From positions 1,663 to 65,662 of the forward strand of contig JAUCBJ010006747.1 in assembly GCA_032718475.1 (NCBI GenBank): a stretch of 64,000 nucleotides of DNA. The letters are read 5' to 3'. The notes beneath the pieces were generated by a model. That model made no database searches. It was not told where the DNA came from and was given only the letters and a program-made list of their open reading frames with translations. Below are positions 1 to 64,000 of this stretch, piece after piece. Positions within the stretch are counted from its first letter, which is position 1. Every line of letters starts with the position of its first letter. The translations under genes and the position numbers were made by a program. The DNA is from Nemertoderma westbladi. Taxonomy: Eukaryota; Animalia; Xenacoelomorpha.

Positions 1-1197
1 TTTAACGCGATACAACCCCTCATCAAAGGGAAGGAGAGCGTTGTACGAAACGAGTTAAACGCTATTTTATAAAGATCAAAAAGGAAACCTGCGTTTGTTC
101 AGATAAACGTAAGTTATCACAGTGAGTCCAATCGATACACGAATTGGCCTTATCTCAATTCGATTGGGAAATCCAGAATCTCTAAGAAGTTATCGAACTT
201 GGACGATCCTATTTTCTGTGAGAGTTTTTGGATGAACGTATCCAGCTACGAGCGGAGGAAAATCAGCTCGAGGAGAAGCATATCGAAACGGCAGATACCT
301 CGACCACAATCCTACACCTTCTGATGCAATCATATTGCACCCTTCACCCAGGAGTTATGGCCCTCCTAGTAAAGTGGCTCCCCCAAAGAGAAAAAGACTC
401 TTGCTAGCCTCAAAAAACTGCGTAAACGCCGTCTGCGTAAGAAAGACTAACTGTTTAGAGTATCTTTATGTTTTAGAAACTGTGATTTTTATATTTTATA
501 GACTGAAAATCCCATTTTCTGGGAGCGGTGTAAAAGCCTTTGCTGAATTGCCCCGTTATTTTTATTATCTTTTACATTAAAATACTCTGTAGTTGATTTA
601 ATAAGTGTAAGAGACCGTATTATTGCTGTATCGGTGTTTTTAGAGGATCTAAGACCTATTTCCTCCGTATGTGTACTGTGAAAGGCATATTTTATGATTC
701 TATGGCAATTCGTGACGCAAAGGGGTGATAGCTACTCTTGAACAGTAGTTACTATGACTACGGTTAACAGCTGACATTCATACGTGTTGATTTCCTTTGT
801 TCTACGGCGTCTCTCAGTTCAGTCAGCCAATTAGAGCGTTTTTGTGGCTCCTTGTACAGAAAATTTCCGAGAAATGACGCAATGCCTATGTGCAGTGTTT
901 ACATTCAGTCCTGAGCCAAAGAAAGAACGGCTTGGAAGTATTTTGTGCTTTACTGTTTTTTAGTCTTACACTAGTAGGTTTAATTATAAAGGGCATATAT
1001 CCTTTAACCTAACGACTACTGATGACTGATCATACATCCTGACTGCTGAAACATTGCAAACTCATAACAATCAGTGTTCAGTTGTTGTTCTATACTGCTA
1101 TTTACTGTCAGTTCTTCATAATATGGTTGATGAATTATTATATTTGGAATAACGATAAATAACCCCGAAACCCAATATTCTTGATCCACTACCGAAG

Positions 1198-1851
1198 GTA
1201 AGAGAGAAAGGTTACCAATAACGATTGTGACTTATGTTAAAGTGGTTTGAAGTGAATCTAATGTTATTTGATAGACCCTACATGAGTCAGCCTGTGTTCC
1301 TTTTATATGTGACTAAAATCAGTGAAGATCGGCAGATTAGTGTGCAGTATTGTGCAGCATTGTGTATGAGTGAGTCTGTTAAAGAAGCAATTCCTAAAGA
1401 ATGCGCCATATATGTGAATTATAATTAAGCCATATCGTTGTGAGTAGTTTAAGTCATAACTCTGTTTATATAGATAAAGCGCCACGTCCTAAAGGAACTG
1501 TTAATATTCCCGAAGGTGAATAATATTGTCAGAGATTATATAATACTGTCAGTCGAATAATACATTAGGCTTACATAGCAATAAAATTAAACCGTCGAAC
1601 CCAATCTCCCGGGAATATCCAGCGGGTGAATGGTCGCGCACGGATTGGTTTCGACTAGTGTAGTGAATCAAATACTTGTCATAGACTAAAAACTGATTTA
1701 ATATCTAGAAGACATCTTAATTTGGTGGGTTAAACTGCCAAAGGTCTGAAAGCGCGAACAATCATGTAATTAGAAGCTAATTAATAAACAATTATTTAAA
1801 AGTAACAATTAAAACTGAATCTCACTTAAAAACAATTACCTCTTTCTACAG
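1198..1851 (+). other. Candidate 5' UTR intron of the F-box gene
   Basis: AAG|GTAAGA donor at 1198 and pyrimidine-rich acceptor CTCTTTCTACAG ending at 1851, 61 bp before the ATG. No transcript support. Confidence 0.4.
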
Positions 1852-1912
1852 TAGCATAACTTATCATCCCAGTAGTTTATTTAAACATATTTAAGTACCG
1901 GAAGTTATTCTC

Positions 1913-3367
1913 ATGATGGGAGATCAACATGGCCCTTCCAGAAAACAGTCTTCACTGAAGCGACATCTCCCTTGTGCATCAGATAGTGAGAGCGACAACG
2001 GCTTAGGACATAAACGTTATATCCCCGGTGGTGATAGCGAAGATGAAGTCATTGAGATCTCCAAAGAACTGCCAGATAACGAAGGGTCAACATCAACCCG
2101 ATACCCTGATTGGGCAGCACTTCCACACGAACTTATTTCTAATTTGTTCAGCTATTTACCAGAATGCGAACGGTTGTCAGCCGGCGGAACTTGTCTCAAA
2201 TGGAATGAGGCCCAGAAAGATGCGGGGCTTTGGAGAACGAGAGATATTGCCATCAGTGGAGAACGGCATCACGATAAGAAAGAGATTGAAGTATTTAGAC
2301 AATACGGAGTTCATATGGAAAAAGTTGCAATCCGTTGCTATGGGAGGCTAAGCAATAGACAACAGATGTTATGGCACCTCAGCCAATCAGTGGATCATCT
2401 TAAGGTATCCCAGCTAAAACAATTCCGTCTATGGATGGCTTCCCTCGGTATCTATGACACAACAATATCGCAGCATTTAAATGAATTCTTCCGGTCACAG
2501 AAAGAGTTAGAAGACGTGACACTAATAGATTTGCAAGTAAAGCCTTTAATTGACGGTGTTCGATTAATAGAAAGTTTGGTGAGACACAACCGCGGATCTT
2601 TAAGGAAGATCATAATCGAGGAATTAATTCATCCATCTGCCGCATCTACTGCGAGGCCCATATCATCTGCTATGGGACCGCTCACTTCATTGAAGGCGTT
2701 GACGAACCTGAATATCAATTATAACTACTTGAATCCAGATATATTAGAAAGAATTCTGACTAACAGTCCCCATCTAATATTATTGGTACTCCGCCTAGAT
2801 CTGACTAGATCTGATAATGTTTTACCTGTTGCTGATAATAACAACAGCCCGTGGAGAAAAGCCAACCCCGAGCTCTCGGTTTATATGCTGTTCTACTTCG
2901 AGACAGTTGACGTTCATTCGCTGATTCGCTTGATAAAAGGACGACCTCCTCTGACGAATTTCTATTTATTTGTACCTTGGATGGAAACAGTCGACGGCAT
3001 ATCTATACTATTCCGCTATCTAGGTGATCACATGGACCAATGTCTGAAAGAGTTGGTAATGGAGTGCGGACAGGATGAAGAAATACGTGTTGACTTCGTT
3101 TCGATGGTAAGAGATTGTAAGAAGCTAGAGAGCATCACAATTACGATGTCTCTCAAAATTGAAGTTGTAACTGATATCTGTGAGCTGAAGTTCCAGCAAG
3201 AAATTATTCCAGAATTAAAGAAGTGTCACATCGCCTTCACGGGTGTGGATAATGGGGTTGAATTGAGTATCCTGAACCGTCAATGGAATGATAAGATAAA
3301 AGCTAGCGGAGTTGATTTCCGTTTCAATAAGTTCGGAGATCCTATGGAGATGGTCACTGTCGGTTAA
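1913..3367 (+). CDS. F-box protein with C-terminal LRR-like region (FBXL/FBXO33/39-like SCF adaptor), intronless CDS
   Basis: 484-aa ORF. F-box motif WAALPHELISNLFSYLPECERLSAGGTCLKWNE...LWR, followed by LxxLxL repeats (LTSLKALTNLNINYN, CKKLESITIT). Confidence 0.85.
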   Translation: MMGDQHGPSRKQSSLKRHLPCASDSESDNGLGHKRYIPGGDSEDEVIEISKELPDNEGSTSTRYPDWAALPHELISNLFSYLPECERLSAGGTCLKWNEAQKDAGLWRTRDIAISGERHHDKKEIEVFRQYGVHMEKVAIRCYGRLSNRQQMLWHLSQSVDHLKVSQLKQFRLWMASLGIYDTTISQHLNEFFRSQKELEDVTLIDLQVKPLIDGVRLIESLVRHNRGSLRKIIIEELIHPSAASTARPISSAMGPLTSLKALTNLNINYNYLNPDILERILTNSPHLILLVLRLDLTRSDNVLPVADNNNSPWRKANPELSVYMLFYFETVDVHSLIRLIKGRPPLTNFYLFVPWMETVDGISILFRYLGDHMDQCLKELVMECGQDEEIRVDFVSMVRDCKKLESITITMSLKIEVVTDICELKFQQEIIPELKKCHIAFTGVDNGVELSILNRQWNDKIKASGVDFRFNKFGDPMEMVTVG

Positions 3368-5266
3368 TTAGAAGATACTGGAGCTGAATGTCTTGGATGG
3401 TTAAATACAAGACGCTCACTAATTCACGCTCGCCGATTAGCTAATAATTATTAATCGTGTTTATATATTGTATATTCTTACATTATTGGTAACAAGTAAC
3501 TAAAAATAGAGTCCTGCAATATTTTATATATTTATATATATATTTGATACAGCACAACCCCCCCCCCCCCCCTCCCCACACATCACACTGTTATTTTCTT
3601 CTGATTGTGCTTGGCAATTATATTAAGATGACCTTGATGAAAGTTACTCGTTTACAAAACATTGGGGTTCTAAAAACTGCTTAAATTAATAAGGTAACTA
3701 TTTCATAGCATGAATCATTTTTTTTAATGTTTGTATTAATTATGTACACTTGTACTGTACAGTCGGTCTATATTATTAGCATCAACTTTATAATGGAGAG
3801 CTTGACCTTCCTACTTGAATAATTCATAAGAAAATTTGTTGATTCTTTAATCCTAAGGCATCTAAAATTGGGATGTACCACTAAAGTTAGAGGCGGAGTA
3901 GCGTTACTATTAACTTCTAGTGCGACTTGGTGTTGTTTCAATACTCGCAGGGCAAGGGAACACGTTCGTGGGGCCTTCGCGCAGCACGAGGCCCAGTTAT
4001 TAGATACAAATTAAAATTGAGCGACTGTATCACAAAATCAGGTTTTGAGAAATTTACCCACACCACCAATCAATCAAAGAAAGGGGGACAGTACGTGTTC
4101 ACCCCTTTTAATCCCCCCCCCACCCTTCTCAACCACCAATACATAACCGCGACATCTACCACCCACGGAAGGGTAGCACGAACTTATTTCCAATCGCACG
4201 TTAAATATGCAAAGCTAGGTGGTTTATAGGAATATAATAAACGCAGTACTCGTTTTCATCATAAGCCTCTTTGCGTTCGTCCTGTTTTGTATTTAAATAT
4301 ATTTCTTAAACGCAGGCTAGGACGATCTTTATAATAATAATAACTAGGGATGCGATCAATATGTGAAGCCAGGTGGTTTATATAATAATTTAGTCAACGC
4401 AGTACTCGTCTTCATTATATGCCTCGTCGCTTGTCCGGTTTTGTCATAAAATATTTTTCCTAAACGCAGACTGACGATCTTTATACACCATGTCCCAGAA
4501 TATAGTGTCGTAATTCAGTGACACGGCCCCCCCCCCCCCTAATTTTTCTACAAAATCTTAATGAGATTGCATGAAATTTAAAACAGAGATAGTTCCACCT
4601 CCCGACCACTGAGTGGGTGAGCCAGAATTTTTATTTTTGCTTTCAATCTTTAGCTACAAGCGTTTAAAAACAGTGTCTCCGGCGATATTACACCAGTTGT
4701 ACTGCAGTTATTCTTCTACCTTATAGCAGTTTGTTGGTACCAATGGAAAGCTGACCATGCCAGGATTCCAAATATGTACAAATATTTGAATTTGGTTGGG
4801 AAATAGCTGAGATATGGGCGTTCGAAAGTTGCATGTATTTTCACCTCCAATGGGCTATTTTATTCTATTTTATAAATACACAGAATTCTGGAATATTTTA
4901 TTTATATTCAAAAAACAGCAGCGCAAGTTCTGACTATCAAGGTATACTACAGATAATTGGTTTCCTCCGTTTAACTTGCATTTGTATTACTAATGCATTA
5001 CTTATGAAATAAATAAAATATTGTTTTAGTGACTGTTTCAGTTCTAGTGACTGCGATTAGTTGTATATATGGATAAGTTCATCAATAATTTTTCATATGG
5101 ATTTAAGTTCTCAATAATTTTGCATATGGATTTAAGTTCATCAATAATATTCCTAAACAATACAATGTTAAAGTGAATTATTAATTGGAGTTCAGATCGC
5201 CAATAAGTTGATATAACGTAACAAATTTTCGTACACCATTTAAATATATTCAATTAGACATTTGCC

Positions 5267-5297
<31 letters not shown>

Positions 5298-5699
5298 TTT
5301 TTTATATGACTACTGTAATATTCTTTAATAAACGATTTCTTATATTACAACCTTTAAATATTGTATGAATTGCATTTAGTAACATAATATTTATTTAGTA
5401 GGTAGTTAATTTAGCACAAATGTTATAAAGTTATTATAAAGTTCGAATTAATGTCGGAAACCAGGGAACTTCCACGTCCTCTACATCCATCAGATGTCAG
5501 TGTCCGCATTGATTGGCCATGAGAATGGCTGCCTCTCGCGCAGCGGACTGGTCCATGGCGAGCGGTGCTTAGTTATAGAGTTAGTTATGCCAAGATAATA
5601 CTTCTGTAATAGGCTGATAGGCTGGTGTGGTGTTGGTGTGGATAGCTTATACTATTTATATTAATCTATTGTTGTTATTGGATGTTAATTGTAATTGTG

Positions 5700-6790
5700 A
5701 TTCGGTTATTGATGGGTTGTTGAACCTCGGAGACCACCTCAGAGACACATTAGGCGAGCACGGGGGAGAGCGAAGCTCATTTCCCGAACGAACCCAGTGG
5801 ACGCACTCCGAATAAGGTGTCTCGAGCTTCTCCCGACGAACCCAGCGGACGCACTCCGAATAAGGTGTCTCGAGCTTCTCCCGACGAACCCAGTGGACGC
5901 ACTCCGAATAAGGTGTCTCGAGCTTCTCCCGACGAACCCAGCGGACGCACTCCGAATAAGGTGTCTCGAGCTTCTCCCGACGAACCCAGCGGACGCACTC
6001 CAAATAAGGTGTCTCGAGCTTCTCCCGACGAACCCAGCGGACGCACTCCGAATAAGGTGTCTCGAGCTTCTCCCGACGTACCAAGCGGACGCACTCCGAA
6101 TAAGGTGTCTCGAGCTTCTCCCGACGAACCCAGCGGACGCACTCCGAATAAGGTGTCTCGCGCTTCTCCCGACGTACCCAGCGGACGCACTCCGAATAAG
6201 GTGTCTCGAGCTTCTCCCGACGTACCAAGCGGACGCACTCCGAATAAGGTGTCTCGAGCTTCTCCCGACGAACCCAGCGGACGCACTCCGAATAAGGTGT
6301 CTCGCGCTTCTCCCGACGTACCCAGCGGACGCACTCCGAATAAGGTGTCTCGCGCTTCTCCCGACGAACCCAGCGGACGCACTCCGAATAAGGTGTCTCG
6401 CGCTTCTCCCGACGAACCCAGCGGACGCACTCCAAATAAGGTGTCTCGAGCTTCTCCCGACGAACCCAGCGGACGCACTCCGAATAAGGTGTCTCGAGCT
6501 TCTCCCGACGTACCAAGCGGACGCACTCCGAATAAGGTGTCTCGAGCTTCTCCCGACGAACCCAGCGGACGCACTCCGAATAAGGTGTCTCGCGCTTCTC
6601 CCGACGTACCCAGCGGACGCACTCCGAATAAGGTGTCTCGAGCTTCTCCGACAGGAGGATACCAAGGCGCTTATTAAACTGGGACGTCGCCGTGGAGAGT
6701 CGGGGAGAAGAGAGGCGTGAAAGTGGCAAGCTCGATCTCACGTACCGCTCCTTGCAGTGGTTGCTCTTGCGGGCCTCATGGTGTAGGTGG
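5700..6790 (-). mobile_element. 3' end fragment of a CRE/R2-like (restriction-like endonuclease) non-LTR retrotransposon
   Basis: Minus-strand frames read ELATFTPLFSP..., FNKRLGILLSEKLETPYSECVRWVR and, after a frameshift, EMSFALPRARLMCL. This matches the conserved C-terminus of CRE-clade ORFs (FTPLV...KRLA..LS.K...YS....WVR.RLSFAL.R...CLRG). Confidence 0.65.
5783..6648. repeat. 48-bp tandem repeat, about 18 copies
   Basis: Unit CCGACGAACCCAGCGGACGCACTCCGAATAAGGTGTCTCGAGCTTCTC. It produces the 16-aa periodic ORFs seen in five reading frames. Confidence 0.97.
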
Positions 6791-8104
6791 GCAGACTTGA
6801 GGGTCTTAAGACTTAGACACTATATTCCAGGACATAATAAGTATGAATAATATGTGTGAAAGAGGAAAGATAAACAATTGTGAGAGTAAATTAATAATGA
6901 AAGGGGAAATATGGAATTTAATTATTTTTTTGGTTCACTCGAGTCATGCTACCCCAATATAAATATCATAAATCTATTCTGCTTCAATATCAAGAGGCCA
7001 GATCTTCCAATTATCATACAGTATGCTTGTTTGTGGTCAGGATAGGTTCACTTTTTTCGAAATGGGTTAGTAATTCATAATTTATTCAATTATGAGAATA
7101 CAACATTAATAATTGTTAATTGACATATGATATTACGGTGGCTGATTGCGGCCAAATATTTAAATTTTGTAATGTATTTCATCCGGGTAAAAAAAAGTTA
7201 TCACATCACCCATTTATGGTGAGTTATCACCCTTTATATAGCATTATAAAATCGATCAACCAAATCCACTATATCAACATACATGGCTTTCTAATAAATG
7301 ATAAAATGCAGTTTGAAATGTTGATAGACTAGCTTTCTCCCATAGAATGACGGCCTGTCCAAATTCCTATTATTGTATTAGTTTGCTAACTAACTAACTA
7401 ACTAAAACTGAGAGACAAAATCTGGGTCGCTTTGCCCTCACAACCTTAATGATGACCGGTCCCCGGTCCTAGACTTCAATCAGCCCGACCCACAGTCACT
7501 AGCCTTGCCGGTCTAGCTACGCCTTCCTTTAGCCCTGCATGCTAAAGCGAGCTGTTACCGTAACTGCGTAATAAAACATCAAACAGTCAGATAGTCTCGA
7601 AGAAACAAAGAATTGGTTGAGATTTATTACATTGTAGTGAATATAATTAACAATCAGAATAAATCAAGAATCAGTCCAAGCAATAATCAATTGCAAAGTC
7701 ATATTTTTAGCAGAAAAGCAGCAAATTTAAAGTCCAACGGAAGTGCAAATTCAACAAATTCAAGATGGCTAACACAAAACTAACAAGAATGACGCAATGT
7801 CTATTATTCTCACATGATCGGTCAGATCCAGGGTTCTCCCAGCTGGGCTCTTGACCAACCAGTGAGCAGAAATGCATAATCGCCCTAAATTAATTTGATC
7901 ACTTTCGGTTTGGTCAGGGGTAGTCAAGACGTCCTCTTCTGTCTCTATGATCTCATTGCAAAGTTGGATCACTAAATTGCAAGTGTCAGGGTCTGTACTT
8001 GTCGGACCTTTTCGTTCTAATAGAGTTTTCGGGGAAGGCCCGGTACAGAACCATCCCACTCTCGTCCGACAGGCGTAGGCTGACATTGTTTCCGGATGTC
8101 TGGG

Positions 8105-8567
8105 TCATTTCCCCAGAATTTCTAAGGCCTCGGGTACATTTTGGCCTATCAACATCTGTACGCCTGGGTAGTCTGGGGTGAAACGGGGAATATTATGATT
8201 ACATACAAGGGCGTCATCATCCCAGTCGTAGGCCTTGGCTTGACTTTTGGCAAAATTCCTGATGACAACCATTTTGATGTTAGAGATCCTATCCCGGCCA
8301 CTGGTATCTTGCGGGGTGGACAGGGTCGCCTCATAATATTTTGTCTCAATGGTAGATTGCCAACGTTTCATTATCCCAGATAATGTTAGTTTCATGTTCC
8401 CTGGCGAACAAGGATTCGGCTAACTCTGCGTCTATGAACGTGCCCGTACTTCCTGTGTCCATTAAGGCATTTACCACAACGCTACTACTGTACTTCCCGG
8501 ACTCTCTGACTTTCTGACTCTCTGACTCCGGCATCCTAAAATGACCGGGTGTTGGGATTGTTCTCAA
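8105..8567 (-). pseudogene. BEL/Pao aspartic protease, frameshifted
   Basis: VNALMDTGSTGTFIDAELAESL (DTG catalytic motif), continuing in another frame to VQMLIGQNVP. Confidence 0.75.
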
Positions 8568-9327
8568 TTTTGAGACAATCTTCTGCTACGGGTTCCTCAT
8601 AGGTAAAGGCTTCATACACACGGACATGGTTACAGCATTCATCGTCGTCGGTAAACTCTCCAGGGTAGAATGCATCCGGTCCTTCATCGGATGAGTCTGT
8701 CTCACAATCGGTGAAGTGTACACGTTGGTCTATCTCTCCCTTTGGGGCCTGGTCTAGGTGAAGCAAAGGGTGATGGGAGCCCTGACACACCAGACACGTT
8801 TTTACGTTTATTAGTCTACACTTACGTCGCAAATGTACCGGTCTAAGACACAAGAAGCATGTCGACAAGTCAAAAGTCATCTGTCGTCTCTCCTTTAGTG
8901 TATTTTTTAAGAGGGCGTTGCATTTCGCAAGTGGATCTATTTTACAAAGCCCAGGGCACTTAAGTTTGGTGGTGACGCTTGTCATTGTATTATAGGTCTT
9001 TGTGGTCGTCTTACGGTTATCCACATATGCTTTCTTGGGGGTGCTATTAGCCTTGGGAGGAGGTGTCATCCTATTTGGTTTGCCTTGGCCGCTGTAATTA
9101 TTCTCACCTCTGGAGTTTATGTCACCGTAATATATGCTTTCGCATCCCTCTGTGTCTGAACCAGAGTGATCAGAGAGACACTCTTCATAGTTGGTGACAT
9201 AAGCGTATCGCTTCTTGGTTGCTGTCTTGTCAGTGTTTTTTGTGTCCGAATGGGTGCTTCTTTCCCGGTTCACTGTGATAAGATACGTGGAGGTCTCAGC
9301 CTTCAGGAAACCTCTAAACGAGTCCAT
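8536..9327 (-). pseudogene. BEL/Pao Gag C-terminal fragment (zinc knuckles)
   Basis: CFLCLRPVHLRRKC...CLVCQGSHHPLLH, the CCHC array characteristic of BEL/Pao Gag. Confidence 0.8.
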
Positions 9328-12295
9328 ATTGGGGAAACATCCATGTTTAAGTTTGTAATTGTAAGTGTATCAATCCCATCTGGTCCCAGTGGAGCCCTTT
9401 GGAAGCGCACTGGAAACGAACTGTACTGTCATGGTTGTATCGTACACTTGTTTCTGTCCTAGCCAATCAAGCTGGCGACAAATTTCCTCTACTTCATCTT
9501 TGAACTCTTTCAATCCCGTTTTGAGTGGATCTATTTTTAGAGATTAATCTGTCATACATGTTGCGTGCCAAGCTTTCTTCATTGCCACACTGCTCCTTTA
9601 GAGTATCCCTAAACAGTATTGATGCCGTCTACATGATGCCATCTGTTTAGGGGGTCCTTCCAGGCAACATTATTAAATATATAAGCTTCTCACGTTCACT
9701 CAATGGCGATTCTAGAATACTGTCTTTGCAGAACTCTGCAAAGGGTAACCATTTCAGTTCGTCGCCATCAAACTTTAAAATTTGACATGAGGAGACGCAC
9801 TGTCAGGCTTCGTTTCTAGCCATATGTCTGGTGAGGTCGGTTTGGACTGCCGAAGAATTTAATAAAAGGTCGGTTAGATATGAACTTTGGTCATTCTGAT
9901 GTACTGTATTCTTGGCATGAATACCACTCACATCAGAGGCACGTTTTAAAATTTGTACACCCTACAACGCAGCGTGTGAGTCGACTTTCTTATTGGTCAA
10001 GGCAAGATGGTCTTGTATCAAGGCCATTTGTTGCTCTAAGTCATCAGTTCTTTGTAATAAAGAATTGTTTTTTTGTGATAAGGAATCATTTCTTTGTAAT
10101 AGAGAATCAATGATTTTATTTATTAATCAAGCACATTAAGTAAAAACCTTACCGGGAGGTATGTCAGTGCCAAAGTATGTAAAAAACTAAAAAGCAACAA
10201 GACCTAGATGTTGCATGCAATCAGTGATCAGCTGACAGCAGCCAGCTGATTGGTAGGTTTCGCCCCGCAACTGAAGGCATTCTCAGGAGGCCAAGCCTGG
10301 AAATGTAGAGAGAGTTTCCCAAAGGGGGACGGAACAGGTAACGAAATGAAGATATGTCTGTACTGTAACTAACCACTGGGAAGCAGCACTGTAAACTTGC
10401 GCCAGTCACGTTTCTGCTTGTTGATAATCGGCTTGCGTGTTTGGATGTAATACATTTCGAGCTTTTGCAAGACTGGCCGCAATTGTGTCTAGCAATTACA
10501 CTGAAATGATTAAACAATTCACGCCAGTAAGTAAGCCAACGTGTATTGGGCTCGCCGCGGTGCGTCATGATGTGGTTGTGCAGTCTTACCCTGTTCGCTC
10601 CCATCATTGGCTGTCCCATCCTGGTGCTGTCTAAGGCGTTTAAACAAGTGTTGGATGGTGTGTCCAATATATTCCCCCTTACAAGAGGGACAAGAGAAAA
10701 AGTAAACGACGTTAGACGCAAGGATTTCCGAGATGGGAATTACTGGCGCAGTTTAGATGTTGTAAAAACAAACCGAACTGGCTGTGTGCAAGACCTGGGT
10801 ATAAGACCACGTAACTTTCGAACAAACAGATCAGTTGCCCGACCTCGGTACTCGAACTTACAGATAATAGGCTTGGAATCATCACTGACATACCTACCGG
10901 TAAGGTTTTTTCTAACGGAGGTGCATAGGCCTCTGGAGGTGAACGAGGGTCACCTTGGGGGAATGCTTTTCCTGGGATGTGGCTTCATCTGACTCCACTT
11001 CTGGGGTAGGCTTCCCCTTGCAAGTTAGGGGGGACTGACATCCGTCCGCCGGATGATAACAGCGTTCCTGGTCCCGGATGCCGTGTCCCCACTGGCGCCG
11101 ACGCTGTTGCGGCTAAGTGGGCCGATCCGGGCGCCAGGTGCCTATCATCCAGTTGGTTTTGACAGTTGTAATATATCGTCGAGTGGGGATTCATTTCATC
11201 CCTCGATGTCCAATTATTATTGTTTCCTCCTTCGTTACCATGTGGTAACGCATGTGATACCTTGGAATTTTTCCCAAGCTGGTGATTGGGGATATTCCAG
11301 TGCCGAATGACATCCTATCGTCCTTTGTCCTGGCTAAGGTACTAGACAGGTAGTTAGGTCTGGGGCGTTCTAGACAAGCTGTACGAAAGATATTATGGGA
11401 GTTTGGGACTTCATTGGGTATTTCTTTAGTTACAATTGGTGCCCCTAGTGGTGGTACAACATCTCTATTGCGGAAGGGGGTTGCTGTCATGGTCGGGTAT
11501 GGAACTACTACTGGATCGATCGGCTCGGCTGATGTACCGCGCAATGGGGCTGCAACCAACTGAGGTGGTTCCCGTTCCCGTGGATCTATATAGATCTCGA
11601 ACCCGGGATCGTTTGGCTCAACTTCCTCCTGTAACCTACCCAGGGGGGGCCGCGAATCCAGCGTTCTTGGATGATCTAAATCCGTCTGCTTTGGGGGTAT
11701 CCTGTTTCTATTATATGGAGGCAGGTCCGGCAGTGCCACTCTAACAGCTCTCTTTTGTCTGCCTCGAGAGTGGCTACCACTTTCACTAGCGTCGGTGGAG
11801 TTTCCTTCATCCGACGAAGCATAAGTCCCTTTATTTGGCCCGTCTTGTCCTTTATTAAAACCTAACTTCTCTTTGCGCCGATTTTCGCTTATTCTTTTTA
11901 GCGCTATTTGGTCTCGCAAAGCTAATTTCTGCTGGTCAGCTTCCAACTGCAATCTAGCTGTTTCCTTAACCGTTTCCAACTGTAGTTTATTACGTCACTG
12001 ATTTGCGTTTAACTGCAACTCCATTACCAAGATTTCCTTATCCGCCGTACGCCCTTCTGCTTGTGCTTGCCCATCACGCTCGGCTTCTATTCCTTCTAGA
12101 ACTGCCATTGATTCAGGGCTAGAGGGGGCTAAACCCTTTAACCTCCTACGCAGTTTTGCCTCTCCTACTATGGATATATAGGGCTGTAGGTAACGTGATA
12201 TCGCATCCATGTCCTCACCTTCTCCAGAATCCTCTGAGTCTGTGCGCAGATTGCTTGGTGCTATGGTTCCGGAACAGACTATGTCCACACCCGGG

Positions 12296-12999
12296 CATCA
12301 ATGTTTATTGTTTATTTAAAAAAATTTTGTAAAATACATCGTTTGCCAGTTGGGCCTAGTTTATTTAATACTGGGTTAATTTTTCGTTTGAGTTTTTATA
12401 TTGTATTTCTTTGTATTTCTGCAGCCGTTGGCGGTGGTGGTGGTGCGGCTGCACCGGCAGCTTCTGCGTCCAACACCATGATGAATTTTGTGATGCCGGG
12501 AGCTGGGGGTAGAAAGCAACCTCAACAATCGAACCATGAGAAGGATTATGGATGTTGAAATGCGTTACAAATTCAAGTACCGGTACACTCTGGGGCGACG
12601 AAGTAAGCGGACTTAGCATACGGGTCCCGCTGTTTCAACATTTGTCTGTCTGTCCATAACTGTCGGGTCGGTCAGTCTAAGTCTAACCTATCTGTCAACA
12701 AATCTTTGAAGACTAATAACTCAAGTCAATTTTTGATCAAATTAAACCAAACTGGGTAGGCCTATACAATATGTAGTCTATCGAAAGTCTGAAATATAAA
12801 TTGCGTGGGAGGACTCAGCAGTTCTCCAGTCACCCGCTTGAGGGCCACTAGATAACGGTTGAAATAGTGGAACCCTGTATGATAAGGCTCCCACGAAGGT
12901 GTACTGTACATCACAGGCTATTGTTACAGTAGTTGTTGCATGTTTTTATCGGATACTGTAGGCATACCTTGTCTGCAGTAAGTTGTTATTTTAATATTA
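12296..12999 (+). pseudogene. Orphan duplicate of the last exon and flanks of the Shisa-like gene
   Basis: Colinear with 53086-53869. Keeps the acceptor (exon starts 12425) and the stop at 12558, but has lost most of the PQQYPP tract and the PPAY motif. Confidence 0.9.
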
Positions 13000-15900
13000 T
13001 TGCTGAAAACATTGTATACTGTTTGTTCTTCAGGTGCTTTATTAGTACTAGTTGGTGCTCGCAATTACCAATATTATTAATACAACGAAATATCACTGAA
13101 TATCACTGATGGTCGGTCAACCGCCAAAAGATCCAATAGGAGTCTAGAAATTCACGAATTCACAAATTCTAGAAATGGCAGGCTACCAACCGACATTCAA
13201 TACAACCCCCCTTCCCCCCACCCCCCCCCCCCCCCCCTCCCCCAACATGCCATACCGTTCCCTTACGTGCAAATACGTTCCCTTAAGTGCAAATGAATAA
13301 ACACATCAGAAAATTATAAAAACATAATTGAATTAGGACGGATGATAGAGGCCGACACGTGTTTGTCCTGGTTAATTTTTGCGCAAATTGAGCCTTTCAA
13401 ATATGTCTGTACATTGTCCATTAGTTCTAGTGCGCTCTTTGTGGACAGTGCTACTAGTCCCTTTGTAATAGTATTAGTGTACCGATCCTTAGTAGTCCCT
13501 TTGTATTAGTATTAGTGTACCGAGAGAAAGCCGCCGCAATATTACATTATTATAACAACATATCCATTGGGTAAGAAAGTGGAGGAGAGCCAGCCCGTCT
13601 CTTAATTTTTTACTTTATATTACGCGATCAATTTTCACTCATCTCGTCATGAACCCAACATGTATGTAACCTTTTGTTAAATTTGTTGGCTATGCGTTTG
13701 CGGTTGTTTGGGCGGAGTGTGGTAGGCCTACACTTTTCACACTTAAATATTTTGGTTGTTAAATGTTACAGGGCATAGCGATCTGAGATATTTCATTTAT
13801 ATTTTATTATGAGAGGAAGAAGAACATACAACGTTATTTACTATATATGTAACGAAATAATTGTTTTCGGGTTTAACTTGGAAGCCTCCAATGGAAGTTG
13901 ATATACAATTATATATAAATTATTTCCATAGTCATGGCAGCATGGTCATTCACCCGTCTTTAGTTAGAAATTTGTTTGCATGAAAGACAGTTTAGTTTAG
14001 TTTTTACTGATTTATTATCTCTTATCTGGCTGGGGTAATAATATAGGATAGGATAAATGGAAGCAAAGTGTGGCAGTGACAAATATTTCCCCGACACCCT
14101 AGCATGTCTTAAGTATATGATATCACAAAGGGGGAAGTTTGGATTCACTGCATAAATGCAGTTCACCAAACTTCCCCCGAATGCACACTGTAACTTCCCA
14201 CTTCCCCCAAATATCCACTGTTGAATTAATTTGAAGCGATATAATAAGTACAAAATTGTGCGAGTTTTTAATTGTGTGGTCCATTTGTTATTTGATCTCT
14301 ATTTATTGTTTAAAGTGCTTTTAATATCACACTGGTTTTTAGAATATTAGAACCTTATGTTTTATTAATTTACCCAATTGAGCCCTTATAAGGGCCGGTT
14401 ATTTGTACGCATATCCCTAATGCGCTCAGTATGGTCCAAACAACATATTAATATGAAAATAAAGTATCTGCAAAGAAAAGAACCCAATACTATATAATTT
14501 GACCTTATTAAAAAATTTGCACTTTTGCAAACTTATTTGTACAAGTGCACTTTAGCAGATCGTAATGGTGGCTCTTATTTAACAAACTTATGTTTATCCT
14601 CTATCGATCTACGATTGTGTATGATCAAGTGTCAGTCGCTAAAAGTGTCAAAAATACAATTTAATAAATCTCGACATTTGCGATTTTGGACCATATTCAT
14701 GGACAATTTAAGTCACGTTATAGACATAAAAAAGTTAAACACATGTTACGATTATAGTTAGAAATCACTCTAAATTACATTTTAATCCAAAAAATAACAT
14801 TCTATGATGAATAGAACTGGAAATAATAATGTTTAAAATGTATAAAAAATGTGCACTTTTTAAGTGCATTTTGCACTAAGTGCACATAAGTCTTTTCCCA
14901 AGTTGTATCCTATTTCACACACTACAATATATCCTCTATCCAATGAAAAACGTTTCAGATTAAACGGCCCAGTAGAACCAAAGTTATTGATGTTTAAAAA
15001 GAGTCACTCGAAAATTTCAAATTCTCTTGTGGATATCAATCACGTCAACGATACCTAAGTTCGCGGGTACGAAATCCAATATTGACCATTCTTATAGGGT
15101 TACAAACAAGGCCAAGTAAAATGGGGGTAACCACAATCTCCAGCAAAAACGCGGTCATGAAGATGAGGATGGGACGGTGTAGAATCGAAGCGATGACACC
15201 AGGGTGCGACTATGGGGCTACGTTCGAACCCATAAAAATAATAGAGTCGATCAATATTAATGCCAGGCGACCTACAAAGATCGAGATCGAGCAATACCGG
15301 TACCTGGACGAGATCGACTACTCCGTACCTGAACTGGACGCCCCGAAAGTGTCTCTCATAGTCGGCATGGATTGTCCGACAGCGCACGAGAGGCTAGAAA
15401 CCATTTTCGGCAATGACAGAGAGCGAGACCCGATGGCCATTCTCATGCTTTTTGGGTGGACGCTCACTGGCCCAATGAAGACGAGGGCCCCGTTGGCGTA
15501 TCCGAAACATCTGGATGCATGCTGTCCAGTACCATGGAGGAAGGATATCAGAAGTCAAGGACGGGTGATGGGGAGGTCCCATATGAGAAGCAGCCCGGGA
15601 AAGGATATCAGGAGTCGGGGGTGGGTATGGATCTGGATCCACGTATAGTGGAAAGGGTGGAGGACGAATCCGGAGAAGTACCATTGGTAGAGGAGACAGG
15701 ACGACAAGTAACAGCAAGGGAGTGGGCGGAGGAGAATGGGTTCGATGCACAGGACCTAGAGGCGGTGGGATGGGACAAAGAAGTCCCTGGCGAGTATCGG
15801 TAAGGGAATGGGGAAGAGTGGATGGCGAGGTATCCGGAGAGATGTCTGGAAGAGACACCGATCTTAGAGGGTATAAAGAATATACCGATACTAAGGAGGT

Positions 15901-16626
15901 CGAATAAGAAGACAAGGTGGAAAGGGAGAGGAGCCGATGATAAAGGGTAATGGAGATAGGAAAGTTAGAGGAGACGTGTTGCACACGGGGCTGGCAGAAT
16001 GCGAGGGGGCATTAAATGGTAAGCCGTTTAATTTAAAGGATGACCAAGGGTCATCGGGGGCTTTAACGCCGGCGCACATATTGAGGGGGAGGCCAGCAGA
16101 GGTGGCATGTACCAATGATGATGACATGAAGGGCGGCATTCTACCGCCAAGTGATGACAAGATGAAGGGTGGTGAGACGGGATGGGTGGAGGGTGGGAAG
16201 ACAATGAGGAGTTCTGTGAGGAGATAGAAAGATCCGATCTTAGGGTGGAGGAGAAGGGAAAGTCAGATCCAAGAGATTTGGAATCGATAAGGAGAGTGGG
16301 GCGGAGAATAAGAGGAACTACAGGGGGGCAGTGGAGAGTTGCCTGCTGGAGGAATCGCCCTTAGGTTGTTGAGTCGTCCAATATATTGGACTGAGGGGGG
16401 TGGGAATGAGGGCGAGACGCCCTTCCCACACACTAAACAAAAATAAAATAAAAATAAAATAAAATAAGTAGTAAAACATTAGTAGCAAGGTACGCTGTAG
16501 GTAGACATTATGTACGTCTGATGGGTATGGACGTACCAACGTACATAATACATAGGTGTAGGTAGTTACAATTACGTACGTCGGACGGGTGCAAAATGTA
16601 CCAACGTACCTAATTTACATACGAAC

Positions 16627-16980
16627 TATTGTGGGCACTGAGGGCGCCACATGAGGAGTTGAGGGGGGGTATGTACGCATACCGTAGTAGAAGGGTACGC
16701 AGTACCATAAGTACGTAACATGTACTATTGTGGGCACTGAGGGCGCCACGTGAGGAGTTGAGGGGGGTATGTACGCATACTGTAGTAGAAGGGTATGCAG
16801 TACCATAGTGAGGATTAGGAGGGGTATACATTGCGTATGTCTGATGGGCACAATGTGCCAACAACGTATGTAATAAATACCAGCACAAGCCGGGTCAATG
16901 GGACCAATAATTATACATAATGCGTACAATAGTGGGCATTGAGGGCGCCACGTGAGGAGATGAGGGGGATATGTAGGCAT
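16627..16980. repeat. Imperfect ~100-bp direct repeats inside the BEL element
   Basis: GTGGGCA(C/T)TGAGGGCGCCAC(A/G)TGAGGAG recurs near 16631, 16730 and 16932. Confidence 0.8.
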
Positions 16981-17373
16981 GGTAGGATAGACTGTGTAGG
17001 CCGCACGAACTAGACTACTGTAGCGCATAGCCCGTAGTGCAGAGTTAGAACATTGCTACAGAGCCAGAAGGTTGTCTGGTAGGAAGCTAGTACAAGAGTA
17101 AGAAAATTGTAGCTAGTCTTCTCTGTAGACAAGTAGTGATGAATTACTTACATAGTAATTGAGTAGTAGATAATGTAATAGAACGTCAATTGAGGTTGGG
17201 GAGTGAACACAGCACTGAAGAATCAGTGGTAAATTGGCACATAGAGGACGATCACTCATACGAAACACTGGCAGAACGCAGATAGGAGGTAGACCATCAC
17301 TGATTTAAACAAATTAAGACCATACTTCGTTATATCTTACCCTACTGAGCCTTTCTAAGGCACCACCAGTCTG

Positions 17374-18036
17374 GTGAGAGAGGAGAATCGTGATGGCGGA
17401 GAAACTATGAAGGAGTTTATCGTATTCCATGGAGAGGGGCGGATATATATGGTCCCGGATGACGTGGAGACAGTAGAGAATGACGGTGGGACAAGAAAGG
17501 GGTCAGGAGGGTCGAGTAGAACTATATTGCTGCATTTAGTGGCGGTGAACGGAGATATTTTTCTATTTGATCTAGCGACCTATGGTAGAAAGACTGGGCC
17601 AAAGTTGAACCACCTACCGGATGCGATGCAGAAGCTAGTAAGGTCAAAGACTACGATCGAGATTGGATCGGTGATACGCGGCAATGTGGAGAGGATTATT
17701 GGACCGGGCACCCCAAATCTTCTGGCCATGCAGGTAGTCTGCATGGCTATGACGAAACCAGGTGGATTAGGATTGGTGGATAACACGGGACAATAGGGAG
17801 TCGTGGTCATGGGTCAGTTGATGGGGCTCATGCCGATGGAGTGGAACAAGTTCCGAGAGGAATACGGTGTGGGACTTGTGAATTCATTCAAGTGGGGGCG
17901 AGACGGGGAGAGACGAGTTATATCACTTCCGAAAGGGGGGCTTAAAACACGTCGTGTAGACGAATATATAATGTATAATATACATACTATAGTCAGATAT
18001 AACCTTTTCCAATTAGCTACTGGGACTGGGGACTAA
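17374..18036 (+). pseudogene. Decayed WRN/EXD-type 3'-5' exonuclease-like ORF
   Basis: IVFHGEG (ExoI-like, D replaced by H), ILLHLVAVNGDIFLFDL and LPDAMQKLVRSKTTIEIGSVIRGNVERI resemble the DnaQ/WRN exonuclease scaffold. In-frame stop at 17796. Confidence 0.5.
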
Positions 18037-18063
18037 TTGACTGGAACAGGAGGATAAGACGAG

Positions 18064-18473
18064 AGTAGTAGGAGAAGCAGTGTCCCCCTCATAGTCCTCC
18101 CTAGCTTGGGCTATGGGCATTCCATTCGGAGGGCTATTAAAAATGCCAATTTCCGGTGCTAAATTGTGGTGGGCGCCATATGTCACCATCGGCAGTTGCC
18201 ATCAACCAATCGTAGCGTAGCCTAACCTCGCGATGCCCGCCTTACTCGACTACTGACTAACTACTAACCCTAATGTTATTCACCTTTTCGCCACGTTACC
18301 ACCACTGTATACTGTATTTATGGTGACGACAACGACGACGTGGCCGTCTACACGCATCACGCATATATTATATTATATCGATTGCCAACTCAACGATTTA
18401 CCCACTGCCAAACCAACCAACCAGTATGATACATGAAATTCCGCCACGTTCCAGCTACGCGTATACGAGCATT
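18064..18473 (+). repeat. Maverick left terminal inverted repeat
   Basis: Reverse complement of ~41676-42125. The outer ~235 bp are nearly identical; the inner part has indels. Confidence 0.95.
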
Positions 18474-18719
18474 AGTGATTATTATTATTATTATTACGCA
18501 GAACCAAATAATTTTTGATTATACAGTAGTTCCCTACCAGCTAATCAACTAACCAATCAATAAACCGAATTTAGGCTATTTCTCAGTTTAAGACCTGTAT
18601 TATTTTTGAAAATATCTTATATATAATCTCTTGCTTTAATCACAATTAATCATTTGTAATGGTTTTAGTTTAAAAGTTTTTACTTTGTTTGTTTGATTTA
18701 CAATAAAATAAATTAAATA

Positions 18720-19163
18720 ATGTCTTCTAATTCCGATATGGTTATGCCAATAGTAAGGCATTCATTTTTTGCAGAAGATGGTGAAGCCTATATTGTTATT
18801 GATTATACAATTTACCGTCGGGGAGATGATAAATATAAAATTGAGTTTTCTGAAAAAGCCAGGAAAGTTTTAAGCTCAATTGATATTGATGCTTCTGATA
18901 ATAGTATTCATCTCTTAGATTACAACCTGAAAGTTGAGCATGAGGGAAAATTAATCAATATCTTACTATTATCCATGATAGAGGGGTTAATTGTCATTAC
19001 ACAATACAACGAAGCTGGTGAAAAGTTTGAAATATGGCTAAATCGGCATAGCCCCTACGAAATTATGTCTTTCTTTATTGTAATGATTTCAAAAGAATCC
19101 TTTGTCGAAACTGAAGAATCAACAGATAATGTTGAATATGTTGATAATATCATTGATTCTTGA
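18720..19163 (+). CDS. Maverick hypothetical protein (acidic, 147 aa)
   Basis: Intact ATG-initiated ORF just inside the left TIR. No recognised motif. Confidence 0.6.
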   Translation: MSSNSDMVMPIVRHSFFAEDGEAYIVIDYTIYRRGDDKYKIEFSEKARKVLSSIDIDASDNSIHLLDYNLKVEHEGKLINILLLSMIEGLIVITQYNEAGEKFEIWLNRHSPYEIMSFFIVMISKESFVETEESTDNVEYVDNIIDS

Positions 19164-19356
19164 CTTTTCCCGCTATATTATAAATATTTTATGATTATTT
19201 ATAAAATTTTGATGTTTTTAATTATGAAAAAAAAAAAAAAAACATCAAATTTTAAATAATCAAAAATTGTAGTAGTAATTGTATATACAGTATAACAGAT
19301 TTGTTTGTTGTTGTGTATTGAGGTAATTATTTTCAATTTACTTTAAAATTTGGAAA

Positions 19357-19806
19357 ATGGATATTTTAAATGAAAAATGTCCAGTTTGCTATTCTAAGTT
19401 ATTGCAACATCGAGATTATTATAAATGTGAAAATAAACATGCAACTTGCGTACAATGTATTGTACAATATTCCGAAATGAATAATTATTGTTCTAAAATT
19501 TGTCCTATTTGTCGCGCACCCATATCTAAGTTTAATATAAAGTTGGCAAGATACCAACCCTATTATTGGAAAGAGCTTCGAAATATAACTTATATTTCTG
19601 CGGAAAGTAATGATCCGGGAGATTTATTTACAATATTGGAGAATATTTTTTATAGAAATGTAGTACGACGGTGTTGCTACTATATTCCTTATTTTTTTAG
19701 CAGCGAACATAAAAAAATCATTAGCGCGAAATTCTCGGGAAGTGATTTCCAAACCGCCGATGTTACCTATCATTATTTCGCGTATAAAGATGCTCACCAT
19801 GCTTGA
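19357..19806 (+). CDS. RING-finger (C3HC4-like) protein, putative E3 ubiquitin ligase
   Basis: CPVC...CENKHATCVQC...CPICR cross-brace pattern. Confidence 0.8.
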   Translation: MDILNEKCPVCYSKLLQHRDYYKCENKHATCVQCIVQYSEMNNYCSKICPICRAPISKFNIKLARYQPYYWKELRNITYISAESNDPGDLFTILENIFYRNVVRRCCYYIPYFFSSEHKKIISAKFSGSDFQTADVTYHYFAYKDAHHA

Positions 19807-20028
19807 AATTACATTGAAAATGAGTCTATACTATAATTGGAAATAGCACCTTTTGTTGCAGCGAGCGTCACATACTGTAGTTGTGTCATATGTTAATTAA
19901 ATATACAGTACTCTAATATTGTAATTGCATCAATTATTGTTATATACATAGTAATGGTGATGGTTTATTGATATTGATATTTATATTATATATATTATAT
20001 TGTTGATATATCTTAATAATAATAATAA

Positions 20029-20711
20029 ATGGCTGACTTTAATTCAGGTCCATATAATTTAAACTTTCAAATGGGAACGAGTATGATAATTTCTGGCCCA
20101 TCTGGTTCTGGAAAGTCAACATTTGTTAGCAATTTAATTAAACACAAGAATGGTTGTTTCAACGAAGCCCCATTGCGAGTATTGTATTGTTACGGGAGCA
20201 ATCCCCCAACTATTCCTGGTATTACTCACCTTTACAAAGGTTTGCCAGAAAATATAGATAGTTTAGTGAATAGTCGAGATTTATTAATTATAGTTATTAA
20301 TATGATTTATTAACAGAAACTGAGTCCAGTACAGCTTTAACTGTATTGTTTACTAAGGTAGCTCATCATTCCAATATATTTATTTGTTTTATAACGCAAA
20401 ACATGTTTTACGGTGGGAAGCATAACCGCACAAGATCAATTAATAGCCATACTTTAGTATTAATGAAAAATCCGCGAGACAGTTTATCGGTTTTAAATTT
20501 CGCGAAGCAGATGTTACCAGGGCAGACCAAATTTTTAGTAGATTCCTATCAAGATGCGACTATTGAACCATTTTCGCATTTCTTAATTGATTTACGACAG
20601 GAAACACCCTAACATTTAAGATTTAGATCGGATATATTTCGTAATCATAATTGTTACATTAAAAATTACATTGACTATAAACGTAGCGATAATAATAATA
20701 ATAATAAATAA
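20029..20711 (+). pseudogene. Maverick A32/FtsK-like DNA-packaging ATPase (frameshift and stop)
   Basis: Walker A ISGPSGSGKST. After a frameshift: FITQNMF...RSINSHTLVLMKNPRD...FLIDL. Premature stop at 20612. Confidence 0.9.
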
Positions 20712-20748
20712 TTAATATTTTATAACAATTTTCAATAATGTTGCAACA

Positions 20749-21132
20749 ATGAATAGACTTGTGCAGAAATATCGTAACGAACTGGAATTTCTACGCAGCG
20801 CTACCCCTCAACAAAGAACTTATTTTATTAACCATACCGCGAGTAACGAATTAATACAGCTCATTGTAAATACTGCATTAAATGTTCTAAAAGGTAACGT
20901 ACAATTGACCCCTCATTCATTTAGAAATATTCGCCACTATAAAAAGGTATTGAAATCACTCAACCGTAAAACAAAAAATATATCAAGTTACAGAAAAAAG
21001 TTAAGCAATCAATCTGGAGGCATACTACCGTTTCTAATACCCTTACTCGGCATTGGTGCGAAACTCGCCGCGAGTGCCGGTGCTGCTGCCGCTGGAGCGG
21101 CTATTGCGAAAAAAATTAACCGTGGACGGTAA
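20749..21132 (+). CDS. Maverick basic core/virion protein with protease-cleavage-like site
   Basis: Basic 127-aa ORF ending QSGG|ILPFLIPLLGIG plus an Ala-rich tail. ALNVLKGNVQL motif typical of the Maverick ORF that follows the ATPase. Confidence 0.75.
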   Translation: MNRLVQKYRNELEFLRSATPQQRTYFINHTASNELIQLIVNTALNVLKGNVQLTPHSFRNIRHYKKVLKSLNRKTKNISSYRKKLSNQSGGILPFLIPLLGIGAKLAASAGAAAAGAAIAKKINRGR

Positions 21133-21134
21133 TA

Positions 21135-21305
21135 ATGGTTAAAACAGGAGTAACATTTAGAAAATTATATTTAGTATCGAGTAAACCGTTAGCTACTGAT
21201 TTAAAACCTCAAGATATACCTAGAGTAAATACTACAAAAAGAAAACCCTTTAAAACATCAACTTCAAAGAAAATAATTAAAAAATTTCAGTTGTTTTTAC
21301 GGTGA
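21135..21305 (+). CDS. Small basic Maverick ORF (56 aa, below the ORF-track cutoff)
   Basis: MVKTGVTFRKLYLVSSKP...FLR*, starting 2 bp after the previous stop. Confidence 0.4.
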   Translation: MVKTGVTFRKLYLVSSKPLATDLKPQDIPRVNTTKRKPFKTSTSKKIIKKFQLFLR

Positions 21306-21356
21306 TGCCCTTTATAAGAGATTTGAATATACATATTACTTGCGGTTGTCGAAAAG

Positions 21357-22445
21357 ATGCCACGCAAGATGAAACCGATTTTAAGCCGAAGCTTAGACAA
21401 AAAACTGTTAAGAATTTATTTAGATCCTTCATTCCCTGCGGGTTTGGCAAGTATCGCAAAATTAGCAAAAGCCGCAAACATCAAACCAGCTCAAGCCCAG
21501 AAATGGTTGAGCGGGCAAAAGACATACTCCCTTCACGCACCATGTAGACATCATTATCCAACATCTAAAATATTTACGGGAGGCTTAAAAGATATATATA
21601 TGATAGATCTGGTGGATATGCAGCAATATAAATCGCAAAATAATAATTATAACTATATATTAACATGTATTGATGCCTTTAGCCGGCTTGCTTTTGCCTA
21701 TGGTATGAAAACAAAAAAGGGTATTGAAATTATTAGTATATTGCAAAAAATATTCCAGAAAGGAAAACCAAACAGAATCGCAACTGATCAAGGGTCTGAG
21801 TTTCTAAATAAATCTGTAAGGAAATATTTAGATACTATTGGTATACAGTATTATGTAATGTATTCTGTGAATAAGGCGGCTATTGTCGAGAGATTCAATA
21901 GAACATTAAAAACAAAGATGTTCAAAATTTTCACGCAACGAGGAAATAATGTTTGGATAAAAATTTTACCGAAGCTCATTTATGCTTATAATAGGTCAGA
22001 TCATAGGACAATAAAAATGACACCCATTGAAGTTAATAAATTTAATGAAACTGAATTAATGAATAGATTATATGGGAAATATAGACAGATTAATCACAAG
22101 AAAATAAAATTTAAAGTTGGAGATACAGTACGATTATCTATCGCTCGTACTGCTTTTGCTAAAGGCTATTGAGAACAATGGACACGTTAATTATTTATTA
22201 TTCATCGGGTCAGATTGGATAGAGTACCAGCGGTAATGTTCGATATTAAGGACAGCGCTGGAGCTATAATAAATGGCTCATTTTATTCATACGAACTCCA
22301 AAAGGTCCACCCGAATAGTAATATTTATCTCCCGATTGATAAAAATATTGGCAAACTTAAAGAACGTGTACGCAATGGGAAAAAATAATATTTAGTCCGA
22401 TTCATCGGATCCAAGAAACAGTCGTGGGTACAGCATATTCAATAA
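21357..22445 (+). pseudogene. Maverick retroviral-like (rve/DDE) integrase with chromodomain-like tail
   Basis: IDLVDM, LTCIDAFSR, TDQGSEF, KAAIVERFNRTLK. Read-through past stops at 22172 onward gives EQWT, GSFYSYELQKV and YLVRFIG...SWV. Confidence 0.93.
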
Positions 22446-22710
22446 GTTTAGGTTTATACTGTATATTAATTCATTTTGGTCACATATGTCCGTAATTAAT
22501 TAATCAATCAATATTAACTCGAATGATATTACTATACTATAGTTCATTTGCTTTAAATAAAGCCAGTAAAATATTGATCCCTCGCATATACTGTAGAAGC
22601 GAAGCGGGAATGAACGTGGTCACCGATGTCTATAATTTAACATTATACCGTACTGTACTGTACTGTATGTACAAAGGAGTCAAGTAGAGAGAGCTTAAAT
22701 AATAATAATA

Positions 22711-23592
22711 ATGGCTGTAGATACATATATCACTCTACTTTCAGATAGCTCATTAAACACTTACCCCAATAATAACCCTAGCGAGTTTCCTGTTGATTTA
22801 GCCGAAGAATTATATATTGGTCCAAACGCTAAAATTGGACTCGCGGAGATACAATACCAAGCAACATACAGTAATATTACTCTGCAAACTCAAATCTCGC
22901 TGTCAATCGGTGTAGATGCAAAAGATGCCAAATTATATAGTTTATTTCCTGGTATGCATAGCTCTATTCAAGTCATTATTGATGATATAAATAAACTGTT
23001 TAATTCTGAAGCAAAATATAGAGATTTCGAATTCATTTTTAATACAAATAATTCTAGAATTAAATTTAAATTTCCTAAAAAGTTGAAAAAAATACAATTA
23101 AGTCTACGTGGTGATTTAATTCAAATTCTAGGCTTAAAACCGTTATTGGATCAGAATCATCCGAGTATTCCGAATTGGGATATATACAGTACCACTACAG
23201 TGGATGAATTAAGCAATATAGAACAGCCGATATTAATTTTAAATTATAGTGGACCAAAAATTTCGGAAATTGGGATTTTAGATTTTCCAGCTCCCACAAA
23301 TATTACTCGTAATAAAGATACTATCTTCATATATACAGATATTATTAAGAGCTCATTTGTTGGTGACGCTTTAGCACCGCTCTTAAGAACCTGTCCTTTA
23401 ACACAATTAAATCAAAAATATATTAATCACGAATACGAGAGCATTTGCTATTACCCGTTGTTGAATAAAAAACTAAAAACAATCTTAATTACTTTACGTG
23501 ACGGTCAAGGTGAATTAATTAATTTCAACTGTGGTCGCACTGTTATAACACTTAAGTTAATACGCGGTGGTGGTGGTGGTGGTGATGGATGA
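22711..23592 (+). CDS. Maverick minor capsid (penton-like) protein 1
   Basis: YITLLSDSSLNTYPNNNPSEF...IGLAEIQY at the N-terminus. IFIYTDII..SFVGD..APLLR...ILITLRDGQGELINF at the C-terminus. Confidence 0.85.
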   Translation: MAVDTYITLLSDSSLNTYPNNNPSEFPVDLAEELYIGPNAKIGLAEIQYQATYSNITLQTQISLSIGVDAKDAKLYSLFPGMHSSIQVIIDDINKLFNSEAKYRDFEFIFNTNNSRIKFKFPKKLKKIQLSLRGDLIQILGLKPLLDQNHPSIPNWDIYSTTTVDELSNIEQPILILNYSGPKISEIGILDFPAPTNITRNKDTIFIYTDIIKSSFVGDALAPLLRTCPLTQLNQKYINHEYESICYYPLLNKKLKTILITLRDGQGELINFNCGRTVITLKLIRGGGGGGDG

Positions 23593-25715
23593 GTTCTACA
23601 TTAGACTACCAAGTAACTCCTGTCCAATTGATTTTCCTCGTAATACTGGTAGTAATTATCAGATCAATTTCCATGGCGCCTTACCTATAAATCCAAACGA
23701 AAACTGGGTGGTAGGTATAAAAAGTATATTTTACTTAGCCACGTTACCGTCCATGTATAACTATGTACAGTCCCTATCTCATTCTAGATACCGTTTCTCA
23801 AACTGGGTACCTTTTCTCTTACCTCACTCTTACTAACTCAAACCTGTCTGGTTTACTCAAACCCAACTCAAACTCGCGTAACCACCCACTGTGCACTGTG
23901 TAGCATTCATACAACAAGCTGTCTGTGTTTAATGGCCCACTTGCTTCTGTTATACTCTGCCTACGGGTTTGATGGTCTTCTGCTGTTATAACATTCCCTA
24001 AACTTGATTTGTTTGTGTGTAATTAACTCCAGTAGACAGTGAGAATTAAGTTGCAGACTCAGTGACTCAATTTATTTTTAAATTTCAGAATAAAAAAATT
24101 ATATGCTAAATTATTAATTAATCTAAATCTCGAATAAACTACTCGATCTACTAATTAAACTAAATTAATTTTTTATTGCATTTATTAAGTATTTATGACT
24201 CATAACATATTAACGTTATTTTACATTAAAATATAACCATATAATATATAACCAACCAATTTTATAAATTTATTTTAATGTCGCGTATTTTCGCTAATGT
24301 TTCTAATGTTTAACTTTAATGTTTTACTAATGTTTAATTCTCTATTACATCGTCAACACAATTATTCCCAATACATCCGGGTGTGGGCATACCGGGCAAA
24401 GGGGCCAGAGGAAACCTCTGTAATTATAGACAGGGCCATATTTATGGGAGGGGGGTGGGGGGGGGGGGGGGGTGTTGCGAGGTCCCATATGCACTAATAA
24501 TTCTTAATTAACAATTCGATTTTTAAACTGATATGTCTTGTAAGGCACCAATTGACATCAAACAGACAGACAACAGAGCACCAATTTCCCACAACAATAT
24601 TCCCAGAATTAAAACTTTCTCTACAAACAGACCGAGCCAGTGTAGTTTAGTTAACAACATACATTTAGTAAAGCCCACAAAGGAACTGTGTGATTGACAT
24701 GTCTTTTATGAGACACACGCAAGCCGGCCTGCCCAGCTTATGTAACTCAAGAGCCCAAGCAACACTAACAGACAGAGGCCCCTTCCCCATGTGGTGCCTC
24801 ACTCAACCAGAGTAATTATCCATCCCGTACAGGAAGAGTAATGCTGAGTATGGCACAGTTGGAGGTCAACCTAACTCAAACCATGGTGCCAGACTCTAGT
24901 TTGAGTTAGATTGAGCTGGCTGCATCTTTCTGATTTCTCAACTCTTACCCCAGTCTTACCTACTGAAATTCTCCGTTGACTATCATTAGTAAACGGTTTG
25001 AGAAATGATACCCAGTTTGAGAAATAATATTCAGAATGAGATAGGGACTGTAGAGAATGTTATTTTATTAAAAAAAGGGAAAAAAAATTTTGAGGATACA
25101 CTTCCATCCGGTTTGTTCTACAGTATCAATGACATTATAGATTATTTTAACACTGGGGCGTTGAAAGATAAATTACAAATAGTTGAAAATACTCAGCAAA
25201 ATAGGTTGCAATTTATTTTAGGGAAAACTGTACGAGAGTTATTTATAGGTCAACAATTAGCCTATTATTTTGGAATTACTGAAAATAATCTCGGCGCGAA
25301 TTTAAATCCAAATTTTAAAATTATTTTGAAGACGAAAAATAATATAAAGGGTTATTTAATAAAGGTTATCGGAAATGAAGAAAAAGCTTACCAGATGGTA
25401 TTTTTATGCCCTCAACCACCCAATTCTATTCCAGAACCTAAATCGAACATGTACGTGACTACTAATATAATTGAAAATGAATATATTAATGACTTTGGTT
25501 TAGCCTTACTTCATCATGTCGCGATACCTGATGACGTGAAATATGGTAGTGTAATAAATAAAGAATTTGTCAAGGATACAATTCATTATATCCCTGTAAA
25601 AAAATCATATAAGATAACATACATTCATATTGAAATAACAGACAAAGAAGGAAAAGATTTGAATTTTGAATACGGCACAACTTCAATTACCTTACACTTT
25701 AAAAAAATAAATTAA
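23585..25715 (+). pseudogene. Maverick minor capsid protein 2, split by a MITE
   Basis: MDEFYIRLPSNS...WVVGIKSIFY...MYNYV joins ENVILLKK...MYVTTNII...IHIEITDKEGKDLNF...ITLHFKK in frame once 23768-25052 is removed. Confidence 0.85.
23768..25050. mobile_element. Tc1/mariner-type non-autonomous element (TA TSD)
   Basis: TA|CAGTCCCTATCTCATTCT ... AGAATGAGATAGGGACTG|TA: perfect 18-bp TIR with TA duplication. Confidence 0.92.
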
Positions 25716-25716
25716 A

Positions 25717-26283
25717 ATGGATTCCGATTTATTTCAAAGATACAGTAAACCTCAATATGGTGGTGCAGACTCTAATCTTGCTGTTGTTAAAGGTGGTAGA
25801 AGTACAAGAGGCTCGACGCAAGTTCCTGTTTTTCGAGGTGGTTCATATATTGACCCTTACGGACAACAAATTGGTGCATTTGGTCCAAACTTAAAACAAC
25901 GTCGTTTTCAACGTTATCGTAGAGGTATGTTGCGAACAAATCAACACGGGGAAGGTATATTTACAGACGCTTTATCTACATTGAAAAAATTTGGTAAGCC
26001 ATTAGCAAAAAAAGTGTTACAGAAAGCTTTACCATTTACCACAAAATTTATGAGACAACACGTAATACCAAAAGGTAAGCGGGTCTTACATCAGCAGGCT
26101 AATACGGTTATTAATAAAGCATTAAATAAAATGAAACCATCCACAAGATCGGTTGTAGAAAAAGTTTATAGAGACTTAAAGCGACGTACTAGACCAATGT
26201 CTATGAACATACATCATCGACGTAGTAAAAAGAGAAAAATAAAAGGCAAACTGAAACACTGCGAAAAAAAGTATTTTTTAATA
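25717..26283 (+). pseudogene. Maverick basic core protein, currently read in frame into the major capsid
   Basis: Arg/Lys-rich, with QYGG, VPVFRGG and QHGEGIF motifs. An alternative frame ends AKKSIF-stop-stop immediately before the capsid ATG. Confidence 0.7.
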
Positions 26284-27544
26284 ATGTCAATTATTAAGGA
26301 ATTAGATTTATTTTCTACACAGCCAATACAGACTGAATTTAAAGCAAAGCATTATGAAACAATTTACCCGGTATCCAATCTCAGAAGTGAGTCTAGGGAA
26401 GTCACGTTCCTTGTACCAAGATCCAATGAATTCTATACGAAACTGCAAGATGCGTTATTAATTACAAAATGTACTGTACGGTGGGATAGACGACTTGAAA
26501 ACTCCCATATTTATATGTTGAATTACCCCGCTGGAACTATGTGGAGTGATATTAAAATAGACCTTAATGAGAAGCAGGTTGAAAATGGCAATAACCATTA
26601 TTTCTACAAGTCGTACTTATCCAATTTACTATTTACAACATACGAATCTAAAAATGGGCTACTGGGGGCGGGTGGATTTCATCAGCCTTTATCCGAACAC
26701 GGAAATGAAATTGATCCTGGTGCGCATCCTATTGGCGATGCCTTTAGTAAACAAATGCAATTTGTAAGTGGATTGACAATTGATTTTGATACTGAAACTA
26801 AAATAATACAACCCGGGTATGATTTAAGAATGCATTTTAGAAAAGTATCAAATTTGTTTATTTTTAAAATCACTCCAAACACAAACGCTGTGACAAATCT
26901 TCGGTTAGAATTAGATGAAGTAAAGATCCTAATCTCTAGAATGGAGGTTAATCCCGTAATAGAAAGCAGTCACCTAAAAGGTTTAGAGAGTTACGATATT
27001 GAATATCAATTCCAAAAAAAGGAGGTTACAACATTTACTATTCCCGCACAAACCACAAATTACACCCAAACAAACATATTTGATGGTAAAAAACCCAAAT
27101 TAGTTATTATCGGTTTTATAACAAATAATGCATTATTCGGGAGAATTAATTAGTAACCCCTTGAAATTTGAACATTTTAACCTTAGACGCGCGGAACTGA
27201 TTGTAGACGGTCTTCCAGTAGGTGGTGTAATATACGAGCCTAATTTTACAGATGGAACATACATTTTTGAGTATACTCAATTAATGAAAAACATTAATAC
27301 ATATATTAACGGTTATGGAGGTAATAATATAGACCATGAAACCTACTTAGGTAATTGCCCACTCATATCCTGGGACCTAACCGCCGACGGCTATGTTAGA
27401 GATCCGTAACCATCGATATTTACTAACGGCCAATTAAAATTAAGATTTGCCGAACCGTTGGTTGAGACCATAAATGTAATCGTTTTTATTATTTATGATC
27501 AATCATTAAGTTTAAATAGCAGGAAAGAAATACATATTGATTAA
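26284..27544 (+). pseudogene. Maverick double jelly-roll major capsid protein (frameshift near 27140, stop at 27409)
   Basis: KELDLFSTQPIQT...YETIYPVS, NNHYFYKSYLSNLL, KPKLVIIGF, NPLKFEHFNL, WDLTADG, LKLRFAEPLVETINVIV. Confidence 0.9.
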
Positions 27545-27546
27545 GT

Positions 27547-27999
27547 ATGTTATCTACAGAGGACCTTGATATGTTTCCAGTGGGTGGTCACTATTTGGGA
27601 GCGTTTCCATCTAACAAATTACCTAAATTAGATAATAATAAGCGGAGAGATTATGGGTTAATAGTAAACACCGATAAACAGCATCTACCCGGGGTTCATT
27701 GGATAGCTATATATATACGAGATAATGAGGCTGAATTATTTAATTCGTTCGGACCAAAATATCCAAACAGATGTATTGAAAAATGGCTTGAGAAAAATTC
27801 AGCAAGATGGCGTACTACCCAGAAACAATTTCAAGACCCCAGGAGGACCACATGTGGATTATACTGTCTTTATTACTTGGTAAATCGAATTCACACAAAC
27901 TATCCAATGAGAGCGTTTACAAATAATGTCGAAATAAATGAAATAATATTATATAAATGGCTTGTTAATTATTATAAAATAAACCAACAAGCGTTGTAA
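27547..27999 (+). CDS. Adenain-like cysteine (maturation) protease
   Basis: IVNTD...PGVHWIAIY...FNSFG...FQDPRRTTCGLYCLYY. His and Cys retained; the usual FDS motif reads FNS. Confidence 0.9.
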   Translation: MLSTEDLDMFPVGGHYLGAFPSNKLPKLDNNKRRDYGLIVNTDKQHLPGVHWIAIYIRDNEAELFNSFGPKYPNRCIEKWLEKNSARWRTTQKQFQDPRRTTCGLYCLYYLVNRIHTNYPMRAFTNNVEINEIILYKWLVNYYKINQQAL

Positions 28000-28030
28000 T
28001 TAATCATTTAACTTTTGTTTATCAGATAAA

Positions 28031-28636
28031 ATGGATAATATTATTTTTGTTGATTTTCAATATTACAAGATAGACAATAAGGAATATCCAGTAGTATTTA
28101 AAGAATTTGCTATATTCGATTCTAATTACACCAAAACTAATGTAAAGACGTTTTTAATTAAAGGTCCACCTAATATTAAGTTATCAGCATTAGATAAAGC
28201 TCATGTAAACAATTTACGAGACATGACTTCGCATTTACCTTGGGATTACTGTGACATTTCGCAAGATGACTTTAAAAAGTACATGAAGAGACATTTAAAA
28301 TATAAAAGAAATATACATGTATTTGGGTTGATGAAGCGGGCAATATTAGTTTCCCAACTTGATGTTCTCGCACCAAATTCGATGGAGAAATTGTGGATAT
28401 ATCAATATCAGCAATATTACAATTATTTAACCCCCTGTCGCTTCCACGATCAATTTATTACACTAGAAAATAAATGTGCTTTCCACTTAAACACAAGGGA
28501 TAACTGTCTGCGGTACTGCTCTGCAAAACGTGTTGGCGGGTTTGAATTGAAACGATTTTTCGTGAGAAAGCGTTTAACTGACACTGATGATAAACAGAAA
28601 GAAATAACTGCGGTGGAAGATGTACTCGTACATTAG
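28031..28636 (+). CDS. DEDD-like nuclease-fold protein with Cys/His tail
   Basis: IIFVDFQYY...VFKEFAIF, HLPWDY, IHVFGLMK, CAFH...CSAKRV. Confidence 0.6.
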   Translation: MDNIIFVDFQYYKIDNKEYPVVFKEFAIFDSNYTKTNVKTFLIKGPPNIKLSALDKAHVNNLRDMTSHLPWDYCDISQDDFKKYMKRHLKYKRNIHVFGLMKRAILVSQLDVLAPNSMEKLWIYQYQQYYNYLTPCRFHDQFITLENKCAFHLNTRDNCLRYCSAKRVGGFELKRFFVRKRLTDTDDKQKEITAVEDVLVH

Positions 28637-29124
28637 GTTTACTCTAAGCATGTAATGTGATGGGATAATATAATTGTTTTAATGTCAATAAAAATAATAA
28701 AAACATTAAAATCTATTTTTTTATATCTCAGTTTGACTGAAGGTGTAGGGCTTAAGTTTACACTCACAAACACACCGTACCTACCGGTAGCCGGCTGTTG
28801 TATCAGAGTTTAACTACCAGTAGCTGACTTTACACACATACAGACATATAACAACAACGCTAAACTGTAGAACGGCAGAATGGGCAGAATGGCACCCCCA
28901 GCGCTTTAGCGTTACTTACTAAATAATAAAATTAAATTAACTCTGACATGGGGGTTCGTGAATGCAGCATTAGTGGGGCCCACCTAACAATAGGCCTACT
29001 GGTACCGGCGCTGTAGCACTCTTGTAACTGTATACTTGGATAGAGCAAGGGCATGCAGGTTTCTTTGATTTAAGGATTAGGCTATTACACTTGAATGCTT
29101 CCAATTTTCTGTTTACAACTTTAA

Positions 29125-29337
29125 TTGGTCTAATCTATATTACTGCGGGCTACTACTGTTGCATAGGCAAGCCTATACAGCTATAGTTAACTTTATGCGG
29201 CCCCCTTTTTCGAATGTTGACCCAATATGGTTGGTCTAATCTACATTACTGTGGGCTACTACTGTTGCATAGGCAAGCCTATACAGCTATAGTTAACTTT
29301 ATGTGGCCCCCTTTTTCGAATGTTGACCCAATATGGT
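29125..29337. repeat. ~106-bp tandem duplication in the Maverick central spacer
   Basis: TTGGTCTAATCTA...CGAATGTTGACCCAATATGG present twice. Confidence 0.9.
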
Positions 29338-29666
29338 TTACGGTTAACCTTTAGAACTCACACTAGGCGCACCTTCATTCGGTTAGGCATATAGGCCTAA
29401 TCACTACTCCTCGACTGAAAGCCTCCTAGCACATTGATACAATAGGTGTGGCTAGCAATATATAAAATTCACCGCGCCCAAGTTCATTCATTCACTTCAT
29501 GTTGTAGGCCTATAGGCCTATAAAACATAATTAGTTTATTTATGTATTCGCTTTTTTTTTAATTAGATATAAAATATAAAATACACAATACAATACAAAA
29601 ACCTACTGATACCGGTAACACACGTGACTAATTATATAGGCCTATGAGTCTACTTGCTGTACGAGT

Positions 29667-30020
29667 CTACTGATGTATTCTCGGATCAGATGGAAGTAGT
29701 AGAGTTGGTGTTGGAACTGGAGCTGCTGCTATATCTTCATGTTCATCCCAGTTCTCTCCCCTACTATAATTGTCTAGACTTATCTGATGCGCCGCTCCAG
29801 GTTGTACTCTAACGTTTAAATTGAAGTTTTTATTGGTCGTCAATGTGGTTTGGTGACCTTGGCTGCCGCTGGTTTTATTTTTAATCATTATTGTTATTTC
29901 ACCGTTGTTGTTTTTTAAATGTAATTCAGTTACATTTAATGATGTGAAATAAAGGTCGTCTCCATCAACATCAAATTTTAATAAACAGTCGTCGCTATTT
30001 TCAATGAAAGAAAATGCCAT
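29667..30020 (-). CDS. Maverick hypothetical protein (117 aa)
   Basis: Intact ATG-initiated ORF on the replication-module strand. No recognised motif. Confidence 0.45.
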   Translation of the reverse strand: MAFSFIENSDDCLLKFDVDGDDLYFTSLNVTELHLKNNNGEITIMIKNKTSGSQGHQTTLTTNKNFNLNVRVQPGAAHQISLDNYSRGENWDEHEDIAAAPVPTPTLLLPSDPRIHQ

Positions 30021-30760
30021 CTTGGATGTCGGTGTTGGATGTTGGATGTCGGAACGGATGTTGGTTGATTGATAGAGAAGGATTGTCGGAACTGAAGTTT
30101 GTTGAGGTTAGTTTTTTTTTTTTTTTCAAATATGAAGATAAGTTAGGCCTAGTCTATACCGGTATTTATTTTTTTATTTTACGGTAGGGAAACAAAATTA
30201 TAGTTCACTGTTAGAAAAATTGAGTTTATATATATTTTTGTATAGGGTCGCAGATGTTTAGATTACAAAATTCTCATAGTTAACAAAATGCACAACATAA
30301 ACCTTTCCCATGCGGATTAGTTAGCGATATATGCTCTGTTCGTTGTTCTATTCTGAATGTAGGGAGATGCATAGCTGATGTTTTAATAATATGTACCGGT
30401 ATACAGACTAGTAACAGATAGGAGGGCATCGTCTTTGACTATGAATACCAGCGCATAGCCCTAATCTTTTCTCAACGAGCTTAGCGTTGCCTGCCGCACA
30501 CATACACACTCATAAGTAACAGATGCGCTATTGTAGCTCACTCGTGAGCAGCGATGCTTAGTTAGCTAGCTAGCTAGCTACGGCCGCTGAGTAAACTATG
30601 CCTACTCGAGTGTTACAAGCAATCGCTCTACTGAAGTTAGTTAGTTAGTTGTTGATTTTAAAAAAATATTCATAAATTTTTTCCAACCAAATTTAATATA
30701 TACTTTACAGTAAAAATCTCCACCACCAAACAGCAACAACAACAACAACAACAATAAATT

Positions 30761-31320
30761 TCACTCGCACGAATTATATTTTACATCAAAAACCCTCGCA
30801 CCAAACAATAATAAATTATTAACCAGTTTGTTGAATATAGGATAATATATATGAAATTTAAACGGGGAACACATTAATGTACATTTACCAGTGTAGAAGC
30901 AGCAAACAACAACAATATTATTTATTCTGACTTTACAGTTATTGAATATTTCGGGCTCGTATTAAATTTCTAGTTTAACATTATCAAATATAACATAAAA
31001 CCCGATATTGTTTATAAGTAACCTATAAATTACGGTATCGATACTAAAAATATAAGTACACAAATTGATTGATTTAAAAATCAAATTAATGTTTGTTTTT
31101 TCGAATATATGCTTTTTCACTTTATTAAAATTATATTTTCTACCGAGAATTGTTATTCGTCCATTTGTAAACATTAATATGGTTGCACCAAATACCTTAT
31201 ATATAAACTGATTAGGTTTGAGTACAATTTTACCATTCAATTGATTTTTAATTCTTTTAAATTAAGTCCATAAATGATCTGCTTACAACTTATATTTTTA
31301 TTTACTATTTGATAATTCAT
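30761..31320 (-). pseudogene. TATA-binding protein (TBP)-like gene, one frameshift and one stop
   Basis: Manual reconstruction: MNYQIVNKNISC..LNLKEL/..KPNQFIYKVFGATILMFTNGRITILG...INLCTYIF...LEI*YEPEIFNNCKVRINNIVVVCCFYTGKCTLMC. Both TBP half-repeat signatures are present. Confidence 0.7.
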
Positions 31321-34300
31321 CATCAACACCATCGTCTTTTGGTTCTTCATAAATTGGTATATTTGATATTTTTATAGGTTTTTTGAGGTTTGTTTTATAG
31401 TGCCCCCAAGGAAGTGATTGATTTTTATTAACCCAATAAAGTTTATCATCAAAGCTACTGAGTGCAAATTTATTTTGCTTTAAGGTATAAATACGATGTA
31501 ATTTAGATTGAAATCTGTGTATGTTTTTTTTTATTTCTTCATTTGAGTTATATGCTTTTAAATATTCTTCATGTTCGATTCTTCATGTGTAATATTCGTT
31601 TCCACAATAGCTCTTGTAATACCTTTTGCTCTACGAATATTTTTGTTATTCCATTCCAAAATTGAATATAATTTTGGTCTTAAAAATACTGCTTGTTTAA
31701 TTTCAAGTGAAGCTAGTTCATCTTTACAGTAATAAAGTCTCGATTTATTTTTATCGCTGTAGAGAGGGTGATCCTTAGGGTAATTGGATGTATCTAAAAT
31801 ATTATTTTTAATTAATGCTTTTAAAAAATTATTCTGCGATGTATTATAGTAACATCCTATTAAAGAGTCTGTATCTGATGCAGCAATTTCAATACGGCAG
31901 TTTAATTCTTTCTCAATAGGTAGCAATTTATTATAAAACAGCTCATACATATCCAATTTAGCCAAGTCCAACACAGTGCTACCAATAAATATAGGCTTAT
32001 CGAGAGTTACAGAGTCTTTCACTAATAAATGTCCCGATAATGTATTATTGTATATTATAAATTGTTCATGATTAATACGATTTACCAATTGGTCGCATTT
32101 ATCATTGCTATTTGCAATACGAAAGTTACATCGATCTCTTATCTTTTCTATTGATTTGCCAAATAACGAATTATTAAGCAATTTCGCGACAGCTGTTTCA
32201 ATGTAACTTTTTGCTAGTCGCCTTTGATTAATATTAAAATCGATGTAATTTTTAAATACAAATTCTTGTTGAAAAGAATATAATTTATGTAGTTTAGTAA
32301 CAATTAATCCATGTTTTATATAAAATTTTAACAGTTTCAAATGTAAATGATAAAACTCTTTATCAAATTGCGTCAGCAAGAGTTTTGGTATAGGCATCCT
32401 ATATTTACGGGAGGTACCTCTTTGTATCGATAAGTTATTAAATTGTTCCCTCATATAAGGCGAAAGCATTGATTCATTTATACTTAAATGCTCTGGAGCT
32501 AACGGTAATTGTAATGTTTGATCGTGAATAGCTTTGGGATAATTTAAATCACATATTAAAAAATATCCAGTAGATCCATCAATTTCTAAATCTACCAAGT
32601 ACTCGATTAGTTTTTCTGGAATTGCATTCTCTAAGTGTTTAATACTTACTTCTTTGAATTGTGAGGTGGGTAGTTTTTTACTTAAATTCCCAGAATATAA
32701 AGAGTTGAAATCAATATTAAAAATATGGCATTCTTCCTTAGTAGAATCATATGTACTTGTTCCTGGTATATTTGATTCTATATAATGCTTTCGACAAAAT
32801 GAAACACCACCCCTAATTGATTTTTCAAAATCTCTATATGTCTGATAATCCTTTATTAATTCTATTTTACATTTATTATATTTTAGTGCGCAATCATAGG
32901 TAAATGACGCGATACTACAGTAAAAAACCGCTTCTAAATCGTAATTTTGTTTACAAACCTTCCTAAAATTCTCAAATATATCAGCAAGCAAACAAACATT
33001 GAGTTTTAAATAGGCTAAAAGATAATCTTTGAGATTCACACAGTCGAATTGTACCCATGATAATTCCGCAAACCTATAATCTTCAATTGTGCATGTTTTT
33101 TGACTTAAGTTACTAAAAAAATTATTTATAGACGGCAAACCAGTATCATTAAATTTATTTATATCTGTCAAGTACTCGTATGGAAATACTCCTTTCCGTT
33201 TAATTGTTGAGTTATTCAAGTTTGGATAAAAATATTTCATTTCTTGTAGAGTAATAGGTAAAATTGAGCTTATATCATGACTCGCCACATCCTTTGTTGA
33301 ACACTCAACTAAATTACTTAAAGAAAAGCTTAAAAATTGATATGTGTCTAAGAAACGTAACTCAATTTTCTTAGAAGTGTTTTTAATTGGGATAAATGTA
33401 CTCAGTGAAATATATCGTTCTGTATTTCTCGGTATAACCTTTATATCCCAATCTGTGTATTTCTTATCTCTAAATCCGGTTTGTAATATACAATGTATAT
33501 CATAATTACTGGAATTATGCCCGCAAAGTACATACAGGTATCGTTTCAATGATAAACTTTGGTCACAACTATTACAGGCTGCCGCAATATATTTACCTGT
33601 AATATGTGAATGATGTCTGTTTTTCCCTACATTATTATTTAAAGTAACATTACAATAGAAACAAAATTTTGCTTGTTCAAAATTTACAAAATCAATATTA
33701 GTAAATGACATAGTTTTATGAGTGTATATTTCTGACCAACAACATAATTCAGTTAAATCAGTATATAATGAATCTAAGAAATCTTGAATACAATTATTAT
33801 TATTTGACTTTACGAATGTTTTCAAATGACATTTTGGAGCATCAATTAATTCAGTATTAGGAACAATTAAATAACTCACAGCACACGGTATATGCTCCTG
33901 TATAATTTGATTATTAACTGAAGGTTGTAAGATACATTCTATATCAAAGTAGGTGACAAACAATGGGGTTAAGGTTCTATCTAAATTTGTAAAACTAATG
34001 TGTGTTCTTTTTTTATTAGGTAGTTTCTCTCGTTGACTTCTTCCTTGGTAGCATGCGAGACGGTGTCGATGAAGAACTTCCGCTCGAAAAAAGTGAGCCA
34101 AACACCTTTCACAATATTTCCTATTCCCGATATGAAGAGCTCTCGTATTCAGCAATCGATTCAAGTTAGTTATGCTAACATAATGATTCAGTTTAGGTAC
34201 ATTGTTATTTTTTACTACAAGTAATATATTTAATAACTGTTTATCAGGTGTAATTTTACTAAACGGAGGTTGTCTTAATATAGATACAGGGGTGCGTTTG

Positions 34301-34450
34301 TTGTCGTTATTCCAACATAGTAAATTAATTATATATTTTGAATTTTGTTTTTCAAAAAGTTTAATCGCTAACTGCCACTCTGTTGGATAATCATTTTTCC
34401 CGTTGTCAAAAATGAAATGACTCATATAATTTTTGTACGACGAAGTAAGC

Positions 34451-36662
34451 TGATAAACAACCGCGACACCTATACTAACAGCAGAACTGTTGAACAGACC
34501 AATACCCGTTAATATCCTTCTGCCAACCTAATAAGTTCTCGTCTAACCAATAAGACACAAAGACTGCTCTACTGTTAAGTAAAGGGGATCAGGAGCGTGC
34601 TATTACTAAATTGTAAGGGTTGCTAAATACAAAACCGCTACTTACCGTTGGATGGCGCTAATCTGCCGTCCGCTAATATATTTTACTAAATTTACACAAC
34701 TCCTGCAAAATCGCTTGTTCCTTTCTCTACCGATCGCTCGATAGAGAGCTAACTGTTCGAATCTATAAGCCACGCGGGAATAACCAAATCAATAAATCCG
34801 AGTCGGCTCCCTAAGCTTACTTAAGACGAGTACGAGGGGCTTTGCACTCAGAGTATATTCTTACGCCTAATTTTACTACTGAAATACGCTAATGCCTACG
34901 TCTTTTCTAATCGCGAATACTGGGGGTTCCCTAACGGAATGTGTGAATGCGAGAATATTTAAATAAATCAAAATTGGTACAGTACAATGTCTTTCGTAGG
35001 TGTTACCGCTCTGGGTCTAAACTTGCCTGCAGCTGGCTTTAGGCCAGCAACTTACTAGTGTCTTGCGTACTAACTATTGCGATCTAGTTTATTGCCCGCT
35101 AATTCAAATAACCGCTCAGCGTGAATAGTTTACGGTACTCTAATTATTACCTTAGCTACTCTCCGCTATGCTGCGTACTAATTCTTAATTTTACTAATTA
35201 ATTACAGTCACAAATATGTAACAGCGCACTAATTACTAAGAGTTCCAGAATGCGTAATTCTAATTTATTACACAACAGGTTTCACTAGTAATAGCCTAAA
35301 ATGCCGTATTACTTTGACCTAATCAGTAATTATTTGTTGTAACTAAGAAATAGAAATCAATCAAAAGGGAAAGGGTGCCTACCTAAGCATTCGTAATCAC
35401 AGGCACACTTCAGTAACACACCAATCAGTGTCAGCAATCACAGATCACAATAGCACGACTTGCAATTATACAATCTGCAATTATATAATTCGCAACTTAC
35501 TTACGTACTTACCCACTTACTTACTGTAAGGTATGCAGGCCCCTCCCGGGTACATCTAGGCTTCCTAACTAACCCAATTCCTGCCCCCTAATACTAAATA
35601 GAGACAAAACCTTGGATCATCAGCCCCCTAATTACTGTACCGGCGAGCGGTCTCCAACCCACAGTCCAAACTGCCCGACCGCAACGTTGACCCCCGCCAG
35701 CGTTGCCCGCTTTTGAATCCTCCGCTCTCCCTTAGTCGCCCAACCCCCCGATGTGCCCACCGCCCACTGGCGCCTTAGCCCTCCATTATGCTAATAGCTA
35801 CCGTAGCGGCGCATGCAAATCACAAAGTCTGACAGTCTCAGAAATCCCTTAGGATTATTGCGCAGAAAGGAATCACGTAGAACCATTAATCAAAAGGTAG
35901 AAATCATAGTTCAGTTGTAATTAGCAGTAATCGACAGGAATTAATTGAGAAACACAAGCAAGAATAATCGCACTCGAATTATTTTAAGAAACTAATCAAA
36001 ATTAGCAAATTGCAGAAAATCAGTCAAAAAATACATAGGGACAGCTCAGCAAGTACAACAGCAATAAGTGGGGTGTCACGTGGGGTTCTACCGGCACGCC
36101 GTCAATTTATAGGTGATCCGAGTGGGATGATGCAATAGGGTGACTCAATCGCTCTCCTATTGGCTCTCCAGTCCGTGCTAGCACTAGACCAACCTGGAAG
36201 CAGCTAGTCCAATAAGGAGGCCGGATTGTAGCCCTATGCCCTCAAATTATTACCATATATGGTAATGGTTCACGTCTCTGGCTGCTGAATGGCCAGGACA
36301 GCGTCCCTATATGCTAGCCCTACTAAAGCTAATATCAGCAAGCACGGAATCCAGGGTCCGAATAAACTTACCCTGGAACTATCTACATATAACCTAATAC
36401 AAAATTACGTAGGTAGGGCTACATACTATACAAAATGAATGGATTCAACTATATGGGTGTTCCGATTTCCCTATCTAAATATCATTGCGTCATTATGCCT
36501 TATCTAAAATATTATGCTGCACAACGGACTAATATTACGTACAGTATAACGGACTAATATTGCATACTGCATAACGGACTAATATTGCATACTGCATAAC
36601 GGACTAATATTGCATACTGCATGATGACTAATAATATGGATACAGCGCCATATACCGTAACA
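34451..36662. mobile_element. 2.2-kb solo-LTR-like insertion in pPolB
   Basis: TG...CA termini with a 5-bp TSD TAAGC (34446-34450 and 36663-36667). Non-coding, with a 25-bp tandem repeat near 36525-36622. Confidence 0.85.
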
Positions 36663-37185
36663 TAAGCTGTTTGTTGTTTTTCACTTTGCTACCAAATTTT
36701 GCGGTTATAATAGCCCATTTGAAACAGTCATTATCAGCCGTTTGTATATTTATTGTACAATTTTTACCTGATAGAACCTTAGGTAATTCCATATATCCAT
36801 GCCCCTTATATAGTAACGACCTACACTTAGATTCAGCTAATTTAATTTCAACCCTTAATAAAGATTTAATACGCCACCCTGAACCACGTGTGTTAAAGAT
36901 GGCTATTTTTTGTAATATATTTTCCACCACATACTCAAACCATGTGTCAAAACTTTGTGATGAATCTACAGTATTAATAGCACCACCGGAAGAATTAAAA
37001 TAAAAAGTTTCCAATTGCTCGCCTTCTGAAAAATGTGATCTGTACATTAATACATTTAGACCTAACCACAGTCTAAGAACATTCATTTCTTTCAATCTAT
37101 CTAATATTAACTGAAGAATATTACCTCGAATTTGCGTTAATGCTGTTTCTACATCGGGATAATCTCTAGAAGTTGGGAGGTCGTG

Positions 37186-39337
37186 CACTAGCGTAGCGAG
37201 GGTAGGGTCCCAGGGTCCCGGGACCCTACCGTGGAGATTCCAACTTACATCGTCAAGTTCCGTTAAATTAAAAAAATTATAATGACAAGTGCAATAAACC
37301 GAATATTAGAAAATATTCGAAGTTGAAGTTGCTTTGGAAAGGAGCCCGACCCCAGACCAGATACAATCCACATTATCCCAGGCAGGTTGCCAAAGAAAAT
37401 AAGTAGTAGAAAGGAGACCATATACCCCATCAAAGTGTTGTAGCCAGGCCTCCAGCCACACTACCAATAATTCCCTCAGGCACCCCCCCTCCCCCCCCCC
37501 CCCCCCCCCGCCCCCATGATAAGGCATCATAATATCATACAATGTTCTTAGAAAGCCAGCTTATTACTTAGGCCTATATTATATAATCTCTCAACCAGTT
37601 TAATAGTCTGTAATGTAAAGCAATGAAATGGAGCCCAATTGACCACTGCAGGGGGGCGCCCACTGGCTCCTGCCTTGGTTTCTGTGCTTTGATTAGACGA
37701 CGTCGCTGTGCCTTGCCTGTCAAGCAGGGTTCAATATATACCAATGAAAGATAGCATAAATAAGATAGGCACTCTGACTCTGATGTAATATAATGAATTA
37801 TGTAATTTTTTCTGGGCACACTGACCAACGTGATTGGATATTGCGTAGCTTGTCTTGCCGAGTCACAACTAAATAACCTGTGGGTGGCTATGTATTTTAA
37901 TTCAATATTATTATTAATACCATGAAAATTACTTTGAAATGTAATTAATTAGAACATTAATTTTTTTTAACAAAAAAACGTTTTTTTTTTTACTTTCAAT
38001 AAATCAAAAAAGTGTATTTAATAATGTACCGGTACCATAATTAGTTCAATTTCAAAATGTGGCAGTTTATAAAATAATATACCATGGTGTGGGGTGGGGG
38101 ATTGTTTCACGAAGCGACATTTAACTAAATGGAAATCGCCGATTTGTAAATAAGGTATTTAAAAAACGGAAGCACATTTAAATTTTACGTCCCTTAATTT
38201 AAATGACATGAATTGAAATTTGCCTACTGTCATTTTGCAATACTTTTATGTTATCAATACATGTTGTTATGATTCCATGGTAGTAGGGCCTATAGTACTA
38301 GTTTTTAAGAATAAGTTAACTGTTCTTAATAGAAATATTATTAAATTTACTGAAAAGCCATGACAGCATGACGACCAGACCAGTTGCTATGCCGTATAAC
38401 TATTATTATGTTAATGAGTTTAAATGACACATCATTACGTAAATGATTTAAAGCTAAATGACAGGGGGATAAATGACACGCGAATAGCAGTTTCTTGAAA
38501 CATAAAAACTTTCTGTTATAATTAAAGTATTATTTTTAATCTTTCCAATTAAGCCAAATTAAATGACCGTATGTAAAACAGTCCCCTCAGTTTAATTATA
38601 ATATTAATTTAATTTATTAATTCAATTTCATTTGTAATTTCAGTAACTTACTTTATAACTATGATTTTATCATATTAATTCTTAATAGCGGATTTTCTAA
38701 ATTACTCATCTTTACTGGGGGGGGGGGGGGGGGGGGGGGGGCTTTACTGGGGGAATGAACATGTACTGGTGCGCATTACTCAGAATGAGTAGTATACCGA
38801 CTACTGTACTACAGGCTACAGGTTGGGTGCAACCTTCGCCCGAGTACAACCTTCGCCCGCGCCAATTTCGCCCGTCCACACTTCACCCCGGGGAAAACCT
38901 TCGCCCGCAAGGCAATCTTCCACCGCGAACAACCTTCGCCCAATAAGATTTGTGTTAGTAACCATTTTAGTTACCAATTAAGGGAAAGGAGCAGGTTACA
39001 GAGACGGCTTCTTCTAACCAAAACAATAAACGATGTTGTTACCAATTTAAGGTAAGGAGCAGGTTACAGAAACGGCTTTTTCTAACCAAAACAATAATTG
39101 TTTAGTTGGCGATGGTTGCTCGCGGAGAAGATTGTCTGCGGGCGAAGTTTGCTGCGTACCCTACTAAACATTACACATCACGTGTGGCGGGCATTTTGTT
39201 AAAATTCCAAACAATCACACCTGGACTACGCTGGGGGGGGGGGGGGGGCTCTTCCCCCACACCCACAACTACTATAAATATGAATTACAATTTGGGGTCT
39301 GGGACCCTACCGTAGGAAATTCCTGGCTACGCGGCTG
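37186..39337. mobile_element. hAT-like non-autonomous DNA transposon in pPolB, with nested MITEs
   Basis: 8-bp TSD AGGTCGTG (37178-37185 and 39338-39345). Imperfect TIR CACTAGCGTAGC / GCTACGCGGCTG and subterminal GGTAGGGTCCCAG / CTGGGACCCTACC. Confidence 0.88.
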
Positions 39338-39943
39338 AGGTCGTGGACATAAATTTCAAGACGATTATCGTGAGCTTCTTGTTCCCGCGTAAAAATTGTT
39401 GCGCATGTACCAAGAGCCACCCTTAATTTTTTTCTAGATAATATATTTTTATGTTGCGGAAATTTACGCTTTCTTGTGTAGTAACATTTCAAGTGACAAT
39501 CGTGTCGTAAATAATTCTCATATGTATACTCTTTATTACAGGTAGAACAAGTCAATTGATAGGTACGGAACTCCATTTCTTTACAACCAGTAGTTGATTC
39601 ATGTCGTTTACAAATTTCGCTGCATGAAGTCACGACGTGACACTTAAAACAAGAATAACCTTCAAAATGTGACCGTAGGTGGCGTAAATAATTATGTCTA
39701 GTTACATTCATATGACAGAATGAACAACATATTGTTATTTTATCCATGCTGAAGTTTGTTTAGATAAATAATAATAATAATAATAATAAAATATCTCCAA
39801 AGATTAAAATAAAATGAAATGAAATGATATTGACTATATCTAAACATTTATATGCTAGCGAGTGAAATAATTTTAAACCAATCACCAAACACCAATCACC
39901 TATGGGTATTGGAAACCTCAAAGAGTTTAACTTATGATCAGGT

Positions 39944-41008
39944 TTACATGTTAGGATAATAATCTGGTTTCCATGGAGAATTAGTAACTAGATCTACTGG
40001 AGCTGGGTTAACAGCAACTTTCTGTTTCTTTGCAGGTGATGCGTTGGTAAATTTACTCGATGATCTTGGCTTCCGAGGTAATATTTCAGGAAAGACCTGT
40101 TGCGGTTGAGAGCAACTCTCTTCAACATCCGGATTAGGTGATGGGATCTCTACGAATGCTTTAGGTTTATCCAAAAGGACAAAACCATCTACATTGGCTT
40201 CAATAAGAGAAACGCCATCCATAGCCTCTTTGAGAAAACTAATATGGGCTTTATCATTCAAGTAATGCAACTCAATAGAATTTCCACCTGCTCCTACTTC
40301 AGTAGAATTATCGGTGTTGGTGATAATAATTTTTTTATTATTGGTTTTAATCATTTTGAGACGGTCTGATAATTGAATGATATTTTTATCAAAAAGATGC
40401 TTGTCTGGTTCATCAATTTGAGTGTCCCACTCTCGCAACAAAACGGTTAGTTCCTGATTTGACAAATTGAAACCCGTATAATAGTTAAAACCAACACTAT
40501 CAGCGTATCTGACGCTGATTTTCCATAAGCCAACATAGTTGGTTCCTTTAAAAGCTGTTACAAATCCAATAAACTCTGGATTTGATAATTCAATGTAGAA
40601 TTGATCGCTAATAATCTCTAGCGGTGGAGAGAGAAATTGCAATAATTTCCCTCTGTATTGAATTAGAACTTCAGTAAAAGCTTTGTTGAGGACTTTACAT
40701 TTGCCTTGTTTCTGAACGTAAACATCACCCGATGTGGGGTTGATAGAAATATTCAAATTTCCCCGCGCAAAACGAAGAGCGGCATATATCCTACCTGGTA
40801 TAATTGCTGGTCTGGATTGATGTTGGTTGTTGGTTGTTGTTTCTAGAATGTCTAGCAAATAGCGGGTATCTTGATGGGAAAAACAAATTGATTCGTTGTC
40901 CTCCTGAGATTCCACAATAAAATACTTGCTGTGAACGACGGTACAAGTATATTTATTGTAAGTAAATTTCCAGCTATTTGTTGCTCCGGTTTTTTGCGTT
41001 AAGGCCAT
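39944..41008 (-). CDS. Maverick protein with PC4-like ssDNA-binding motif
   Basis: Intact 354-aa ORF upstream of pPolB. FVTAFKGTNYVGLWK...TGFNLSNQELTVLL resembles the PC4 consensus (V..FKG..YV.IR...GISL..EQ...L). NLS-like PAKKQKV near the C-terminus. Confidence 0.6.
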   Translation of the reverse strand: MALTQKTGATNSWKFTYNKYTCTVVHSKYFIVESQEDNESICFSHQDTRYLLDILETTTNNQHQSRPAIIPGRIYAALRFARGNLNISINPTSGDVYVQKQGKCKVLNKAFTEVLIQYRGKLLQFLSPPLEIISDQFYIELSNPEFIGFVTAFKGTNYVGLWKISVRYADSVGFNYYTGFNLSNQELTVLLREWDTQIDEPDKHLFDKNIIQLSDRLKMIKTNNKKIIITNTDNSTEVGAGGNSIELHYLNDKAHISFLKEAMDGVSLIEANVDGFVLLDKPKAFVEIPSPNPDVEESCSQPQQVFPEILPRKPRSSSKFTNASPAKKQKVAVNPAPVDLVTNSPWKPDYYPNM

Positions 41009-41072
41009 AATAATAATAATAAATACGAAAAATATTACAAGTGATAAATTTTAAACCGTATCGCTGTAATAA

Positions 41073-41358
41073 ATTGACACCATAGTTCTCACTCTAAAAT
41101 TGTGATGGTCGGAAAACGACACCTAGAGAAAAATGATGCTGAGTTCGACATTAGGTATCGATCAAAAAACAAAAATCTGAGCAAGACACATAGCTCAGAT
41201 TTTCGTTTTTTGATCGATACCCAATGCTGGAATCAGTATCATTTTATGAGGTGTCGTTTTCCGACCAACGAATATACAACGAGTAAGATAATGTAGAAAT
41301 TATTAAGGAAATAACAACAATTTCAGAGTGAGAACAAAAAATTAGATATGGTATCAAT
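41073..41358. mobile_element. Small palindromic MITE-like element
   Basis: TGGTCGGAAAACGACACCT (41106) and AGGTGTCGTTTTCCGACCA (ending 41267) form a perfect inverted repeat. Flanking inverted pair TTCTCACTCTAAAATTGT / ACAATTTCAGAGTGAGAA. Confidence 0.65.
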
Positions 41359-41675
41359 ATATTACCATGAAGATTACAAGTGATGAATTTTAACAAAAAC
41401 ATTCAGTTATATATAAATTTTTGAATACGTGTGGATGTGGCATAATCAACGTAGAAGAGATGGGATGTGGCATAATCGACGAATAAGAAAAGAGATGGGT
41501 TGCAATGTGGATGAATGGTTGCGTGGATAGGAAATACGTGAAAGAATATGAATCATTGGGTTGTGCGTAATAATAATCAATAATTATAATAAAAACGCAC
41601 AGTATAATGTTAGTAGTAGCCTTTCAATATGGCACAGATGCTGAGGGATCGGTTAGGATGAGTAACTACTATGGA

Positions 41676-42125
41676 AATGCTCGTATACGCGTAGTTGACG
41701 CGTGGCGGAATTTCATGTATCATACTGGCTGGTTGGTTGGTTTGTTGGTTTGGCGACAGCAGTCGTTGAGTTGGCAATCGATATAATATAATATATAATA
41801 TCGAGGGAGGGTATATGCATGATGCGTGTAGATGGCCACGTCGTCACCATATACAGTATACAGTGGTGGTAACGTGGCTGGTGGTGGTGGTAACGTGGCG
41901 AAAAGGTGAATAACATTAGGGTTAGTAGTTAGTCAGTAGTCGAGTAAGGCGGGCATCGCGAGGTTAGGCTACGCTACGATTGGTTGATGGCAACTGCCGA
42001 TGGTGACATATGGCGCGCACCGCAATTTAGCACCGGAATTTGGCATTTTTAATAGCCCTCCGAATGGAATGCCCATAGCCCAAGCTAGGGAGGACTATGA
42101 GGGGGACACTGCTTCTCCTACTACT
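41676..42125 (-). repeat. Maverick right terminal inverted repeat
   Basis: Reverse complement of the left TIR. Ends ACTACT, followed by the TSD GACGAG. Confidence 0.95.
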
Positions 42126-43230
42126 GACGAGGGACTCACTTATTATATACAACGTATACGTGTATGAGACCGTGGGAACCCAACAGAAAGAACTTAGAGA
42201 GTGAGAGTCAAGGGGTTGAGTATCAGGGGAACATGGGGAGAAGGTGCTAGAGTTAAGGGAGAAAAGTAAAGGGTGTGAGGTCCGAGTATGGGGAGCGAGC
42301 GGAGAAGAGGATGAGTCCTAAGGGACTAGTGAGAGAGGAAGGGACAACAAAGTCCGAGAGATAAAATTGTGTGATGAGTGAGGGCGATCGTCTAAAACAG
42401 AGACGCTGGATGCCTTGGTACAGCTTAGCTCGCAGATGTACCAAGGATGGGTAGTGAAAATAGACCCATGGGGACCGGCCTGGAAAGCTGACCCCGAGAA
42501 GAAAACCTCCACCCCACATCCAATCTTAGATTAGATTCCAGCGGAATTGAAGCGCTCTTAAGGTTTATGCTATCTTCTCACCGGGAAGATAGCATGGGGG
42601 GGGGGGGGTGTAAGCGGATTCAATTCCCTGCACTACCCAGCGGAAAATGGGCGAAGTGGCATTTTACCAATTATAGTTTGGAAGGTGACATTACCAATAT
42701 TAATGTCACCTAATAACCAACTTAGGCGATACACATCGCCAGCCACAAAGAAAGATGAGAGGTCTTAAACCATCTCAGAGGGACAAAGGGGCTAGCAGGG
42801 CTAGCATGTGGGGATAGTGGCAGCAGGGAGTGGAGAGATAGACATTAATCGGGTTAGCCAATGATGGGAGGGGAAAACAGGTGATTGGAACGCATCTACT
42901 GGCCAGGCCACTCAATACAGTAGCTGTGATTAATATGTGTTAATAATATATAACCGTTGTACTTATGGATTATGATTCAGTTGGTTTCTATACAGTTGTG
43001 AGACCGGAACGGTTTTTAACCGTCGTCATTACCGTGCTATTATATTCTGACTGTGCTATTATTATGTAATGTGATTATAACAACTGACAGTAAAAACTCA
43101 GTTATTCCAACGGCCTTCGGCCTATTATATTTTATCCAGACCACAGCCTTTCAGCAGCCTACGGACGCGGCGACGCGTATATCACACACACTGGTCGGAG
43201 TTTAGCAACCAACTCCTAAATCCCGTCACA
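42126..43230 (+). mobile_element. Right part of the host BEL element, with polypurine tract and putative 3' LTR (42609-43230)
   Basis: Purine-rich sequence continues after the TSD. A G-run (42596-42608) is followed directly by TGTAAG..., and the segment ends ...GTCACA. No 5' LTR found to confirm. Confidence 0.5.
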
Positions 43231-44160
43231 TCCATTTAATTTTTTTTTTTAAGTTTTTAATTATTTTCTAATATTATTATTCGTAGAAATTAATGAAAAT
43301 ATAACCTGAAAAAAAAACACCAAAACGAAAAAACGTAAAAAAAAGAAGCTATTAATATTTAAATAAAATTTTTCTAAAAGACTCGGAATGTGCAGCAAAG
43401 GACTCTTTGACGCATGCAGCATTACCGACCTGGATACAAACCCCTAAACGTTGACGGAGGTGTTCAATCGATTTTTTGTTGCCAGATACCTTCTCTATAC
43501 GGTGCCCTAGCTCACGTAGGAATGTTATCGTAGAGGTACCAAGACCTCCAGTGATTCGACAGCTACAGGTTGAATTATATAATTACGTGAGAGTTCGCCG
43601 TATTCCATTTAACCGTAGTCCATTTAATTATATTTTTATATTTAATAATATCGGAAAAGTGCCCTTTCCAGCAAAGTAAATATTATAGTTACATTAGCAG
43701 CTAGAACAGTTAGGATTCACATTATCCCAGTGCCAATAATGTGCTTTAAAAAGTACCCCACACATTTCGAATCGGGCTTCAGATCAACCAATCCCCCCCC
43801 CCCCCGCCCTATTCCTACCTTAATATGCTCTGACTAAACCAATGGATATTTGTCATTATGTAAAAAATTTAAAAAGTACCCTTTTTTTTGAAAAAACGAA
43901 CCGCTCTTTTAAAATCCTGGCTACGGGACTGTAAAACATTCTCATAGTGTTGTTAGTGGGTGAAATATTAACTTACATCTGACGGTGCCTGAATTGTACT
44001 GTATTGAACAGCAAATAATGAGTGTTAGTCAGTCTGTATGGATATGTAATTTCGTACGTATATAAAATGTAAAATATAAACAAATTATTTTTTATAGATT
44101 ATATATGTAAAGATACATATAACAAAACAATATCATTTAACTAAAATGTTGGTTTTTGAT

Positions 44161-45132
44161 GAACCATTAACCTAAGTCGTGGAACCATTAACCCATGTCG
44201 TGGAACCATTAACCCATGCCATGGAACCATTAACCCATGTCGTGGAACCATTAACCCATGTCGTAGAACCATTAACCCATGTTGTGGAACCATTAACCCA
44301 TGTCGTAGAACCATTAACCCATGTCGTGGAACCATTAACCCACGTCGTGGAACCATTAACCCATGTCGTGGAACCATTAACCCATGTCGTGGAACCATTA
44401 ACCCATGTCGTGGAACCATTAACCCATGTCGTGGAACCATTAACCCATGTCGTGGAACCATTAACCCATGTCGTGGAACCATTAACCCATGTCGTGGAAC
44501 CATTAACCCATGTCGTGGAACCATTAACCCATGTCGTGGAACCATTAACCCATGTCGTGGAACCATTAACCCATGTCGTGGAACCATTAACCAATGTCGT
44601 GGAACCATTAACCCATGTCGTGGAACCATTAACCCATGTCGTGGAACCATTAACCAATGTCGTGGAACCATTAACCCATGTCGTGGAACCATTAACCCAT
44701 GTCGTGGAACCATTAACCCATGTCGTGGAACCATTAACCCATGTCGTGGAACCATTAACCAATGTCGTGGAACCATTAACCCATGTAGTGGAACCATTAA
44801 CCCATGTCGTGGAACCATTAACCAATGTCGTGGAACCATTAACCCATGTAGTGGAACCATTAACCCATGTCGTGGAACCATTAACCCATGTCGTGGAACC
44901 ATTAACCCATGTCGTGGAACCATTAACCCAATGTCGTGGAACCATTAACCCATGTCGTGGAACCATTAACCCACGTCGTGGTACCATTAACCCACGTCGT
45001 GGAACCATTAACCCATGTCGCGGAACCATTAACCAATGTCGTAGAACCATTAACCCATGTCGTGGAACCATTAACCCATGTCGTGGAACCATTAACCAAT
45101 GTCGTGGAACCATTAACCCATGTCGTGGAACC
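44161..45132. repeat. 21-bp minisatellite, about 46 copies
   Basis: Unit GTCGTGGAACCATTAACCCAT. Confidence 0.97.
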
Positions 45133-45730
45133 TTTGACTGTAATCGGTCCAATGATGAGGAACCACCACGCCACCACTGTCTGATTCGGTCCCTTTGTAA
45201 CTCATGTATTCTTTGACTCTAATAAAAAAACGCTTGATATATAATAATAACAATGATTACATTATTTACTTTGTATGTTCTCTGTGCCGTTATCGCGCAA
45301 GACCTTTGTTAAATATTAGCAATAAATTGCGCAGTTAAATAGGCCATTCTCCTATTCTGTCTAGACCTATATAATCGTGGTCTAGACACTTTATACTACT
45401 TTAAGTTCACTACTATCTCTGGTTCGCTGATAACTAAACAAATAAGTTCCTTAGTTATAAAGACACGCAAATTGTATTATTGATATACCAAACTGCACAA
45501 CTTGTAATATTTAATTTAAGATTATAATAACAATATATAATAGTATTCATTATTATAATATAATAACCATAACCATAACCAACCGAGCAGTTCAAATCTA
45601 TACATCGTAGAGTGTCGCGAATTTAGGTCTAATGGTAACCAATTCAGTTCCAATGTAAATTTTTTAAAGCGAACTTATTTCCAATCGAAGCGACCTTAAT
45701 TTCAATCCTCCTATATCAAAACGCGAAATT

Positions 45731-46654
45731 CGAATTTAGTTCCAATGCAAGCGAATTTAGTTCCAATGCATGCGAATTTAGTTCCAATGCATTCAAATTT
45801 TGTTCCAATGCATTAGAATCTAGTTACAATGCATGCGAATTTAGTTCCAATGCATGCGAATTTAGTTCCAATGCATTCGAATTTTGTTCCAATGCATGCA
45901 TTCGAGTTTAGTTCCAATGCATTCGAATTTAGTTCCAATGCATGCGAATTTAGTTCCAATGCATTCGAATTTTGTTCCAATGCGTTCGAATTTTGTTCCA
46001 ATGCATTAGAATCTAGTTCCAATGCATGCGAATTTAGTTCCAATGCATTCGAATTTTGTTCCAATGCATGCATTCGAGTTTAGTTCCAATGCATTCGAAT
46101 TTAGTTCCAATGCATGCGAATTTAGTTCCAATGCATTAGAATTTAGTTACAATGCATGCGAATTTGGTTCCAATGCATTATAATTTAGTTCCAATGCATG
46201 CGAATTTAGTTCCAATGCATTAGAATTTAGTTACAATGCATGCGAATTTAGTTCCAATGCATTCGAATTTAGTTCCAATGCATTATAATTTAGTTACAAT
46301 GCATGCGAATTTAGTTCCAATGCATGCGAATTTAGTTCCAATGCAAAAATTTAGTTCCAATGCATGCGAATTTAGTTCCAATGCATGCGAATTTAGTTCC
46401 AATGCAAAAATTTAGTTCCAATGCATGCGAATTTAGTTCCAATGCATGCGAATTTAGTTCCAATGCATGCGAATTTAGTTCCAATGCATTAGAATTTAGT
46501 TACAATGCATGCGAATTTAGTTCCAATGCATTAGAATTTAGTTCCAATGCATGCGAATTTAGTTCCAATGAATTCGAATTTAGTTCCAATGCATGATAAT
46601 GTAGTTCCAATGCATACGAATTTAGTTCCAATGGGTACGAACTTTGTTCCAATG
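45731..46654. repeat. 21-bp minisatellite, about 44 copies
   Basis: Unit GAATTTAGTTCCAATGCAT(G/T)C with interspersed variants. Confidence 0.95.
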
Positions 46655-48721
46655 TATTTAAGCCAATACAAAAAATTACATCTCAAAATGAATTCTTCAG
46701 ATAGAGCAAGTGAAATAAACATTTTAGTTTTGAAAATTAAACCGCAATTATCGAGGTATTGTACAAAGGTAGTCTGGCATAGTGAGTTAGTCGTCCTAAC
46801 ATTATGTTCTAAGGCAATGAGTGTGGAAACAAAATAATAAGGAAAGGCATTCACAACAAATAAGAAAAATCGAAAATAAAATTGCGTTTGCTTAAGTACT
46901 ATCCGAAGATATGCGGCCATGCTAATCCTGGCCTCCATACCGGGGTCGAACCCAATGCACCCAAGAGAAGTGAATGCAAGGTAAATGATTTAACCAATAA
47001 GAGGGGGGGTTATGAATTATCACAATCGCTAAATAAAAGTGAATATTATGCGTGTGGTATTAGAACACAATTCTTTAACGATGGCTTTAAAAGCATACAC
47101 TACAGGCTGTTACTGTAGAACTGCCAATATGCTCAAATTAACAATAAACACAACCTTGCAATGTGCACTTCTGTCTAATACTTAAACAAATTAACCTATC
47201 ATAATTACCTCGGCCGCTGGTACGGCAACAGTGATTATTCAGTTTAATTCGCTTCAGGTTATTATTTCCGTATATTACCTCTAGAACCTTGCAATAGTGT
47301 GAAGTATGTATAATACATATATTTATAACATGTATTTACATACATTATATACATATATTTATCTATTTATTTGTTTCCCCTTTTTTACTTAAACATTTTA
47401 ATATATCATTTTATTGCATTATTGTGAGATATAATAATGAATAATTTAATAAATAATAATACATATATTTATATTGAGATTAGTGATATATCCTAATTAT
47501 TTATTACCTTACCAGAACCCAAGGATTACTGACCACTAAATGGTACTGACCCACCCACTAATAGTGGCATTAGGAAGGGAATTCGGCTACAACATGGCTC
47601 GCCCCACTCTTTGAAACATTGGAACCCCCCCCCCCCCCCCCCATTCACATTCACATTTACTACTGTTCTATTGAAACCTCAGTCAGTGTTGGATTTAGAA
47701 GGATTCGTTTTTAGTCCCTAAAATATCTACTCGCTTCACTCGTTGCTGTGTAATGAAATTGATGAAATTGTAGTCGTTTTGTAGTCGCTTTGATGAAATT
47801 GTAGACAATAATGGTGAATAGAGATGTTTTTCTAGAAACGAAAATTGGGTACTTTGTGTTCTTTTACATAAAATATAGCCTATAATTTTCACCTAAAAAC
47901 AATTTAGCTTCTTCCTTCAAGAAACTATAGAGAATAACAGAGCGAAATTTTCTTAAAGAAAAGAACTGGCAAATACAAAGTAATAATTTAAAAATGCCGC
48001 CAAATTTTCAAGGTTGAATCCAAAAATAAATCGGATTTGATCATTTGATTCGCATAGAAATTAACTACAAACGTTTTTTGGGCAAAATCTTTCGAAATTC
48101 ATTTTTCTTTGTCTTTCTTTGTCTTTCTTTGTCTACGGTACCGGCTTAATTATTTATTTTCTACAAAATAACTTGTTTCTTAAATAATCTGCAAATTGGT
48201 CCCAAGAAGATATTAGGCAAAATGTAAAATGCAGATTTTCTCTTCGAATTAAACTGTTAACCCCATCCCTACCCTACTTGTTACTTCGTTCCTCACCCCC
48301 AGCCCTGATCAATATCAAGGAACAATCACACTAACTGCCCAATGAAGTGATTGTTGGCCATCTTAACCCTTTTTAAACTCTTTATTAAATTAGTTCATCT
48401 TTATTATAAATAAATGATATATATATATCTTATTTCTTTTATTCTATAAACTATAATTTGATTTTTGTATTCTTTGCCTTAGTGTGTATCTCATATATAG
48501 TAATAGTACACTAGAAACCTCAACCCATTGTGGTACAATAAAAGCCCTTATTTCATTTCGTTACTAAAGTTATAGAAAATAAGCCGATTAGCGAATATTC
48601 AGTACTTACGCTCTTAGTTAGAGCAACATATATTAGTTGTTGATGTACTAAAGTTTATTATTATAAACAACAATTAATTACATTGTACCGAAGCGTTAAA
48701 GAAGTATCTAACTCAAGAATA

Positions 48722-48956
48722 ATGGCGTTGAAAACATTGTATATATTTTGTTTCATCTTAATCTGCTTATCAAACTACGGCAGTTGCGACTCCCCCCACA
48801 ATAAAGTTGTGATGTACATCGGGATTGGTAGCGGCGTTGGGTTCATCCTACTTATCCTCAGCTGCGTTCTCTGTTGCTATTGTTGTAAATGTTGTTGTTG
48901 GGCAAGTAGAGGTTACGTCGGAGGTGGAATCAATCAGAGCGTCCAAATAGTTGCCC
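48722..48956 (+). CDS. Exon 1 of a Shisa-like single-pass membrane protein
   Basis: Signal-peptide-like MALKTLYIFCFILICLSNYGSC, TM helix IGIGSGVGFILLILSCVL, juxtamembrane CCYCCKCCC. GTAAGT donor at 48957 (phase 1). Confidence 0.8.
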
Positions 48957-49272
48957 GTAAGTAATTCGCTGACGACAAAAATTAGAGAAAAAAAAAGAAA
49001 AAAATGATGAATATAATTTTGGGTGTTGGTTTGGGGCACTGTTGTCACCATATTGAATTACAGTATATTTTCAGCCAATAATGTGCAGACACACGTATTT
49101 TTCGGCTATAACGCATTACAACTCACACGGAAGTGGAATGAGCATGACATTGCAGCCTCTTCAAGCACGGATATGACGTCACATCAAGGAAGTGTTATAT
49201 CCGCAATACGTCAAGCAGTCCGGCTTCGCTTATGAAAATTTTGTATATCATGCAAGGTGTACTAAATAACAG

Positions 49273-50331
49273 GTCATGCAGCGAGCGGATTGGTGAAATT
49301 AGCGTTGGCCTATCTTTTACCTATTTATGGCACTATTTTCATAATATTTCCTTAGAAACCTCTTATCTGCTACTTTAGCTACTTAGAGGATATGACTAAA
49401 GGTTCATATGACTCAGGTAAAATGTCTTTCTGTAATTTTAATAATGTTGTTATATAAGGAAACCGGGTGCAAAGTTAAAACTTTGAGCGCCTCTAATTCA
49501 AGACGACATGGGGCTACTATTATTTACTATTTTATATTATATGCGCACTAACATGCCTGGGTCCTGTCCTTTTCTCTAATAATAATTGTTAACCGAAATT
49601 TAATATTCTGGAATGTCAAAATCATGCTATCACAAGACTTGCTCTCTGATTGGACAGTTGTGTCACAAATCTTGCTTTGTGATTGGACAGTTGTGTTTAT
49701 TGGCACTTATTGAGCTTTGTAAATATGATTCACAATTGACGATTCTATCCCACAAATAAAACGTTGGCAAATTTAATTTATTATAATATTTAAACAGACA
49801 AACGGAAAAAAAATGTTGTTTTACAGAATTGGTAGACAATTATTTAAATTTTTCATTATGAATGGGATAATCTTTTAGGCTCGTTAAGCCGAGGAATGCC
49901 TTCACCGCCATGGGTGATCTTTCACAGTAAACCCTTCCGCTCCTTCATTCAAATTTTTCATTATTCTTATTACCATGGCGACGGGAATGTAAAAAAATTC
50001 AAATGTAAAATATTTTGATAGTCTTTTATTCCCTTTAATCACCTACCAAATCTCAAGAACAGAATCCATCGTAGTCTTGAAATACAGGCGCTCAAAGTTT
50101 TAACTTTGCACCCGGTTACGTTGGCAACAAACAACAAGATAACAATTTTAGAAAGATATTTCATTACTTTCTATGAACCCTAGTCATCATATCAACCTAA
50201 CAAAAGTTGGACATAAGAAGTTTGTTACAAAAGATGTTTTTCAGTTTAAGAAGGAAACATTATGAAAATAATATCATAAATAGGGAAACGATCGGCCTCC
50301 GCTAATTTCAACAATCCGCTCGCTGCATGAC
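49273..50331. mobile_element. Foldback/long-TIR non-autonomous element in the intron
   Basis: GTCATGCAGCGAGCGGATTG and CAATCCGCTCGCTGCATGAC are inverted, as are AACCGGGTGCAAAGTTAAAACTTTGAGCGCCT and AGGCGCTCAAAGTTTTAACTTTGCACCCGGTT. Confidence 0.85.
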
Positions 50332-51899
50332 TCATGAGTCGATCATGATTTTTTCTTCTGTTGTTTAGTAGGCCTACAGAAGGATCTGTAGTACCATCTG
50401 AGTTGGAGTTATCGGCCAAGAGTTTGGCACTAGGCTATCTTCTGTGAAAATTTTAGCTCAATTATTTTTTTTTGAAAAATTTATGGGGGTTTTAGTATGT
50501 TCGGGCTATCTTTCGAGCATCATATATTTTGAGATAGATAAAGAGAAGCAGTTACATAATGGATCATAGAACATCGAAATGGACATGTTTTACATAACCA
50601 ATACTCACGATTGTGGCCCTATAGAAGCTGAACATTTTGGTATATGTTTGAAAAAAATTGAGTGAAAAATAAAAAAGTAGTAGGGAATTTGCGGGAAATG
50701 TAAAACTTTCAGTTATATGTTCTGCTCAGTTCTTTTAACGGTTATATATTGTATTTATTCTATTTGCCTGAAGAAGGACTATATAGTCAGAAGGCTAGTA
50801 GCATTTATACCATAACTTAATTCTGCTTAATATTTACTATCCCCGCATTCCTGTCATGTTCTTCGCACATTTAATTTATGAACTTGCAACATACAAGAAA
50901 AATATAAAAGTTCTAGGGAATTTAGTGATAAAAAGTGTCAAACTGAGGAAAATGAGGTTTTATATAGAGAGTCATGAATATCAGCCATGAATACTGTTGC
51001 GGAAAATTACAGTTTTGTGGTCAAAAATCAATCAATTGTGAAAACCGATGTCAGCACATGAAAGCCCTTCTATCAAACCAGAAAATTAGAAGAAAATTTT
51101 TTTTTTTTAATTTTCAAAAATTTTAGATGGGTGATTTTCCTCTTAATTGTTACACAGTTACCAATGTAAGAGGCGTTACAATTAGTCTATAGTAACGGGT
51201 TTGATTGGCCAAAAAAATGTTAGCTAGAAGTAGTTCAATCAGGGGTAAAAAAATAAATCGAAAAAATAAATAAAAAATAAAAAAAAAATCGAGTTGCGGG
51301 GTGTTGTATTAATTAAAACGTAGAGGAATAGCTATTTAGATAACAGTAGTAGAGATATCAGCTTTAACAATTCAGGTGGCAGTTTAGTTAAAAGGTGGAC
51401 GGCTAAGTAATTTGATTTTTGATCCGAAATAATCGCTGTTGCCATGTTGATCGCATAAAAACGAAACACAAAGGAATTTATATTTATTATGAAAACAAAT
51501 AAGGACAGAACATAATAATGCCGATAGTGGTAGTTTATTTGAGAAGGAGGCATTTAATTATCCAACGGATATGTTGTTAAAAATAAATAAAATATATAAA
51601 TAACTTTACATTAATTGATTAATAAAATTGTAATTTAAAAGTTTGTAAAACTTTTTTTGTGATTGTAATACCCTATTTTTTTAATATTGTACTTAATAAT
51701 AATAAACAACATTGTATTTGATGGCTAAATACACCAACCACAAAACAAGCACGATGGGTAAAAAGTTATTAAATAATAATAAAAACACTGATTGTATTTT
51801 ATTACATAATACATAATTTGAATATTTGTTTCGAGTTAATTAAAATGTATAGAATAGTGTGAAGGAAATTAAAATAATGGATGGAGGGAGAAGATAGGA

Positions 51900-53050
51900 T
51901 TAAGGTGCCATGTTGGTCTTCCGGTAGCAGCGGTACTCGGTGAGGTTGAATGATTCCTTTATGCGGGAGGCATTCCCAGCTTGGATTGCAATCCTAAGGC
52001 GTTGACACAGGAATTGCGTAGACCTCTTGTTGCCGCTGACCTTCTCCAAGCGGTGGCATAACTGGCAAAGGAATGGCTAGGATGAAGGGCCTATGCCACC
52101 AAATATGCCACGACAGCGATGAGCGTCTGGACTAAGTAGTCTTTGGCAAAGTTCGAATACTTCAACTTCAAGCTTCCGTCCTTCTGCCAATTCAGCGACT
52201 GATGACCCATCTAAGCATAAGCATGCGGCATTGAGTATGAGGCGGCAAGGCGATGGGTGCAGGTAAAGTGCCACACGAGGGCTTTACCGTTTGACCAGGG
52301 GAGCAGAATGGCTCCATCGGGGCGCTTTAGGTCGTTGTCGTTGCTGAGCCCGACTGGTTCAAGGGTTGCGGATACCTCAGCGGATTGGAGAGCACGGTAG
52401 GTGGTGTCATTGCACAAGAGGTGTCGTGCGTGTCGGCTCGTGGCAAACTTGCAGACTAAGGCATGGCTGGCTGAAGAATCAACGACGGCGCCACACTCAT
52501 AAGGGTGGGAAGTGCAAACAGGTGCGCCAAGACGGAGAGCAACAGCCACACCGAACTGTTCATCGGCAATGCGGAGGCCAAGGGTAGCAGAAGGGATGGC
52601 ATTCAACCAATCACCAGAACCAGGTGCTTGGCAGCCCTTGAGGCGGAGTACAGAGCTACAGTGTTATCACTAGATGAAATTAGTGATGCCAGTTGGGATT
52701 TGTATACTGGGTCCTACCAAGATCTTTGGTAGCTTGGTGTCTCAAAAATATCAAAGGAAGGTGAGTACCATTCCCATAACTCGACGGCAGCTCGAAGGAA
52801 CAAAGGTTCATCCAAGTTTCCAGTGATAGCAGAGGTTAGTTCCTGGTTACGGGGTGTACTGAGGCGAGGTAAGCACCTGGGGCTGTCAGCCTAACAGATG
52901 GTACTCCGAGGCCCCCGAACCGACAAGGGAGGCAAGCCTGCGTCCAGCAGTCAGGGGCTAAGGACGTGTTGGTCACATCTTGAAGTGTCTCCATAATGCA
53001 GTTGTCGATGCGCCCAATCAGGTCGGATAAGTAAAGGCTGGATACGTCCT
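51900..53050 (-). mobile_element. 5'-truncated CRE-like non-LTR retrotransposon (zinc knuckle and RLE) in the intron
   Basis: WLNAIPSATLGLRI...VALRLG...ECG...HALVC...RH...LEP...KRPDG...PWSNGKALVW(H)FTC. Confidence 0.85.
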
Positions 53051-53212
53051 GAGGGTACTATACATTAGACTACAACATTAGTGAACATCAATGTTTATTG
53101 TTTATTTAAAATAATTTGTAAATACATCGTTTGCCAGTTGGGCCTAGTTTATTTAATACTGGGTTAATTTTTCGTTTGAGTTTTTATATTGTATTTCTTT
53201 CTATTTCTGCAG

Positions 53213-53439
53213 CCGGTGGCGGTGGTGGTGGTGCGGCTGCACCGGCAGCTCCTGCGTCCAACACCATGATGAATTTTGTGATGCCGGGAGCTGGGGGTGG
53301 TGGACAACAACCCCAGCAATACCCACCCCAGCAGCAATACCCACCGCCTCAACAATCGTACCCGCAACAATACCCCCCGCCCGTGAACGCATCAGCATCC
53401 CAACCCCCTGCGTACCATGAGAAGGATTCTGGATGTTGA
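53213..53439 (+). CDS. Exon 2 of the Shisa-like membrane protein (Pro/Gln-rich tail with PY motif)
   Basis: TTTCTGCAG acceptor whose phase matches exon 1. QYPPQQQYPPP...QPPAYHEKDSGC*. Spliced product about 153 aa. Confidence 0.8.
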
Positions 53440-53759
53440 AATGCGTTACAAATTCAAGTACCGGTACACTCTGGGGCGACGAAGTAAGCGGACTTAGCAT
53501 ACGGGTCCCGCTGTTTCAACATTTGTCTGTCTGTCCATAACTGTCGGTCAGTCTAACCTATCTGTCAACAAATCTTTGAAGGCTAATAACTCAAGTCAAT
53601 TTTTGATCAAATTAAACCAAACTGGTTAGGCCTATAGAATATTGTAGTCTCTCGAAAGTCTGAAATATAACTTGCGTGGGATGACTCAGCAGTTCTCCAG
53701 TCACCCGCTTGAGGGCGACTAGTTAACGATTGAAATAGTGGCACCCGTATGATAAGGCT

Positions 53760-56700
53760 CCCACTAAGGTGTACTGTACATCACAGGCTATTGTTACAGT
53801 AGTTGTTGCATATTTTTATCGGATACTGTAGGCATAACTTGCCTGCAGTAAGTTGTTATTTTAATATTAATGATCGATAATAATTAATAATTGTATTAAT
53901 AATTTAATAGTCTAATAATTTAGAATTTATTATGGAAACTGAAGCAGAGTGGCTGAACCTATTAAATAATAGGGTTTTCGAGGTCGCTGATCACGATAAA
54001 ACTTGTTAAAAATATCTTTTGGAAAAGTAACCGTCATTTTTGGTGCTACTTTGTTCCCCTAGTATGAAAATTACAATACAAGTAAAAAAATATCAAACTA
54101 AATTGTGTTTGGTTTGATAATTCTGAACGTACCTGTTTTCGAGGTCTCTGATTACGATGAAACTAGTTATAAATATTTCTGGTAATGCAAACCCAATTTT
54201 AGTGCCATTCTAGTGCCCCAGAACCAAAATAACAAGTAGCACAAACATATAAACTATTAAATTTTGCCTTTGGTTTTGTAATTCTGTTGCTATACTGGTT
54301 TTCAAGGTAGTTGATCACGATACAACACATTACAAATCATTCGTGGTGACGCAACTGTAAATTTTGGTGCTTGTCTGGTGGGACGAAAATTACAAGTAGC
54401 AAACATTTCAAATTGCAAAAAGCGAATTTGGTTGGATAAAACGATATTTTTGAGTGTCATATTCGTGATCAGCGTCCCAGAAAATCCATAATGTCTAAAA
54501 ATCAGGTTGATTTGGTAATGATTTTTGGTTATCAAACTTTTGCAACCGGTACATGTATTTTTCGTGCCGCACATTGACACATATCAAAAAAAATGTTTTA
54601 TTCGTGTTCAGCATTCCAAAAAAACCATATGGTTATAAAACAAATTTAATTTTGTGGTGATTTTTCATTATCATATTTACACTACGATTTTTTTTCGTGA
54701 CCCAGAGGGCACATTCAAAATTACCAACAATTTTCTAGAATGTTGTATTTGAGTTCAATATTTGTGATCAGTGTACAAAAAAACCGCTATATAGCGCAAA
54801 AAAAATAATTTTAGTGAATTATAAAAACATTTGAAAATTTTAGCACGAAAAATACCTGAGATGGACCAGAGAAAGGGACCACATCAAAAAATTAACATTG
54901 GTTGCGAGAAAAGGACCTGCGTTTTTAATTTTTTGTTTTTATTTAAACACTCCTAACTTTCAATATTTGTGATCAGTGTACAAAAAAACCGCTATATAGC
55001 GCAAAAAAATTAATTTTAGTGAATTATAAAAACATTTGAAAATTTTAGCACGAAAAATACCTGAGATGGACCAGAGAAAGGGACCACATCAAAAAATTAA
55101 CATTGGTTGCGAGAAAAGGGACCTGCGTTTTTAATTTTTTGTTTTTATTTAAACACTCCTAACTTTCAATATTTGTGATCAGTGTACAAAAAAACCGCTA
55201 TATAGCGCAAAAAAATTAATTTTAGTGAATTATAAAAACATTTGAAAATTTTAGCACGAAAAATACCTGAGATGGACCAGAGAAAGGGACCACATCAAAA
55301 AATTAACATTGGTTGCGAGAAAAGGGACCTGCGTTTTTAATTTTTTGTTTTTATTTAAACACTCCTAACTTTTTAACTAAAAACGATATTAACGAAAACT
55401 GGCTCCATATTCGGAAAGCCCAGAAAATTCTGCATCTAATAGGCCTAAAAACGCAAAATCGACCCCCAGGTCCCTTTTCTCGCAACCAGCCACCATCACC
55501 ATCAGTGTCACAAAACGTCTATGATCACGGTAGATGGTCTGGTAAGCAATTATTGTTCGTGACTGGGGTTTGTGTGGGGATTAAATTTTACTCAAAACCA
55601 ACCAAACACTGTAGACTGTAGGCATACTGTAGTTTCACAACAATTACTGTAAGTAGAAGGTAATTAAAGTATTATTTCGGTCTGCTGAATACTGTAACAG
55701 GAAGTCGGGGTATTATATTCACTCGGTTGTGGTATTATATCTTATATTTAGTCCACTGAGACCCAATACTGTACTGGTTCCGGCTGTGGGAATTATAATT
55801 AAACAATACAGTCAACTGCTGCATGGTCTATTGAACAAAAGTATTACACAGTAGCATGAAGTTTAGTTTGAATTGATATATTACCTTAATTGAAAATAAC
55901 AATGACACTAAACTGTAGTGGGGCCTTTGTGCAGCAAAAGCTACAAGATATCTTAGCGAACAATTATAAATTTACTATGGCTAGTTATATCTCTGGATTT
56001 CGACAATTATGACTTCCGACACACACTGACACACACACCCGACCCCAGAGACTTTTAGAAAACGGCCATAATATAATTATAACATTTCGCTGATGGCTCG
56101 CAGTTTTGACTCGCCCCTCAAATTTGATATACAGTAGTTTCAAAGCTTAGGTTTGGTTTGATTTAAATATACGTGACTGCCCTGCAATCTGTGATGTTCT
56201 CATTGTAGTTTTAGGAACGAATTACCGGAAAGAAAAGATGGACGGCTTTGAACTTTTTAAATCGAAACTTAAGAGTTGAAAATAAGTTTTAGCACCACAG
56301 GGTGTTTTCATGTAAATTTGGCGCTATAGAAATATACAAATTATAATAATACATAAAATTACTACATAGTTACTGTAGAGTGTATAGTTAATCATTGTAG
56401 CCGTGATGGTTCATGTTTAATATAAACTACCAACTGTCAGTGTCACCACCAAGTGTCAGACTTCCAACCGCGGTGGTCACCAGTTCGATCCCACCTGGAC
56501 GTCATTGCCGTCTTTGCAAATACAAAAAAAATGAAGAGAGCTGCTGAGCTGAAGATTTAAGAAGACGGTTGAACCGAGCCCGAATTTCACGTCAGGCAAA
56601 CGAGACTTACCGCTGCGCCGGTACTTCACTTTCCGTTCACTAGTACCCAAGGTATTGTTCGTGGTAATTTCCTGCACATTTAAGGCCCGGGTTCTTACCT

Positions 56701-59700
56701 TGAATCAATCCTCGCGCCCACGCGCTCAGGCCCTTCGCGATTTCAGGTACGGCCCGCCCCCCCTACTCCACTCTGCTCGCTTCCTCTCCACTCCGATTTT
56801 CGCGTTTTTAGAATATTCGGTGACGGTTCTATTTAAACACTATTTTGTGATTAATGGAGATGTTTCTTAATTATGTGAATTAAAATGAAATTAAGATTGG
56901 TTTGCTTATGAAGTTATCGGTATTATTAATAGTTAATATTGTTAATTGTTAATGTTAATTAAAATGAAATTAAGATTGGTTTGCTTATGAAGTTATCGGT
57001 ATTATTAATAGTTAATATTGTTAATTGTTAATAACGGAAATATTGTTGTAAATTCGTTAAAGTGCATTGGTTGTAGGTATTCATACTTGGTATTCAAATT
57101 ACGAGTTATTCATACTTGCACAGAATTTGACGGCTTTTGACAAGGAATTATTTGTTAGCAAGGCAAAATGAATCAGTTATCCCACAAAAGCTTTTACACC
57201 CACTAAGGTGTACTGTACATCACAGGCTATTGTTACAGTAGTTGTTGCATATTTTTATCGGATACTGTAGGCATAACTTGCCTGCAGTAAGTTGTTATTT
57301 TAATATTAATGATTGATAATAATTAATAATTGTATTAATAATTTAATAGTCTAATAATTTAATTTTTTAATGTAGTTGATCACGATACAACCCATTACAA
57401 ATCATTCGTGGTAACGCAACTGTAAATTTTGGTGCTTCTCTGGTGGGACGAAAATTACAAGTAGCAAACATTTCATATTGGAAAAAGCGAATTTGGTTGG
57501 ATAATACGATATTTGAGTGTCATATTCGTGATCAGCGTCCCAGAAAATCTATAATGTCTAAAAATTAGGTTGATTTGGTAATTATTTTTGGTTATCAAAC
57601 TTTTGCTACCGGTACATGTATTTTTCGTGCCGCACATTGACACATATCAAAAAAAATGTTTTATTTGTGTTCAGCATTCCAAAAAAACCATATGGTTATA
57701 AAACAAATTTAATTTTGTGGTGATTTTTCATTATCATATTTGCACTACGATTATTTTCGTGACCCAGAGGGCACATTCAAAATTACCAACAATTTTCTAG
57801 AATGTTGTATTTGAGTTCAATATTTGTGATCAGTGTACAAAAAAACCTCTATATAGCGCAAAAAAATTAATTTTAGTGAATTATAAAAACATTTGAAAAT
57901 TTTAGCACGAAAAATACCTGAGATGGACCAGAGAAAGGGACCGCATCAAAAAATTAACATTGGTTGCGAGAAAAGGGACCTGCGTTTTTAATTTTTTGTT
58001 TTTATTTAAACACTCCTAACTTTTTAACGAAAAACGATATTAACGAAAACTGGCTCCATATTCGGAAAGCCCAGAAAATTCTGCATCTAATAGGCCTAAA
58101 AACGCAAAATCGACCCCCAGGTCCCTTTTCTCGCAACCAGCCACCATCACCATCAGTGTCACAAAACGTCTATGATCACGGTAGATGGTCTGGTAAGCAA
58201 TTATTGTTCGTGACTGGGGTTTGTGTGGGGATTAAATTTTACTCAAAACCAACCAAACACTGTAGACTGTAGGCATACTGTAGTTTCACAACAATTACTG
58301 TAAGTAGAAGGTAATTAAAGTATTATTTCGGTCTGCTGAATACTGTAACAGGAAGTCGGGGTATTATATTCACTCGGTTGTGGTATTATATCTTATATTT
58401 AGTCCACTGAGACCCAATACTGTACTGGTTCCGGCTGTGGGAATTATAATTAAACAATACAGTCAACTGCTGCATGGTCTATTGAACAAAAGTATTACAC
58501 AGTAGCATGAAGTTTAGTTTGAATTGATATATTACCTTAATTGAAAATAACAATGACACTAAACTGTAGTGGGGCCTTTGTGCAGCAAAAGCTACAAGAT
58601 ATCTTAGCGAACAATTATAAATTTACTATGGCTAGTTATATCTCTGGATTTCGACAATTATGACTTCCGACACACACTGACACACACACCCGACCCCAGA
58701 GACTTTTAGAAAACGGCCATAATATAATTATAACATTTCGCTGATGGCTCGCAGTTTTGACTCGCCCCTCAAATTTGATATAGTTTCAAAGCTTAGGTTT
58801 GGTTTGATTTAAATATACGTGACTGCCCTGCAATCTGTGATGTTCTCATTGTAGTTTTAGGAACGAATTACCGGAAAGAAAAGATGGACGGCTTTGAACT
58901 TTTTAAATCGAAACTTAAGAGTTGAAAATAAGTTTTAGCACCACAGGGTGTTTTCATGTAAATTTGGCGCTATAGAAATATACAAATTATAATAATACAT
59001 AAAATTATTACATAGTTACTGTAGAGTGTATAGTTAATCATTGTAGCCGTGATGGTTCATGTTTAATATAAACTACCAACTGTCAGTGTCACCACCAAGT
59101 GTCAGACTTCCAACCGCGGTGGTCACCAGTTCGATCCCACCTGGACGTCATTGCCGTCTTTGCAAATACAAAAAAAATGAAGAGAGCTGCTGAGCTGAAG
59201 ATTTAAGAAGACGGTTGAACCGAGCCCGAATTTCACGTCAGGCAAACGAGACTTACCGCTGCGCCAGTACTTCACTTTCCGTTCACTAGTACCCAAGGTA
59301 TTGTTCGTGGTAATTTCCTGCACATTTAAGGCCCGGGTTCTTACCTTGAATCAATCCTCGCGCCCACGCGCTCAGGCCCTTCGCGATTTCAGGTACGGCC
59401 CGCCCCCCCTACTCCACTCTGCTCGCTTCCTCTCCACTCCGATTTTCGCGTTTTTAGAATATTCGGTGACGGTTCTATTTAAACACTATTTTGTGATTAA
59501 TGGAGATGTTTCTTAATTATATTTCAATATTTGACATTTTTTTATCAAATATACTAATTACTAAATATACTAATATACTAAGTAGATAGTCTGGTAAGCA
59601 ATTATTGTTCGTGACTGGGGTTTGTGTGGGGATTAAATTTTACTCAAAACCAACCAAACACTGTAGACTGTAGACATACTGTAGTTTCACAACAATTACT

Positions 59701-62700
59701 GTAAGTAGAAGGTAATTAAAGTATTATTTCGGTCTGCTGAATACTGTAACAGGTGTTTTCGAGGTCTCTGATTACGATGAAACTAGTTATAAATATTTTT
59801 GGTAATGCAAACCCAATTTTAGTGCCATTCTAGTGCCCCAGAACGAAAATTACAAGTAGCACAAACATATAAACTATTAAATTTTGCCTTTGGTTTTGTA
59901 ATTCTGTTGCTATACTGGTTTTCAAGGTAGTTGATCACGATACAACACATTACAAATCATTCGTGGTGACGCAACTGTAAATTTTGGTGCTTGTCTGGTG
60001 GGACGAAAATTACAAGTAGCAAACATTTCAAATTGCAAAAAGCGAATTTGGTTGGATAAAACGATATTTTTGAGTGTCATATTCGTGATCAGCGTCCCAG
60101 AAAATCCATAATGTCTAAAAATCAGGTTGATTTGGTAATGATTTTTGGTTATCAAACTTTTGCAACCGGTACATGTATTTTTCGTGCCGCACATTGACAC
60201 ATATAAAAAAAAATGTTTTATTCGTGTTCAGCATTCCAAAAAAACCATATGGTTATAAAACAAATTTAATTTTGTGGTGATTTTTCATTATCATATTTAC
60301 ACTACGATTTTTTTTCGTGACCCAGAGGGCACATTCAAAATTACCAACAATTTTCTAGAATGTTGTATTTGAGTTCAATATTTGTGATCAGTGTCCAAAA
60401 AAACCGCTATATAGCGCAAAAAAATTAATTTTAGTGAATTATAAAAACATTTGAAAATTTTAGCACGAAAAATACCTGAGATGGACCAGAGAAAGGGACC
60501 ACATCAAAAAATTAACATTGGTTGCGAGAAAAGGGACCTGCGTTTTTAATTTTTTGTTTTTATTTAAACACTCCTAACTTTCAATATTTGTGATCAGTGT
60601 ACAAAAAAACCGCTATATAGCGCAAAAAAATAAATTTTAGTGAATTATAAAAACATTTGAAAATTTTAGCACGAAAAATACCTGAGATGGACCAGAGAAA
60701 GGGACCACATCAAAAAATTAACATTGGTTGCGAGAAAAGGGACCTGCGTTTTTAATTTTTTGTTTTTATTTAAACACTCCTAACTTTTTAACGAAAAACG
60801 ATATTAACGAAAACTGGCTCCATATTCGGAAAGCCCAGAAAATTCTGCATCTAATAGGCCTAAAAACGCAAAATCGACCCCCAGGTCCCTTTTCTCGCAA
60901 CCAGCCACCATCACCATCAGTGTCACAAAACGTCTATGATCACGGTAGATGGTCTGGTAAGCAATTATTGTTCGTGACTGGGGTTTGTGTGGGGATTAAA
61001 TTTTACTCAAAACCAACCAAACACTGTAGACTGTAGGCATACTGTAGTTTCACAACAATTACTGTAAGTAGAAGGTAATTAAAGTATTATTTCGGTCTGC
61101 TGAATACTGTAACAGGAAGTCGGGGTATTATATTCACTCGGTTGTGGTATTATATCTTATATTTAGTCCACTGAGACCCAATACTGTACTGGTTCCGGCT
61201 GTGGGAATTATAATTAAACAATACAGTCAACTGCTGCATGGTCTATTGAACAAAAGTATTACACAGTAGCATGAAGTTTAGTTTGAATTGATATATTACC
61301 TTAATTGAAAATAACAATGACACTAAACTGTAGTGGGGCCTTTGTGCAGCAAAAGCTACAAGATATCTTAGCGAACAATTATAAATTTACTATGGCTAGT
61401 TATATCTCTGGATTTCGACAATTATGACTTCCGACACACACTGACACACACACCCGACCCCAGAGACTTTTAGAAAACGGCCATAATATAATTATAACAT
61501 TTCGCTGATGGCTCGCAGTTTTGACTCGCCCCTCAAATTTGATATAGTTTCAAAGCTTAGGTTTGGTTTGATTTAAATATACGTGACTGCCCTGCAATCT
61601 GTGATGTTCTCATTGTAGTTTTAGGAACGAATTACCGGAAAGAAAAGATGGACGGCTTTGAACTTTTTAAATCGAAACTTAAGAGTTGAAAATAAGTTTT
61701 AGCACCACAGGGTGTTTTCATGTAAATTTGGCGCTATAGAAATATACAAATTATAATAATACATAAAATTATTACATAGTTACTGTAGAGTGTATAGTTA
61801 ATCATTGTAGCCGTGATGGTTCATGTTTAATATAAACTACCAACTGTCAGTGTCACCACCAAGTGTCAGACTTCCAACCGCGGTGGTCACCAGTTCGATC
61901 CCACCTGGACGTCATTGCCGTCTTTGCAAATACAAAAAAAATGAAGAGAGCTGCTGAGCTGAAGATTTAAGAAGGCGGTTGAACCGAGCCCGAATTTCAC
62001 GTCAGGCAAACGAGACTTACCGCTGCGCCGGTACTTCACTTTCCGTTCACTAGTACCCAAGGTATTGTTCGTGGTAATTTCCTGCACATTTAAGGCCCGG
62101 GTTCTTACCTTGAATCAATCCTCGCGCCCACGCGCTCAGGCCCTTCGCGATTTCAGGTACGGCCCGCCCCCCCTACTCCACTCTGCTCGCTTCCTCTCCA
62201 CTCCGATTTTCGCGTTTTTAGAATATTCGGTGACGGTTCTATTTAAACACTATTTTGTGATTAATGGAGATGTTTCTTAATTATATTTCAATATTTGACA
62301 TTTTTTTATCAAATATACTAATTACTAAATATACTAATATACTAAGTAGATAGTCTGGTAAGCAATTATTGTTCGTGACTGGGGTTTGTGTGGGGATTAA
62401 ATTTTACTCAAAACCAACCAAACACTGTAGACTGTACATATACTGTAGTTTCACAACAATTACTGTAAGTAGAAGGTAATTAAAGTATTATTTCGGTCTG
62501 CTGAATACTGTAACAGGTGTTTTCGAGGTCTCTGATTACGATGAAACTAGTTATAAATATTTTTGGTAATGCAAACCCAATTTTAGTGCCATTCTAGTGC
62601 CCCAGAACGAAAATTACAAGTAGCACAAACATATAAACTATTAAATTTTGCCTTTGGTTTTGTAATTCTGTTGCTATACTGGTTTTCAAGGTAGTTGATC

Positions 62701-64000
62701 ACGATACAACACATTACAAATCATTCGTGGTGACGCAACTGTAAATTTTGGTGCTTGTCTGGTGGGACGAAAATTACAAGTAGCAAACATTTCAAATTGC
62801 AAAAAGCGAATTTGGTTGGATAAAACGATATTTTTGAGTGTCATATTCGTGATCAGCGTCCCAGAAAATCCATAATGTCTAAAAATCAGGTTGATTTGGT
62901 AATGATTTTTGGTTATCAAACTTTTGCAACCGGTACATGTATTTTTCGTGCCGCACATTGACACATATAAAAAAAAATGTTTTATTCGTGTTCAGCATTC
63001 CAAAAAAACCATATGGTTATAAAACAAATTTAATTTTGTGGTGATTTTTCATTATCATATTTACACTACGATTTTTTTTCGTGACCCAGAGGGCACATTC
63101 AAAATTACCAACAATTTTCTAGAATGTTGTATTTGAGTTCAATATTTGTGATCAGTGTCCAAAAAAACCGCTATATAGCGCAAAAAAATTAATTTTAGTG
63201 AATTATAAAAACATTTGAAAATTTTAGCACGAAAAATACCTGAGATGGACCAGAGAAAGGGACCACATCAAAAAATTAACATTGGTTGCGAGAAAAGGGA
63301 CCTGCGTTTTTAATTTTTTGTTTTTATTTAAACACTCCTAACTTTCAATATTTGTGATCAGTGTACAAAAAAACCGCTATATAGCGCAAAAAAATTAATT
63401 TTAGTGAATTATAAAAACATTTGAAAATTTTAGCACGAAAAATACCTGAGATGGACCAGAGAAAGGGACCACATCAAAAAATTAACATTGGTTGCGAGAA
63501 AAGGGACCTGCGTTTTTAATTTTTTGTTTTTATTTAAACACTCCTAACTTTTTAACGAAAAACGATATTAACGAAAACTGGCTCCATATTCGGAAAGCCC
63601 AGAAAATTCTGCATCTAATAGGCCTAAAAACGCAAAATCGACCCCCAGGTCCCTTTTCTCGCAACCAGCCACCATCACCATCAGTGTCACAAAACGTCTA
63701 TGATCACGGTAGATGGTCTGGTAAGCAATTATTGTTCGTGACTGGGGTTTGTGTGGGGATTAAATTTTACTCAAAACCAACCAAACACTGTAGACTGTAG
63801 GCATACTGTAGTTTCACAACAATTACTGTAAGTAGAAGGTAATTAAAGTATTATTTCGGTCTGCTGAATACTGTAACAGGAAGTCGGGGTATTATATTCA
63901 CTCGGTTGTGGTATTATATCTTATATTTAGTCCACTGAGACCCAATACTGTACTGGTTCCGGCTGTGGGAATTATAATTAAACAATACAGTCAACTGCTG
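53760..64000. repeat. Tandem array of ~2.65-2.76-kb composite units (about 3.7 copies, continues off window)
   Basis: Identical ORF-track hits at 55313, 57964, 60728 and 63492 (periods 2651, 2764, 2764). Units carry 1-3 copies of a ~206-bp subrepeat. Confidence 0.95.

What the first reader, a model, noticed from the sequence alone, without database searches (positions are those of the whole stretch)
30761..31320. Hidden TATA-binding-protein-like gene in a Maverick, overlapping the polymerase stop
Seen in sequence: the ORF track shows only a 92-aa fragment. Reading through one frameshift (~31245) and one in-frame TAA (30962-30964) gives a ~185-aa protein with both TBP half-repeat signatures: ATILMFTNGRITILG (compare TALIFSSGKMVCTG) and YEPEIF...VVCCFYTGKCTL (compare YEPELFPG...VLLIFVSGKVVLTG). 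Its ATG at 31320 lies inside the last codons of pPolB (stop 31298-31300), so it looks like an integral viral gene rather than a later insertion. Established: TBP is not part of the canonical Maverick core set (pPolB, integrase, ATPase, protease, capsids), although TBP homologues occur in some large DNA viruses. Inference: this lineage encoded its own divergent basal transcription factor to redirect host polymerase to viral promoters. I cannot tell whether this has been reported before.
Basis: partly seen in the sequence, partly recalled or inferred. Interest (0 to 1): 0.85.

Follow-up and report, generated by a model that had tools for sequence, protein, structure and literature searches.

The report
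Maverick virus-like element's own TATA-binding protein
A virus-like Maverick transposon carries a broken copy of a strongly altered TATA-binding-protein-like gene that its sister copies keep under selection, and the intact protein likely helps the host's RNA polymerase start at the element's own genes.

Summary
Observation confirmed. Window 30761-31320 (minus strand) is a TBP-like gene in a full-length 24-kb Maverick. It has one premature stop and one frameshift and overlaps the pPolB stop by 23 nt. Read with X at the stop, it passes Pfam's TBP cut-off (23.8 vs 22.9 bits). Sister copies in four public runs lack the stop. A divergent sister differs mostly at third codon positions (27 of 38, p 2e-6), so the gene is under purifying selection and this copy has decayed. 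An intact homologue (28% identical) sits in another Maverick, L088, which heads a family of 81 protein clusters. The gene is accessory: 1 of 112 pPolB loci has it, at a different position. Both DNA-contacting L5.1 phenylalanines and the acidic TFIIB-contact loop are kept, the N-lobe loop is shortened, and no TFIIB or RNA polymerase gene was found. Best reading (0.5, untested): an element-specific promoter factor working with host TFIIB and Pol II. L088 has a strand-biased CATAAAC box; no convincing box was found here. The fold match is weak. Not new in kind: a 2021 paper labels TBP in related viruses, and this scan has 37 findings matching these keywords on other DNA.

The parts
30761..31320 (-). 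TBP-like gene, about 184 codons, broken in this copy by a frameshift near 31245 and a premature stop at 30962-30964; alternative in-frame ATGs at 31323, 31332, 31350
31237..31320 (-). N-terminal piece upstream of the frameshift (first strand and helix of the N-lobe, with an N-x-N motif like the family's N6/N8); assignment by eye, not significant alone
30965..31244 (-). N-lobe core (shortened K-P-x-Q loop, L5.1 Phe at 31169-31171) and start of the C-lobe
30761..30961 (-). C-lobe: acidic TFIIB-contact loop at 30944-30961, L5.1 Phe at 30896-30898, last helix and short tail
31369..31399 (-). two canonical TATAAAA words, 79 and 56 nt upstream of ATG 31320, inside pPolB coding sequence; candidate promoter of the gene, weak in this AT-rich element
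31298..34527 (-). protein-primed DNA polymerase B, main part; frame broken near 31560 in this copy
36628..37305 (-). N-terminal part of pPolB, separated from the main part by about 2.1 kb with no frame of 80 codons or more
   Evidence: hits pPolB frames in 68 loci
18064..18305 (+). left terminal inverted repeat, starting AGTAGT, preceded by the 6-bp target-site copy GACGAG
41884..42125 (-). right terminal inverted repeat (99% complementary over 242 nt), followed by the 6-bp target-site copy
20029..20612 (+). packaging ATPase, split over two frames
21357..22172 (+). rve integrase; best match among fetched loci is the L088 integrase (E 3e-65)
25717..27409 (+). putative major capsid region, split over two frames; named by position and shared with 4 other pPolB loci, not recognised by Pfam
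27547..27999 (+). adenovirus-type cysteine protease (PF00770, E 5.9e-6)

Best explanation
This is a decayed copy of a TBP-like accessory gene of a Maverick family, and in intact copies the protein likely binds an AT-rich promoter word on the element's own DNA and likely recruits host TFIIB and RNA polymerase II to switch on element genes. Shown: TBP homology, selection among sister copies, an intact homologue in another Maverick, retention of both L5.1 phenylalanines and the acidic C-lobe loop, a shortened N-lobe loop, and no recognisable TFIIB or RNA polymerase gene. Inferred: the gene is first transcribed by host TBP from TATA words inside pPolB. The protein then binds element promoters with a changed preference, because one of the four intercalating phenylalanines (N-lobe loop; role recalled) is gone. 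Its acidic loop would dock host TFIIB and so bypass host TFIID. That it drives late (capsid, protease, ATPase) genes is inferred by analogy with herpesvirus ORF24.
For: Pfam TBP above cut-off. Family profile 37.4 bits vs at most 9.4 in 1000 shuffles and vs 18.9 bits for a profile of 17 archaeal and viral TBPs. hhalign probability 96%. The family profile hits solved TBPs at up to E 8e-25, and an intact member's Atlas neighbours are TBP clusters at 0.94-0.95 (recognition score 1909, which the tool calls weak). The stop is absent from all depth in 4 of 4 runs. Codon positions 9/2/27 for 38 of 44 differences in a divergent sister contig, p 2e-6. Both L5.1 Phe and the C-loop Phe are invariant in 59 of 59 rows. 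In the family the two acidic positions are E57/D1 and E58 of 58. Ravarani et al. 2020 (PMC7221094, passages) tie L5.1 to DNA contact and these glutamates to TFIIB, and report that large-virus TBPs keep C.L3.2 in only about 40% of cases and nearly always come with a viral TFIIB. No TFIIB or polymerase hit among 25 element frames scanned. In L088, CATAAAC occurs 12 times, all on the coding strand, vs 3.65 expected, 0 of 200 shuffles. It lies within 200 nt upstream of 7 of 13 starts and is the highest count among 41 loci of 10 kb or more.
Against: No binding or expression data. No convincing shared box in this element: CATAAAC occurs once, and an enrichment scan that recovered it in L088 found nothing comparable here. 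The two candidates are post hoc: YATAAAYG before 4 of 16 starts, and TATACWGTA at scattered distances, with its core also common in host flanks. Four of the 12 L088 words overlap stop codons, so they may be 3'-end signals. Six of 7 loci holding both ATPase and integrase have no such TBP, so these elements can do without it. The family was collected by shared words, which favours the acidic loop and inflates its conservation. Most sister depth has a conservative, still acidic change at the first acidic position. The model is middling (pLDDT 68, pTM 0.49), Foldseek gives no hit at E<=0.001 and TM about 0.4, and VIA Z is 6.5-6.9. Five element frames remain unassigned and could hide a diverged partner.
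Confidence: 0.5

Rival explanations
1. The protein is a decoy. It sits on host TATA boxes or soaks up host TFIIB and other TBP partners, damping host transcription or defence genes rather than activating element genes.
For: The acidic TFIIB loop is the best-kept surface. No clear element-specific box in this window. The gene is dispensable in related elements.
Against: The strand-biased CATAAAC word in the TBP-bearing L088 fits a dedicated site. An element that depends on host Pol II would pay for general repression (inference).
Confidence: 0.17
2. The TBP fold has been reused as a plain DNA-bending protein for replication, integration or packaging, for example at the terminal repeats.
For: It is coupled to pPolB here and adjacent to the packaging ATPase in L088. 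The N-lobe loop is remodelled. The branch is very long (4.65). A TATACWGTA word occurs in both terminal repeats.
Against: The TFIIB-type acidic loop is kept across rows only 19-29% identical to this protein, which such a role would not need. Gene adjacency means little in a 24-kb genome.
Confidence: 0.15
3. The factor recruits Pol III (through Brf1 or Brf2) rather than Pol II.
For: Ravarani et al. note that Brf1/2 keep the arginine that meets the same glutamate.
Against: No tRNA genes in the window, and the element's genes are protein-coding. I did not scan for other RNA genes.
Confidence: 0.08
4. It is a recently captured host TBP fragment or a chance match, decaying without function.
For: Two breaks in this copy. 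No relatives in two large protein searches. Weak structural scores. No host TBP was available for the tree.
Against: Third-position bias. Sisters lack the stop. It shares the shortened N-lobe loop with the L088 family and not with the archaeal or giant-virus TBPs. It scores higher on the family profile than on the outgroup profile. Other genes of this copy are broken too.
Confidence: 0.04

Closest known systems
TBP-labelled gene in MELD viruses with adintovirus-like PolB (Starrett et al. 2021, PMC8502044, Fig. 5 legend; preprint 10.1101/697771). Seen: passages, section 3.1, search of one supplement with no hit; figure not seen
   Same: A TBP-like gene in a Polinton-type element with pPolB
   Different: Only a map label, in a section on non-animal datasets; no analysis of residues, selection or promoters in the passages seen. 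Whether it is the same family could not be checked.
Cellular TBP, Pfam PF00352 (yeast 1ytb, human 1cdw, archaeal 1mp9)
   Same: Two lobes, both L5.1 Phe, C-loop Phe and acidic loop
   Different: Core only, 16% identical to the eukaryote-like giant-virus TBP of L113; N-lobe loop shortened to K-P-x-Q with loss of the usual Phe
TBP-like family around Maverick contig L088 (Ga0209655_10000188; 81 clusters)
   Same: Same shortened N-lobe loop, 28% identity over 127 aa with E 6e-9, same side of the tree, closest integrase among fetched loci
   Different: 19-29% identity to any member; lies behind pPolB rather than before the ATPase; lacks the CATAAAC word; N-lobe helix looks basic here and acidic in L088. 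Maverick context is verified for 1 of the 58 aligned rows only.
TBP of large DNA viruses (NCLDV, poxviruses; Ravarani et al. 2020, PMC7221094, passages)
   Same: Virus-borne two-lobed TBP keeping L5.1 Phe
   Different: Those mostly come with a viral TFIIB and often lose the acidic contacts; this element has no recognisable TFIIB or RNA polymerase and keeps the acidic loop
Beta/gammaherpesvirus TBP mimic ORF24 (PMC7498053, search listing; 10.1101/2025.08.25.672222, abstract and outline)
   Same: Works-like analogy: a viral TBP-like factor steering host Pol II to viral late promoters
   Different: ORF24 has extra domains, acts in a six-protein complex and binds Pol II directly, and a section heading says its model is incompatible with TFIIB binding. 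This protein is a bare core that likely uses TFIIB. Homology was not tested.

Membership tests
TBP-like proteins (Pfam PF00352) | Score above the curated cut-off | tested here: met
   23.8 vs 22.9 bits, E 4.1e-5
TBP-like proteins (Pfam PF00352) | Two lobes in one chain | tested here: met
   Two Pfam stretches; both lobes align
TBP-like proteins (Pfam PF00352) | Saddle fold | tested here: inconclusive
   Foldseek ranks 1-31 are all TBP chains but E>=0.009 and TM 0.34-0.44; VIA top 3 are TBP at Z 6.5-6.9, rmsd 5-6 over about 130 residues. The model lacks the first strand and was guided by the family alignment.
TBP-like proteins (Pfam PF00352) | Phe at L5.1 in both lobes | tested here: met
   F31 and F122 of P0001, invariant in 59 of 59 rows; role from PMC7221094
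Canonical cellular TBP | Full N-lobe loop with its intercalating Phe | tested here: not met
   Shortened K-P-x-Q loop; therefore filed as TBP-like, not as a canonical TBP
Canonical cellular TBP | Acidic C.L3.2 and C.L3.4 positions that contact TFIIB | tested here: met
   E102 and E104 of P0001; sisters carry a conservative acidic change at the first; role
Canonical cellular TBP | Binds TATA DNA and TFIIB | not testable with these tools
   No binding assay; complex prediction not run
Maverick/Polinton (host element) | Terminal inverted repeats starting AGTAGT and a 6-bp target-site duplication (criteria recalled) | tested here: met
Maverick/Polinton (host element) | pPolB, rve integrase, packaging ATPase, C5 protease | tested here: met
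   (several are broken in this copy)
Maverick/Polinton (host element) | Double and single jelly-roll capsid genes | tested here: inconclusive
   Candidate frames are shared with 2-6 other pPolB loci but have no capsid hit in Pfam or PHROGs; not folded
L088-type element-borne TBP family | Closer to this family than to other TBPs, with the shared shortened loop | tested here: met
   36.9 vs 18.9 bits; loop
L088-type element-borne TBP family | One clade in a tree that includes host TBPs | tested here: inconclusive
   Quick tree only: SH-aLRT 99 for window plus 58 family rows against 17 outgroup rows, but the window branch is 4.65, flagged as a long-branch join, and no cellular eukaryotic TBP was included
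NCLDV-type orthogonal TBP-TFIIB system | Viral TFIIB and RNA polymerase genes in the same genome | tested here: not met
   None among 25 element frames at Pfam sensitivity; five frames unassigned
Herpesvirus vTBP (ORF24 type) | Multi-domain protein in a six-member viral complex | not tested
   No herpesvirus sequence was compared; this protein is only about 184 aa

The most novel reading that the evidence does not exclude
Some Mavericks run a one-protein transcription switch: a bare, fast-evolving TBP that reads a lineage-specific promoter word, plugs straight into host TFIIB and so bypasses TFIID. It would be the smallest viral takeover of Pol II initiation, distinct from both the giant-virus TBP-TFIIB pairs and the herpesvirus six-protein complex. 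This lineage, too distant for two large sequence searches to find, would use a different word from L088.
Probability: 0.3. Interest if true: 0.8.

Novelty: new variant of a known kind. Interest (0 to 1): 0.55.

Why it matters
How Mavericks time their gene expression is, to my knowledge (recalled), largely unknown. A small element-borne TBP gives a directly testable handle on it, and a dedicated late-gene switch would argue that these elements still have a virus phase. Natural TBPs with altered DNA preference that still accept host TFIIB would also be useful as orthogonal promoter-factor pairs. This window adds a very divergent lineage, evidence of selection among copies, and a second gene position. 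It does not add a promoter word or any functional proof.

Tried and rejected
No own genome is held. P0001 found no relatives in the word-indexed search, the 1.84-billion HMMER search, metagenome contigs, PDB sequences (only hits at E>=0.5) or PHROGs. pPolB alone found nothing in viral contigs; its alignment did. The single-sequence fold was unusable (pLDDT 31.6). The viral fold library put several TBP-annotated giant-virus proteins among the hits but none at E<=0.001. PF00352 was found in 0 of 7 held viral records; 25 were not searchable. Family scans of viral and genome contigs gave one giant-virus TBP (L113) and one fragment (L114), no second Maverick. No RNA holder was listed; X5 is only guessed to be RNA, so expression is untested. 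Read depth in X1 and X3 is very high but is not a copy number. In X1 only about 35% of depth differs from this copy at the frameshift, so that break may be shared by a subfamily or reflect short contigs; unresolved. Promoter scans are; one of the 16 starts was an internal guess placed one base off. A strand-blind control on 6 TBP-less loci did not recover CATAAAC even in L088, so it is uninformative. My impression that frame 39944-41008 resembles PC4 (recalled) got no support. The careful tree did not finish. Complex prediction was not run: no host TFIIB was available and a stand-in would pass by likeness. Literature: 'Maverick+Polinton+TATA-binding protein' 1 unrelated review; 'Maverick+TBP+polintovirus' 0 (21); 'Polinton+TBP-like' 0 (24); 'Polinton+TATA-box binding' 3 giant-virus papers (25; passages of PMC11464507 concern the giant virus); 'adintovirus+TATA' 4 (71); five-term Maverick promoter search 0 (96); 'Polinton+TBP' 8 papers, 7 listed (107). 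The library lacks most subscription papers, figures are not held, and bioRxiv supplements are closed, so an unseen description is possible.

Full report
The element. The finding lies in a full-length Maverick at window 18064-42125. The terminal repeats are 242 nt and 99% complementary, start with AGTAGT, and are flanked by a 6-bp duplication. It carries an rve integrase, a C5 protease and a P-loop ATPase, and a pPolB with 587 relatives at E<=1e-10, the listed ones at 30-37% identity. This copy is decayed: the ATPase, the putative capsid and pPolB are split over frames. The host was not determined; an animal is likely from the element type (inference).

The observation. Both motifs, the stop at 30962-30964, the frameshift near 31245 and the 23-nt overlap with the pPolB stop are as described. 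With X at the stop, the 166-aa frame scores 23.8 bits against PF00352 (cut-off 22.9, E 4.1e-5, two stretches). With X at both breaks it is 184 aa. The N-terminal piece matches by eye only.

The gene is maintained in the family. Five runs from four studies hold the stretch; I laid four. At the stop codon all depth reads otherwise in 4 of 4 runs. At the frameshift all depth differs in X3, X4 and X5 and about 35% in X1. Single contigs in X3, X4 and X5 run across the pPolB-TBP junction. One X4 contig differs at 44 of 247 positions with no gap. Of the 38 differences listed, 9, 2 and 27 fall on codon positions 1, 2 and 3 (p 2e-6). This is one pair of sequences and not a dN/dS estimate, but it is the expected mark of purifying selection.

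Relatives. Direct searches found none. I fetched 112 loci through pPolB and searched their frames. One, L088, holds an intact 169-aa homologue directly before its ATPase. It scores Pfam TBP E 2e-15, hits solved TBPs at up to E 1e-11, and is 28% identical to P0001. L088 also has the closest integrase. It heads a family of 81 clusters; I aligned L088 with 57 of them. P0001 scores 37.4 bits on that profile against at most 9.4 for 1000 shuffles, and hhalign gives 96%. Only 1 of 112 loci (41 of them 10 kb or longer) and 1 of 7 with both ATPase and integrase carry the gene, so it is a lineage-restricted accessory gene. The context of the other family members could not be read (one search gave no usable names). 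A quick tree placed the window sequence with the family against 17 archaeal and viral TBPs (SH-aLRT 99), but on a branch of 4.65 and without host TBPs. The shared shortened N-lobe loop and the profile scores (36.9 vs 18.9 bits) are the better evidence.

Structure. With the family alignment the model reaches pLDDT 68 and pTM 0.49. TBP chains fill Foldseek ranks 1-31 but at E>=0.009 and TM about 0.4, and VIA's top three rows are TBP at Z 6.5-6.9. This is consistent with a TBP fold but weak and not independent of the alignment, and the model lacks the first strand.

Mechanism. Ravarani et al. 2020 (passages) identify Phe at L5.1 as the key DNA contact and two C-lobe glutamates as TFIIB contacts. 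They report that large-virus TBPs often lose those glutamates and bring their own TFIIB. Here both L5.1 Phe and the C-loop Phe are invariant in 59 rows. The acidic pair is present in this copy and is E57/D1 and E58 of 58 in the family, with the caveat that the search favours that motif. Sister contigs have a conservative acidic change at the first position. The N-lobe loop Phe is lost. No TFIIB or RNA polymerase was recognised among 25 frames. The simplest reading is a factor that binds a variant AT-rich word and uses host TFIIB and Pol II. Prompted by earlier scan notes, I looked for such a word. L088 has CATAAAC 12 times, all on the coding strand, although four overlap stop codons and could be 3'-end signals. 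This element has no equivalent: only post hoc candidates appeared. The promoter half of the model is therefore supported in the relative and unsupported here. I put 0.5 on this mechanism, 0.17 on a decoy, 0.15 on a non-transcriptional DNA-binding role, 0.08 on Pol III and 0.04 on a passenger or artefact.

Novelty. Viral TBP-like proteins are known. Starrett et al. 2021 label a TBP in MELD viruses with adintovirus-like PolB. Seven paper searches aimed at Polinton TBPs found no analysis of such a gene. This scan holds 37 findings matching these keywords in at least 5 genomes, and the 8 shown all describe Polinton TBPs; none matched this sequence or came from this genome. Verdict: a real gene, a new variant of a known kind, function untested, interest 0.55.

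Noticed in passing
L088:3529-18668: CATAAAC 12 times, all on the coding strand, vs 3.65 expected; near gene starts and, in 4 cases, over stop codons
   Followed up: partly
L088:11783-14128: L088 also carries a KilA-N protein and a parvovirus-type phospholipase A2-like domain, and its integrase has a chromodomain
   Followed up: no
window 34528-36627 and 37213-39313: pPolB is interrupted by about 2.1 kb without long frames, including a 25-nt tandem array at 36517-36633. A 20-nt direct repeat 2081 nt apart separates a Cys/His-rich frame (39307-39747) from the pPolB N-terminal part; possibly two nested insertions
   Followed up: no
window 39944-41008 (-), 18720-19163 (+), 29667-30020 (-), 28031-28636 (+): Unassigned element frames with no relatives in the 112 loci; 39944-41008 looked PC4-like by eye (recalled), unsupported by Pfam, Atlas, PDB and PHROGs
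   Followed up: partly
window 19357-19806 (+): RING-finger-like accessory gene, below Pfam cut-offs
   Followed up: no
window 18308-23183: TATACWGTA clusters in the left arm and terminal repeats (13 in the element, 0 and 3 in the flanks), at 73-256 nt from four starts; its core is also common in host flanks
   Followed up: partly
window 30500-31800: Summed contig depth reaches 10^4-10^5 in runs X1 and X3, with more than a thousand small contigs in X1, suggesting a very large family or free copies; no single-copy baseline was laid
   Followed up: no
window 1895-3364 (+): Intronless 490-codon frame with an F-box in the left flank
   Followed up: no
window 5782-6649, 29125-29338, 44161-46654, 54754-63551: Tandem arrays of 48, 106, 21 and 206 nt units
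   Followed up: no
L113:9956-10516: Giant-virus-like contig with an unusually eukaryote-like TBP next to its major capsid gene
   Followed up: partly
L114:9752-9937: A 62-codon frame matching the family's N-lobe (E 1.5e-6) in a contig of a bacterial metagenome-assembled genome; possibly a misbinned eukaryotic contig
   Followed up: no
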